In this document: positions 1-64,000 of the stretch, piece by piece
Numbering within the stretch: position 1 is the stretch's first letter
How the letters are laid out: the number at the start of each line of letters is the position of its first letter
Source of the DNA: Marsupella aquatica
Taxonomy: Eukaryota > Plantae > Marchantiophyta
Reading direction: 5' to 3'
Length of the DNA stretch: 64,000 bases
NCBI GenBank assembly: GCA_973895155.1
Contig: OZ316893.1
Coordinates: 19,162,857-19,226,856 of the forward strand
Position numbers and translations under genes: made by a program
The notes under the pieces: model-generated
Told to the model about the DNA's origin: nothing
Databases searched by the model: none
What the model saw: the letters and a program-made list of their open reading frames with translations, nothing else

Positions 1-1058
1 AACATTATTTCAGTACTCGTGTGATGCATTAAATTTGTATTATTGGTACCAAAGATGATGTGCACCCAAAGAGGCATGGAAAAGACTTATTAGTGTCCGT
101 GCCAATAGTGTCTGCACGAGGAGATGGACAATAGTTGAAAGATAAGCCCCAGGAAACCCATGCGGTTCGTACCTATAGTAGCAACCAGCCAGCGGCACTA
201 AAAGTTTAACGGGAAGGTCTGCATTGAGTGCAAACGTCCAAATCGATCACTTCCAGTAATCACACCTGCCAATAGTCGACCTTGTACAAGGGGAGGACTG
301 GGAGACAGAGATACCATCCTGTAATGGCATCAATGCTCTCCAAAAACAAAAGGTAGTTGAAGTGGGTGTTAATTGCTAAATTGGTTTTAGGCCAAAACGA
401 CCTTTAGCATCTGGGCAGAAGGAAATTTGTCTTCGCCTATGTGGACTTGCAGTATATTGCTGTTTTAATAAATGAAAAAGCTACAGCAAGCGGCCTGAAC
501 AGAGTATCATCAATAATCCTTTCCTTTGGAAGAGATCTAGGATTATCTCCATGAACAGACACGCAGATAATTAGGGGATTCAGGATGGTACCCGTCATAT
601 CAATAGTCGAAATACAAGCTCTACGTAAGTCCCCTAGGTAGGGAGTAGGCAAATGCAAGAATTCAGACGATCTATGTCATAACTCCACAACTTCAAACGT
701 TTGCTGATCATAACCTTTTCTTAAGGAACCCTTACAGACAAAAGCTGCGCCACCACCATTTAAACCCATTGTGTGAATTCGGGTCAGGACGAGTGGTGGC
801 GTAGTTGTCAATTTTTTTCTCAACAACTGCACCTAAGTTTCAATTTCTATTTAGACTCCCGAGCGCCAGATGATGGAGCTGAGTACCCTACCGAAGTTAC
901 ACCTTACAAGGGAATCAAAATATTGGCTTGTAATCTAACGTTTCCACCCAGAATAACTTGTGTGAAGTTCAGTGACAAAGCATGCGTGGAAATACTGCGT
1001 CCACAGAACTAAGCAAAGACATTCCTTTTCTCCTGGTCATGATCCATGTTCCAAGACA

Positions 1059-4000
1059 TTAGCGCACTTGGACTATGCCAGCACTAACAAGCTTTTGTAT
1101 CTTCCCCATCACCATAGGATTCTTCATATGCTCTTGAGCGGACTTGGGATTCTCTTGGAAATCTGTCAAGACCTGTTCAACGCAAAGCACAAACTCCAGC
1201 TTCAATACTCTTAAGGACCTTCACTGTGAGGGTATGCCCATCAGCTACATCAACAGGACTACCGCAAAAGTCAGGTCTAGTACATTACTTCATGGGTGTA
1301 ATCATATAAGATACCGTTCCTAATATTTCAACTTTCGGCCCCAGTCCAGAATCGATATGAAAACTTCACGCAACCAGCAAGTTAAGAATGAGAAGACCTC
1401 AGAATCCAGATGAGCAGCTCATTGTGTCCACAGCGAGGACTGTGAACACAGCAATCCATGGTCAGGATATTACCTGTCTCATGACAGGATCTGATAAAAT
1501 TTGCTGAATTTCTGGGTCTTGCATTGCCTTGGCCTGTACAAAAGACGGCCAAAAATGTCAACAGAGTTAGTACTCCGAAGCACATCATGATTGGATTCAG
1601 CAGGGAAGAAAGCTGATCGGCGCAAGCAAGACCCTAGCTGCTTTTAATCATTTTGGTCAAGAAATAGATCCAAGGATTAAAAAACATTCAACTAGTTTGG
1701 AAAATAAATTTGAAACAAGACAAAAACACTTTTACTCATTTCATTACCAATATTCTCATTTAATCGAGACGTTAGCAACACATTCTCTACTTCTTGAAAC
1801 GCACAAACTTCAGTTCACACCGAGCTCCACTGCTAAAAGTAACTTGAATAGTAGAGAAAGTACCTGTCTCTCCTTCAGGTCTTCAGCACTAATATCGCCT
1901 CTGTTAGTTTTGTTAATTTGCTCTATGCATCTGCCACCCAGCCCCCAAAACACATGTTACTTTACTGAACGCAAAGCAGCATAACGATGCACCTGAACTT
2001 CAATGGAAGTCACCTTTTACTAGAAGTATACCCGTACATGATGTTACTATAACGATAAGAAATTGTTACATTGTGCCTTGAAAATTTTATTCTACTTAAC
2101 TTCAACATGAATCTATGCGCAGAAAACAGTCCAAAGAGATGAAGCGATGTTGGGATGATCAATTGAGCCACCACATTTGATATGCTACTGAGGTTTCATT
2201 CTAAAACAACTACAGAAAATACGTGGTCAAGATTAAAAACACCAACCTGCGTGCACCATCCAGAAGCTCTTGGTTATCCTTCTCGTGAGTCAGTCCAGTC
2301 TGCCATCACAAAGGTCACTATTATTTAGCTGGCTTCCATATCAGTCCCCAATACAGGCCTACGGTGGGAAGAGCTAAAGAAAATATCAGCAGTTGACTTG
2401 TCAATGCACATTTCTTCCAAATTTTGGTTTACGATCATAGATTGAATTAGATAAGCCGGGGAGGTAAAGGGGAGTCCTTTTTCCGTTACTGAAACTACAT
2501 AATACGCACTCTCACCAGAAATCTGATGAAAACATTTATAATGACAAAGGGATGAGTCATAATTTCATGCTGAAGTGGCACGAAAAGTGCAGAAAAACTC
2601 CGCCATGCACAACTAGTTCTAACAGCCGCCAAATCTCACAAGAGTGTGTTTCAAATAAGGAACAGTTACTGACCTGGTATGTCTCTAGAGCCTTATCATA
2701 CTCCTTCATGAAGAACTGCACTGTGCCCTTGCGCGAATACCCTTTAACAAAAGTTGGGTCAATCTCAATACACTTGTCTGCATCTTTCAAACCCTCAGGT
2801 AGTGCTCCAAGCTTCGTGTAGCATGCCGCCCTATTGCTGTAAGCCTTCACATCGCAGCAACAATGTCAGTTAGAATGACCTGTACAGGTCTTGTTTTCAG
2901 CAGTATGCATGCTAGTGAGTGAGAACTCATACCTGCCCAACTCCAAGCGTAAAGACGAAAGGAAAGACAACAAAAGAAACGCACGCAGATGCCCATTTAT
3001 TACCTTGACATCTTTTGGATTCCGTTTGATGGCTTCATTGTAACCTTTGATAGCTTCAGGATACTGGGCTTTCTTGAAAAATTCGTTGCCTGCAAAATGG
3101 CGCATGACAGATCATCAAAAATTATCCTAGGTTCGTTACAACACGGCATTTTGGGCCGTTGAGATACGGTTTAAAATGAGACAACTTTTCCAAAATGACG
3201 ATGTGACAATGCAGCAAGCCACCAATGGTTCACTCTTGCATTCAATCTCAACTAGTCACTGATATCAAGAACACCCAGAATCCAATGATCCATGTGCCAA
3301 CATCGATTACTAAGGGCCGCAAGAAACTCCAGTAAAACCATTCTCATAACATAAGGAGCCAATTTACTGTTTCGACACTTCCATTACTGGCATCAAGGTC
3401 ATCGACCTGAAAGTCCCACTCAGATCTAAAGGGATTGGACGATTCAGGAAAGACCTCCGTAGGATATTGTTGCAAGACAGTAAAAAGCAGTCTGAGAGCA
3501 CAACTTACCTTTTTCCCGCTCTTCATCTGCTACCACTGGATCAAAATATTCCTGTTGCTCCAATTCTTTCTTTGCTCGCTCGGCATCATTCAATCTTTTC
3601 AACGTGTCTGGGTTACGGTGTTCAGTGAGTGCTTTGTTGAAGGCTTCTATAGCGGGTAAGTAATCTTTCGAAATTTTGGCCATTTTGACATAAGCAGTTC
3701 CTTTCCGAGTCAAAGCCCGTGCAATAATCTTGAAATCCGCACGCACTTCTCTGCCTCTCTCAACAGCCTTCTCACAATCATTGATAGCTTCCTCATACTG
3801 CAACCGATGAGCAAAGACATGGTCAGGAATATTTTTCAATTTCCTCCTCCACAGTATACACCTATAGCGCAATGCCTGTTTTAATGGTAGAGGGCTTGAT
3901 CCAGAGAGGACACTCCAAAGGTTCTTTCTCTATCTGCAGTAAGGGCACCGTGGTTCTTGGTTTCCTAAATTAACCTGCCGTTACAGTTCATGTACACATT

Positions 4001-5242
4001 TTTCGATGTAGAAGACCTCGACAAAATGTAGCTCGGACCTAAAGAGTCAAATGTTAGTTCCCCAACCCAGATCGGATCAAACTCTGCATCACATTTCACG
4101 AGGTTCAAGAACGTTCTAGGCTACCATAGTTAAGCTACCAGTCTAATCTGAAGGGATCAAAAGGAGCTTAGGGTTTAGGGTTTAGGGATCCAAAAACCAT
4201 CATACACTTCCATTATTCCAACTCATTCATAAACAGATATTCATTTCCAGCCCGGGAGGATAAACTACGGGGGAGGGCAGAAGGAAGCGCGTCCTACCTG
4301 ACCCATTTCCAGGTAAACAGCCGCTCTGTTAGTTAGGTACGAGATATCCTCGTCATCCAACTCGAGAGCCTTAGTGTAGTGCTCGATTGCTTCCTGGAAC
4401 TGTTTCTTCTTGTAAGTCTGGTTGCCCAACTCCTTCTCCTTGAGTGCCTCAGCCTTCTTGTCCTTCTTTTCTTTCTCTTCACTTGAAATCTCCATTGGCT
4501 CTGGTTCTGGTTCGACTGGAGCTGACTGCGGTTCCCTACTTGATGTCTCTGCTGGCTTTGGCGGGGAAGACCGATCTGTCGTGGCAGGAAAATCATCGGC
4601 AGCAGCACTATCATCATCCCATTTTCCGCTCTCCATATCTTCCTTCGACGGAGTTTGAATATTGACCCCGAGAAGAACGCCCAAAACTTGCATCATCCTC
4701 GGATCACTGATATACCGATTGAGGTTGTTGGGATTTCTTTGCACGTCCTGAAGCATTTTGACGAAATCTGGTTGTGCTAGCAAAGTTCTAGTTCTAGGGT
4801 CTGTCTGAATCTTTGCCCACACCTCAGGGCCCTGAAAAATATTGGCGAATGGCGAACCCCCGGCCCCAATAGGCGGGGCTTTGGCGTTGGCACTGGCCGC
4901 CTGAGCATCCGAGAGTCCTGATTTCAAGGCCTCATTGCTGGGATCAAGCTTCAATCCATCCTTGTAGGCCGTAACAGCATCATCAAACTTGCTGAGGCCC
5001 ACATAGGCAGCCCCGAGCCTACTGTAACCTTTACTCCAGTCCGACTTTAGCTCTACCGTCTTCTTGGCATCAGAGAGGGCCTCAGAATACTTCTGGACAG
5101 ACGCATAAGACGCGGATCGGTTCGAGTAGAGGACATGATTTTCGGGCGCGAGAGATATTGCCGTCGAGAAGTGTTCTATGGCTTCCTCATACCTGCCTGC
5201 TGAAAAAGCTGAGTTTCCTTTCGCTTTCGCATCGTCTGCCAT
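1059..5242 (-). CDS. HOP: Hsp70-Hsp90 organizing protein (HOP/STI1), ~594 aa; exons 5242-4298, 3797-3509, 3089-3004, 2844-2674, 2299-2247, 1930-1864, 1533-1474, 1172-1059
   Basis: TPR1 (MADDAKAKGNSAFSAGRYEEAI..YSNRSA), DP1 (DPRMMQVLGVLLG), TPR2A/2B and DP2 (AMQDPEIQQILSDPVMRQVLTDFQENP..KLVSAGIVQVR*). All introns are GT-AG and phases sum to 1785 nt. Confidence 0.96.
4168..4187. repeat. Interstitial plant telomeric repeat / telo-box cluster in the first coding-region intron of HOP
   Basis: TTAGGG TTTAGGG TTTAGGG read directly. Confidence 0.7.
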
Positions 5243-6781
5243 CGCTGGGCTCCCTTCTACAACTCTTCAATGCTCCCTGCCAACAGCTTATCAAATCAAC
5301 CCATATCCCTAAACTTACGTCGCGATAAGTATAACAGACAAGAACAAACACGAAATTTTTTTAACGGGCACCATCCCGACAAGATGCATAAGTTTGACAG
5401 AATCGTCTAGCACAGAAATATAACAAATCCTCTTCTCTCCAGCTTTCTTAAACAAATCAGGAGACTACTAATTCAGACCAGTATCGGTGATACAAAGAGT
5501 ACCTGTTGTACCTATCCTTAGAAACAACATCCGCTCTGACCTTCAACCCAGCCCCACCCAACTCGAAAACGATCTCACGATGAAAAGCATTTACCAAGCA
5601 GATAACCACATCAAACGCAATTCGCAGTACGGACGCTAACTGTACACGAAGAGGGCTCTGGGTAGAAACAAGTACTATATGGAAAAGAAAAAAACAAATG
5701 CAGGAGAGATGAACGTCCAATCCACTGGCCGAGGAGGAAAACCTTAAATCATGGGATGATGGACACTGCCGGATTCAATATTGATTCAGGACCCAGAGAC
5801 ACTACATACCAGTAGCTCTTTCGAAAAGGAGGTGAAAAATCTCTATCAGAGGTAAAACCCATGCCCAACAATGACCTCTTGGCGACCAGAAGATGCAAAG
5901 GATACATTACTACTCAAAAGATTACAATGGTCTGACTCCTTGACGTCGTCCCTAGGATGGAGAGCTACTGGACAATAGAAACTGGGACTGGACAGTAGTA
6001 ATCTGGGACTGCCTTCTTGTCTACGTAGATTACCGAAAAGGAAGCTCACGTAAGAGCTCCCAAATTGTCATCGCGTAATTTACTTGTTTCCTGAAGAACA
6101 ATGCGAGAAAATAAAATGCTAGTGGAGGACCTCCATCAATAGATTCCGGTTTGTAATACACCATTAATATTTCTTTTCCTGGTAGTAGCGCAGCCTTCTA
6201 CAGAGAATTCCTTCAACCAGAACGCGCAAGATCTAAGAAAGAGCTCCACTCACCTCTCGTTCCCTTTTCCGTTCAACCTTTTCTCTCACCTTCCGCTCAA
6301 CCTTCCGTTCAACCTTTTCCAAGCGGATTTTCGTTTTTTAATTACGCCGACAGGGAAAAAAACAGGAAACCACAACCTTCGTTTCCAAGTCACGGAAGAC
6401 TTTCACACAGGAAAGGGAACTGGGGAGACATCAAAGAAAGCACACAAACGGTTTGAACCACGAAACAAACGAACTCACCAGAACGGAAGCGCGGTCCGCC
6501 AAATTCTCTTCAGCTTAGGGGAAGAAGACAGCCAGATGTGAGCAGCACTGGAGCACCGGCGGGAGCAGCTTCAGCAGCAGGGGAGGAGCGCCGTAAGCCG
6601 GAGGAGAAGGAGGAGACATTTGAAGACGGAAGAGGGAGCCAAACGAATGAAGAGCGAGCCTGGCCGCACGGCAACGGAATCGAATCACGTCTCCCTTTCC
6701 CCTCCTGCTGACGGAATAATAATAATTATGATCTCCGTGAGAGCCCTGAAAAACGGATGCAGATGCCGTTCCAAGCAGCCA

Positions 6782-6933
6782 ACTCCGGAAGCTTGTAGAA
6801 GGCTCCCCTCCCGGATGGGTCGAATCAATGGAACGCCTCTGTCTGCTTCCTCGGCTCCACAGTGCTCTGCTCGTGTGCGTCCACAGTACTAGTAGTTTAC
6901 TCTCTCGCCCTTCGGCTCTCGGTCATTCTAGAA
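6782..6933. promoter_or_regulatory. Putative heat-shock elements upstream of HOP
   Basis: Alternating imperfect nGAAn/nTTCn units aCTCcgGAAgcTTGtaGAAggCTCc (6782-6806) and TTCtaGAA (6926-6933); HOP genes are typically HSF targets. Confidence 0.5.
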
Positions 6934-7185
6934 GAACGCCCCACCGAACTCGCGTTGCCCTAATCCCATCGCTTGTCTACGTAGTACGTGAACAGACGTG
7001 GTATGGGTCCCAGACAAGCGTTCTGTGCCCTCCGCTACCATAGTCCGGTCTACGGGTCTTCTGTACGTGGTTTGTGAACACTGCTTTGATCACCTGCTCA
7101 GGTCATGTCACGGTGGCCTCCACTTTGGCAAAAAGTAGGTAATACCAGGCCATGTGGGCTTTTCGACTTTTAGGCCCTTGCTTTG

Positions 7186-7392
7186 TATATATCAAAGTGC
7201 CATAGGACAAAAAAGTTACACTGGGAGACAGGTCCCAAAGGCACAGCAACCCAATAAAAGGGAAGGAAACAAAAGAGGAAAAGGCCCTTGTTTTGTCCTG
7301 GTTTTTCCTTTGTTTTCACTAGTTATTGGGGTTTTTGTGTTAGAGATCATTTCTCCCGGGTTTGTTGCTTTTGTTCCTTTGCACTTATTTAT
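7186..7392. repeat. Imperfect inverted repeat (fold-back), probable DNA-transposon terminus/MITE; one arm recurs at ~24190-24282
   Basis: atcaaagtgcca..gggagacaggtcccaaagg..cccaataaaaggg pairs with ttattggggtttttgtgttagagatcatttctcccggg..tttgcactt; a similar arm lies at 24.2 kb. Confidence 0.5.
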
Positions 7393-10302
7393 ACTAAATC
7401 TACTTGGGGTCAGTCCAATGTTTTGTCCAGGGTTCACAAAGGCCCCCAATGATGAAATTATAGGTAGCCTTTGTGAACTATGGACAAAACATTTAATATT
7501 CTAAGTATTGTAATATAATACTGATTATCAATCAAATGGGTACATCATTTGTTTCATTCTAGCCTTGTGCCAAACACATGAAAATAATTACACTGTGGTT
7601 CACGAAGGGCAAACCCCTAATGCAGAAACGGTCACTTTTCAGAGTGAGTTAAAGTTATAATGGAATCCAATCATAATGGGATCCAAACCCATTATAACAG
7701 CTTCAGAAGAGATCTCCAAACCTTTCAACTCTGTATGAAAGTTAACTCTTTTACACTAAATCCATGTCATTCTGGCATGAAATGTATGTTTCATGCCATT
7801 TTTGGTTTTTGAGAAGTTTTCATCCTTGTTTTGAAATGTCATGTGCGGGGTCATGTGAGATGAAAACTATGTCACCACTTCAATGACAAACACCACTTCA
7901 CAATCTATATTGTCTCACCCTAGGGTAATAGATTGTGATGGGATCTAGAACCATGACATAATCAGATTTTTTTTATTAAATCATACCATGGGAGTCTTTT
8001 GGACAAACAATTTAGTCCATGGGGGCTTTTGATTCTATTTTTTGTGGGTGGCCATTTTAATTTCTATGTTAAACAATTGAAATCAACTCCATCCACCTCT
8101 TAAAACATTGTATGAACTGGTTACCAAATGCAAATCTAGCGGAAGCCTCCCTGGCCTTTGCAATATGGTGACATTTTAGTCTTAACCATAAGATGGACCT
8201 AGCACTGTGCACCTTTTCTACATTTAACCATTGTGCACCTTTTCCACAACCCCTCATCCCCTACAGTGTGTGTTGAGCATTGACAACATTCACAACAGCA
8301 TGCCCACAACCATCCAACAATCAAGTAATTGACATATAGAGAGATACATGATTCACCTCCTCATGAGACTACATCCACAGGAACACACAAGGCTTTACAG
8401 CACTCTAGGTCGACTGGCCATACCAAGCATCCATAGCACAAGCTCTCCCTGTCTTCCAACTGGCTCCATAACAATGAGTCTGAGTTCCCTCTATCCAAGC
8501 AAACACCGCTTGGGTATAGTGTGTGCACAGCATTTCCGGCTGCCTGGGCATCTCACTTATACTTGACAACACTTCCACTCAACATCACATTTTTTGACAA
8601 TACGTTGCAAAGCATGGGCATGGGGCGATTATGCCCATAAAGATAGGGGATTTGACACTCAACATCAATTTTCATTTGTGTGTTTGACTATAGTAAATGA
8701 TGCATTATCAACATGAGAATGTGGGCCACATAAGCCCCCCACCCCCAGAATGTGAGCTTTATCTTGTGTTTTGAAGGTCTATGCACTTGTAATAGGTGTT
8801 AATACACTATTAATACAGTTAAAGGCCTAAGAAACTTTTACTACTAAGGAAGAGAAGTAAAAGTCTGGGTCCTCACTTCTTTTTTTCCGGCCCATTGTGC
8901 ATGAATAAGTTAGGGTTTTTAATTCAATTGGGCAGAAGACTTTAAATTTGTTGTTGAAGACCTTAGGGGTGTTTTCATTTGATTTAGAGATTAGAAGAAT
9001 GATAGAGTTTTAATACCAAGATGGGAATATTCCATAAAGTTAGGAGTTAAATAGTTATTTTCTTAAGTTTTAGGGTTTTGTTACTTGAAAACTTTGTGCG
9101 TGATACAGGACCTCCCCTTGGAGTGAGGCCCATGAGAGTAAAAGTAGAAGAGAAGAGAATTGCATAATAGTAATAGTTGGATAGTAATAAATGATCACTC
9201 CCTGTCCGTCATGTATCAAAATATCACCAGACTTAGTTGTCCATAATGCCCTTGAGTACTCCCACAATGTTGCAAAAACATGCAAGATTTAAGAAGGATA
9301 TATACGAGGCAAATCCAGGCTGTAAATTGTATATTTAAAAATCCAACTCCCTACAATTTGGTGCAATAATGTCATTGTTTTGTGCAAGGAATAAAATTTA
9401 AAGAATGATTGAAGTTTCAGGTGATGCTTGACCCATTCAACCCTGGAAAAGACAGGGAGTATTAAGTGTTACCTTTGTCCAACACTTGAATTCTTACCAT
9501 TATTCACAAGTGTTAGCCAATCCTACAGTTCAAGACTTAAACCCATTATTTAGCTATTAGCAATGTTGAAATGTTAATGGCATTCAATCCACAACAAAAA
9601 AGATAATGCCCTGAGAAGATGTATGTTTCTAGAAAACAAGTTTCTACCTCTGAGAAACTAGCTCACAATAGACCTATCCCTAAATTCATGACTTGTGCTA
9701 TTTTTTCAACCAGAACTTTCCTTTGTGCCACTTTTTGACAAGAACGAGCCACCAGTCGCCCGCTTAAGCAAGTTTGTGGATAGGTTCGTTTTAAAAGCTG
9801 TTTGTAAACCTTGCACAAAACAGTCACGGCCTTTGCAGATAGGTCTAATGTGGGAAGTTTTATATGCGTATTCAAAGACTGCATCAGTATTTATACCATC
9901 TTGCCTTTAACAGTGCTCTACATGAATCAGGGTTTTGTTGAGGAGCCAAACAATAGGTGCTGATTTAGAGTTGTGATTAAAGAGTTCCCTTCTTTGAACA
10001 TTAGAAAGTTGTACACTACCATAGGTAGCACCACTTCTTCAAATCAATACCTCCTGTAGTGGGAATCCAAGCGAACAGGGGCAGTAAAATAATAGGTCAT
10101 TAAAGATATCCCCAAACCAGGAAAAAATGTTGGTTGACTTGGTTTGGGGTTAGGGCAGATACATGTTGAGCTAAAATTGTCATTAACTATGGTGAGGACT
10201 TTGAAGGGCTGTCAACCAAAGGAGGGCCAAGACTTTTGATGGCCTGAGAAACCTTGATCCAAACTTCTCATGTTGCTTTGCATGAAGCCAGTAGTAACAG
10301 GC

Positions 10303-10830
10303 CAAGTCACACTTGCATTGGGCTAGCCAGTGTTACCCCTAGATCTTTAAAAACTTAGTTGACTTTACGAATATCTAAATTGTAATGGCATTTGAGGCTT
10401 ATTTCAAATTTAAAGACAGATTGCTGAATTTTGTCTAAGATCAATAATTAGTGGATAGAAGTAAAACTTTGAATCAGCAAACCTATCCGAAGGACTTCTT
10501 TGTGCATGAAACTGGAGAAGAGCATTTGAAACAATATAAATCAGGTTTTGCATTTTGCAAGTCACACTTGCATTGGGCTAGCCAGTGTTTACCCTTAGAT
10601 CTTTGAAACTTAGTTGACTCTATGAATATCTAAATTGTATTGGCATTTAAGGCTTATTTCAAATTTAAGGACAGATTGCTGAATTTTGTGGCAGAATGTG
10701 GCGAAAAGTGTAAGATCAAGAATTCGTGGATAGAAGTAAAACTTTGGATCAGCAACCCTTTCCGAAGGGCTCCGTTGTGCATGAAATTGGAGAAGAGCAT
10801 TTGCAACAATCTAAATCAGGTTTTGCAATT
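10303..10830. repeat. Tandem duplication, two ~255-270 bp units
   Basis: caagtcacacttgcattgggctagccagtg...tcaggttttgca occurs starting at ~10303 and ~10558. Confidence 0.85.
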
Positions 10831-11410
10831 CGTGGTAGAGTTTGGAGGAACCTGACGCAAGGAACAGGACTAAAAATCATTAAAACTTACAATTGTCATA
10901 TTACGGCATCCCGTAGGGCATCCCTTGTGACAAGAGCAAGGAAAGTTCCACAGAACTTTTTGCAAATTAAAAACTCCTCTGCATCCACTCTCTTCCAACA
11001 CATCTGAAACTGGACTATACACCTCAATTGTTTTTGATATTCCGCAAAAGATGAGTACCATAAAACTTTCTGAAGGTTCTCAAAAGTAATACTCAGGAAG
11101 AACAGTTCGGAGACCCAGAACCGTCTTCCATTCAACCAGGAAGGCTTTGCTCTTGGCACTGGCGCGACAAGAATACAGATCACGCTTCGTTTCCACTGTG
11201 AGATTGCCTTCAAGGGCCACACGTGAACAGAATTCGCTCAAACAATGTGCTCCACTTTCCCATGAAAATGGATACTAGTGAATCTAGTAGCCTTCGTGCC
11301 TTTTACATCACACTAGAGTCATTGATCTAGAGAATTACAAGCTCAAAGGGCCCAACCACGCTACAAAACTGGCCCTGAAGCAGTTGATACAAGCCTTCAC
11401 TGCACGCAGC

Positions 11411-13847
11411 CTACGATGGTTCCTCAACTTCGTTTGCAGTCACTAGCGCTTCTTTAAGTATTTGTTGCACCTCTTTTAGTCGTAAACGAGCAAGGGCGAT
11501 GCAATCCTGAAACAAATTTAAAGAGTTAAAAAGCTTCCTGTGATTCAATTACCACGAATTGCGAGAATAGGGTCATAGGACTGGTGGACATCAGACAAGG
11601 ACAACGACAAGGACGACGACACAGGAAAAAGTTGAAGTTGTTGGTCACAAGCTTACTCACCACATTCTATTGTATTCCACTAGAAATTGGAAAGCAAAAC
11701 AAATAATACCTGGACAGTTGATGTAGTCGCCAGGATTGAACCACCAGGCTTATACATGGAAATAAGCTTGCCAGCGGCATCCACCACAACTGTGAATGTT
11801 GTATGAAGAACAGCTTCCTCCTCAGCAGTAGGGTCCGCTAACAAGTACTTCTTATGAAGCATACAAGTAAGTGCTACAGGAACTGCTCCCAGCTTCAAGC
11901 TTCTTTTGGCTTTCAATGTCAACTCATCTTGTGAGGTGCCTTTCATCATTCCTACTTCATCTAATGCACTTTCAGCCACGTCCATTGTCTGGTCTGTGTT
12001 TCCTGAAACTCTTTGAACTTTGCCGTCGTCATTGATAGACACGGCGGGTATTTGCACTGTATCAAACGAAACATGCTAATTCGTAACTCAAGCATCTAGA
12101 GAGCGGGTTTTCATTGTTTCAAGGCTGATTGAATGCACGAAAATTCAGTAAGCGAGGTTTCTCGCGCATCCCTTGAGCAAAAAATTATTCATGTTGGATT
12201 ATGGAAAGATAAGCACCATCTGTCTAAAACCGTTTCAATATCTTGTTTAAACATGGCTGACATCAAGTCAAACGGACATAATCTGCAGGGAAAGCTTGTT
12301 GTACAGCCCAGTCATGTACTTACAGTTTGCAAGGGCAGCAACACATGCCAGCATTGCAGCATCAAGCAAAGATCCATCAGCGTCCAAGCAGTAAATGTCC
12401 TGCACTCAAGACACAAAAGCAACAAGAACTCAGAGAATTGCTTGTTTGTTCCCTCATTACTATACCAGGATCTTCAAATGCTTCTGGAACAAAACACTGA
12501 AAGTGATGAAAGAGCGGATACCAAACAAGCCAACCAGGCCGCCTTGCCACTTGTTATAGAGAGCTCCCGCAAGTTCACGAACTCGGAGCTGCAAGGATGG
12601 TACTTAAACATAAGACAAAAGCCTTTCTCAGACTGAACATTCGCGGAAAATTGTCGAGATGATTCCACTTACTTCACTGTGAAATATATACAAATTGCGG
12701 TGCCACTGTCACTTAGAAAGAATATGATGACTAGCACATACCTTGCTAGAGCGTTAGAGAGTTGCTCGTTGATTACACATACAGCTTCGATAGGCCTGCC
12801 AGGCCGAGCATGAGGAGAACAGATCGGTGGCATCTGAAAGTCTACCGCTGCATTGCTTCCCATCACAGCCAGAACACAAAGTTTTACTATCATTTTCAAG
12901 CTCCCAGAGTGACATGCACACATGCTTTCTCGGTTACGATGGAGACTACACATGTTTGGAGCGGAAACTCCTGACACTGCAGTAAGTCATAGATCGGAGT
13001 AGGCAAGAGCACGTCACAAGAGACAGAAGCAAGAGGCAACTTAATTCCTTCCAAATCTACGATGACAGGGTATGAAAAGCTACCAATACGGCCTTCATCT
13101 GGTGTCTCCACAGAAGGGACAAACACCTCCAGTTTTACCCCGGCCAACATTGTCTGAACAATTCGAGAAAAGCAGGTTAGAATAAGCAGAACAACTAGGG
13201 CAAAGGTTGGACAGTGTCACCCGAGAAAATCCAAGAAAGATGGTCCAAGGCAGTCTCCGATGCAAAAACAGCATCTGGTGAAGACCCTCTTGTATTAAGT
13301 CCATGGAGATGTGAGTAAAATTCGTCATTCATGCTATGCTACTAATATCTGTGAGTTCTACGCACATCTGTGCGAGTTGAAACCTTCAAGATGGCCAGAA
13401 CCCACCTGAACCTGCAAAGGATTATTGAACCATAAATTGGGTTCTTTTAGCCCTAGGAACGGAAACTGCAATCATTCATTGGACAAATGAAAGAGCCAGC
13501 CTTACCGTATTTCCGAGTTTGACCAAAGCTGATCCATCGGTAGTGGGCACCTGACCTGCATGCAACCATGAATCATGAACCGAAATGAAAACCCGAATTG
13601 CAAGAGTACGACAGAAGAAACTAGACAAAACCCTAAACCTTAAACCCTAAACCCATGATGGTATCCTAAAAATTGTTCAAGGGCGAACCTACGGAGCGTT
13701 TAGCAGAAGGACCAAGTTTTGCCCACCAAGAGAGATATCTGTGGGGCGCGCACGTCCCAAAGGTCGTCCGTCTGGTCGGACAGAAGAATCTAAGTAGCGC
13801 TCGATGTATTGCGTCGGAAACAGCCTTCGAAAGGCATCCGCTTCCAT
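11411..13847 (-). CDS. RRP43: Exosome complex component RRP43 (RNase PH family), ~310 aa; exons 13847-13727, 13555-13506, 13153-13084, 12847-12742, 12588-12522, 12399-12324, 12056-11710, 11506-11411
   Basis: MEADAFRRLFPTQYIERYLDSSVRPDGRPLGRAR, GSALVKLGNTTMLAGVKLE, DIYCLDADGSLLDAA, LADPTAEEE, YKPGG. GT-AG introns, 933 nt in frame. Confidence 0.92.
13627..13654. repeat. Telo-box cluster (AAACCCT)n in RRP43 intron 1
   Basis: aaaaccctaaaccttaaaccctaaaccc read directly. Confidence 0.7.
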
Positions 13848-14397
13848 GGCGGTCCCCACCCAAGCTGGTTGCTGAAGGCCGCTTACAAAGCCAGGTTCAA
13901 AGCGAAGATGGTGAATGGCACTGATACTTCATCCAGAACACGACCGTTCTCATTTTATCGGCAGCTCGGATCATTACAAGCAGGTCGACTGAGAATTTCG
14001 CATCGACTTTACGTCTTCCTCGTCTCTCTTTCTGTATGTATCTCTTGCTCGATCATTAGGCACTTGGGGAGGTGGGGCAGAAGATCTGACCTTGTAGGAC
14101 CTTGTAGGGTACTGGGGCAATTAAAGACAGGGCACTTAGAGAAAAACTTCTGCTTTTTTTGTGGTCTAACTCATTTATGTTGAGTTATCAGATTTTCCTA
14201 GACATAAGGAGGACCGTCAGATCTGACGATTAACCCCAACTTCCCTTGTTGTTGCTCTTGACGCTTACATGGCCGTCCCCAACCAGCCCAGCAGCTTGTT
14301 TGCTGCTAAGCGATCACAATCCCTACTGTAATTACCCCTCCCTCTAGAAGTAGCAGACCTTCCACACTACACTAGAGCTGCATTCCTCTGTTATAAA

Positions 14398-17300
14398 TAT
14401 TAGGTTTTACCATCCTTTGATGCTATGCTTGTGTCTAATGTACACCACACTAATTAGACTTGTCATTATGCTAACTGGAAATATGTGTGCTAGATTTAGG
14501 GCTTATGTACATTTACGGGTAGGACTAGCTTATCCCCAGTTTCTCTGCAGGGATTTTCACTCTGGCTGTAGATTATTAAAGTGCCGGACTCTGTGTACTT
14601 TTGCATCATTCAGTAAAGAGTATACAATATTTTCATGGTATCAGAGCTAAGGCTCTATTGGGCACTGATCCCTGGTGAGAATGTCCAAGCACTCTATCCA
14701 CCATTATGTGAAGATGAGAATGTCCAAGCACTCTATCCACCATTATGTGAAGATGAGCAATGTAGGTAGCACCTCACAGTCTGCACAGTGTAGTAGCTCA
14801 CAGAGCAGCCGCTCACAAAATGTGAACCTTGACCTTGATGCACTCAAGGGCTAAACTATTCTGAAAAGGAGAAATTAGATACTTTATTAGCTGGTCCTTC
14901 AAGGTTGAAATGGCTCTTTTGGAAGGGCAAGGTCTGGTGGAGCTCATAAGCCCACATACATCAAAACGAGTGCAGCTGACTCCACAGCAATGCGAGGAGA
15001 AATTGAAAGGGCTATCTACATCTTCTCGATGAAGATAAAGGATCATATCATTCCCGTATCAATGATCCTGCCAAGATTTGGGTGCAACTAAAGAGCCATT
15101 TGAATCAAATGTTCTAGGCAAACAATTTGTACTGAGAGAAAAACTGTCTCTTGTGCATGTATCCGAGGAGGGGAGAATTTGTTCGCAAGCTAGACTACCT
15201 AGTAGCTAGCTGACATTGAATTTGAAGATAAGGAGCTCATTTGCATTGCCCTCAAAAGCCTGCCAGACAGCTGGAGACCATTCATATCTTCATTTAGAAC
15301 CATCCTGTATAAGTTTCCCAAACTCACCTTTTCTTTTCTCATTGGCTGTCTGGAAGCTGAAGACCTTATCAACTTTCAATGTCTACACAAAATGACTTCA
15401 AAGAATTTGATAAATGGAGTTCCTCATCTTCCTCTAGAGAGACACATTACTGGTATGTGTGTGCTAGCCAAGCAACATCATGAGCAAATCTCAAAGAAGT
15501 CTCACACCAGATAAACAAGATACCTCAGACTTATAAGTTGCTGGTGCAACTTACTTACTCACCTTCACTAATTACTACTCTCGCTTTAAGTACTCTCTTC
15601 ATTGCTGCAAAGAGTGAAACATTTTCCAAGATCAAGGAATTCAGAAATTCTGTTGAACATAAATTCACTAGGAAGATTATATGTATTAGATCCAACAATG
15701 GAGGAGAGTATCTATCTACTGAATTTAATCAGTATTGTAATTGGAAGGGTATTCAACCACAACTACTAGGACTCCACAATAAAATGGAGTCACCAAGAGG
15801 AAGAATCAAACACTTCTTTGAAGCACCTAGAAGTCTTCATATTTCTGGCAACTGGGCTGGCAACATTCCTGAATTCTCCACACCCTTTCAGCACATCTAT
15901 GGTAATAAACCTTATGTGTTCAATCTCAGGAATATAGGTTGCCTAGCATACGTCCATGTTTCTGGTGAACTTTGACATAAATTGTTTGTCAGATCTGTTT
16001 GTACCTGTACCAACGACAAAACCAAAACCTACCAATACTTTGATCCTCTCAGAAAGAATTTTTATATTAGTAGTGATGTAGTAGTCTTTAATGAGCAAGT
16101 CAAATTTGATTTCCAGGTCCCTCAGCTCTTTTGATTCAATTATTTCTCCATACATTCCATTGTGAGTCAACCAGCCAAACCAATCTTTTTTACCTGCGTC
16201 TATCCCTGATCCACAAGAATCACAAACTCTTGAGAGCTCTTCTAGATCTACCTCAAGTCAAGGTGACCAATTGTTGGACCCTATTGACAACCCTTTGAAA
16301 CTGGCAGATCACAGCGCCAGCAATAGCCAATTAGTACCCTATTCTCAGGACACTACATCCTTTGCTCACAAACCAATCTCATTATCTCCACCAGTCTGGA
16401 GTCCATCCCATAGTAGAGAACTTCCTGTCTGCTTAAATGGGCGCTTAAACCACTACTACGGGTATGAAAGCCACTTTTGTACAGTGTATGGTATTATAGT
16501 AGTTCAGGTTTACACGACAGGGAAGAGAATGGGCATCGGGCCCCCCATAACCAAATTTATTTTTATTTTAATAATTTATTTTTATTTTAATAATTTATTT
16601 TTGTTTTTGAAATGGAAAAAATGCAGTCGTAGATCTCATTAAGATCTTCCATTTGAGCCCTAGATTGCCTTCTAAAATGGACTGCTGAGATGGCAAAATT
16701 CATAGCCAAGATAGAAGGAATTCAAATTTGAATGGGCATTTTGAGGGAGGAATATTTCAGAATGAGCGGTCTACGTTACGCGGAGCCTCTTCTACAAGGA
16801 GTTGTGGTTCAAGAGAGGACTATGTGCTATCTTATTGATCAAGCGGAATGCTGCTATGGCTGAACTCATCCGGATCGTTCTTTAAAAATTCATTGATCCA
16901 GATGAATTCATTGATCCGGATAGTTCTTTAAAAATGAGACGTAGGATCTAGCTAGTGCCACTTCCTCAAGGAAAAAAGGCCATCTTGGCTAACTGGGTCT
17001 ACAAACTAGGCCTAATTTTAATCCCACTTGTGTGCAACTCAATGCTTGACTCATAGCCCATGGATTTGAACAAGGCTACAACGTCAACTTCAAAGACTAA
17101 TCTGCTCTTGTGATTAAGTGGGCAACCCTCGCAACCCTCTAACTCGTCATTGCGCTTGCTGCAACTCTTGATTGGCAACTACATCACATTGACATCATCA
17201 CAACATTCCTGAATGGTAAACTAAAAGAGCTGATCTGGCCAGCTTGCCATCTGCCTCTATTTAGGACAAGTGACATCTCTATAAATCTCTAGGCAGTATT

Positions 17301-18242
17301 CACACTGATATATCTCTTTTCCAGAGTCATCTTATCCTACATGCCCAAACTGGTGCCCCTGGAGTGCATGCTCTTATGCCTTTCTCAACCTGTTCTGAAA
17401 ATATTGCTCCACGCCCACATATTGCTCCACGTCCATCATAATCTTAAAAGACTTATAAATGTACCTGACCACTATAGCCTTGTACTTGAGTTTTACAATC
17501 TTCCCATGACTCACAAATGCTAGGGATGAATCTCCTGATCATGGCATAGTATTTTTTATGGGTGGTTGGATCATTGAAGTATCATGATGTTGGCACCAAT
17601 AGCTGGCTGAGTCCCTTCTCATGCTATATTGCTCTAGAAGGGGAATTTGACCCCCTTCTCTTCACTGGCGGATTGCCTCTCTCTAGCAGCAAATGCCCAT
17701 TGCACTACTCTCTACCAAGGGCTGCCCCTTCAATTATCCACTCAATATATGCAAGCGGGTATGCAAGTGGGCCAAAGATTGTTGTTACTTACCACTATTG
17801 GCTCCCAACTCCACTCCTTCTCAAAAGGAGGATTTATATATCTATTTAAACCATGAAGACAACAGATCATGGAGGCAGCTTGTAAGCTTGCTTGCCACCA
17901 CCAATATTGACATTGCGAGCAACATAAACATCTTGATCCAATAGTTGCATCACATCCATCTTCTTTTCCTTCTTTCTCTGTTTCACAACTTTGGATGAGA
18001 AGGGGTATCAGGTTTTAGCATCCATATTTGTGATGCTTGCGTCTAATATCCACCACAAGAACTAGTCTTGTCGTTATGCTGACTGTAAATATGTACGTTA
18101 GATTTAGGGTTTATGTAAAGTTACGGTTAGGATTAGGCTTATCCCCGGTTTCTCCGCATGGATTTCACTCTGGCTTTAGATTATTTAGGTGCCAGACTCT
18201 GTGAACTTTTGCATCATTCAGTAAAGACATAAAATATTTTCA
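14398..18242 (+). mobile_element. Degenerate Ty1/copia LTR retrotransposon; LTRs 14398-14635 and 18006-18242
   Basis: Two diverged ~238-bp LTRs; tRNA-iMet PBS TGGTATCAGAGC at 14636-14647; PPT gatgagaagggg before the 3' LTR; near-TSD ATAAA/ATAAG; remnants of gag (LKSLPDSWRPFI), integrase (IRSNNGGEY, GCLAYVHV) and RT (LVPLPQGKKAI..WVYK, ~16950-17230) in copia order. Confidence 0.88.
14676..14758. repeat. 41-bp tandem duplication inside the copia leader
   Basis: gagaatgtccaagcactctatccaccattatgtgaagatga twice. Confidence 0.85.
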
Positions 18243-21200
18243 ATAAGTATTACACAGAGAAGACCAAAAACCCAAAAACATTATTTTGTTATAACCCAAA
18301 GGTTAGGTCAACATCCAACCCTAGTTAGGGGATTACTATAACTATTACTACATGTATACCTAAGGAGGTATTAGTAAATCCCCCATGAATGGATGAACCT
18401 TGATTGTTGGTGTAATTGACATTTTCTCTCCTAAGAATTATCTGGCTCTCAACACGTAGCTCTCCACGAGCAACTTTCTTTCAGAAAAAGGTCACACTTA
18501 CATTAAATGTTCATAGATTTGACACATTTATTTCTCGATGAGGTAGAAGGAGAATTGACTTAGATTGAAGTCCAATTAGAACTTGAAACGGGGAATAGGA
18601 AGATGTTGGCTCAGGAAGTAAGTGGGAACAATTTGTTTTTCAAAAACCATCCACAAATCAACTAAGGGGCGATAAAGAATGAGCAGATGTGATAGGGAAT
18701 TATAGGGATTTCAGGCGATTCATTTTGGAGCTACAACAAACCCGACAACAAATGCAAATCCCAAACGACTCCATCACTAGAAGTTGAGCCTTACAGCAGT
18801 TTGAGAGCAAAAGAAGGAAGAAGGATAAGGACTAGAGAAGATTTCAATGGCAAGGAATCAAAATCAAAAGCAACCATTGAAATCTACATAAACGAGAGAA
18901 ACAAAAGCATAGCAATCAAGACACAAGAAATGTTTTTGAGAAAGAAAAACAAGAGAAAACAAGATTGAGTGAGAAGTGCTCTTTCTTATCTTTGCCCATG
19001 ACAATCTCATCCCCAAATTCGAGTGACAATTTGCCTCAGCCCTAATAAACTCATTATTCTACCACATCTGCAAGGCAAACTAGATTTCAGTAATGGACTG
19101 ACTGGCAGGAGCCAGCAAACCGATGAGATCCAATTCCATTTGTGGCTTGCCTTGCTGACGATCTATTCAAGTTCATCTCTCAGAACACCATCATTCAATT
19201 CCTAAAGTAGGCTGAATTTGGTGGGACATGTGAGAATTGTCATAGGACTTGTAGCATCAAGAGAGAGAAATTTCAGACAATGAGACTTACCGACCAGACT
19301 ATCGTCTAACCTTACTACAACACTATCATAAATTCAACAGAAAGGAGATACGATTCGACAGAATAACGATTCAAAGACAATTACAAGTCAATCTCCTAGA
19401 AAAGTATTGCCCTTGGAGATTAGCTACACACACAGAGACGATATCCTGGCGGCTCCATTCACCTGAAGATTGAAGCCCATCAGGGAATAGAGGATTGCAA
19501 CCCCAAGAGTATCATTCTGAATGAGCATTGGAAGGAACCGGTAGTATGTGAAGGATTGACCTGAATTGAAAGGATCCCTCAAAAGACAAACATGGAGCAA
19601 AAAAGCAAAGAGAAGTTGTGAGAGAATTCAATAGGACTTTCCTCCAGGGAGCACCTTTGGAAGAACGTAAGGAAGAAGGAAAAGCATTCGAGTGGAGACT
19701 ATAATGCAGGAGACTCAAATTAGAGAATCCACAAAAAGAAACCTTGTGGATCGGTGAGATGACAAAGGATTGAAGGATACATAGTGGCGCACTAAGACTT
19801 GGGAGAGAAAGCTGAAACTGTCAGAAATCCTTTCAACAATACTCCGTTGTTACAACAGAGGTCGTAGAAGGCAAGCCAGGGACAAGAGGGAAACGAGAGC
19901 ACGGAAGAAATGCGTGCAGCAGAGTCAAATCCCACAACATAGACAGCAAAAACAACATTCAACATTGTTGTCAGTTTCCCTCGAGAAAATCACAAAGAAA
20001 AGTCATTTCCCATCACTGCAACATAGGATAAACAGTTTTGCCAATACAAAAAGAAAATTGCACTTGCACAATTAAGCCCTTAATTGGGTCATCAAAATGA
20101 ATTAATGGGTGGTAATTAGCCACTAATCAACGGGAAAACAAAAGTCTACCCCACTACCCTATAAATCAAAATGTAACGTCTCATAAATTTGAGCTTGGAA
20201 ACTTTATTTCAGAGTTCAATGAGTTGAAATAGAAAAAGGGTAAACAAAAATGGCCTGAAATGAACAAGATCAGTTTAAATTTTTGTTCATCAATGATGAG
20301 AAACAAATGGATGCTAAGACACAAATAGTTGGTTTCCACATATACCATACATCAAGAAGTAAAATGTGGACCAATACATGATTGAAATATAAGTTGCTTG
20401 AATGGTATAAATTACATACTTATTAAAAAGCGCAAATGTTTGAAACAAAATATGAAAGATGTATACTTAGAGGGAACAAACATGACATGGAATGATCATC
20501 TGTTTGCTTCATTGGCATAATTTATTACAATGAAAACTCCATAGACCTCAATCCGAGGGGGAGAAAATAATGTATTGCCCCAATCATATAGACCTTAAGG
20601 CATTCAAATACAAACTTGCAATATTAATTACTAATACAAGGTATAGGTAGAGGTTCACCCCTATATCTAGTGGGGATAGTTGTTAAGCTTACTATGGAGG
20701 ATATATGGGCCAATCTCATATAAGATCTATATATATATATAAGATATTTAGACATGACTTAAATTTTGGAATTCCAAGAATAACGTGACACCTAATCATG
20801 GGTGAAGAATGCACATACAAATGAGAATTTGAGATTTGAGGGGGAGAGAAGTACACCCTCCTCATATGCATCCATTGGATTATTTGAGCTCCATTTTGCA
20901 AATGATATCAAATGAGGAAGTGCCTTTAGCACATACTATGAAATGAAGTGCACAAGTGCTCTGAGCACATGAAATACCGATGATAACCAATCATGAAAAG
21001 TACATTGTAAAAAAAAATAAGATAAGTGTCCGAGAGAAGAGAAATTATCCTTGAGATTTGAAAAGCCTTTGAAGGAAGCGTGTGAAAATCCCTAACACCA
21101 CCATGGCTTTGTCACTACTACTTATGAACATGACATGTATATATGTTGGCCAACAATTTATATCACATGGGAAAAATGATTTCCACATATATGGATCCAA

Positions 21201-22159
21201 AAGGAAACTGAAGGCAACAAAATACCACCAAAAATGATGGAAAACTACTGTATGCATGTTGATTGAAGAAAACGCACATATGATTATAAATACCATGAAG
21301 GAAAGCATTAGATCTAATGAACAACCCACATGAAGACTCCCACATGAAGGAAGAATGTGGAACCAATCAGAAATGAAAACCCAAGATTCAAGTTTCTTCA
21401 CGCTTCAAGCCTCAAACTTCCCCCAGATTAAGAGTTCATATGTGACTTACTTCCAAAATAGGGGACCAATATATTTAAGACCAAATTTTAGATCTATATT
21501 TCCACCCCTCTTGAGACATATCCAAAAATAATCCGTGGACCCCCATGTTCATCCAAGGAATGTGTGTGTGATGAAGTGAAATCAATTTTCAGCAAGGCGA
21601 TAACCAACGGTTTTGAGTCTCCTGATGGTATTGGTGTGTTCTCATACAAAAGAAAACGCTCAAAAGATAGAGAAGACTTATCAAACAGAAGCTTGAATGT
21701 GGAGGAATTGAGTTTTTTGACAATTTTTGCTTACTTATTGGAGAAATAATGTTTCTATCATTCTTGATTGATCGTTTGTGAGTTGCATTGAACTTTACCG
21801 CCACAAGATGGACTGGAGGACAACAGTGCTCACCTGTTGGCAAAAGAGTACTTGTCAATTCGGTGGGAAGAACACACAAAACGAATGAGCCATCACTTCA
21901 CACAAAGGATTTGTAGGTTTTTTATTTAAGAAAGCTATGGTGTGAGGGGGAGACCAACAATTGTTTCTTTGACATAGAGGTTGCATTTGGCGTCAACTTG
22001 TGTTGAGAGTGAGCTTCAGTTGAAGACTAGAGGGATGCAAACAATTCAAGCTGGGAAGCAAGCATTGTGGACAAGCGATGGCGATGTAATCAAAGAAATC
22101 AATTTGTAACGGCTAAGTTTGTGACGGTGACGAGATTGTGATATCTCTTAATCGAGAAA

Positions 22160-22610
22160 GGATTTCCAATGAGCCTCAGATTGATGAATTTTTTGCCTTT
22201 CCAATGACTGTGAGTATAAGAAATTTGCTCATGAGTTCATGAATTCTTTTAGCTTTCCAACATTGAGTCCGATATTGACAAATTTCATGTCAGATTTTGT
22301 CACAGTACTAAAGAGATCATAAGGTTTTCAATCTCTTTAGTTTTCTAATGTGTGATATTGAGATTATTTGTCAAGAATTAGAGAGATCATGAGTATCTGA
22401 ATTTCTCTAGCTTTCCAATGAACCTAACATTGATAGAGTTTTTAAAGTAGTAAGGAGATGATGAGTTTTTAATTTTACTCTAGCTTTCCAATGAGTGTGA
22501 CATTGTGAGATTTTATCAAGACAATGCTAAAGAGGTCACAAGTTTCCAAATCTTGATCTTGAGTTTTCCAATGAATCAAACATTGACAGATTTTATCAAG
22601 TACTAAGGAG
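22160..22610. repeat. Degenerate ~60-bp tandem array built on (agc)tttccaatga
   Basis: Motif tttccaa(t/c) recurs about every 55-65 bp with a conserved downstream cattga..attt context. Confidence 0.55.
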
Positions 22611-23129
22611 ATTGATTGTTAAATTTTACAATGTGAAGCCAAAGAGGTTTTAACTATGTACATTTCTATCGATTGGTTTTTTCAAACTTGCAAACAATGG
22701 AAAAATACAAGCATTTCGATATAAAATACTGATATATCTTTGACAAACATCAGAATGGTAATTTTTATTTTATTAAATGACATTTCTTTCTTTGTATTTT
22801 GGTTTTTTTTACATTTAATATTTATGGCATGGCGCCCCAAAAATTACGTTGCTTTTGCCACAAACAGGAATTGCACGTTTGTTACCATTAAAGTAGGATC
22901 ATTCCTGTTTGTGGCTGGTTGTGGTGATGTGGCGCAACCTCGTGGCACAGAATTTGCAAGAGACCTCTCATGGGGGTCCATAATGACTATAAATGTAACA
23001 TGGTGGTTACACTCTTTCCCTTAGAAGAAAGCAGGAGAGTTTTAATGAGACCACACCAATGGATACCATGTACTACATTGATCTATCATTTACGATTAGA
23101 TGTTAACCCTAGTGTGGTTGCATTATCTA

Positions 23130-23426
23130 CTCGGGGGTTTCACTTCCACAAAAATGGCATATCACGTGCGACGAAGGATAGGGTCATTTTATTGGTTCTA
23201 AGGGAAGACTTAAGAATTTTTGTAGAAGAACAATAGGGTCTTTTAAATTCAATTTTGAGACTTATAAGAACATTAGGGCCTTTTTAATCCAAGTTTTAGA
23301 ATATTCCAAGAATATTCCAACTTTATAGGGGTTAAAAAATAAATTTTTTTTCTTACATTTTAGGGGGTCCGAGCCCTAAAAACGTCGCAGGCGATGGGGA
23401 GGTCCCCATATAGTGAGACCCCCGAG
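23130..23426. mobile_element. ~297-bp MITE, copy 1
   Basis: 15-bp TIR CTCGGGGGT(T/C)TCACT; perfect 8-bp TSD ATTATCTA. Confidence 0.9.
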
Positions 23427-23495
23427 ATTATCTATGATAAAATAACCAAGGGGGAGTGTTATAACCCATAGGTTAGGTCAACATCCAACCCTAGT

Positions 23496-23791
23496 CTCGG
23501 GGGTCTCACTATATGGATGCCTCTCCATCACCTGCGACGTTTTTAGGCCTCGAACCCCCTAAAATGTAAGAAAAAATTAAAATTTTTGACCCCTATAAAG
23601 TCAGAATATTCTCAAAATTTTCTGAAATTTTAGTTATAAGGACCCTAATGTTCTTATAAGTCCCAAAATTGGATTTAAAAGACTCTATTGTTCTTCTCAG
23701 AACATTCTTAAGTGTTCCCTTTGAACCAATAAAATGACCCTATACTTTGTTGCACGTGATATGCCATTTTTGTGGAAGTGAAACCCCCGAG
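23496..23791. mobile_element. ~296-bp MITE, copy 2 (same family, inverted orientation, inserted in the 3' LTR)
   Basis: Same TIR; perfect 8-bp TSD ACCCTAGT; reverse complement of copy 1. Confidence 0.9.
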
Positions 23792-25857
23792 ACCCTAGTT
23801 AGGGGATTAAGGTATTTACTATAACTATTACTAAATGTATACCTAAGGAGGTATTAGTAAATCCCCTATGAATGGATGAACCTTGATTGTTGGTGTACTT
23901 GACATTTTCTCTCCTAAGAATTATCTTCACCTCTCAACATATTTATATTTATACCTTGTAACTTGTAACTTGTCTTGAAAACCAAGACCTTTTGCAGTGA
24001 AGTTGGACAGAATCTATTGTAACTACACTCTTTGTTGCATTTTTTTTTTGCTGAATGTAATCTCAAAGTCTCATCCATTAGTACTTTATTACACCAGGCC
24101 CATGAAAAAAGTGTTTGATCACAATAGTCTGAACTCAGTCATATTATATCAAATGTACTTGGGCATTTTTGCCTCTTTGGTCATCTTGAGGTTTTTCTAT
24201 TTTCCCCCTTTTTATTGGGTTTTTGTCTTTGGGATCGTGTCTCCCGGTTTGGTGCTTTTGTTCTTTGGCAATTTGATATATAAATGTATTTCTTGAACAA
24301 CACAAGTGAAGTGGTACTATATTTGTGAAAGAGGAGAGTGGAGAGGGGCAGGCCCTGGGAAAGGGCTTAGGCCTTTCAAGGGTGAGGGAAAGGAAAGAAA
24401 AGAAAAATGCAAATTAGGGGCAATTGAGAGGGGAGAGAGAGGACACGAGATATAAAGGATTGGTTCTTTTTATTTTTATTTTTCCATTCTCCCCACATTC
24501 CCCAACAAAGTTCTTGCCCCCTATTCCCTTTGTCATTGTCACCACCATCCTCTCTGCAGCAAAAAGCCACCAAGGAAAACTCCACTCCCCAGCCTCCCTC
24601 CCAATTCCCTTGAGCCCTGGCTCCCTCCAATACATTAGTCCCACATGCACCCACCCAAATACCTCTTTTTGCCATGACTTGTGGCTCATGGAGGATTAGG
24701 TAGAGAGCATCCAAGGTAGATCTTAGGGAAGCTTTGAAAAGGAATGACTCTGGACAACAAAAAATTAGTAACATTGCAAGTCATTTCTTCAGTAAAACCT
24801 TCCAAGTTTGGCAAAAACAAAACTAAGGTCTGCAGAATTTCTAGCTGGTGCTCAACAGGGCGCTCAAGTGGATGGGCTGAGAGCTTACTTGCCCATAGAG
24901 CATGTAGGAACACATTCTAGAAACCTCCTAGGGGAAACCAACCTCAGATAAGAAATGAATAATCTGGAAATCAGGGGGAGGGAAGTTTTTGAAAAAACCC
25001 ATAGTGGACTGTAATTTTTGGCAAAATAGAATCTGAGGCTGCACCTGTGTGAGCACCCGTTTCCTCAACTGATCAAACTGGCTGAAATTCTACCAGTTCA
25101 TAAAGTAGGTAGTAAAGCATCTTCTGGAAAAATTTAAGCTATCTTTTGAAAAAAACAAGAATAAAACAGAATGTACATGACTGAATATACAATTGGGATA
25201 TATGTGGGCTCAACATGGTTTTGCATTGGATACACAATATTTAGATCAAACCAAATGATATCCCCTTGTTGGGGCCTGTTTTTTATGCACAATAATTAAA
25301 CTCAACTTTAGTTGAGCCAATCAGGGGGTCTCACAGTTGGCTTTGGCAATCCTCACAGTTGCCTAAGTCAGGTTCAGCAATAGCCTTGATTTTTTTAGAA
25401 AAAGTCTTAACAAGGCACCCTGTTAAGCTTCAGTATTTTGGGGAAGACCCCAAACATCTACACACGCACACCAATGTTATTTACATGAAAGTGAGAGTTG
25501 GACCCCAAGAACGCTGAAGATGGAAAGGAGATGTGGTCCAAGAAAAGCCATCAACCATGGTATCCATGTCACAATGTGCAAGGCCCACTTGATACCACCT
25601 ACAGTAGGCATGGTTCCCTCTGCAACTAATTGTGCTATTGAAGTATAGGATAATGGTAGTCTGGTTTGAGGTTACAAGCATGTAACCAAGTGACCAAAAG
25701 CGAGGAAAATTTGCCCAGCAGCAGTTGGGAAACTTTTCAGAGCTTTCTTGGAGCAAAGTTTAGTCTAGAACCCTTGCCCAGACCTCCACTATAGTTTGTA
25801 ATTACTATCCGCTGGTGTTGTATGCCCTGATTCTGCTCCCCTCCTTCATCATCTGTT

Positions 25858-26430
25858 GAACCCCATCCTCTCACCTTTGCCTGCTTTCTGGCTTTTCTTG
25901 CTCTTCTCTTCCTCCCTTGTTGTCTGTCCTGATTATGCTTTTGGGATGTTTGTGTTGCCTTGCACTCTCACCTTCCCTGCTATTTTGTTCCTCTCCTGAC
26001 CCCCATTCTCTCACCTTCCCTGCTCTGTTGTTCCTCTCCTGACCCCATTCTCTCACCTTCCTTGCTCTACTAGGGCATCTCAAACCTTGGCATTGCGGGA
26101 AAAAAATGACGCCCGGAACTATCAGTTTTGGTCACGGTTCAGCAGTGTGTGGACATGAATTTTTTTTGTCCGCCACTTTTTTCCCGGGAATCTGTTGCTG
26201 ACCACAACCGGAGGCAGCAATGCAACGTTTGAGACGCCCTATTGTTACTCTTTTGACCCCCATTCTCTCACCTGCCCTGCTCTATTGTTTCTCTCTAGAC
26301 CCCCATTCTCTCACCTCTCTGCTCTATTGTTCCTCTCTTGACCCCCATTCTCTCACCCTTTCCCTGCTCTTTTGCTCCTCTATATTGTTCCTCTCTTGAC
26401 CCCATTCTCTCACCTTTTCCTTGCTCTTTT
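25858..26430. repeat. CT-rich ~43-bp minisatellite (tgacccccattctctcaccttccctgctctattgttcctctc), interrupted by a MITE
   Basis: Unit repeated several times on both sides of 26071-26241. Confidence 0.8.
26071..26241. mobile_element. ~170-bp MITE, Tourist/Harbinger-like termini
   Basis: TIR (TA)GGGC(A/G)TCTCAAAC at both ends; splits the host repeat gctcta|ttgtt. Confidence 0.7.
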
Positions 26431-26811
26431 GCTACGGACCCCACTAGAGGCCCCTTCCAAAATTCGAGACTCCACAGCTCACCACTTCATCATGACACAC
26501 TGCAAACAGGTACAAATTGGTTTACAACATACAATTACTTCACATTCGTGTTTGCGGCAGGATTTTGGTAAATTGAGGACGCCATGCCGTAAACCTTGAT
26601 GTAAAAATGTTTCAAAAATAACCATTTTATTTACCTTGAGTAACTGACTGTTCAATTAGTAGTGGGCACACCCTCCATTTTATTTACCTCGAGTAACCAG
26701 TTGCCCACCCTTTTTTGTGAATTGTGGTTCAATTCTGTAATTAAATCTTGTTGCCCGAGTAACCGACTGCCCACCCTCATTCTGAATTGTGGTTCAATAT
26801 ATTGAGTAATT

Positions 26812-27143
26812 TGTCACACCATTCTAGGTAGTGTTAGAGTGTATCGTACTATCTCTAGATCCGTATGTTTGGTATGTGTGCTATATGAGCCGATAAGGTT
26901 CCGTCAGGTTTGTGTGAGAGGGTACTTCTCACTTGTGAGGCATTGAAAGGTCATCTTTCAATGTTGAGCCTTGGAGAGAGAGGAGCTTGAGTGGCTATGG
27001 TGGCTGTGAGCTCCGCTTGTGTAACGTGGATTCCTTGAGTAGTGCAAGGTGTGTTGGCTTGACATACGTGTGTGATCGGATCGGTGCGGGATCGATGGGG
27101 TATTGTTGACCGGGATCATTGCGCCGATTGTATGGAGATTACA
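26812..27143 (+). repeat. Terminal repeat A1 (332 bp, TGTCAC...GATTACA)
   Basis: Matches 35816-36143 with ~10 substitutions and one 2-bp indel (counted by eye). Confidence 0.93.
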
Positions 27144-28409
27144 TTGAAAGATCATGAGCTTCAAACTCTGTTGTGCGGACAGAAGCTCAGTCTGAGTTTG
27201 TCGTTGACGGTGACGGTTCGTGGTAGCTCGAATCAATTGGATTTGTGTTTGACGCGGATTCATGTTTCTTGAATCGTTGGTTCTATTGTTTGAGTACTTT
27301 GTTGCTATTCGATCTGGTTCTAGCCAAGCTTGAACGTTGTTGGATCTGGATCTGGTCTAGATCTGGATCTGGATTGAGTCGGAGTCCAGATCTGGATCTG
27401 GAAAGAGGTGGCCGAAGGTTGCTGCTTGTATCGCACTGCTGTTTTGTGGACAGATCTGTTGGAATTTTGAGTGCTCGCGGCATTTTATTGTCAAGGAACG
27501 CTCGCGAAATGTCCCAAAACCGTGCGCAACAGGTTTGCAGAGATCGAGAGCCATCGACGTTGCCATTTTTGTGAAGAAAATCACTGCTTTCGAGTGGCAA
27601 ATGTTGCCATTTCTGAGCCCGACGACTTCTGTTTTGTATACACACAAAATTGTGTGCGCATAAGGCGATGCGTGAGGTCACCCATCCCGAAAGTGCTCCC
27701 AACCGCGAGCGCGAAGTCACCCATCACGAGCACAAGCAGGCGCAAAGTTGAGATCACCCATCCTGGGGCTATTCCGGGTCGTGAGCACGAGGGGAGGCAC
27801 GAGGTCAAGCGCGAGGAGGTCACCCATCCTGGGGCTATTCCCAGCCGCAAGCACTTAACTGACAAGTTCTCATCCCACCTTATGTACACACAAGTTTTTA
27901 CAACTTGTTGTTTAGATTCAAGCGCCAGGGGGCTTTATACACTTTCTGGTTTGCTTAGAGCCTTGTTTCGGGCCAAATTAGAAGCTCTTTAGAGATTTTT
28001 GATAGTTTTGAGTTCATCTAAATACACAGATTGAACCAATTGTGCATGGTTTCTCATCTATAACATTGGGACATCATGAAGCCTATTATGAAGGCCTTTC
28101 ATTGAACATTATGAATATTTGTTTGATCAATGTGTGATCATTCTTGGTGTGGAGAGTTAGTGTTTGACTATTCTTGTTGATTGGATCCTCTCCACACTTG
28201 TTTCCTGTTTGTGCGCCATGTTGGTTCGGTGTGGGCGCTTGATTCCATAGGAGTGATCCGGGTTTGCAATTGGACATTCTAGTGTGCTGTGTATTTCTCT
28301 CCTGGTGATGTTGGAGTGATGCCCAACACACCATGGTGGGTGCTTGTGGTGCTGACAGGGATAGATTGCCCTTAGGGTTAGCACATAGATTAGGTTAGGG
28401 TTGGTCACC

Positions 28410-29700
28410 ATGGATTCTTCTGGTGCTACTGGATTACCCGATGGACGACGGACCGGTTTCACTCGGAGTGGGGCACAGTTTCGGCCAGCGGCATTGGTAG
28501 CAGTCAGCAGTGCAGCTTCAGACAGTGATTCTGATGAGGACTCAATAACCAGTTCTCCTCATCATCAGGTGGTTGCACCTTTCTTGTTGGATATGGACGA
28601 GATATACGGGGCTACAAAGGGCCCACGACGATACTCTGGTGCAGTTGGCACGATTGATCTGGATGACTTCATCTAGGAGTTTGATACGTGGTGCGATATG
28701 CAGACATTGCGTAACGTCACATTATTTACCCCTTTCATGGCATGGAAGGGATTATTTCAGCATTTGGAGGGGCCACCCATGGATGACTACCATGAGTTTC
28801 GGAAGGCTCATTTGGTTGAGATTGAAGCATGGAGGCAGCATTGGTCGCCTAATTACGTGTCCATCACCTATGGCACTAGTGCGGCTGCCCAACCCATTGC
28901 CACAGCTGTTGCTTCTTCTAGCAACACTAGCCAGAGTGGCACACCATCCACCACCAGCATCCACCGCTACTCCTGCCGGTGTGATTGTGACAGGAACTGG
29001 AGTTGCACCAACATTTAACCCTATGGTGGAATTCTTTGAGGTACTGAAGCAGAACTATCAGGGTGTAAGAACTGATAAATTGAAGGGTCTTCAGGAGTTC
29101 CAGCGCAAGATTGGAGAGAGTCTACATGAGGCATACACTCGTATGCGCAGATTGATCATTGTCACCAAGGGAGTGACAGAGGCTCAGGCAGTCCAGTTTT
29201 GGTATGCAATTCTGGATAGAGAATTGCGACGTAGAGTGAGAGATATCACTCTGCTTAGGGATGCAGATCCCACATTAGCAGTTGTTTTTACACTTTCTGA
29301 GCGCATTGAGCTCAATATGGTGAATGAGAAGGTGATGACTTCCGGATTTGCCAAGGAAGCACCAAAGGCTGCATCCACATCCACATCACAGCCTACTGCA
29401 CGGAAGAGCCAGAGGGAGAAGCCTACTGCACGAGAGTCTACCAGCCAGAGACCTGTGCCCTCTTATGCTGGATAACAGTCAGGATGTTGGACCTATGGTG
29501 GGGATCATGCACAGAGATATTGCCCAGATCATAGAGGATCAGTTGGAGCATCAGCACCTTATCAGCGACAATGTGATCACTGTGGAGCTCCTGGACACAC
29601 CAAGGATAGGTGTTTCTCACTCCATCCTGAGTTACAAAGAGGAGGATCCCATACACATGATCAGGGAAGAGGAGGTAGAGGCGGTGGACGTGGTCGTGGC
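28410..29700 (+). pseudogene. Retrotransposon gag with two zinc knuckles (disrupted)
   Basis: ATG at 28410 (MDSSGATG); capsid-like FQRKIGESLHEAYTRMRRL; knuckles CWTYGGDHAQRYC (degenerate) and CDHCGAPGHTKDRC at ~29485-29613; stops at 28674 and 29473; frameshift near 28960. Confidence 0.8.
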
Positions 29701-30419
29701 ATGCCACATGTAGGGAGACAGGGAGGTGACGCTGCCCCTACTGTAACCATAGATCCAAAGGATGCTAAGATTGCTCAATTGGAGCAGCAGCTAACTGCCA
29801 TGGCTAGTTCCCAGGTGAGACCTACTTCTGGTGATGAGGCATCAACATCCTATGGACCTTCCACATCCCATGGTCCTTCCACATCTTATGGAGCTGATGG
29901 AGACCTTGCCACCATGGGATTCATGTGTGGCACTGCACATATTGATGCATCAACAACTTTGACACGTGGGGCAACCGAAGCTCTTGAGCCCCGAGGAGCA
30001 TTAGTGAAGTTAGATCCACAAAGGGGGAATGCACGTCGGCAGACAAAGCTTCCTTAGTCTTTTACATTGTCAGAGACAGTTCAGATTGCATCTATGAACC
30101 CGGTTTGGACAAACCCTGATGTGGGTAAGTTGGCAGAATCAGGTAGTGATGCAGTAGGGATGACAGGTACCTTGCTGGGGGCGGCTACTGCCATGGTATG
30201 CACCCCATTATTTTCAGCGACAGACATGCTGAACTTGGGAGTTGGTCCTGCAGAAGTGTTCAGATTGGCAGCTACACTCTGTGAGGACACTCCAGTGGTT
30301 GCTTCCCATGCAGAAGCAACTTGCAGTGTTGATGTAGTGAAGACCATGCCACCTACTGCTACTAGTGAGACATGGCATGCAGCAGCAGTGAGGTTGGTGG
30401 ATTTACCAGTACGCCCTGC

Positions 30420-30850
30420 ATTTGAGAGGACTAGGTTTAAACCTAGTGTTGTATCATTGGATAATCGAAGTGGTATCTTTCGATTAGTTGGGCCTTCTGG
30501 AGCAGTATACCAGCCAGAGAGGGTGTTACTAGATACTGGTGCTCAGCCCTTGATGTTGGGAAAGTCTGTCATACATGGATTGGGATTGCGTCCAAAGGAT
30601 TTGGAGGATTGTCCCTTTCCCATTCAAACTTCATTGGGGGGACCTACACCTACACAGCACATTACCAGGAGACCTCTTGATTTGAGGATTCAGGAAGGTC
30701 ATACCACAGATAGCTCACAGATATAGGCGCGAGCTATTCTGACTAAGGTAGAGTCATATGATGTGTTGGTGGGATGTACAGTGCTCTACCCCATGGGATT
30801 TATTCTTGATTTTTGGGAGGAATCAGTGTCATATAGACCTGATTGGCAGT
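30420..30850 (+). pseudogene. Retroviral-type aspartic protease domain
   Basis: RVLLDTGAQPLMLG active-site motif; downstream YDVLVGCTVL flap-end motif; in-frame TAG at 30724. Confidence 0.8.
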
Positions 30851-31239
30851 CAAAAGATGCTCGATTGAGAAACTTGCCAGTGAGATTTAGTGGACCAATG
30901 GGAGGCCCTAAATCCACACCATTGTCTTTGGCAACATTCAGTGGTCTAATTACTGGATTTGATGATTTGATTGAGGGTAATGCGCATGCAGCAGATGTTC
31001 CACCATTGGAGGAGTCTCATAAGGAGCACATCATGCGAGGATTACCTATTGCCAGTGTTGTGCCACCAGTATGGGGCACTGCACAGGCCTTGCCACAGAC
31101 AGCAGCACGATTGGTACATGATGCATGGCGTCATGCTTTTACACCACAGTCAGGAGCAGAGCAGCCTCTTGCAGATGGACCTGTGACTCTTTCACCATTG
31201 GATACCACTCCTATTGCTTGGCAGTATCCACCGGAGGGT

Positions 31240-32200
31240 ATTTGTTTGTTGGATCTTTTTGGTGGGATTAGCACTGGATTGGCTGTTGTTCTTCAGGCAG
31301 GAATTCCTGTGCATCGTTATTTGTATGTGGAGTCAGATGAGACAGCACGAAGGGTCTCATTGTGACATGTGGCTATGTTGGTGGATAGATATCCACAATT
31401 GCTGCCAGTGGATGCTGTTCGTGGTTATCAGCATGCACTACCTACTGATATTTCATTGCTGGGGGCAGATCATCTGCATCGTGTTGGCCCCATTGATTTG
31501 GTGATTGTTGGTTGGCCATGTCAGGGCGAATCTAGAGCTGGCGTTGGGCATATACTTCATGATCCACGCTCTGCATTGTTTTGGGAGATGTTACGGGTGC
31601 TGCATCATCTCCAGCTACATCAGACACAGTCTCCAGCATACATTTTGGAGAATGTGCCATTGTTAGGTGATGATCGTAGTCGGATTGTTGCCAATGGTCA
31701 CCAGGTGAGGTCTTGGATTGGACCTGCTGTGTTATTGGATGCTGCACGTGTGGGTTCTCATGCACATCGTCCACGCTTGTGGTGGACTAATTTGATCCCA
31801 TGTGAGGTGCTGAAGCGCGCATTTGACAGCATTTCACGCTCACCAGCCTTAGTGTTGGATGATATTTTGGATCTAGGGCATCGTGCACAGGGTGTGACCC
31901 AACCTGATAGACCTCCATTGGCAATGGTCAATGCAGTTTGATGCCCACGTTGTGCATTACCCACTCTTGTAAGCCACTCTGCTTCATATGCATTCAGAGC
32001 AGGTGGCCCTGGACTTGTGTGGGACACAGCTCTCTAGCAGTTAGCGGAACCTACTGCTGATGAGAGAGAGCGTGCTATGGGATTTTTGACTGGCACCACT
32101 GCAGTTGCCTCTATGTAAGAGGGTTTGCGGCGCCAGGTTCTTGGTCAAGCAATGGACCTGAATTGTTTGACTTGGATTATCAGCTTGGGAGTAGCTGAAC
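31240..32200 (+). pseudogene. C5-cytosine DNA methyltransferase domain (DNMT3-like) embedded in pol
   Basis: Motif I LDLFGGISTG, II YVESD, IV GWPCQG (31510-31527), DPRSALF, VI ENV (31648), VIII HRPRLWWTN, IX ERERAMGF (32062), X RRQVLGQAM (32128). Same reading frame as protease and RT start; in-frame stops at 31363, 31939, 32035, 32116. Confidence 0.9.
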
Positions 32201-32457
32201 AGTTGCGGATGCGCTCTGCTAGAATTACTAATTATCCCTTGGTGAGCTTGCGGTCCACTGAGACAGTATTGACCACAGCTGGGGGCGAGCAGACAGTCCA
32301 TGGACCTATGGCAGGATTGGCCAAGGCTGGACAGATTGTTGAGCAGGAAGGGACTGCTCAATCTATTGCTAAATAGCAATCATCGGCTATCTCTTCTACC
32401 CTACAAAGAGATATTAGGGATTTGGTGGAGAGTTGGGAACCATAGCTTGGCCCTAAG

Positions 32458-33860
32458 TTGACAGGGGAGGAGAGACGTCGCATGCATCGATTCCTGAAGA
32501 GTTATTGGAATTGTTTTGCATTTAGCATGAAAGATTTGGGGACATTAAAGGGTCCTGGTATTCAGATTGAATTGGCTAGTGATGCGCCAATCTTTCGTAG
32601 GCCATACCGTTACAATGACATGGAGAGAGCTCTGATTCAAAGCAGAACTCAAGATTTGTTGGAGGCTAGATTGGTGGAGATTTCATATGGGGAGTATGCA
32701 TCTGCCACAGTGATGCCAGCCAAGAAGGATGTGCATGGCAATTACATAGATAGGCGCATGTGTGGTGATTACAGACCCATTAATCGCCAGACAAATCTGA
32801 TAGATATGCCATGCCCACACCTGAGGAGATCTTTGATGTTGTGGGGCATGCAAAGGTTTTCAGTTCATTGGATCTGAGGGCAGGGTACCATCAGCTTCCA
32901 ATTAGGCATGCTGACAGGTCTAAGACAGCATTCTGGGGGATTGATTCTTATGGCAAAGATCGTTTGTATCAGTGGTTATTCTTACCATTTGGGTTGAAGA
33001 ATGCACTAGCTGAGTTCCAAAGAGTCATGGATCGAATCCTTGCAGGTTTGGATTTTGTCAGATGTTATATTGATGATATTTTGGTCTATTCTTCTATTGT
33101 GGAAGAACATCAGCAGCACTTGCAGACTGTGTTGGAGAGATTGAGAGCACATGGGTTGAAGCTCCATCCTAGCAAGTGTAAGTTCTTCCAAGACCAGATT
33201 GAGTATTTGGGCCACACTATATACCCAGGGGGATTGGGTGTACAGCAGACTAAAGTGGAGGCCATTACACAGATTCCTTGTCCTACTGATGTGAGAAAAG
33301 TTCATGCATTCTTGGGATTGGCGAGCTACTACAGGAGGTATGTTAAAGGATTTAGCCAGCTTGCTAAACCTTTGACCATACTCACTAAGTTGGATCAGGA
33401 ATGGATTTGGGGTGATGACCAGGAGCATGCCTTTCAGGAGTTGAAGCAAAGATTGGCATCATCCCCTATTTTGAGAAGACCCATTTCAGGCAGACCATTT
33501 CAGCTACACACTGATGGAGTGGAGTAGGACTTGGAACAGTGCTGACTCAGAAGGATGATGAGGGGAATGAGTTTGTTGTGGCTTATGCCAGTAGATCAAA
33601 CAATTCAGTAGAGGCTAAGTATAGCTCTTATGAGGGAGAGTGTTTGGCAGCAGTGTGGGCTGTTGCACACTTTTGTTGCTACTTGTTTGGTAACCTTTTC
33701 ACCTTGATCACTGATCATCAGCCTCTTAAGTGGTTAATGGAGTCTGACAAGCTTACAGGGAAGCTTGCACGATGGGCATTGTTGTTACAGGAGTATGATT
33801 TCCAGGTGGTGCATAGGCCTGGAAAAGTGAACTTGGATGCAGATGGATTAAGCCGCAATC
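32458..33860 (+). pseudogene. Reverse transcriptase + RNase H (Ty3/gypsy type), frameshifted
   Basis: RMCGDYRPIN, LDLRAGYHQ, LPFGLKNA, YIDD, FLGLASYYRRYV, LHTD, VAYASR, EGECLAAVWAV, TDHQPL, DADGLSR. Confidence 0.95.
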
Positions 33861-34219
33861 CATGTACCAGTCAGCAGGATGAGACTGGAGCCAGATGGCA
33901 TGATGAGTCAGATAAGAAGATGGTGCCAGGATGGCATGCATCTGCCTTTCTTTGTTGGGTGCCAGCATACAGTGGATCTGTGGACTCTACCTCATTGGAT
34001 GGAGTGGATGATGAGTCTTCAGATGTGGATGTTGGTGAGGTAACTTCTGGACAGCAAGATATTCACAATGATGTGAGAGTGTTGGAATATCTGTGCAGTG
34101 GTTCTATTGTTGGCAGTGTTGATGTCAAAGAACGTGACAAGGTTGTACAAAGAGCCAAGAGGTTTCGATGGGAGGGAAACCATCTTTTGAGAGTACTGCA
34201 TGATGGTAGGGTGTTGGTG

Positions 34220-35503
34220 GTACCAAAACCATCACAACGAGTACATTTGGTGCGACATGCACACGAGGAGTTGGGTCACTTTAGTGTGAAGCACACTTAT
34301 AGCTTGCTGCAGACACAGTATTGGTGGCGTGGTATGCACACTCATGTCCAGCAGTTGATAGCTAAGTGTGTGGTATGCGATAGAGTGAGAGCATCATTTA
34401 ATGCTCCCACTCCCCAGTTGCACCCGTTACCGATCATGGGTTTGGGATATCGTTGGAGTTTGGATTTTGCTGGTCCATTACCTCTTACCCAATGCCATAA
34501 TCGGTATGTTTTGGTCATGGTGGAGCACTCCCCAAGTGGATTGAGCTAGTGGCGTTGCCAGATAAAGCCAATGGAGGAGTTGCTGCTACATTTTTGGATC
34601 GCGTACTCAATCATTTTGGAGCACGAAGCTGAGGTGTTGACTGATCAGGGAACTGAGTTCCGTGGAGAGTTTGAGAGTTTGTGTGAGTTACAAGCTTTGA
34701 TTGATCATCGTACTACCTCTCGTGATCATCCTGAGGCAGATGGATTAGCTGAGAGAGTTGTGCAAACTGTGAAGAGAGGATTGCGTAAGTATGGCTTGCA
34801 GGTTGGTCATCTGGGAGATTGGGATCTCCAGCTACCTTGGTTAGCTATGGGCTACCGTTTCAGTCGGCAAGCATCACTTGCATCATTCTCACCTTACTTT
34901 TTGCTCTATGGTAGAGAGCCAGATTTGCCAGCAGCTATTCGTCGTGATGCTGCACCAATTGTGAACTTGGATGATCCTGATGTTTGGGTCAAGGTGTGTT
35001 CAGAGAGAGCACGGATATTTCAGAGAGTGATACCCATGGCTTTTGACAACCTTGCCATTGCCCAACATCGTGATACTTTGAGGTATGCCACTATTCGTGG
35101 AGGAGGTTACCGTGCAAGCATTCGACGATTTTATCCTGGTGATTATGTTTATTTGCAGCAGACAGCACCCACAACACTTGATGTGACCGCAGGCCGGACA
35201 ATCTTACGTGTGCGTGAAGTGTTGCCTTCTGGTATCCTGATGTTGGAGGGACGCGATGATATGGTTTGGAAGGATCATGTGCGCAACTGTGCACCATGTC
35301 ACCTTCCCAACATTGATGGTACAGTAGATCCAAGCTTGGCACATGTTCGTGCTGGCTTGAAATGTATGTTGTGTGGATCTGCTCAGGGAGCAGCTACTAT
35401 GTTGATTTGTGATAAGTGTTCTAGAGGATGGCACATGTCATGTTTGACACCACCATTGCAGGTGATTCCTAGTGGATCATGGTTGTGTCTTCAGTGTCGG
35501 TGA
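34220..35503 (+). pseudogene. Integrase (H2C2 + DDE core) with C-terminal PHD finger (35363-35497)
   Basis: HAHEELGH..CVVC; WSLDFAGP; LTDQGTEF; DGLAERVVQT; C4HC3 CMLC..ICDKCSRGWHMSCLTPPLQVIPSGSWLCLQC. Confidence 0.92.
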
Positions 35504-35677
35504 AGCCGACTAGTTATCATTTGTGTTCTCTTGGCAGATATGGATTGCAGGTAGGTGATCGATGGGGCTCACTTGCACCCGGCCTCCTGATCTTCACACC
35601 TAAAAAGGTGTATATCAACCTTGTAGAACTCATGACTAGCTAGAGTTAGGGGACCTTACTCCCAGCTAGGGGGCGAT

Positions 35678-35813
35678 TGTGGGTTTTGGACATGTGTGGA
35701 CATGAGTTCCACTTGTATTCCATTCTCTTGTGTTTGTGATGTGGCAGTGTGACTATGTGTGGATGTATGTGACAAGCGATGTATGTTGTGTAGCGATGTG
35801 TATGCGCACTACA
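35678..35813 (+). repeat. Terminal repeat B1 (136 bp, TGTGGG...CTACA), preceded by PPT agggggcga (35668-35676)
   Basis: Identical to 36145-36280 except for one base near the end. Confidence 0.93.
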
Positions 35814-35815
35814 GC

Positions 35816-36280
35816 TGTCACACCATTCTAGGTAGTGTTAGAGTGTATCGTACTATCTAGATCCGTATGTTTGGTATGTATGCTATATGAGCTAATAAGG
35901 TTCCGTCAGGTTTGTGTGAGAGGGTACTTCTCACTTGTGAGGCATTGAAAGGTCATCTTTCAATGTTGAGCCTTGGAGAGAGAGGAGCTTGAGTGGCTAT
36001 GGTGGTTGTGAGCTCCGCTTGTGTAACGTGGATTCCTTGAGTAGTGCAAGGTGCGTTGGCTTGACATACGTGTGTGATCGGATCGGTGTGGGATCAATGG
36101 GGTATTGTTGACCGAGATCGTTGTGCCGATTGTATGGAGATTATTGTGGGTTTTGGACATGTGTGGACATGAGTTCCACTTGTATTCCATTCTCTTGTGT
36201 TTGTGATGTGGCAGTGTGACTATGTGTGGATGTATGTGACAAGCGATGTATGTTGTGTAGCGATGTGTATGCGCACGACA
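35816..36280 (+). repeat. Terminal repeats A2 (35816-36143) + B2 (36145-36280)
   Basis: Direct copies of A1 and B1. Confidence 0.93.
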
Positions 36281-37714
36281 AATTAAATCTCTCTCCGCAA
36301 GCTTTGCAACTTGAATACTACTAGTAAACATCAGCATCAACATTAGTAACTTCCCAATTTCATGGTTTTGATAGGAAGGTCCTGCACCTAAGCACACCAA
36401 CTAGGTGAGCTATGTGAGTTCTGAGAAATTATGGATCCAAAGCTCCAAATCTTAATCCTTTTTGTACAATGAAATACAATTTGCTGAGATGGGAGATTTC
36501 CTGAGCAGGCATCTGAAATGGTCCCTGGAACTTTCATGAGCGGGCCTAGTAGGAGAAGTCCCTCGACAAATACTGTCGTTGTTGAGATGAGGACCACCAC
36601 TGAGCAGATGGCAGCGTGCACACCTATTGACATCTTCCCTTGTGTCAATTGATCAAGCGGGCCGATATTGCTACTGTCCCTGGATCATCACTATTCGTAA
36701 CAAATGCTAGTCTGAGCAAGGACCTGGACCAGGCAGGAACTTCAGATAATAATGAATTGATTGTTGTTCAAATCAATCTTCTTGTGCCCATGTAAATGGT
36801 CAATTTCAAAGTGAAGCAACACAACATGGCAGTTACGAATCACGTTACTGCAGCGGCAGAAGGTAACCGGGAAAATAGCAACCTGCAATGGCTTCCTTAA
36901 CAAACTAAGAGACTGAAGTGCTTGAATTTTGTAACAGTCTAAATATCTTCAACTCATCCTCAGATTACTAGCATTGGTCGAGTCACGAATCCTAAGGACT
37001 GACTCCCTCCGTGTTTTGTCAGAGAGTCCAACTGATGCTTTTCAAGTGCACAGATCGTTCTTACAAAATTTATCTTCAAAGAGACATCAGCTCGGCCCAA
37101 ACAATATGCTTGATAGGATATGATCTGAGTCATCACCGTTTGGACATAATGATTAACCCTTGAAGAAATAAATGATATACTCCAAATGTCATTGACTCAT
37201 TTGTCATGATGGCAGGTCTCATACTCATCAAAGATTCTGTTGCGATATGCTGCACTACAAAGGTTATCAATTCAAACAGCATGGGATGGAGGTCAGATGA
37301 TGCGCACGTAATCTCAAATTGAAAGAGGGGTTGGAATCAAATATCCAAAAGTAGATTTCGCATGATACACAACAAATGAAGTGTCCTCAAATTGAAGAGA
37401 AGAATCAAGGTGGATGGGAACTGAAATTGAGGAACCACTGTGCATATTGAACCAACGGCAGACCTCAGGACATCATCGTGCAGTCAACTCTCTAGATGAT
37501 TGTTTGAATTTTGTCAGTGGAGCCCACAACTTTGAAACAATTGCCATGGTGGGATGGGTCCATATTTGGCAGTGAAGTGTCGCGGAATCTTTGTTGGATG
37601 AATTTGAACGATGAGCCAAGTGTTGTGAATTGTCGCTGAAAGCTGGTTGAAAGTTCTAAGTCCGCTGGAATTCAATGATGCACGAGCATGCTTGAAATAT
37701 GGGAGAATACTGAA

Positions 37715-37796
37715 AGAGAAATTGAAGCCTCTATTTAGACCATCACCATTTGGAGCACGTATTGTGATGGTTAGCTCACGACTGGGATCACTTAAG
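37715..37796 (+). pseudogene. Isolated exon-like fragment of a carbonyl-reductase-type short-chain dehydrogenase
   Basis: LKPLFRPSPFGARIVMVSSRLGSLK followed by a GTAAC donor; no complete gene could be reconstructed. Confidence 0.45.
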
Positions 37797-38689
37797 GTAA
37801 CATAATGTGGACTAACATTTCTTTCAGCATTTGTCTCTACTATACTGCATCACTATACCGCTCAGGAAAGGATCCAAATAGGAGGAGCGAGGTGGGAAAG
37901 GAAAGGTTTGTAGGTCCGACTTGACATTGGAAATGAATCCGGCGCCTTTCGTTGTAGCTCAAACGATTCTCAAGATCATTCTGCCAGGTGGAGATAGACT
38001 ACAGCATAGCTCTGCTTTGCAAAACTTGTGAAATTAGATTTCTTACAAACTGGCAGAACCTCTCTCAAAAGAATGAGATGTTGTATATAAATCAATTACC
38101 TAGTTGGTAATTGATTTATATACGCTCGATTGACCCACTTGAGAGTAGTGGACATACATTTATGGAAATGGTTGTGCAGGACTCAAAGGCTCGCCCATAA
38201 CGCAAGATAGTGTTGTTTAAAGTTTGCATAGATGAGCGGGGTGACTCCACCTGAAATCTTGCCATAGCTTTCATGATCAATGGAGACAAGGGGGCTTTCT
38301 GGAGAGTAGCATTCCTGGGATACCAAGGCACGCTGTACGACAGGAAGGGTCGCCATTACTTCAAAGACTTTAATTCGTGACACCATTGATCTCATATTCG
38401 TAGACAACCAATCCTACTACTAAGCCCCAACTTTATGTATGTTGCTGCCAATGAACATGATGCTGGTGCTGGAATCATGGCTGAATTGGATTTCTAATTG
38501 TAATTTTCATGGTCGTCGTGCAGACTTGTTACTTGGATTTAGTCTTGACTTCATTTGGATCGATAACAACTCAAAAGAGAGCAGTGAAAAGTGACATCTC
38601 TGGTTACTCATTTGTGGATGGTGTCGTGAACGGAACTGGGAAAAGTTACTTGGAAAGAGCATAGGGGGCATACTCAAGAGTCGTGTTCT

Positions 38690-38895
38690 ATTGTTCCTTT
38701 CTTGACCCCCCATTCTCTCACCTTCCCTGCTCTTTTGTTCCTCTCTTGACCCCCATTCTGCTCACCCTGGCCCCGCTTTCCCTCTTTTTGCTTCCTTCGT
38801 TGACCCTCCTTGGCTCCCTTCCTCTTGTCTTCCTCCCTTGACCCCCATTCTCTCTCGCGTTGGCAGTCACTCCATTGACGCCCATTCTCTCACGT
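38690..38895. repeat. Second array of the CT-rich tgacccccattctctcacc minisatellite
   Basis: Same unit as 25858-26430. Confidence 0.75.
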
Positions 38896-39683
38896 TGGCC
38901 GTCCCTCCCTTGACCCCAGTCCCTAGCCGTGGCCCTCCTCCGTCTCTCCTTCCCAGCCCTTCTCTGCCCTTGCCCCTGCCCCTGCCCCTGAGTACGCGCT
39001 GCTGCGCTGCTGCTCTGCTATGTTTGCTCGCTCTGTTTGCTCTCGTCTTCGTCGGCTGCTTCTTTCTTTGTGCCGCAATTTTAGAGTAGACAAAGAGTGC
39101 ATTCATTCCTCCCTCCGCGCTCCCTCCCTCACGCTGCTGCTTTGCGTGCACACTCTTTCCTCTTCTCTAGAATAGAAGCCCTCACAGAGTCTGTTTGTTC
39201 CAGCGGCAGGCAAGGACGAGCGCCTATCGATATACAACAATTTGCGAGAGCTGCGGACAGAGGAAACGCAGGACGGAAGGGAGGCAGCGGGGCCTTTCCT
39301 TTCCTTTCCTTTCCTTTCCTTTGCGTTGCTAGGCCAGGCTCGCACGCAGTCGACCATTTTGCTCTGGCAATTCCGCGGGCTTGTGCAGGTGGAAGATGAA
39401 GCCGTGTAGTCCCGATTGCAAGAAGCTGGTAGTAGTGAATGTGTGACAGCCGCTCGAGGCGGAGGCGGAGGTTAAGATTGAGAGACAGAGAACCAGGCAC
39501 AAGAGTTGCCAATTTGCTTGGATTCGTATTTTGTTGATTAGGTCTGTCTGGTCTGGTCTGGTGTACGAAACTGGACGAAGATTATTAGGTTTTAAATCGT
39601 CAGAAAGGAAGACCAAGGGCGAATCTGAGCGAGCCAGGCTCATCAAACTTTCTTTCTTCGGTGGTCCTCATTTGAAGATCGGA

Positions 39684-41480
39684 ATGACATCTTCAGGCTC
39701 TTCAGTGATTGGTTTGCCGTTTGACCCGCTTTGTCTCGTTTCGCTTTGCTAGCATGTCTGGCTGCCTTGCCTCTCGAATTGTCATGTTTTCGGGCGAGAG
39801 AGACCTTGGAATCGTTGTTGCAGAAGATCTCACGATCGTGATGCGACGCCATTCTTGTATTACTGATGGATAGGAGCACTTTGGATGGCGGGGACGTACG
39901 CTCATCAGAGTCTGGATTTTAATATTTCTGTTAAACACTACCGAAACGTAGCTACGAGCTCAACAAACTGTGGCTGACTCAATCAGTATTTTGTTGTGGT
40001 GATGGTTGTCGATGTTTTTGTGCGCGCGCAGTTCCAAGGAACTTTCGGTTGCTCGAAGAGCTTGAGAGGGGAGAGAAGGGCATCGGGGACGGCACTGTTA
40101 GTTATGGAATGGACGATGGCGACGACGTGTTCATGCGCTCATGGACAGGCACAATCATAGGTCCTAATAATGTGAGTTGCTATGCTATGTTACGTTTTGC
40201 TAGGCTAGGCTAAGCTGAATGCAACGATTAAATGACCTTTATTGAATGATGTGAGTTTCATATCTTGGACCGGATCAAGTTTCGATCCGATCCACGCATT
40301 TGATTTTGGTCTAGTTGGTGGTACATTTCTTGAGTGAGCCACTATTTCCCTCGTAAGTACGCGTGTGAATTGCCCCGTGATTATTCATCATTTATTCCTG
40401 CCTTGTCCGATGATGTCCCTCGTAAGGTGTAGTAAACTATTGGTACTTCGTTTGTTTTGTGCAGTCCGTACATGAAGGACGGATTTACACTGTCAAGCTT
40501 TTTTGTGACAAGGACTACCCTGACCGGCCTCCAAGCGTGAGGTTTCACTCCCGGATAAATATGACGTGCGTTAATCAAGACTCTGGCGTGGTAAGTCTCG
40601 CTGGATACCTCCGTTACTTTGTCAGTTGAGGGCTGCTGTAATGTGAGCTGTGAGATGTGTGTGTGGTTCACTGTTTATTGCGTCTATAGGAAACTAATCT
40701 ACTAGTCTATGCAGACGTTGAAAGACTCCAAAGAAGCATTCTCCTTACTAAGTTGGTTTCTTAGTTTACGCTCGGGCAAGGCTTGACTTGAGATGTGTGG
40801 TTAAACTACCTTCGGCAGTTTTCGCGGGATATATCTCTGAAATTTGCGGAATCTGTTTCTGTGTCATAGATCGGATTTTGTGTCCAGTCCAAGTCTGTCT
40901 ACCGTAGTTAAGGTTTCCTCAATTGCCGAAGCCTTCTTGTGAAAACAAAAAGAATCAGGTGAACAATTTTGAAATTTGTACTAATTGAGATACAACTCCA
41001 GATCCTTTCATGGAAATAAATCAACTTTTAGAAGCAATTCTGTCATTCAGAGTTGTATCTTCAAGGGTAACATGTGTGATAAGGTGCAGGCAGGAGCATG
41101 TAGAAACGAACCTTTTTACCAAGCCTTGCTTGCAGGATGAGCTCAGCCAGACCTAATATGCAAATGTTCCTGGTAGGGGCTAGTTAACATGTGGACCCAG
41201 AGTTGGGCTGTATCGCCCTCGTAATTCTGGGGGCCGGAGTCGCCTGATGATGAAGACGTATATCTATTTATTAATAGATAGATAACGCATTGTATCTGGC
41301 ATCTGATAGCAATCTGATATCTGTTTATTGCCTTTTCAGGTAGATCCAAGGCATTTCTCTATGCTAGCACAGTGGCGCCGGGAGTTCACCATGGAGAATA
41401 TACTGGTTGAGCTAAAGCGGGAAATGTCTGCTCCCTCCAATCGTAAACTGCAGCAGCCACCTGAAGGCAGCTTATTCTAA
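39684..41480 (+). CDS. UEV1: Ubiquitin-conjugating enzyme E2 variant UEV1/MMS2, 144 aa; exons 39684-39711, 40032-40171, 40465-40590, 41340-41480
   Basis: [61 protein letters not shown]; GT-AG introns, 435 nt. Confidence 0.96.
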
Positions 41481-42402
41481 AGTGCGTTGTAAGTGTTTGT
41501 TTCTCTGTTTGGAACCAGGGGATACTGGACCTCGGGTGCATTTGTGGGCAAGAAATGGATGCAATTTAGCAGTGCTTGCAGATGAGGGGACCTCGGAAAG
41601 GTTGTCCTTGAAGCAGGATTTTCCTTACCATGTAGCTATAAATTGTGATTGGATGACGACGGGGTAGAGGATATATTTGATATCACTCGCTGAAGGGGGC
41701 AATGTTTTACCTCAAGAAGTTACAGTGAATTGCTGTACTTCAATTCAGGACTTGCCGCTGTGAATGCCATATTTCCTAGAAAGTAGGATTTCGAACATTT
41801 TGGGAGGTCTGTGTCTGACATCCTCATATGGAATGAAAGATGTGCTTCCGTTTGAGTAAGATGCAGTTTGGAACAGATATTTTTATAATTTGTTCTGTTC
41901 ACATCCCGCACTAGGATTTGTATGAGTGGTGAATGCACGGAGCCCAGATTCCCATTCATGGAGAATCGGCAGACTTGAACATCCTCTTTTTTAAATGAGT
42001 TACCCTAGGTTCCGTTTGCTTTCGGTATTCTCGTCAATATTCTGGCAGTTCACAATTTCCGTGAAGAATATTAACTTGAAATTGAGTCAACGGTGTTGAG
42101 TCTTCCATCCTAGTGCACTTGAAGGAGTAGAGCGGGTGCACTTTTATAGTCCATAGTATCTTCTTAGGAAGCTATTCATAAGACGCATACTGTTTCGAAT
42201 GCTTTGGCACATTAGTTACAAATTGAAAAGGTGCAGCATCTACGGCATGACAGGTGTACTTAGCCACTAGTACATGGATCCTTCGTATCTTTTGTCTGCA
42301 CAACATTTATCATCTGATTTGTTATGGAGGAATGAGCTAAAGGCCTTCTGACTCTTCATCATTGGTGGTCAGGCAATGTGCATACTAAATAATTGTGGAG
42401 GT

Positions 42403-42558
42403 CATCAATTGGAGCTGGCAAGCTGTTCCTGGGTGTACAGGATTTGCTGTATGGTTGTTGATGTTCCGTTGTACGTTTTGGTAGCCTGACATCAATTGGA
42501 GCTGGCACGCTGTTCCTGGGTGTACTAAATCTGTTGTATGGTTGTTGATGTTCCGTTA
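42403..42558. repeat. Tandem duplication (~87-bp period)
   Basis: catcaattggagctggca.gctgttcctgggtgtac...gtatggttgttgatgttccgtt twice. Confidence 0.8.
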
Positions 42559-43571
42559 TAGTTCGTTTTGTAGCCTAGGTAGGCAGTTTATAGAGTCGCT
42601 TGGGGGCATTTCTTTGTTCGAAGTTTCTGGAAACGGGCTCATATTTTTTACCGGGTGCTGTTTAATTTGCACCTGTTCTTCCATGTTATCCATCCTCTGG
42701 TTAAGACCTGGAATTTCCGTACCAGTACTATGGTAAGTATTCTCAACACGTAGATGACTTGTCCTCATGTGTTTACGAGCTCCATCCCTTGTCTAGTAGT
42801 GTTATCCAGGGCGTCTGCTCAAGGCCAGAAGGCTCTGGCAGTCGCAATGAACTCAGACGCAATGAACTCTGTTTCACTGCAGTCGATTGGTAACTGTGCT
42901 TTGGTTGGCTTTGAGGATTCTATTGTTGACGGGCCACCTCAAGCGTAGGTCAGACCAGGAATCTCATATAGTTGCTGAAATGTATTTGAACCGGGTGAGG
43001 GCATTGCCGTGAGCCCTCTCCGCCATCCTTGGAATGGACAGGTTGACTGAAAAAGTTCTTGATATAACTGCTATTTTTACAGGTCTTCATGTTCTTCCAT
43101 GAATGTCACAGCGTTTTTGTTGTTTGGTTTAATTTGAAATGAAGTGCGACAACCATCAAGTTACGTGTATGGCTGGTATATGACAAGCCATTTTTGTGGG
43201 AAATGTGAAGCGATCATCCACTTTGAGCGTTTTTGGTTTGTGTAGTCTGGAGGTGTCCACCGTGCTTATGTTTCTGGTGTGTGTTGATGCTGCCCGCACT
43301 TGTCAGGCTGCTATGCCATAAAGATCACAATGGAATGGGTTGTCTGTCTTAAATCCAACTGGATTGACAGCATCAACGATATTCACTGCAATTTGTCTTT
43401 CCTGATATCATCATATGTTGGATGCGGTGCGAACCGAGCTACATATAACACTATGTTTGGTTACCTCCCATGCCCATAAGGGCTGCGCATTACATCCCTC
43501 TTCATGGAACCTATCCCAAATGCAAGACATTGTGACAAGAGAGTCATGTGGACATCATGAGCAAAGATCAT

Positions 43572-43735
43572 GTGCAAGGTTGGACAAGGTCATCTGCAAA
43601 TCTGAGCAACATGGATGCACACACTGGTGCGGAAGGTTGGAGGTCATCTGCAAATCTGAGCAACATGGGATGCACACACCTATGCGCAAGGTTAGACAAG
43701 GTCATCTGCGAATCTGAGCAACATGGATGCGCACA
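43572..43735. repeat. ~55-bp tandem repeat x3
   Basis: aaggttggacaaggtcatctgcaaatctgagcaacatggatgcacac three times. Confidence 0.85.
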
Positions 43736-45028
43736 TCAATTTCTAATGCAAGGCTGTCAGTATTATAAAAGGCAACTTAGATTCACTCCTTGGGCAAAGT
43801 CCTGAAAGGGTGACATTCAAAGCCAGTTGTAAAATGGACTAGGCAAGGGGGGATACATTCTGTGATGGGGGTAGGAAGGATACACTCTTAGAAAACAAGA
43901 GTGACAAGAACTGTCTTGATTATATCACATAAAATCAATACCAATGCATTGCATGAAGGGTGGTCGCTACAGCTGTGTTGTTGACATTGTGAAAGTGTTG
44001 TGGTTGTGGAAGTCATAGTCGGTGTGGAAGTTGAAGCCTGGATGGACTGAGCCAGTGAACCATGCAAAGCCCCATGGCGAGCCCCATGGACGCCCTTACA
44101 CTTTTGCTAGTTGACACCCTTCCCATTTCCAAAATTTCTTTACCTAAAACTTTGATCTTCAATATCTCCCTTGATATCCAACACATAAGGGTGTCACTGG
44201 GCTATTAAAATTGGTTTGGAAACATCTTTTGAATGAGTCTAATAGCACTAGTTTTCATGAAGAATTACGAGAATTATGAATTTGTAAGGATTGCTCGGTC
44301 TCTCACTATCCACTGTGCTTCTGGAAGTTTTTGAGCAACTTATTTATCAAATTTCATGGAGAAATGAGAGATGTCTAGTCCTGTGTCTGGTATTCTTCTC
44401 AAAATTTCACTCATAGTGTACATGGGTGTAATATGTACCAGATGAGCAGAAAAAAGGGTTTTACTATGGTCCAGCCTGGTCCCAGAAGTTTAGTTGAACG
44501 TTTCGGCAAAACTGGAGGGCTACATCTGGTCTTCAGCTTCCCTGGAAAAGGGCTACCTCCACTGACTTGGGCAGTCAGTGGACCGGCTTTGGCACCAAAA
44601 ATGAGCCAGGGTTCTGATTGCCTGGAAGTTAAGTATAGATCATGGTTGCAGATGGAAATTTCACGCAACAGATAACCGGGAAAAATGCAACAGGTTTAGG
44701 ACCCCTATTTATTGTTCACGGGTGGAATTTCATGAGGGGTGTAACTCCAGAGGAGTTCGGGTGGTGGGACTCTGCTGTACTAGGAAGTCCCAACCCTTCT
44801 GCTTAGTTGAGGTTTTATACAACCCGGTCGCTGCGGGCCAGGTCACAGGTCACAAATTAATGTGCGGTTTCCCAAAAGTGCATCAGTGCATCGGCCTCCA
44901 CACCAAAAATTGGTCTGTATAAATCCTAGCAAATGCATCAGAATCCTACGGAAAAATGTCCATATTCAAGAATTCAATGATGTTGAGTTAATCTGCCAGC
45001 AGGTGTTGTGTCCTGTCTCAAGCGGAAT

Positions 45029-45140
45029 ACCCCTTGGGTTTAAGTTTGCCCTGAAGTTAAGTTTTGGCAAAGGTCTCAGAAAGAACCCTTGGGTTAAGTT
45101 TGCCCTGAAGTTAAGTTTTGGCAAAGGTCTCAGAAAGAAA
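45029..45140. repeat. ~56-bp tandem duplication
   Basis: cccttgggtt(t)aagtttgccctgaagttaagttttggcaaaggtctcagaaagaa twice. Confidence 0.85.
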
Positions 45141-45839
45141 TTTCATGGAGTGACTGATCAGTGGAAAACTCAGAACAGCCGGTTTTGAGACCTCTCTCCT
45201 CAGAGCTCTACCAGGCTCTTCAGTTTGCCGATAGGTAAGCTTTTAGGTTTTTGGTTCCTGGGTGTTCATCCTGGAGTGGTAGACTTTTGTGGGGGACTCT
45301 CAGGCTTTTTGGCTCTTTGGTCTTGCTGGGCTTTTTCCTTGTTGTCTCCCCCTTGTGGTTAAGGTTTCAGCTCAATCTTGGCTAGGTTGACGCACGTAAG
45401 TTAACTGGAGTTAACTTTAGCTAACTACTGTAGACTGTTCATGAAGGGATAACTCTCTTTGTACCCAAGTAGTTGTGACCTTTGTGTAAGTCAAAGATAA
45501 CTTGGACCATGGAACTATGATAATATGTACATTTTGTGTTCATAATAGAACTCTTGGTGCGATTGTAAACGTAGCCTGGATGGGGTGAATCATATATCTA
45601 AGTGTCGGTGTACTTGTGTGCAATGTGCTGGATGCATTAGGTATGTTGTGCTATCCGTTTTGATCCTACATCCCTTTTGCTTGTGTGATCATGTCTCTGT
45701 GGTGGGCGACTTTTCTTTTTTGGCATTTTGTGAAATACACTTCTATTTATTGGGTCTCTTGCCTCTGATAGGGAGTTCTGATTGTGCCTTATATATAGTG
45801 TGTCCTGGTATATATATATATATATATATACCTGTGCAT

Positions 45840-46420
45840 TGCACAAAAGATGTTATTTACTGAAAAGATAACATTGTGCAAAAGTTACAAAAAGGTAAAG
45901 ATGTTGTTTGCAGATGCCATAAGTCATTTGCAAAAAATAGAGGTATTTACTTGATCAACCCCAAATTGAAAAGTGTTACTTGATGGGACTTGGGTACATC
46001 AATTTCCTCTATCAACTGTCTTGATCACTTAGGAGTCTTATCAAGTAACACTTTCAGTTTGATGATCCATATATCAAGCATATTCCTTGCAAAAAATTTG
46101 ATGTTCCACAAAGATGTTGTTGTGTGTACAATGCGTTTAGCAAAATGGATATCATTGTGCAAAAGATGTAGGTACACAAAAGATGTCATTTGCAGGAAAG
46201 ATGTCATTGTCTAAAAGACCTCACTTGAATGTAGAAGAGATGATGTTGCAAAAAAGATGCCAATGCATAAGCAATGTCATTTTTGGAAAAGATGACATTG
46301 GCTAAAAGATGTAGTTGCAGAAAAATGTCTTGCAAAGGAGGTTGTTTATAGACAAGACGCTGTTGCACAAAGACAATGTTGAGTGAAAGATGATGCTGCA
46401 CAAAACATACCGTTTGCAAA
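45840..46420. repeat. Degenerate array of short caaaagatg(t) units, probably TE subterminal repeats
   Basis: aaagatg recurs many times, often ~18-20 bp apart. Confidence 0.5.
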
Positions 46421-48660
46421 AAAATACTCCTCTATGCTAGCTCTGCCTTGTTCCATCATTAAAACTTTGATTGATTCTTTTTAATTTAATCATTTACAAA
46501 AATTTTCTACTAGTAATTTAGACTTCATTCTACTTTTTACTCTCTATCTCTATCTTTCTCCAATAATGCAATTGCAGGGTGGGGGGTACTAGCTCTCCTC
46601 TCCTGCTCATGTACTAGTACATTTTTCCCATGCCCTTTTGTACAGCCCCCTCCTTTCCAGTTCCTTCTTTGCCCCCCTTATTGCTTCCCTCCTTGGCCAC
46701 CCCTGTCCCATTTTTTTCTTTGCCTCCCCTTTGTATTTTCGTTGGCACGCAACCATTTGTTCTTTGTGTCCCTTTCTGCTCCCCCTTTTCTTTGACACAA
46801 AAAAACACTATAAGACTGCCACTCCAAAAAGTGGAGGAACTTCTTATTATTGGCTGAACTTTGTTCGCAAAGGCCCTGTATTTATCCGCAATACTTGTCT
46901 TTAATACTTTGGTCAGATGACATATACACTTGTTGTAACTGGGCCCCATTGTATTGTCACGGTGGTTACAGTGAGGAGAGTAAAGTATTGTCCTACCAGT
47001 ATTTTCACACTTTCTTAAACCGCAGCTAGTCATGTAAAACGGGGAATGACTTCTCCCTTTTTCATCCTCTCAGGTGCCAAATTGCTCCATAAATTTAGGA
47101 AAGGATACTACTTAGTAAAACCAGGTTTTTGTCATGGCTAGTGATAGTTTAAGGTAAGATTAAACTATTGTAACCCTTTAACTTCCCATTATGGGTGTGC
47201 TTGTGTGTGAGACACTCACTTCTACAAGTAAAGTGTTCAACATTTAATAGCCTTCTATAACTCCTTTGGAATATAGTGATTATTGACCAAAACTGCAATA
47301 GCCTGTTGCCCGAATACCAAAAACTCCCCTCTCGAATCAAAAACAGTTTTGAGTGTCACTAGAGGAGTCTAAACCCCACTTTTGGGGGATTATGTGTTTA
47401 GATTCTCTTAGAATCAAAAGAACTTTTTGTTAAGTATTGCTCTTAGTCTTGTGACTCATAGGTTACGATAATTAAATTAACCATAACTACGGACTTAGTT
47501 GAGATTAGGTTAATTGAAAATGACCTTGCATATACCAGAGCTAGTGTAAGCCACTGGTATGTAATGTTTGCTCATTGTAACAAAACGACTTGAGAGAGAC
47601 AGAGAGCTCGTGTGTGAAGACAACTCTTGAGTAAAGTTTTGTGTTCATGTGGATGTAATCTTGAAGAAGAGGAATCACGTATTGATTGTGTCGATTCCAT
47701 GGAATGAGTCATGATCTTATCGTTACACAAGGCATGTGAACCCCCACTTTTGGGGGGATGTGTGTTCAAAGCTCACGGTGAGTTTTGAACTCAACTTTGA
47801 ATCAACACCTGAGTTGCCCACTCTCGCCTGCTACCAGTAACCCATGGACTGCAGGATGTTTATGAACAGACAACATTAAAGTCTTTTCTTGCCTTTATGA
47901 CCGTACTGTCCCACAGCTCCTTAAATACTAGGGGTTGTGTACTTGTGTGAGACCTCCATTTATTGGTCACTGGTGCCTTGTGCCCTGGTGGAAAGTGGAA
48001 AGGCATGAGGGGCGGGCAGGAATCCGGAGGAATTTAAAGCGGCGTGACTCTATCTCCTCAAACCTCAACGCGTGGTGAACAGGAACGGAGTTCACCTCCC
48101 GCCACGCATGGACGCCACAGCGTTGGCCCTTGCTGAGGCTACCTGCCTACCATCGCCGGCGAGCAAGAAAGCAAGGCAAACCGCAAATCAGGCAGGCATC
48201 AACAGAAGAAGGTGTGTACTACTTAGAGGAGACGAGGAACAGTGGAGTGAGGCGTGGCGATCGAAAGAGTATTGCAATAAGTGTTGAGACAGAATTCGTG
48301 GGGAGTTGGCTCTTCAACACCGACGTTTACAGAGAGCAAGAGACTTGGTGGGCAGTAGAGAGGGAGGGAGCTTCCAATCGCATTGAACCAGACGAATTGG
48401 GCTGTGATCGAGTCGACAGATCAGCTGGTCGAATTGTTGGGGACCTTTCCACATAAACACGAAGAGGGTGTACTTGGGAAGTGAGATACTGGATGTTCAA
48501 GATTGACGGACATAGCGAGATTTATTGTTGGGCAATATACAGTAGAGAGAGATTGGGAGCTTGTAACTACGTAAAATCAGCCGAATTGGGTTGGGATCGA
48601 GACGGCAGATCAGGTTGTGGAACAGGGGACGTTGCCACATCTTCATCCAGAGCCATAGCC

Positions 48661-50088
48661 ATGGAGGAGACGAAGAGGAGGATATGTGGAGATGTGCTGG
48701 TGGTTCCAATTGGAATGAGCGGGCACCTTAATCCCATGATGTACGTCGTCAAAGAGTTGCTGAAACGTGGCCTGACTGTCACCATGATGCTCTCTGACGA
48801 CGAGCTCTTGCTCATGAAGTCACACATCGACGTCAAGGACAACCCAAATTTTCACTTGGAGCTGGTAGCGTCTAGGACGAAAATGGGAGGCAAACTTGGC
48901 ATGGAGGTACAAACGCTGAATTTTGAGTTTGTTTGCGAGCCTTTCCTGAATCGTGTCCTGGCAGAGCAGCAGGCTGGTGGAGAAGGACCCAGGTGTATGA
49001 TTGTAGATCAGTTCATGATATGGAGTCACAGCTGGGCATCTAAACTATGCATTCCCAGATTTGTGTGCATAGTTTCACCGGCAACATACGGATATGCGAT
49101 GTACAATCATTCAGCTAATATAGCGAACGGGCTGTTACAGAGTAAGGAGGAGGACCCACTTCTAAATTTGCCTGGTATCCCACCCGTTAGTTTGGGTGAC
49201 CTCACAAGATCGGCCAAACATAGCTCCAAGTTGCTCACCAGCAATGGGGACAAGTTTGATGAAACGGAAGGCCTGCTTATGAACACGTTCTACGACCTGG
49301 AAGCTCCAGCCATCGACGCATTCAGTGCTCAAATCAAGAGCAAGGGAGGAAAAGGGCCAAAATTGCTTCCGATTGGCCCCATGCTCCCTGCTGAGTTTTT
49401 CAGTGAGGGTACATATCAAGGCGTAGCTAGTGATTCAGAGTGCATTCGGTGGCTTGATATTCGTCCTGCATCGTCAGTTGTCTATATCGCGTTTGGCAGT
49501 ATGGCAAATCTATCTCCACCTCAAATCCTGGAGCTTGCTAAGGGTCTGGAGGCCAGCAGCGAATCCTTCCTGTGGGTACTTCTTGTCCAGGGACCTCGGT
49601 ATAGGAATGTGGATGTCTCAACTCTCCTGCCACCTGGTTTCCAAGAACGAACTAAGGACCGAGGATTGGTCTATCCGGAGTTTGCTCCACAGCTTCAGGT
49701 TTTATCACATCCTGCAACTGGCGGCTTTTTAACTCACTGTGGTTGGAACTCTTCTGTAGAGAGTATTGCCAAGGGTGTTCCTATGATCGGATGGCCAATG
49801 GCAGCGGAGCAAAGGCTTTGTTGCAGGGTCCTTGTGGATCAAGCTAAGGTCGCCATAGATATTAGGCCTGGACGTAACGGATCATCTGACTTAGTGACAA
49901 GTCCAGAGGTGGCATCTGCTCTGAAGTGTCTGATGAGAGAGAAACAAGGCCAGGAGCTCAAGAAGAGAAGTTTGGAGCTACAGAGTCGAGCGAAAGCAGC
50001 TATGGCACCTGGTGGATCTTCCGTCAAGAACTTCAACACGTTGGTGGAAATTATCCGAAGTAGAGACAGCAGAAATCGAGCACATTGA
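48661..50088 (+). CDS. Family-1 UDP-glycosyltransferase, intronless, 475 aa
   Basis: N-terminal GHLNP (catalytic His), NTFYDLE, VVYIAFGS, PSPG box FAPQLQVLSHPATGGFLTHCGWNSSVESIAKGVPMIGWPMAAEQ, C-terminal GGSS; ATG in gccATGG context. Confidence 0.93.
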   Translation: MEETKRRICGDVLVVPIGMSGHLNPMMYVVKELLKRGLTVTMMLSDDELLLMKSHIDVKDNPNFHLELVASRTKMGGKLGMEVQTLNFEFVCEPFLNRVLAEQQAGGEGPRCMIVDQFMIWSHSWASKLCIPRFVCIVSPATYGYAMYNHSANIANGLLQSKEEDPLLNLPGIPPVSLGDLTRSAKHSSKLLTSNGDKFDETEGLLMNTFYDLEAPAIDAFSAQIKSKGGKGPKLLPIGPMLPAEFFSEGTYQGVASDSECIRWLDIRPASSVVYIAFGSMANLSPPQILELAKGLEASSESFLWVLLVQGPRYRNVDVSTLLPPGFQERTKDRGLVYPEFAPQLQVLSHPATGGFLTHCGWNSSVESIAKGVPMIGWPMAAEQRLCCRVLVDQAKVAIDIRPGRNGSSDLVTSPEVASALKCLMREKQGQELKKRSLELQSRAKAAMAPGGSSVKNFNTLVEIIRSRDSRNRAH

Positions 50089-51161
50089 TAGTCGCATTTG
50101 CGATTGTTGTATCCGTGCAGCTGTTTAAGTTAGGACCATCATTAGAAATTTATCATTACGCAAGATTTAATGGACGTTTATAAAGTGTCAATGAATCCGA
50201 ACATGTCCAAGAGGGGATAGAACTGGAACTGATGTGATTTTAGGATTTGTTCCGATGAAGCGCAATGTTGAAGGAAGAACCTCTCTTCGTGTCCCCTTGT
50301 GGGCTTCTTGTTTCTATACCATCGAGAGCATGTGCCATCCAACTTCCTTGAACGAGGCAATCTCAGAATTCAAAAGTAGTTTGACTGATTTGGCCTTGGA
50401 AGTTAAGTGCGTTTGAGCTTCCGATTAAGAGTCTTGGGCTATATAAGACCCGAATTTTTAAAGGAAAATTTGTGGTCGGAGAGTGAGATAGGCCTTTAAA
50501 CGCACTGAGTATGCTTACTGCTCAACCAGTGTGTTAGCATCCACTTTGTAGAGCCAACCTTGATTCGCTGTTGGCATCAATTTAAGTACAGTTGAAATGA
50601 CCACTCATAGACAGGGACAGCGTTCTCCAACCATCCCAGGCAAAGCGTGTCTTTCTCTGGATCCTCGTCCTTGTGGAGTGCCAGACGCTTGAATTTCTTC
50701 ATTGTTATGCATATCTAGTGTCTGCAATTAAACTCAAGCCTTTCATAGCTGTGGAGTGTTTGAGGTTGACAATATCTTATGTGGTGACGACAGAACATCA
50801 CCCTGGGTGGCTACACCACATAGCTGTTGCTCCAAAGTAGATTGCTTGTCATCTTCTCTTGTGGCTAACCTACATAGGTGCATTCTCCAAAGTAGACCAT
50901 ACTTTTCGGGCTACCCTATAGAGGTGCATGCACTAAAATAGATTGTCTATGATCTGTGGGATGGATCTGCTATTGGTTTCAAGACAAAACACCAAACGGG
51001 CACCAGACAAGGAGGCGAATGAGAGAGATAGGGAGTTAAACAGTTTTTACGGACTCCCATGGGAAGCTCCTTCCAAAATCTTTGGCAACACAGAGAACCA
51101 CATCAGCAATGTTAGTCACAAACAGAAAAATGTGGTTTTGCAAGAAAAAGAAATCTATTAT

Positions 51162-54100
51162 TTTTGTGATCTAGGATTCATACATAGTTGGATAGGGAAA
51201 GAGATTGAATGAATGAATGAATCACTCGGTTGGGGATCAACCGGGTGTATATATAATGTCTTGAGGTAACCATGGTAAAGGTAACCTCCTAGTCTGGTCT
51301 AGGACTAGTTAACTCATAACATTCCCCCTTGGCTATATAATGGGAGTTATGGAGACAATCTAGACTAGTCCTAGAACTAGGTAAGAAAAATCTATCACCA
51401 TGCTTATAGACTTGCACGAAATGAGTTTCAGTGATAGTAAAAAGTGTTTGCATGCTTATAGAGATGTATGTTTGATTGACCAAAGAGGTGGACTGCCTCG
51501 TTAAAACCTTTAGCGGTGCTAGATTGAAGTAAAAACAACTCTACCAAGGTAGTAGAGAAAAAATAAAATATATGACCCTAAAGGAAAAAGAGTACAGCCG
51601 GTTGGTTCTCTTGGTGAGATGTGAGAGTTGAACCACAGTGGTGGTGTGTGTCAATCAGTAGTAATCAGGCGGTGTAAGCTTCGGAGTTCAATTGCATGGC
51701 AGTGGTGTCTGTGGACAGGAGGGGTCAATGCCTTCATGAAAAACTTTGTCTAGTTCTCCGCATTTGAAATTTGGGTCACCTGTATGGCCTTGCATCAAAT
51801 AAACAATCTAAGTTCCAAATAATTAGTAGTTTGGTTAGTAGCTGGAGGAACCATGTCATGTTTTAGTATGGCTTATGCTATCTAATACCAGGGGGTATTA
51901 AGATAATTAATGTGGGTTGTGTGGGGATGCAATGGCATTAAATCCTATATGTTTCAGATCACTGGATTGATACCGAAGGTGCTAATTAACCCAATTGCTA
52001 AATGGGAGTTTTCCAAGTGTGGAGTAGACATGTTGCATCAACGGATGCTAATAATGTATTATTATAAAAATGATAAAAAAGTCCTAGTTGGTATGGTGTA
52101 AGTACCATATTTAGAAATGCCCAAAGTCAAGATAAAAGACCCATATGTGGGTAGGATGGGGCAATGTTATCATGGGAGAGTCTATGGCAATAAGCTCATT
52201 TGAGAGTATAGTGGTGCTAATGGACACGAAGGTGTCAGGAGGCACAGAGGTGCTAGTGGACACAGGGTTGTTGACACCAGAGGGTGTTAGGTCTCAAGCT
52301 ACACCAAAGGGTGTATGAACCAGAATCACACCAGAGGGTGTTGGTTAAGTTAGGTCTCCCGTGAGTGGCACGTCTGCCTGCACGTCTGCAAATATCACGG
52401 GGTAGTTTGACAAGTGTGTCAAGACATGGGGTAGCAGGCCATGTAAGTAGATTCAAAATATTATTGAGACATGGGATAGCCATGTAGGGAGATTTGAAGT
52501 TAGAGTAACTTGTGGAGATAAGATGCTCCCCCTAAACTATTTGGCTCCTCGTATAGAGATATATGAAGATTGTCTCTGTTTAGTTTCCAAGTACTAGTTG
52601 TACGTACAATTGTGGTGTAGGTGGGCTCAAGTTCTTCAATAGATAAGTTTTGAGAGAATTGAGTTTCTTTCCCTTGGTCTGCATCTAATTCATATTGTTT
52701 TCCGATTAATTCTATGTTGGGTGTGGGGATGAAAATTGTCTTAATTTTAGTTTCAATCTAAGAGATTTATTTAATAGTAATACACAAAGGTGAATGTGTC
52801 ATTGGTCCGCGATGTTATTCCGTTCCCCAAAATGAAGAGTGTATCAAGGTAGATTACGGGCTTTGCCCATATTAACCCCGCATTGGGTCTTGACTAGATG
52901 AGGTTAGGGGCTTTGCCCATAATCCAAACATCTGTACCATACCTTTAACATTGTTAGTTTTCTAATTCCCTTATCCTAGTCCAGTGTCTTAGAGTAAGTG
53001 TTTTCATTTTGTCTGGTGAACATGATCGTAGGTCCGAAGGGATGAGGTTTGTGGTCTTACTTCTGTACAAGTTGTAAAGGCATGCATGCTAAAAGTGTAT
53101 AAAACTTTAATCAAAGTATAAGATTCTGGTTTTGGGTCTTAATCACTATGTGTATGGCCAAGTAGAGAGGTACTTTCCATTGTAGTGTATGAGTTTGGTT
53201 TAAGTTTTTGAGTAGATAAGTTAGAGACAATGAAGTTTCTTCCCATTGATCTGCATAAAATGCATGTTATTTTCTCTTGAAATTGTGAGTGTGAGGAATA
53301 TCTCTGAAATTTGGAACTCATCTATAGGTAAGGTCCGATAGGAATGCCCACTGATCAAGAGAATGTAAGGGTTAGATTACGGGCTTTGCCCATATTAACT
53401 CCTCATTAACTCATGTATAGATGAGATTAGGGGCTTTGCCCATTATCAAATCATCTCTACCTTTACCTTTGTTAGTCATGGAAAGTCCCTTATCTGAGTC
53501 CGTTTGGATCTTATGAGATCAAATGATACCAGAAGGTGTATAAGTTTAAATGGTACTAGAAGGTGAATGAACCAAAATGACATTAGGAGGTGGGAGATAG
53601 TTGTGGGTACAATGTGCTTTCCTCCCCCTATGGTGGAAAGTGATATTAATGGTGTAACAACCATGTTATATGTATTCAATGTGTATAAATGCTTGTAAAC
53701 TCAACATGTGTATTGGTAGGTAATGTGTAAAGGCACAGTATTCATATTTGTAAAATGAGAGTGTAAGCTTGTGATTTAGGTTTATGTTAAGGATTACACA
53801 TGTATCTTTAACATAAAGAATCAGATATGCTTTAAGTGATCTGATTCTTTTGTAAGTAAAAATACTCTTTATAATGAGTTGCAAGTATGGGGGTTTTGCA
53901 CTTATCAAGTTTTGTCGATGGTTTCTCGAAAAGCCTGGTCCAAATTTTGCCGTTTTGGGCTTGTGCATCGATTCTCCCCCTTTTGCATGGCTTCACGGCT
54001 GCGTCTGTGATCACTGTGTTGTCTTCTCATGAGGTTTCCATCCCTCAAATTTCCTTCAGTCATTTTCACCCTCTGGTTGTTGAGCCCTAATGCAACATTC

Positions 54101-54759
54101 GTTCTCTATAGGGTGTGGTGCCTTTTCAGATCTCACCTTGATTGAAATTTTGTTGATTGTGCTCTGCCTCTATTCAATCAGGTCTCTTTGATTGGATTGA
54201 TTGACTCCAACCCAAGCTTTATCCTGGTTTCTCTATGGACTTTGCGCTGCAGTGTTTCTTCTCCTCCTTCCATAAATCATGTTGCGTACTTTCAATCTTG
54301 CATTTCAGAATCAATTCCTCTAAAGCTTTTATTAATGATCCCATAAGGGTCAATCCATGGGTTCGACTCTTTGTCTGATCAGCCTCTCCTTCTGATTTTG
54401 TTTCTTCTAATTTCTTGGGAGTCAGTTTCTCATAGAGGATACTCCATCAATTTCCAACGCCATGTTGACATGGACTCTCAAATGAAGGTTTCCTTGAAGG
54501 GATTTTGTCTTGGGATTCCCTCAAGTGTCTAATTTTTGTCACTTGTCGAATCCCTAAAAAAATTCAAGTGCTCAGCCTCTGAGAGTCGTGCTGATAACGT
54601 GTTGTGATATAGGATTCATACATAGTTGGAGAGGGAGAGAGATTGAATGAATGAATGAATCACTCGGTTGGGGATCAACCGGGTGTATATATAGTGTCTT
54701 GAGGTAACCATGGTAAAGATAACCTCCTAGTCTGGTCTAGGACTAGTTACCTCATAACA
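51162..54759 (-). mobile_element. Short-LTR decayed/non-autonomous Ty1/copia (Bianca-like); LTRs 51162-51321 and 54600-54759
   Basis: Two near-identical 160-bp LTRs; perfect TSD ATTAT; minus-strand PBS CGTTATCAGCACGA (half-tRNA-iMet type) and PPT CCAAGGGGGAA; 3' motif GTACTCTTTTTCC..AAGGTTTTAACGAGGCA (~51495-51596) recalled from Bianca elements. Confidence 0.85.
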
Positions 54760-57700
54760 ATTATAGGTTCCATTGGACAGAATACCTATCGCACCTGGTG
54801 TCCCTCTTGTTGCAGGTCATATTACAGATGGAATTGTAAGAAGTATCATTTGAGTTAAACAAGACTTTTCATCAAGGTCCATACGGGTTGTTACAATCCA
54901 TTGGGGCATTTTGTTAGACTTGGAGGTCCATTTGGGCTGACTTTCTACATAACTTCCTCTAAAATAACTGGGGGTCCACGGATTAATTTTGCAAATTAAA
55001 TTTTCCTTTAGCTCCAAAACGGCAAAATTACTACACTCTAGTAACAAGAGCAATGTTCTATGAAAATCAAGATTTCCCCCTAGTTTCGGTGGGTGTGAAT
55101 TGTTCCAATGCTTCATAGGTCATTGTGTTGCTTGCTCCCCTTTTCTTTAGGGTTTTTGCGGTCCATTGTAAATAACATTCTTGAAGGAAATTGAGTTCAT
55201 TTTGTTTTTTGTTATAATTGAAGAAACTAGTTGAAGTGCTACGAGTGAAAGGTGAAGTGTTTAGTTCACACATAGTTTCATTGACCATAAAGGCCATATA
55301 ATGTGCTCAAACAGTTGAACGTACCTTCATTTTTTATTGAACTATAAAAACATGGTTAGAGTACTATATGGAGGGACAAGGATATTAAGAAAAAAAAACC
55401 CCCAAATAAAGCTAAGCTTGCAATCAAGACTGCTCTGGCCACAGACATGATATCTTTTGGACATAAGTGATGATGAAATAAGAGACAAAATACTTTTTGG
55501 GTAGATGTGATTATCTGACAGGGTAGGTTTGGACAGAAGTGTAAAGAACAGCATCCAAGCATATCTTTGTGTATTAGCCCAGTCCACCCAAGTTTGGCTG
55601 TCCATGGGGGCTTCATGTACAACATACCAGTCCATCTGGGCTTTAAGTTTGGGACTCAAAGATAGTACAACATTAAGATTTTCACTTGGAAGTGCAATCC
55701 ATAATGGCATTTCAACAATATAATGTTCCCTTTATAAACATCTGATTATCAAATCATAAATTGGATCAGTTCAAGGAAATGCGTACCTTTAACATCAGGG
55801 AGTTCACCTTCATCCATGTAAAAGTTTTCTACTTTGACCAATTCTGAATGATGTGGATACTTACATTTTCCATTTTGTAGGGTTGAAATCTCCCAGATGT
55901 ATGTAGCTCTTGGCTACGCATCTGTAGCTGACTAAACGATAGAGTGAAACAAGATCTCAATTGACTTGGACACATTCTCTTGCCTCTAGCTGACTATGCA
56001 ATTGAGTGAAAGAAAGAGTGACTTGGCCAAATCTTTGTTTTTGCCTCAAGTGAATGCAAATGAACATTGAATTCCTCACTCTCACATTGGGAGCACTGGC
56101 CTATGTAAGGCAGCCCACAATAGATGACTCTTAGACCCAAGGAGCATGCATGTCTCATTCACATGGGTCATGTCATGCCTACCACAGGATAAAATCCTTA
56201 TTCGAACATGCATACACACCATTCATTTTGCAAGGGGAACCTACTAATTAGATCAAAGGTTTTTGTCAAGAATCCAGCCTGACATTTACCACTACTCCCA
56301 CTACCCATCCTTTTGTAGATACAGTAGGCATTTTATGTTTGAGGATGTCCATGCCCATGGTTGCAAGGAGAATGCAATAATTAGATCAAAGGTTTTCATC
56401 GAGCACACACACCCAAGGAAACATCTATCACAACCCCCAGTACCCATCTTTTTGTAGAGTCCAATGGGGATTTATATTTGAGGATCTCCAGATCACTCCC
56501 TTAATTTTCCTACCAAAAGACTTAATGCACTTGTTATTTTTCTCTTTGTAGTATTCTGTGTATTTATGGATAAGAATGCACAATTGTTCTTATAAAATTC
56601 TCATTGCCTTGACACAAAAATAGGATCAATAAACAATCTCTTAAGCCCTTTCAATGTGTTAATGTCTTGTTACCAGAGCATTCTGGATAGTAATAGTCGC
56701 TAAAAACTAGCTCAAGCTCTCATTTTCCAAAACATTATGGCTCACAAAACCCTGTAAAGAGCATGTTACTATATTCATAACCAATTGAGCTATGATAAAG
56801 AGGAGTACATGGAATTCACTATCCCAGCACACACCTTTTGTAGGTGCATGGGTGTTTAAAAGAATGCCCAAGCTTTCCCTTCTTGTCAGACACCCTTTCA
56901 GATGTGCTTGGAGTTTAAGGTTCTGTTCTGGTAAGGGGAGTACCCATTCACCAACAGCTTAATTTCTAAGGTTTTTACTTTGGGGGCCAGTGTGGCAAAT
57001 GTCACTGTGAAGTAGAAGATGCCTTGTCTGATTTTCCTAGATTGATTTTCTCACCACTAGATCTCTCAAAGTTGGGCGTGACCAGCTAATGAGGTCAGTA
57101 GCTAGGTGGGAATCTGGCTGTAGGAAAACACGAATCTAGCCTATTTTGGTTAAAAGTGGCTAAGATACAAAATTTAGCCGATTTCAGTCAAAAGTGGCAA
57201 ATACTTCTTAGAGAGGTCGAATGGCAAATACGCTGTTCACTACTATGGCAAGAACCCCTTCTCAGGTGCACCGGGTTTAAGTTAAAGAAAGTCAATTTCT
57301 GCTCTGACGTATTACACGTACTTCATGTGTAACGACGTCAATTTCTCATCTCTTTATCATATTCCTCCTCCCAGTCAGCACACAAAATGTTCTGCTCAGC
57401 ACACAAAAAGTTCTGCTCTAAAGCGTGGTTGATGTGCTCATGACTGGATATTCTTCAGAAAGTTCATATCAAGTAGTTTTAAATTGTGTCACCGTCCATT
57501 TTCAGTCCCATATTCGCAAATTTCGAGAAACAAAGTTACAAAAGTCGGGTAGAAATGGTTCCAAAGAGTGTAGAGTGAGTTTCCCAGTTCGTCGGCAGGT
57601 TAAACAACTCACAGAACTTTTACAGCCTGCTTCCATGGCGCAGCTCTCAATTGGCAATCGTTACACAGAATCTAGTGCAGCCATTGAGACATTATGATGG

Positions 57701-58900
57701 GTGACGGAATCACTGTTAGCCTGTCAATGCAAACCTCAGGTACTTGGACCTCCGAATTATTACCCTCCCAGACCTGGGTCGGAGTATTCGCTCAGAGGAG
57801 AATTCTGGGAAAAGCACCGATCTGCATGTGTCCTGTGGTAGTGCACTTTCCCAATGGAAGTAGAACATGATTGCCATTTCTTTTCATCCGTAAGAAGTAC
57901 TAATTCGCAGTACTAATTCGCAAGTGGTCTCGTCACCCGTCTCCCTCACAGTCCCCATATGGTAGCTCAATTTCAACTTAACTCACCAGGTCGCTTACTA
58001 AATGTCACGATCACCTGCGAGGGAGGGAGGGAGAGTACAGCCCATACTTCAGACTCGGGTCTCCAGTTGTTATGGCTTGGACACTTGACTTCGTTGGCCT
58101 ATTATATAATTATTCATTCAGCAAGTTTACACTCCCTTTTGTCGTTAACATTGTGATGCTAGACAGAACACAAATGATCCAGATCCAAAGACACTTCCAA
58201 ATTGTTCTCCTGGCGTTCGTCAGATCAGAGTTTCCCTGCAAAGCCTGCTTTGTTGAAACCAATCTAAAAGCACAACGAGCTTGATAATCACAAAATTAGA
58301 ACAGGATTGAACTCTTGCCTTCCACAATGTAACAGAGCTTGCTCCTCCCTGCCGAGGTGCGGCTTTGAGACTTCCGTCTCAAAAATCTACCAGCCATTGC
58401 TTATAAATGCTACCTCACACATTGTATCAGTTCCAGACCTGACAGGATATCTATCTCAGAAATACTGTGCTACTGCGGCTTCAATCTGACCAGAAAGACA
58501 CCTCCCAAAATGGAGGGGCTTCTTACCCGTACCACCGGCTCCTGCTGTAAAGATCACCAAGGCCTTGGTTACCACTGGGCGTTTTACACTACCAATTAGG
58601 GTAGCAACGTGCCCAGCTCTTCATCTAACTGATTATTCTGTATGTAGAGACCAAGAAAGGTGGCTTCTTCATGCTAGGAGCAGCTATCGACTGCCTCTGT
58701 TGATGAAATTGCCGTGTTGTTCTTCATAAAATGAGATGTGGGACCACGCATTCTTTCTCTAAAAAGACCGTTCAGGTTCCAGTCCCGCCAATCTGGGAAG
58801 GGATACCTAAAACAGTCACCTGAATTTTTTAAATGCTCGCTAAAAGTACACACTTCTCCAAAGGATCAGGAGCAGAACAGGTTTAGTTCACTCCTATCAC

Positions 58901-61900
58901 TTACTCCGCAGAATGATTCAACGAGGCATTTGCGTGAGAATTCAGTTCCTCCCTGGAGAAGTGCACATCAAGTGGTGGAGGGAAGCCACTTAGTAACAAC
59001 CTAGAGTCCTCATTGTCCAACGGAGCTTCACGTTTTTTCATGTTTCGCTTGATATGAGGATCTACTTCAACTCCCTCCTGCACTGCACCCATTTGCCGGA
59101 ACTTTGCCACCCGTTGATTCATGAGGGTTTTTGGATCGAGTTTAAGGAGTTCCTGCAGCAAAATCAAAGATCAGGTACAGCGGCACGAATCATCTTTCTT
59201 AACCTGGAAATCTGACGATTCTTGAAGTCCACGTTATTTGACACTGAGCTTGAAACGATTTCACTTCTTAAACATGGGAATTTAAATTCATTCACTTACT
59301 TTTAAGTACTTCACGATAGTTTTCTTGATGGTTTGCGATGTCAGTAATGGATCAGCATGGGCACCACCAAGAGGCTCCTGAACAAAAAAAGACCACCATT
59401 TAAACAATACGCCTTGGCCATGCAGTGACGCGCACCAAAGTCCAGTGTTGAATTCAAAGCCTCTAAACAACACATCAAATAAACGATGGAATCAAGTTCA
59501 ACATGAGACTTGGGTAGGTAAAGCAGAGAAGTATGGTTGAACTCTGCTCTAAGAGCTCATTCATGCAAAGGTTCCCAGCACGGATTCCAGACTGAGACTA
59601 GAGCTTACCGGAATAACGTCATCCACAACATTTAACTCTACGAGCTCTTTTCCCGTTATTCGCAAGGCTTCAGTTGCCTGCAAAACCATAAGACCCAATT
59701 AGCAAACCTCCCATGACACCCGATTCAGGTCCAGGTGCCAACCTTGCCTTCCAGAATACGTCTAGTAACCTTCCCTAACGCACCTTAGGGGCAGCAGCTG
59801 CAGTCTTCCAGAGAATCGCGGCACAAGCTTCTGGACTGCAGAAAGACAAAACAGCAATCCCTTCAACGTAAGAAACTTTGACAATTGCCTGAAAGATCCC
59901 CATCTTCACAACGATGGGTTAACACTTTCGCTTCCCACAATGTCTGCCAATTGTTACTCTGATGTTCGGATTCGAAAATCTACTCGGCTTTGTTGGCTAT
60001 ACTATATATCGAGCCCTTTTGAGTAGAAAGCTAAGGTACTAATGCACTAGATTCTTCTCGAAAATACAGAATAGATTCCTACTTTAACGGCCATGATCCC
60101 TATCCAAGCCTCTTTCAAGGAATACATCAAGGAAATTCGATTCAGAATATTAAAAATGCACATTTTCTTTCATGATACACAGATGACACTAGCTTGGCCC
60201 TAGATGAAGTTCAAGTCAGTGTACGAAGGACTTTTTCATCTCAAATGACTCTTTTGTAAGCACAAACACAATCTGTGGGTGTACCACGCCACCGACAATT
60301 TCGGAAAACTATATTGACAACGCTTACATTTCTTTCCTTTATGAGAAAGAAGTCAACAACAGAAAAAATACCTTGCAACGTAATAAACTGCATTCTCGAG
60401 CATAAGCATCTTGTCACAGCAACCGATAGCCAACGCACCACCAGAACCACCTTCTCCGATGACAGTGGTGATGATCGGAACAGAAAGGCCGAACATCTCC
60501 CTTAAATTGAATGCAATTGCTTCTCCCTGACAGAGAATGGACGGAGAATCAGAGTCGATGACCTTCCCTCTAATATCATGGACATATTAAATCCGGTGCA
60601 AGTGATTGTTTCTACTCCGCTACTGTAGTCGAGTGGAAATCCAGGAAGAAAGTAAATCCACACACCTGGCCCAGTTCTTCAGCTTTGATACCAGCATAGG
60701 CACCAGGCGTATCGATGAACGTTAAGATGGGGAATCCGTGGTGATCCGCATGTCTCATCATTCGCAAAGCCTTCCTATAGCTGCAAATTCCGCAAATTTT
60801 TGGTTAGTTTACGAACGAGCAACAGAGAACCAACATGGACGATAAGGAAATAAATCCAGGATTCACCATATGACATGAAGTAGAGGCTATATGACATGAT
60901 GGTGAACAGATCGGCATGGTCAGAAACTATACCCGTTTGGTGTAGGCATGGCAAAGTTGCGGTAAATGTTTTCCTTTGTGTTTCGACCTTTCTGATGGCC
61001 CATGAACATGAAGCTCATGCCTTCCATCTTCCCAATGCCACATACTAGAGCTGGATCATCGTACCCTGCTCGGTCACCGTGAAGCTCCACCCACTGAAAC
61101 AAGTAATTGCAAGTACAACGGGGGTTGAAAGGTTAAAACCCCGACGGCGAATTCAGCAATCTTAGAATCAGACAAACCCGATGCAGTTTCCCAGGAATTA
61201 ATTCCATGTCTTGCTAACCTTATCAGTCATGTTGAGCACGTGGTCGAGAAATGTCGGCCGATTTGGATGTCGGGCAACACTCAGTCTTTGAACTGGAGTC
61301 AAGTGTAAATACAGATCGCGGCGAACCTATAAATAAAATGGGCACACATTCCGAGAAAGTGTTAATTTTCAGACAGAAACGTGAAAGATGGACTAGACTG
61401 GAATCAAATCAAATTTATCGATTGTGCTCTGCACAGCAAGATCATCGAGAACCCATCGTCATGTGTAAGTTCTGTAGCTTGGAACGGCGTGACCACCAAT
61501 GCGCAACATCGACGGTCAACACTTCTCAAAGAAAGAATTACCATTACCGACATGTTAATTAGGTTATCTCAGCTGTGAGAGGTCATATACCTGGTCGTAC
61601 TTCTGCTCGAGTTCCTTGATTTGCTCACTGAAGTCCATGCCAGTCTTGTTTGCAAGCTCTCTGACCTGCGAAGGAACAACAGAAAGTTTCCGTCACTGCA
61701 ATGAATGACGTGACATATGCAATCCGTCTCATACAATCATCATCGACGCCACCCAAACCGGAGCAGAGGACGAAGCGCTGCTGTAAACCACAAGAAAGCG
61801 TTTGCGTGGCTGGCTATTACGACTATCTATCTATCTTGCTCAACCAAACTGACCCAAATGGCGATGCAATGGATCTACAGCATTGCAGTGGACCGCACCG

Positions 61901-62398
61901 CGCCTTCACATTATACGAATATGGCTCACTGTTACACGAAGTGGGAGAGAAGGATCCGTATAGCAGGCATACCTCGTCAATTTTATTCTCGAGGTCCACG
62001 AGGGGTCTCTCAAACGGAAGTGTGACAGGTTTAGGCTTGTTTGGGAGAGGCTTGAAACGAGAAAGAAACTTGAGATAGCCATCCTGTTCGTCTCCTTTGA
62101 ATTTCTCCGGCCAAGGATACTCAGTCACATTGGTCTTCTTACCCTTGCGAATTTTCGCAGAAACGCTAACACACGCCTCCTTACTGGAACCGTTGTTTCG
62201 GGACGGGAGCTTTGCCCCAGCAAAGACAGCTTGCCCAGATGATCCTTCAGCTGCTACTGCTGCTATGCCATTCCTGCTACTCTGAAGACGTGACGAGGAG
62301 GCATTGTGCGCACAACATCCGGAATGCGAATCCACTGCGCTCCTCGCAGCAGCTAGAGAAGACGCCTGCAAGCCCAGCGCACCAGTCCCAAATCCCAT
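58901..62398 (-). CDS. CAC3: Plastid acetyl-CoA carboxylase carboxyltransferase alpha subunit, ~496 aa; exons 62398-61973, 61665-61591, 61326-61219, 61093-60933, 60780-60666, 60526-60372, 59835-59784, 59677-59609, 59377-59300, 59152-58901
   Basis: Transit-peptide-like N-terminus; [79 protein letters not shown]; GT-AG introns, 1491 nt. Confidence 0.96.
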
Positions 62399-64000
62399 TT
62401 TCCCACGCCTCCTTCTGTAGACGATCCACCAATCGCTCGGCTAGTTGGAAATGGACTTGCGATGTTGCTATCCTCCCGAATTTCCCTTCGCCTGCTAGAG
62501 CTAACTGGTAGCAAGAAATGGCTGGGAGGATGAGGGAAGAGAAGGAGGAGGAGGAGGAGAGAGTGGCAAAGCAAAGGTGAGGTGAGGTGGGCGTCCTGTC
62601 CTCAACACACCACACCGGTTGGAGTAAAGAGAGAAAGAAAGGGAGGGCAATGACGAGACCGGCGAGGTGGGAGAGCTTCGGTGCAAGCGAGGAGCGAATA
62701 TTTGAGAGCGACAAAAAACCGAGGCGGCAATCTTGAGGACCAGGAGACTCGGCAGGACAAGAAAGGGAGAGAGGATCGATCGACCACCTTGGACAAGCAG
62801 CTAGAAAGCAATATTTTTCCTTTCTTTTCTTTCTCTCACTCTGCTGCAGAAGCAAGTGAGGCGAGAGCGCTCATTTGCGATCGGCCGATACCCTTTGTCT
62901 TATCGCTGCCGCCGATCTATCATCCACCAGACAATCTATCGGCTCGCGTTTCCCGTTGCTCTCCTCTTTCACTCGCGACTCCTATACTAAACGAATCCAC
63001 TCCTCGTCCACCATCTTCCCCCTTGTTTGCCTGATTGTTTTTGCTCTGCTCTTCAGCGCTCTCGCGTTCTCTGTTCCGTTCTGTTCTGTTGTGTTCTGTT
63101 CTCTGTTCTGTTCTCTGTTGTGTAGCTTTCTTCCAATGCTAGCTCGACGATTCTCTCGACCGCATCGGAAATAACGGCGAGTCCAAGTTAGTACTACTGT
63201 AGGGCGGGGTCCATGTGGGGGATGGGCCGCAGCGAACCCACCTTCCCTCCCTTGCTTCACAATCAGCAGCGTTTCGACGGTGAGCTCATCGAATGCATCC
63301 ACAACACAAAGGCACCGGTTTTCGTATGCTTTGCACCTTTGGTGTGACCGTGTAAGCGCTCCAACTCAATTTTCGGGCACCGAGCACTGCCCGTGGTGAA
63401 CAAATTTATGATTCTTGGAGTAGGTGATATAAAACGCGGAAAGGTCAACATAAAATTTCCACGTGCCAATCGCTGCTCAGGGCTGGATATTCTAGGTGGG
63501 CTGCCCTGTCCTGCCCGGTCTGGCCGTGTTCTACTAAGGGTCCCAAACGAGCTATTTCTCTGTTTTTTGGGGGTGAGCCCCTTTACACATCTAGGTTTGT
63601 CAAAATGCTTCCATGTATTTTGGGAACTCATATGGACCCCATTAGGAACAATGTCACACGGAAGATTCCTACTTAGTTTCTCTCTAAGGTCCATGGGAGC
63701 ATAGTTTTTGTAAAATTTGAGGTCTAGTAACTCCACTACAAAAAGGAGCACGCAGACACATAGAAGGAATGATACAAAAGAACAATCAGGTTTATCATGG
63801 TATGAAAAATCCATTTCAACTTATGGGTGCTTGTCTCATAGCACAATACACCAATCCTATTGTTTGTTTATGTGCGATTACTGTTCGGAAAAATTTTGCA
63901 ACTGTGACCAAAAACTCAACTCTGAGACAAAACTTATTTTGGGATTGATTTGAGTTGGGTCCAAACACCCTTCTCCATCACCGTCATGTTTTGGGGCACT

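Follow-up and report, generated by a model that had tools for sequence, protein, structure and literature searches.

The window, that is, the whole 64-kb stretch of DNA analyzed here, harbors a 9.5-kb retroelement with the repeat order A-internal-B-A-B, TGTC...GACA termini and a 4-bp target site duplication (TSD). On the plus strand, the left TSD (AATT, 26808..26811) is followed by A1 (26812..27140; 329 bp), which starts with TGTC. At the other end, B1 (35676..35813; 138 bp), A2 (35816..36142; 327 bp) and B2 (36143..36280; 138 bp), the latter ending in GACA, precede the right TSD (AATT, 36281..36284). A1 and A2 are 96% identical over 330 bp and B1 and B2 differ at a single position in 138 bp, the two divergences showing no significant difference (10/327 versus 1/138, Fisher p 0.19). 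No further copy of A or B was found within the window. A 5-bp TSD was also considered and is incompatible with the sequence.

A preliminary description had placed the four repeats at these sites, with the same termini and AATT duplication, and had noted that removing the element restores the neighboring host unit. All of this holds, the empty site being GTAATTAAATCT, as at 26737-26748. Its repeat boundaries needed correction: A ends at 27140 and 36142, since 27141-27152 is the PBS (primer binding site); both B copies had been started two bases too late, the correct starts being 35676 and 36143.

The PBS (27141..27152, plus strand) is predicted from complementarity and folding to be self-priming and to make 27140 the right cDNA end. 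It is complementary at 12/12 positions to a 12-nt sequence within A (26953..26964, plus strand), the predicted 5' end of the transcript, with which it pairs in the predicted fold. By sequence complementarity, it resembles the self-priming PBS of chromoviruses (Tcn1, Tf1/Sushi). From family to family the sequences of primer and PBS vary, but their pairing is kept, with 12/12 matching positions in the window, L010 and L016 and 11/12 in L008. Self-priming was clear in 4/9 of the 5' ends tested, while the remaining five scored 8-10/12 at unrelated positions, which we count against the replication route favored below. On the left side of B1, a polypurine tract (PPT; AGGGGG plus CG, 35668..35675, plus strand) is predicted to make 35676 the left cDNA end, and the same motif precedes B1 in relatives.

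Coding capacity and lineage

Between the repeats lies a gag-pol remnant (28549..35503, plus strand, as are all domains given here) broken by several stops and frameshifts. It comprises an aspartic protease region (30058..30723; DTG at 30532; PF13650, E 8e-4, under the curated cut-off) and the stop-interrupted N-terminal part of a C5 cytosine methyltransferase (31252..31938; PCQ at 31516; PF00145, E 3.7e-9). These are followed by a reverse transcriptase (RT) with YIDD at 33066 and an RNase H (32446..33800; PF00078, E 3e-31; PF17917, E 4e-30), and by a DDE integrase recognized by PF17921 and its motifs (34229..35300; H2C2 finger, D 34463, D 34643, E 34751), at whose C terminus a PHD finger is found (35363..35500; PF00628, E 2e-10). 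The integrase is 68% identical to P0008, a relative from Coleochaete scutata whose core matches PF00665 (rve) and which falls into the same RT clade. The seed-plant Ty3/gypsy rows of the RT tree group in a clade of their own. No tyrosine recombinase was matched in Pfam at E<=0.1 in the 53 stop-to-stop frames of at least 55 aa of this decayed copy.

The order protease-RT-RNase H-integrase, the Ty3/gypsy RT and the DDE integrase are those of Ty3/gypsy elements, as are the PBS after the 5' repeat, the PPT before the 3' repeat, the TG...CA termini and a TSD within 4-6 bp. What departs from this group is the absence of the same direct repeat at both ends, A standing at the 5' end and B-A-B at the 3' end. 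Judged by its sequence, the window element is a decayed Ty3/gypsy copy from a lineage with permuted repeats. The family is abundant and, judged by its relatives, of moss or liverwort type, and the window copy is dead. No relatives were found among viral contigs, and no Klebsormidium-named proteins were among the matches listed.

Repeat junctions and layout across copies

The B1|A2 junction (35810..35819) is a predicted internal integrase attachment site, reading TACAGCTGTC here and GACAGCTGTC in the family. Although B1 of the window ends in TACA, a G at 35810 accounts for most of the depth in four runs (X1: 173410/180756), indicating that the family junction is a perfect palindrome. GACA-NN-TGTC fitted 17/17 of the B|A joins examined, 16 of them with C>T or G>A changes only, and the spacers (AC 7, AT 7, GT 2, GC 1) are all derivable from GC by the same changes. 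Allowing for methylation decay, the joins thus read as a GACA-GC-TGTC palindrome that is kept at all 17.

At the A2|B2 join (36142|36143, within 36136..36150, plus strand), the predicted circle junction, the PBS-defined end is fused exactly to the PPT-defined end. The same was found in the metagenome family, whose A and B cannot be aligned with those of the window family. There, the join was anchored at 15/16 sites (L040 being unanchored), and neither primer or PPT insertions nor deletions were seen; a 1-nt overlap would be indistinguishable from blunt fusion. A join through microhomology (GATT) was checked and is incompatible with the sequence. The terminal CA of A, previously described as lost at A2|B2, belongs to the self-priming site, which had been overlooked, so that the join is exact and nothing was trimmed.

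We compared the layout across 80 metagenome loci, which are distant relatives (44-79% integrase identity). B-A-B ends were present at 39/80 loci, corresponding to 16-18 distinct sites, and ends in B alone at 15/80 (8 distinct sites); a conventional LTR pair was found at none of the 80. The ratio of B-A-B to B-only ends (16 versus 8 sites) did not depart from 1:1 (p 0.15). B preceded A at 0/8 distinct 5' ends, and no related locus had a full A followed by host DNA. All three complete A..BAB copies carry a 4-bp TSD (AATT in the window, CATA in L008, CATA in L068), and L010, the sole testable A..B-only copy, has none.

In the window family, all four runs yielded contigs that stop at B and contigs that begin at A, with mixed flanks. 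Among the 24 of 636 rows of loose ends listed, a selection compatible with rare conventional ends, ends behind B had mixed flanks and an agreement of 0.35-0.40 (18, 34 and 32 contigs, X1-X3), as had ends before A at an agreement of 0.41 (14 contigs, X1), while ends before B (17 and 38 contigs) had A-like flanks and an agreement of 0.57-0.59. Mostly conventional copies around one aberrant event, the outcome that the preliminary description had named as fatal to its reading, were not what we found in the copies surveyed. B1 and B2 of the window also have a copy-specific variant in common (G at 35759/36226, versus about 99% other letters in X1). The B1-B2 transversion distance was 0.029 within a copy versus 0.073 between copies, and the nearest neighbor of B2 was its own B1 in just 5/15 old copies.

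Proposed integration route and alternatives

We propose that RT makes BA-internal-BA, that its ends are joined, and that the integrase cuts the internal palindrome, an account that we regard as probable on the basis of the anatomy. The true LTR would be B-GC-A, with B as its upstream and A as its downstream portion, since B follows the PPT and A precedes the PBS. Transcription would begin at 26953, and the RNA would act as its own primer on 27141-27152, by analogy with Tf1 and Tj1. Ordinary reverse transcription would then yield a linear BA-internal-BA whose ends lack a TG...CA attachment site. From the exactness of the A|B join, its two blunt ends appear to be joined to each other, giving a two-LTR circle or a head-to-tail dimer. 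Cleavage of GACA^GC^TGTC after CA on both strands, for which foamy virus integrase provides a precedent, would produce CA-3'OH ends with 2-nt overhangs, and strand transfer would duplicate 4 bp and lose the GC, leaving the product seen here. This is essentially the circularization and reopening at B|A advanced in the preliminary description; it was consistent with every test run, while the mechanism itself is read from anatomy.

A symmetric circle would carry two identical palindromes, and A-B-A-internal-B copies are therefore also expected. We observed them at 0/8 distinct 5' ends, which has a chance of about 0.04 if one third of the copies are of that type. Only one of the two palindromes seems to be used, a bias that the circle model leaves unexplained. 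The missing TSD of L010 and the 5/15 copies in which B1 is nearest to B2 also count against this route.

The favored palindrome could be accounted for if no free circle existed, that is, if integrase first cut the linear cDNA at its left palindrome and the released B was joined to the right end within the complex, or if RT jumped from the end of A to the start of B. The join expected from such a pathway is equally exact and the product no different. If both palindromes in the linear molecule were cut, A-internal-B would result, in line with the 8 sites ending in B alone. Those ends would also arise from one-LTR circles or by B1xB2 recombination, and two-LTR circles are known to form by exact blunt ligation (36/40; PMC1180852); we consider the putative circle-free pathway unlikely. 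Even less probable, in our view, is a replication of the PAT/Ngaro type, in which the RNA extends into B2 and passes on the A|B join, annealing of the repeats produces a circle and an integrase merely takes the place of the tyrosine recombinase. The repeat order is identical (PMC6681497), near-identical A1/A2 and B1/B2 are likewise predicted, and the high constancy of the A|B join among copies speaks in its favor. However, it does not account for a join that coincides precisely with the boundaries of PBS and PPT in two families whose repeats cannot be aligned, priming directly after A1 would set the minus-strand end at A and make B2 uncopyable from RNA, and the RT and integrase are of Ty3/gypsy type. 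Finally, the flank junctions of the window locus are known from the assembly alone, but we give almost no credence to a single aberrant insertion, a nested insertion or an assembly artifact within a conventional family: the layout recurs with TSDs at 16-18 sites in contigs of other genomes and in four runs of the window family, and a DIRS-type layout is in print for Klebsormidium (PMC5890265).

Returning to the end-joined circle, we lean toward an ancient Ty3/gypsy lineage of streptophytes (charophytes, liverworts and mosses) whose integrase attachment site has shifted from the ends of the cDNA to the interior of the LTR, so that integration would require end-joined circles as its substrate. 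Such a lineage would have arrived by convergence at the PAT/Ngaro layout, using retroviral chemistry, and the methyltransferase that it encodes may help to mark which of the two palindromes is cut. Two-LTR circles are usually regarded as dead ends or at most as a reserve (PMC4372172). If our reading is true, circles can be the regular substrate of a DDE integrase in a natural high-copy lineage, every insertion bears the trace of end-joining and a subsequent internal cut, and split direct repeats are derivable from an ordinary LTR pair. It also offers a defined 10-bp substrate for the integrase. LTR finders with a paired-LTR requirement, a criterion used in PMC6317226, would miss or mis-bound such elements in bryophyte genomes.

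Comparison with known systems

The closest published element is KnitGypsy-Dnmt3 of Klebsormidium nitens (de Mendoza et al. 2018), for which the legend of Fig. 4c gives a DIRS repeat arrangement, defined in that paper as A-coding-B-A-B, on a Gypsy element (PMC5890265). Compared by description, both elements have the Gypsy domain set, a C5 DNMT in pol and DIRS-type repeats. The preliminary description, which held split direct repeats to be typical of tyrosine-recombinase retroelements and not of gypsy elements with a DDE integrase, is corrected on this point by the published case. That source, in the text accessible, gives the layout in one legend sentence, reports neither a TSD nor a priming site, does not analyze the junctions, offers no mechanism and contains neither "PHD" nor "liverwort". 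Our search, which was thin on subscription papers and Repbase reports, found this paper alone for the layout and no published mechanism for it on a Gypsy element.

PAT, Ngaro and VIPER elements have the split direct repeats A1, B1, A2 and B2 (PMC6681497), but the window element differs from them in its DDE integrase, protease, PPT, PBS and 4-bp TSD. Tf1, Tj1 and Tcn1 resemble it in having a PBS next to the 5' repeat that is complementary to a sequence within the repeat; they are, however, chromoviruses with ordinary LTR pairs (PMC4600332, PMC6317226), whereas the window lineage has a PHD finger in place of the chromodomain after the integrase, a DNMT, permuted repeats and its own RT clade, in a tree without a Tcn1 reference. 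Phygy elements, compared by description and with a tree that does not include them, are short and prefer NCGN targets, unlike this 9.5-kb element and the TSDs AATT, CATA and CATA. As for the chemistry, the circle junction of foamy virus is a palindrome that its integrase cleaves behind CA in each strand, with 36/40 junctions being exact (PMC1180852), and in both foamy virus and HIV-1 such cleavage by a DDE integrase gives integration-ready ends (PMC1180852, PMC4372172). In these viruses, the palindrome arises where the two ends meet, the product is a normal provirus and the route is a side route (PMC1180852, PMC4372172), whereas the window lineage has its palindrome within the LTR and a permuted product, and would depend on this route.

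Split repeats and coding interior of the element

Re-examination of the window upheld the repeat positions of the preliminary description: A1 (26812-27140) opens the element (26808..36284), and B1 (35676-35813), A2 (35816-36142) and B2 (36143-36280) close it. A1 and A2 are 96% identical, and B1 and B2 differ at 1 of 138 bases. Both the claimed termini (5' TGTC, 3' GACA) and the AATT target-site duplication (TSD) on either flank were found. Deleting the element gives GTAATTAAATCT, the same as the adjacent host repeat unit at 26737-26748, and B2 is therefore part of the insertion, as had been proposed. A 42-43 bp host minisatellite family lies on either side (25942-26433 and 38686-38930). Host genes for an STI1/HOP co-chaperone and a UDP-glycosyltransferase are found, in this order, at 4265-5266 (-) and 48661-50088 (+). 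A third host gene, at 61823-62440 (-), had no Pfam match; by eye it resembles plastid acetyl-CoA carboxylase alpha.

The element has a long 5' leader, with a TGGATC hexamer array (27341-27402) and three 39-bp repeats (27674-27854). The interior is a gag-pol remnant with stops and frameshifts, in which Pfam matched a protease (weakly), a C5 DNA methyltransferase, reverse transcriptase (RT), RNase H, an integrase zinc finger and a PHD finger. The catalytic D, D and E residues of the integrase are all there, and this region is 68% identical to the relative protein P0008, whose core matches rve; no tyrosine recombinase was matched in 53 reading frames. Two liverworts, Calypogeia fissa and Marchantia polymorpha, supply the nearest named proteins (RT identity, 74-79%), with further relatives in Sphagnum fallax and Coleochaete scutata. 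Judged by these relatives, the element's host is probably a bryophyte. In a midpoint-rooted RT tree of 46 rows, built without a Tcn1, Phygy or Klebsormidium reference, the element, its named relatives and 11 metagenome loci formed one 30-row clade (support, 99/97) separate from seed-plant Ty3/gypsy. One member of this eukaryotic retrotransposon lineage, P0152 (cluster of P0012), is labelled a cyanobacterial protein in a public database, probably through bin contamination.

Terminal layout in other copies

The preliminary description had made the terminal layout and TSDs of other copies the check on its reading, and the layout spoke for the split order. Among the best 80 of 136 metagenome integrase relatives (44-79% identity), 39 loci had a B-A-B 3' end, 2 of them with a duplicated B; the remainder showed a full B alone (15/80), a truncated B (10/80), no repeat (15/80) or an interrupting contig end (1/80). 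A script assigned the 39 loci to 18 sites, and inspection by eye to 16, as L059 ends early and L062 has the same flank as L056. By script, the B-only class has 9 sites; at one of them (L076/L077) the sequence runs on into a truncated A. All 8 distinct 5' ends (L008, L010, L016, L020, the L027 group, L068, L072 and L076) start with A, none having B ahead of it. Both complete A..BAB copies (L008 and L068) carry the 4-bp TSD CATA; none was found at L010, the only testable A..B copy. The permuted layout is real and lineage-wide.

L027, L037, L064, L078 and four more loci are one old insertion recurring as diverged copies, with a common 5' flank and other sequence interrupting B at about 58 bp; it was probably carried along by another repeat. 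Diverged elements with a common 3' flank (the L014 and L034 groups, L036 and L046, L043 and L071) are orthologous or duplicated insertions. At L048:4477-4709, the polypurine tract (PPT) and the start of B are tandemly duplicated with a 117-bp period, followed by a normal B-A-B end, and at L011:5880-5911 telomere-like TTTAGGG repeats adjoin B1 where spacer and PPT usually are.

Four runs, from two organisms and two studies, each supplied 949-4794 contigs of the window's own family for alignment to the element's 3' region. Among the 24 of 636 rows listed, loose ends behind B occurred in 18, 34 and 32 contigs in runs X1-X3 (flank agreement, 0.35-0.40) and before A in 14 contigs in X1 (0.41), such low agreement being expected where termini meet host flanks that vary. 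The loose ends that precede B, in 17 and 38 contigs (0.57-0.59), had A-like endings.

The two repeat junctions

The 12 bases after A1 (27141-27152), a putative self-priming primer-binding site (PBS), match the reverse complement of 26953-26964 within A at every base; the best of 100 control 12-mers reached at most 9/12, and the pairing occurs in the predicted fold (z, -2.2). The PBS would set the right end of the cDNA at 27140, and the PPT (35668..35675) its left end at 35676. The terminal CA, which A2|B2 had been said to lack, therefore belongs to the priming site, and that claim was not borne out: the join (36142|36143) unites a PBS-defined with a PPT-defined end, with nothing gained or lost (a 1-nt overlap is possible). 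In the metagenome family, complementarity was 12/12 in L010 and L016, 11/12 in L008 and lower (8-10/12) in five more decayed copies. There, too, the A|B join had the same composition at 15/16 sites, the other being without an anchor. The repeats of the two families do not align; the same junction logic is written in different letters.

The B|A join is the only sequence common to both families. With the best of 24 offsets chosen per site, GACA-NN-TGTC fits 17/17 joins; in 16 the sole departures are C>T or G>A, and every spacer is derivable from GC. Copy-specific variants are common to B1 and B2 of the same copy; in only 5/15 old copies, though, did B2 have the B1 of its own copy as nearest neighbour.

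A proposed route and its relation to known elements

B-GC-A is the best reading of the true LTR, whose ends would be without an attachment site. The probable route runs through a circle: reverse transcription would give a linear BA-internal-BA, exact joining of the cDNA ends would create the A|B join, and integrase would cleave both strands of the palindrome just after CA, a staggered cut that yields normal processed ends. Strand transfer would then produce the 4-bp TSD, with GC lost. The copies themselves display the end products; the intermediates we infer. Symmetry poses a difficulty, since a circle would carry two identical palindromes, yet A-B-A 5' ends number 0/8. Relative to the family, C>T and G>A changes fall mostly in A2 and rarely in A1, which suggests heavier methylation of the 3' repeat; this could bear on the choice of palindrome or on the element's own methyltransferase. 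Cutting before joining, or an RT jump, would need no free circle and seems unlikely; a templated circle of the PAT/Ngaro type is more doubtful still. B-only ends may trace back to a one-LTR circle, to a linear molecule cut twice or to B1xB2 recombination.

The preliminary description had suggested an undescribed route. This stands for the mechanism, as no account of how a split-repeat Gypsy layout replicates was found in the literature searched. It does not stand for the layout: according to a figure legend in de Mendoza et al. 2018, KnitGypsy-Dnmt3 combines a DIRS-element repeat structure with Gypsy domains, and the split-repeat layout on a Gypsy element is therefore already known (PMC5890265). 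What is new is a variant of Ty3/gypsy replication whose layout is partly published and whose proposed mechanism is unpublished and testable. Foamy virus integrase makes the same cut at its circle junction, where 36/40 joins are exact (PMC1180852), and for HIV-1 circles a role as a reserve has been argued (PMC4372172). A PBS complementary to internal repeat sequence is known from the self-priming Tf1 and Tj1 (PMC4600332), which the window element resembles in its arrangement, predicted here from complementarity and fold, just as it resembles KnitGypsy-Dnmt3 in joining split, DIRS-type repeats to Gypsy domains (PMC5890265).
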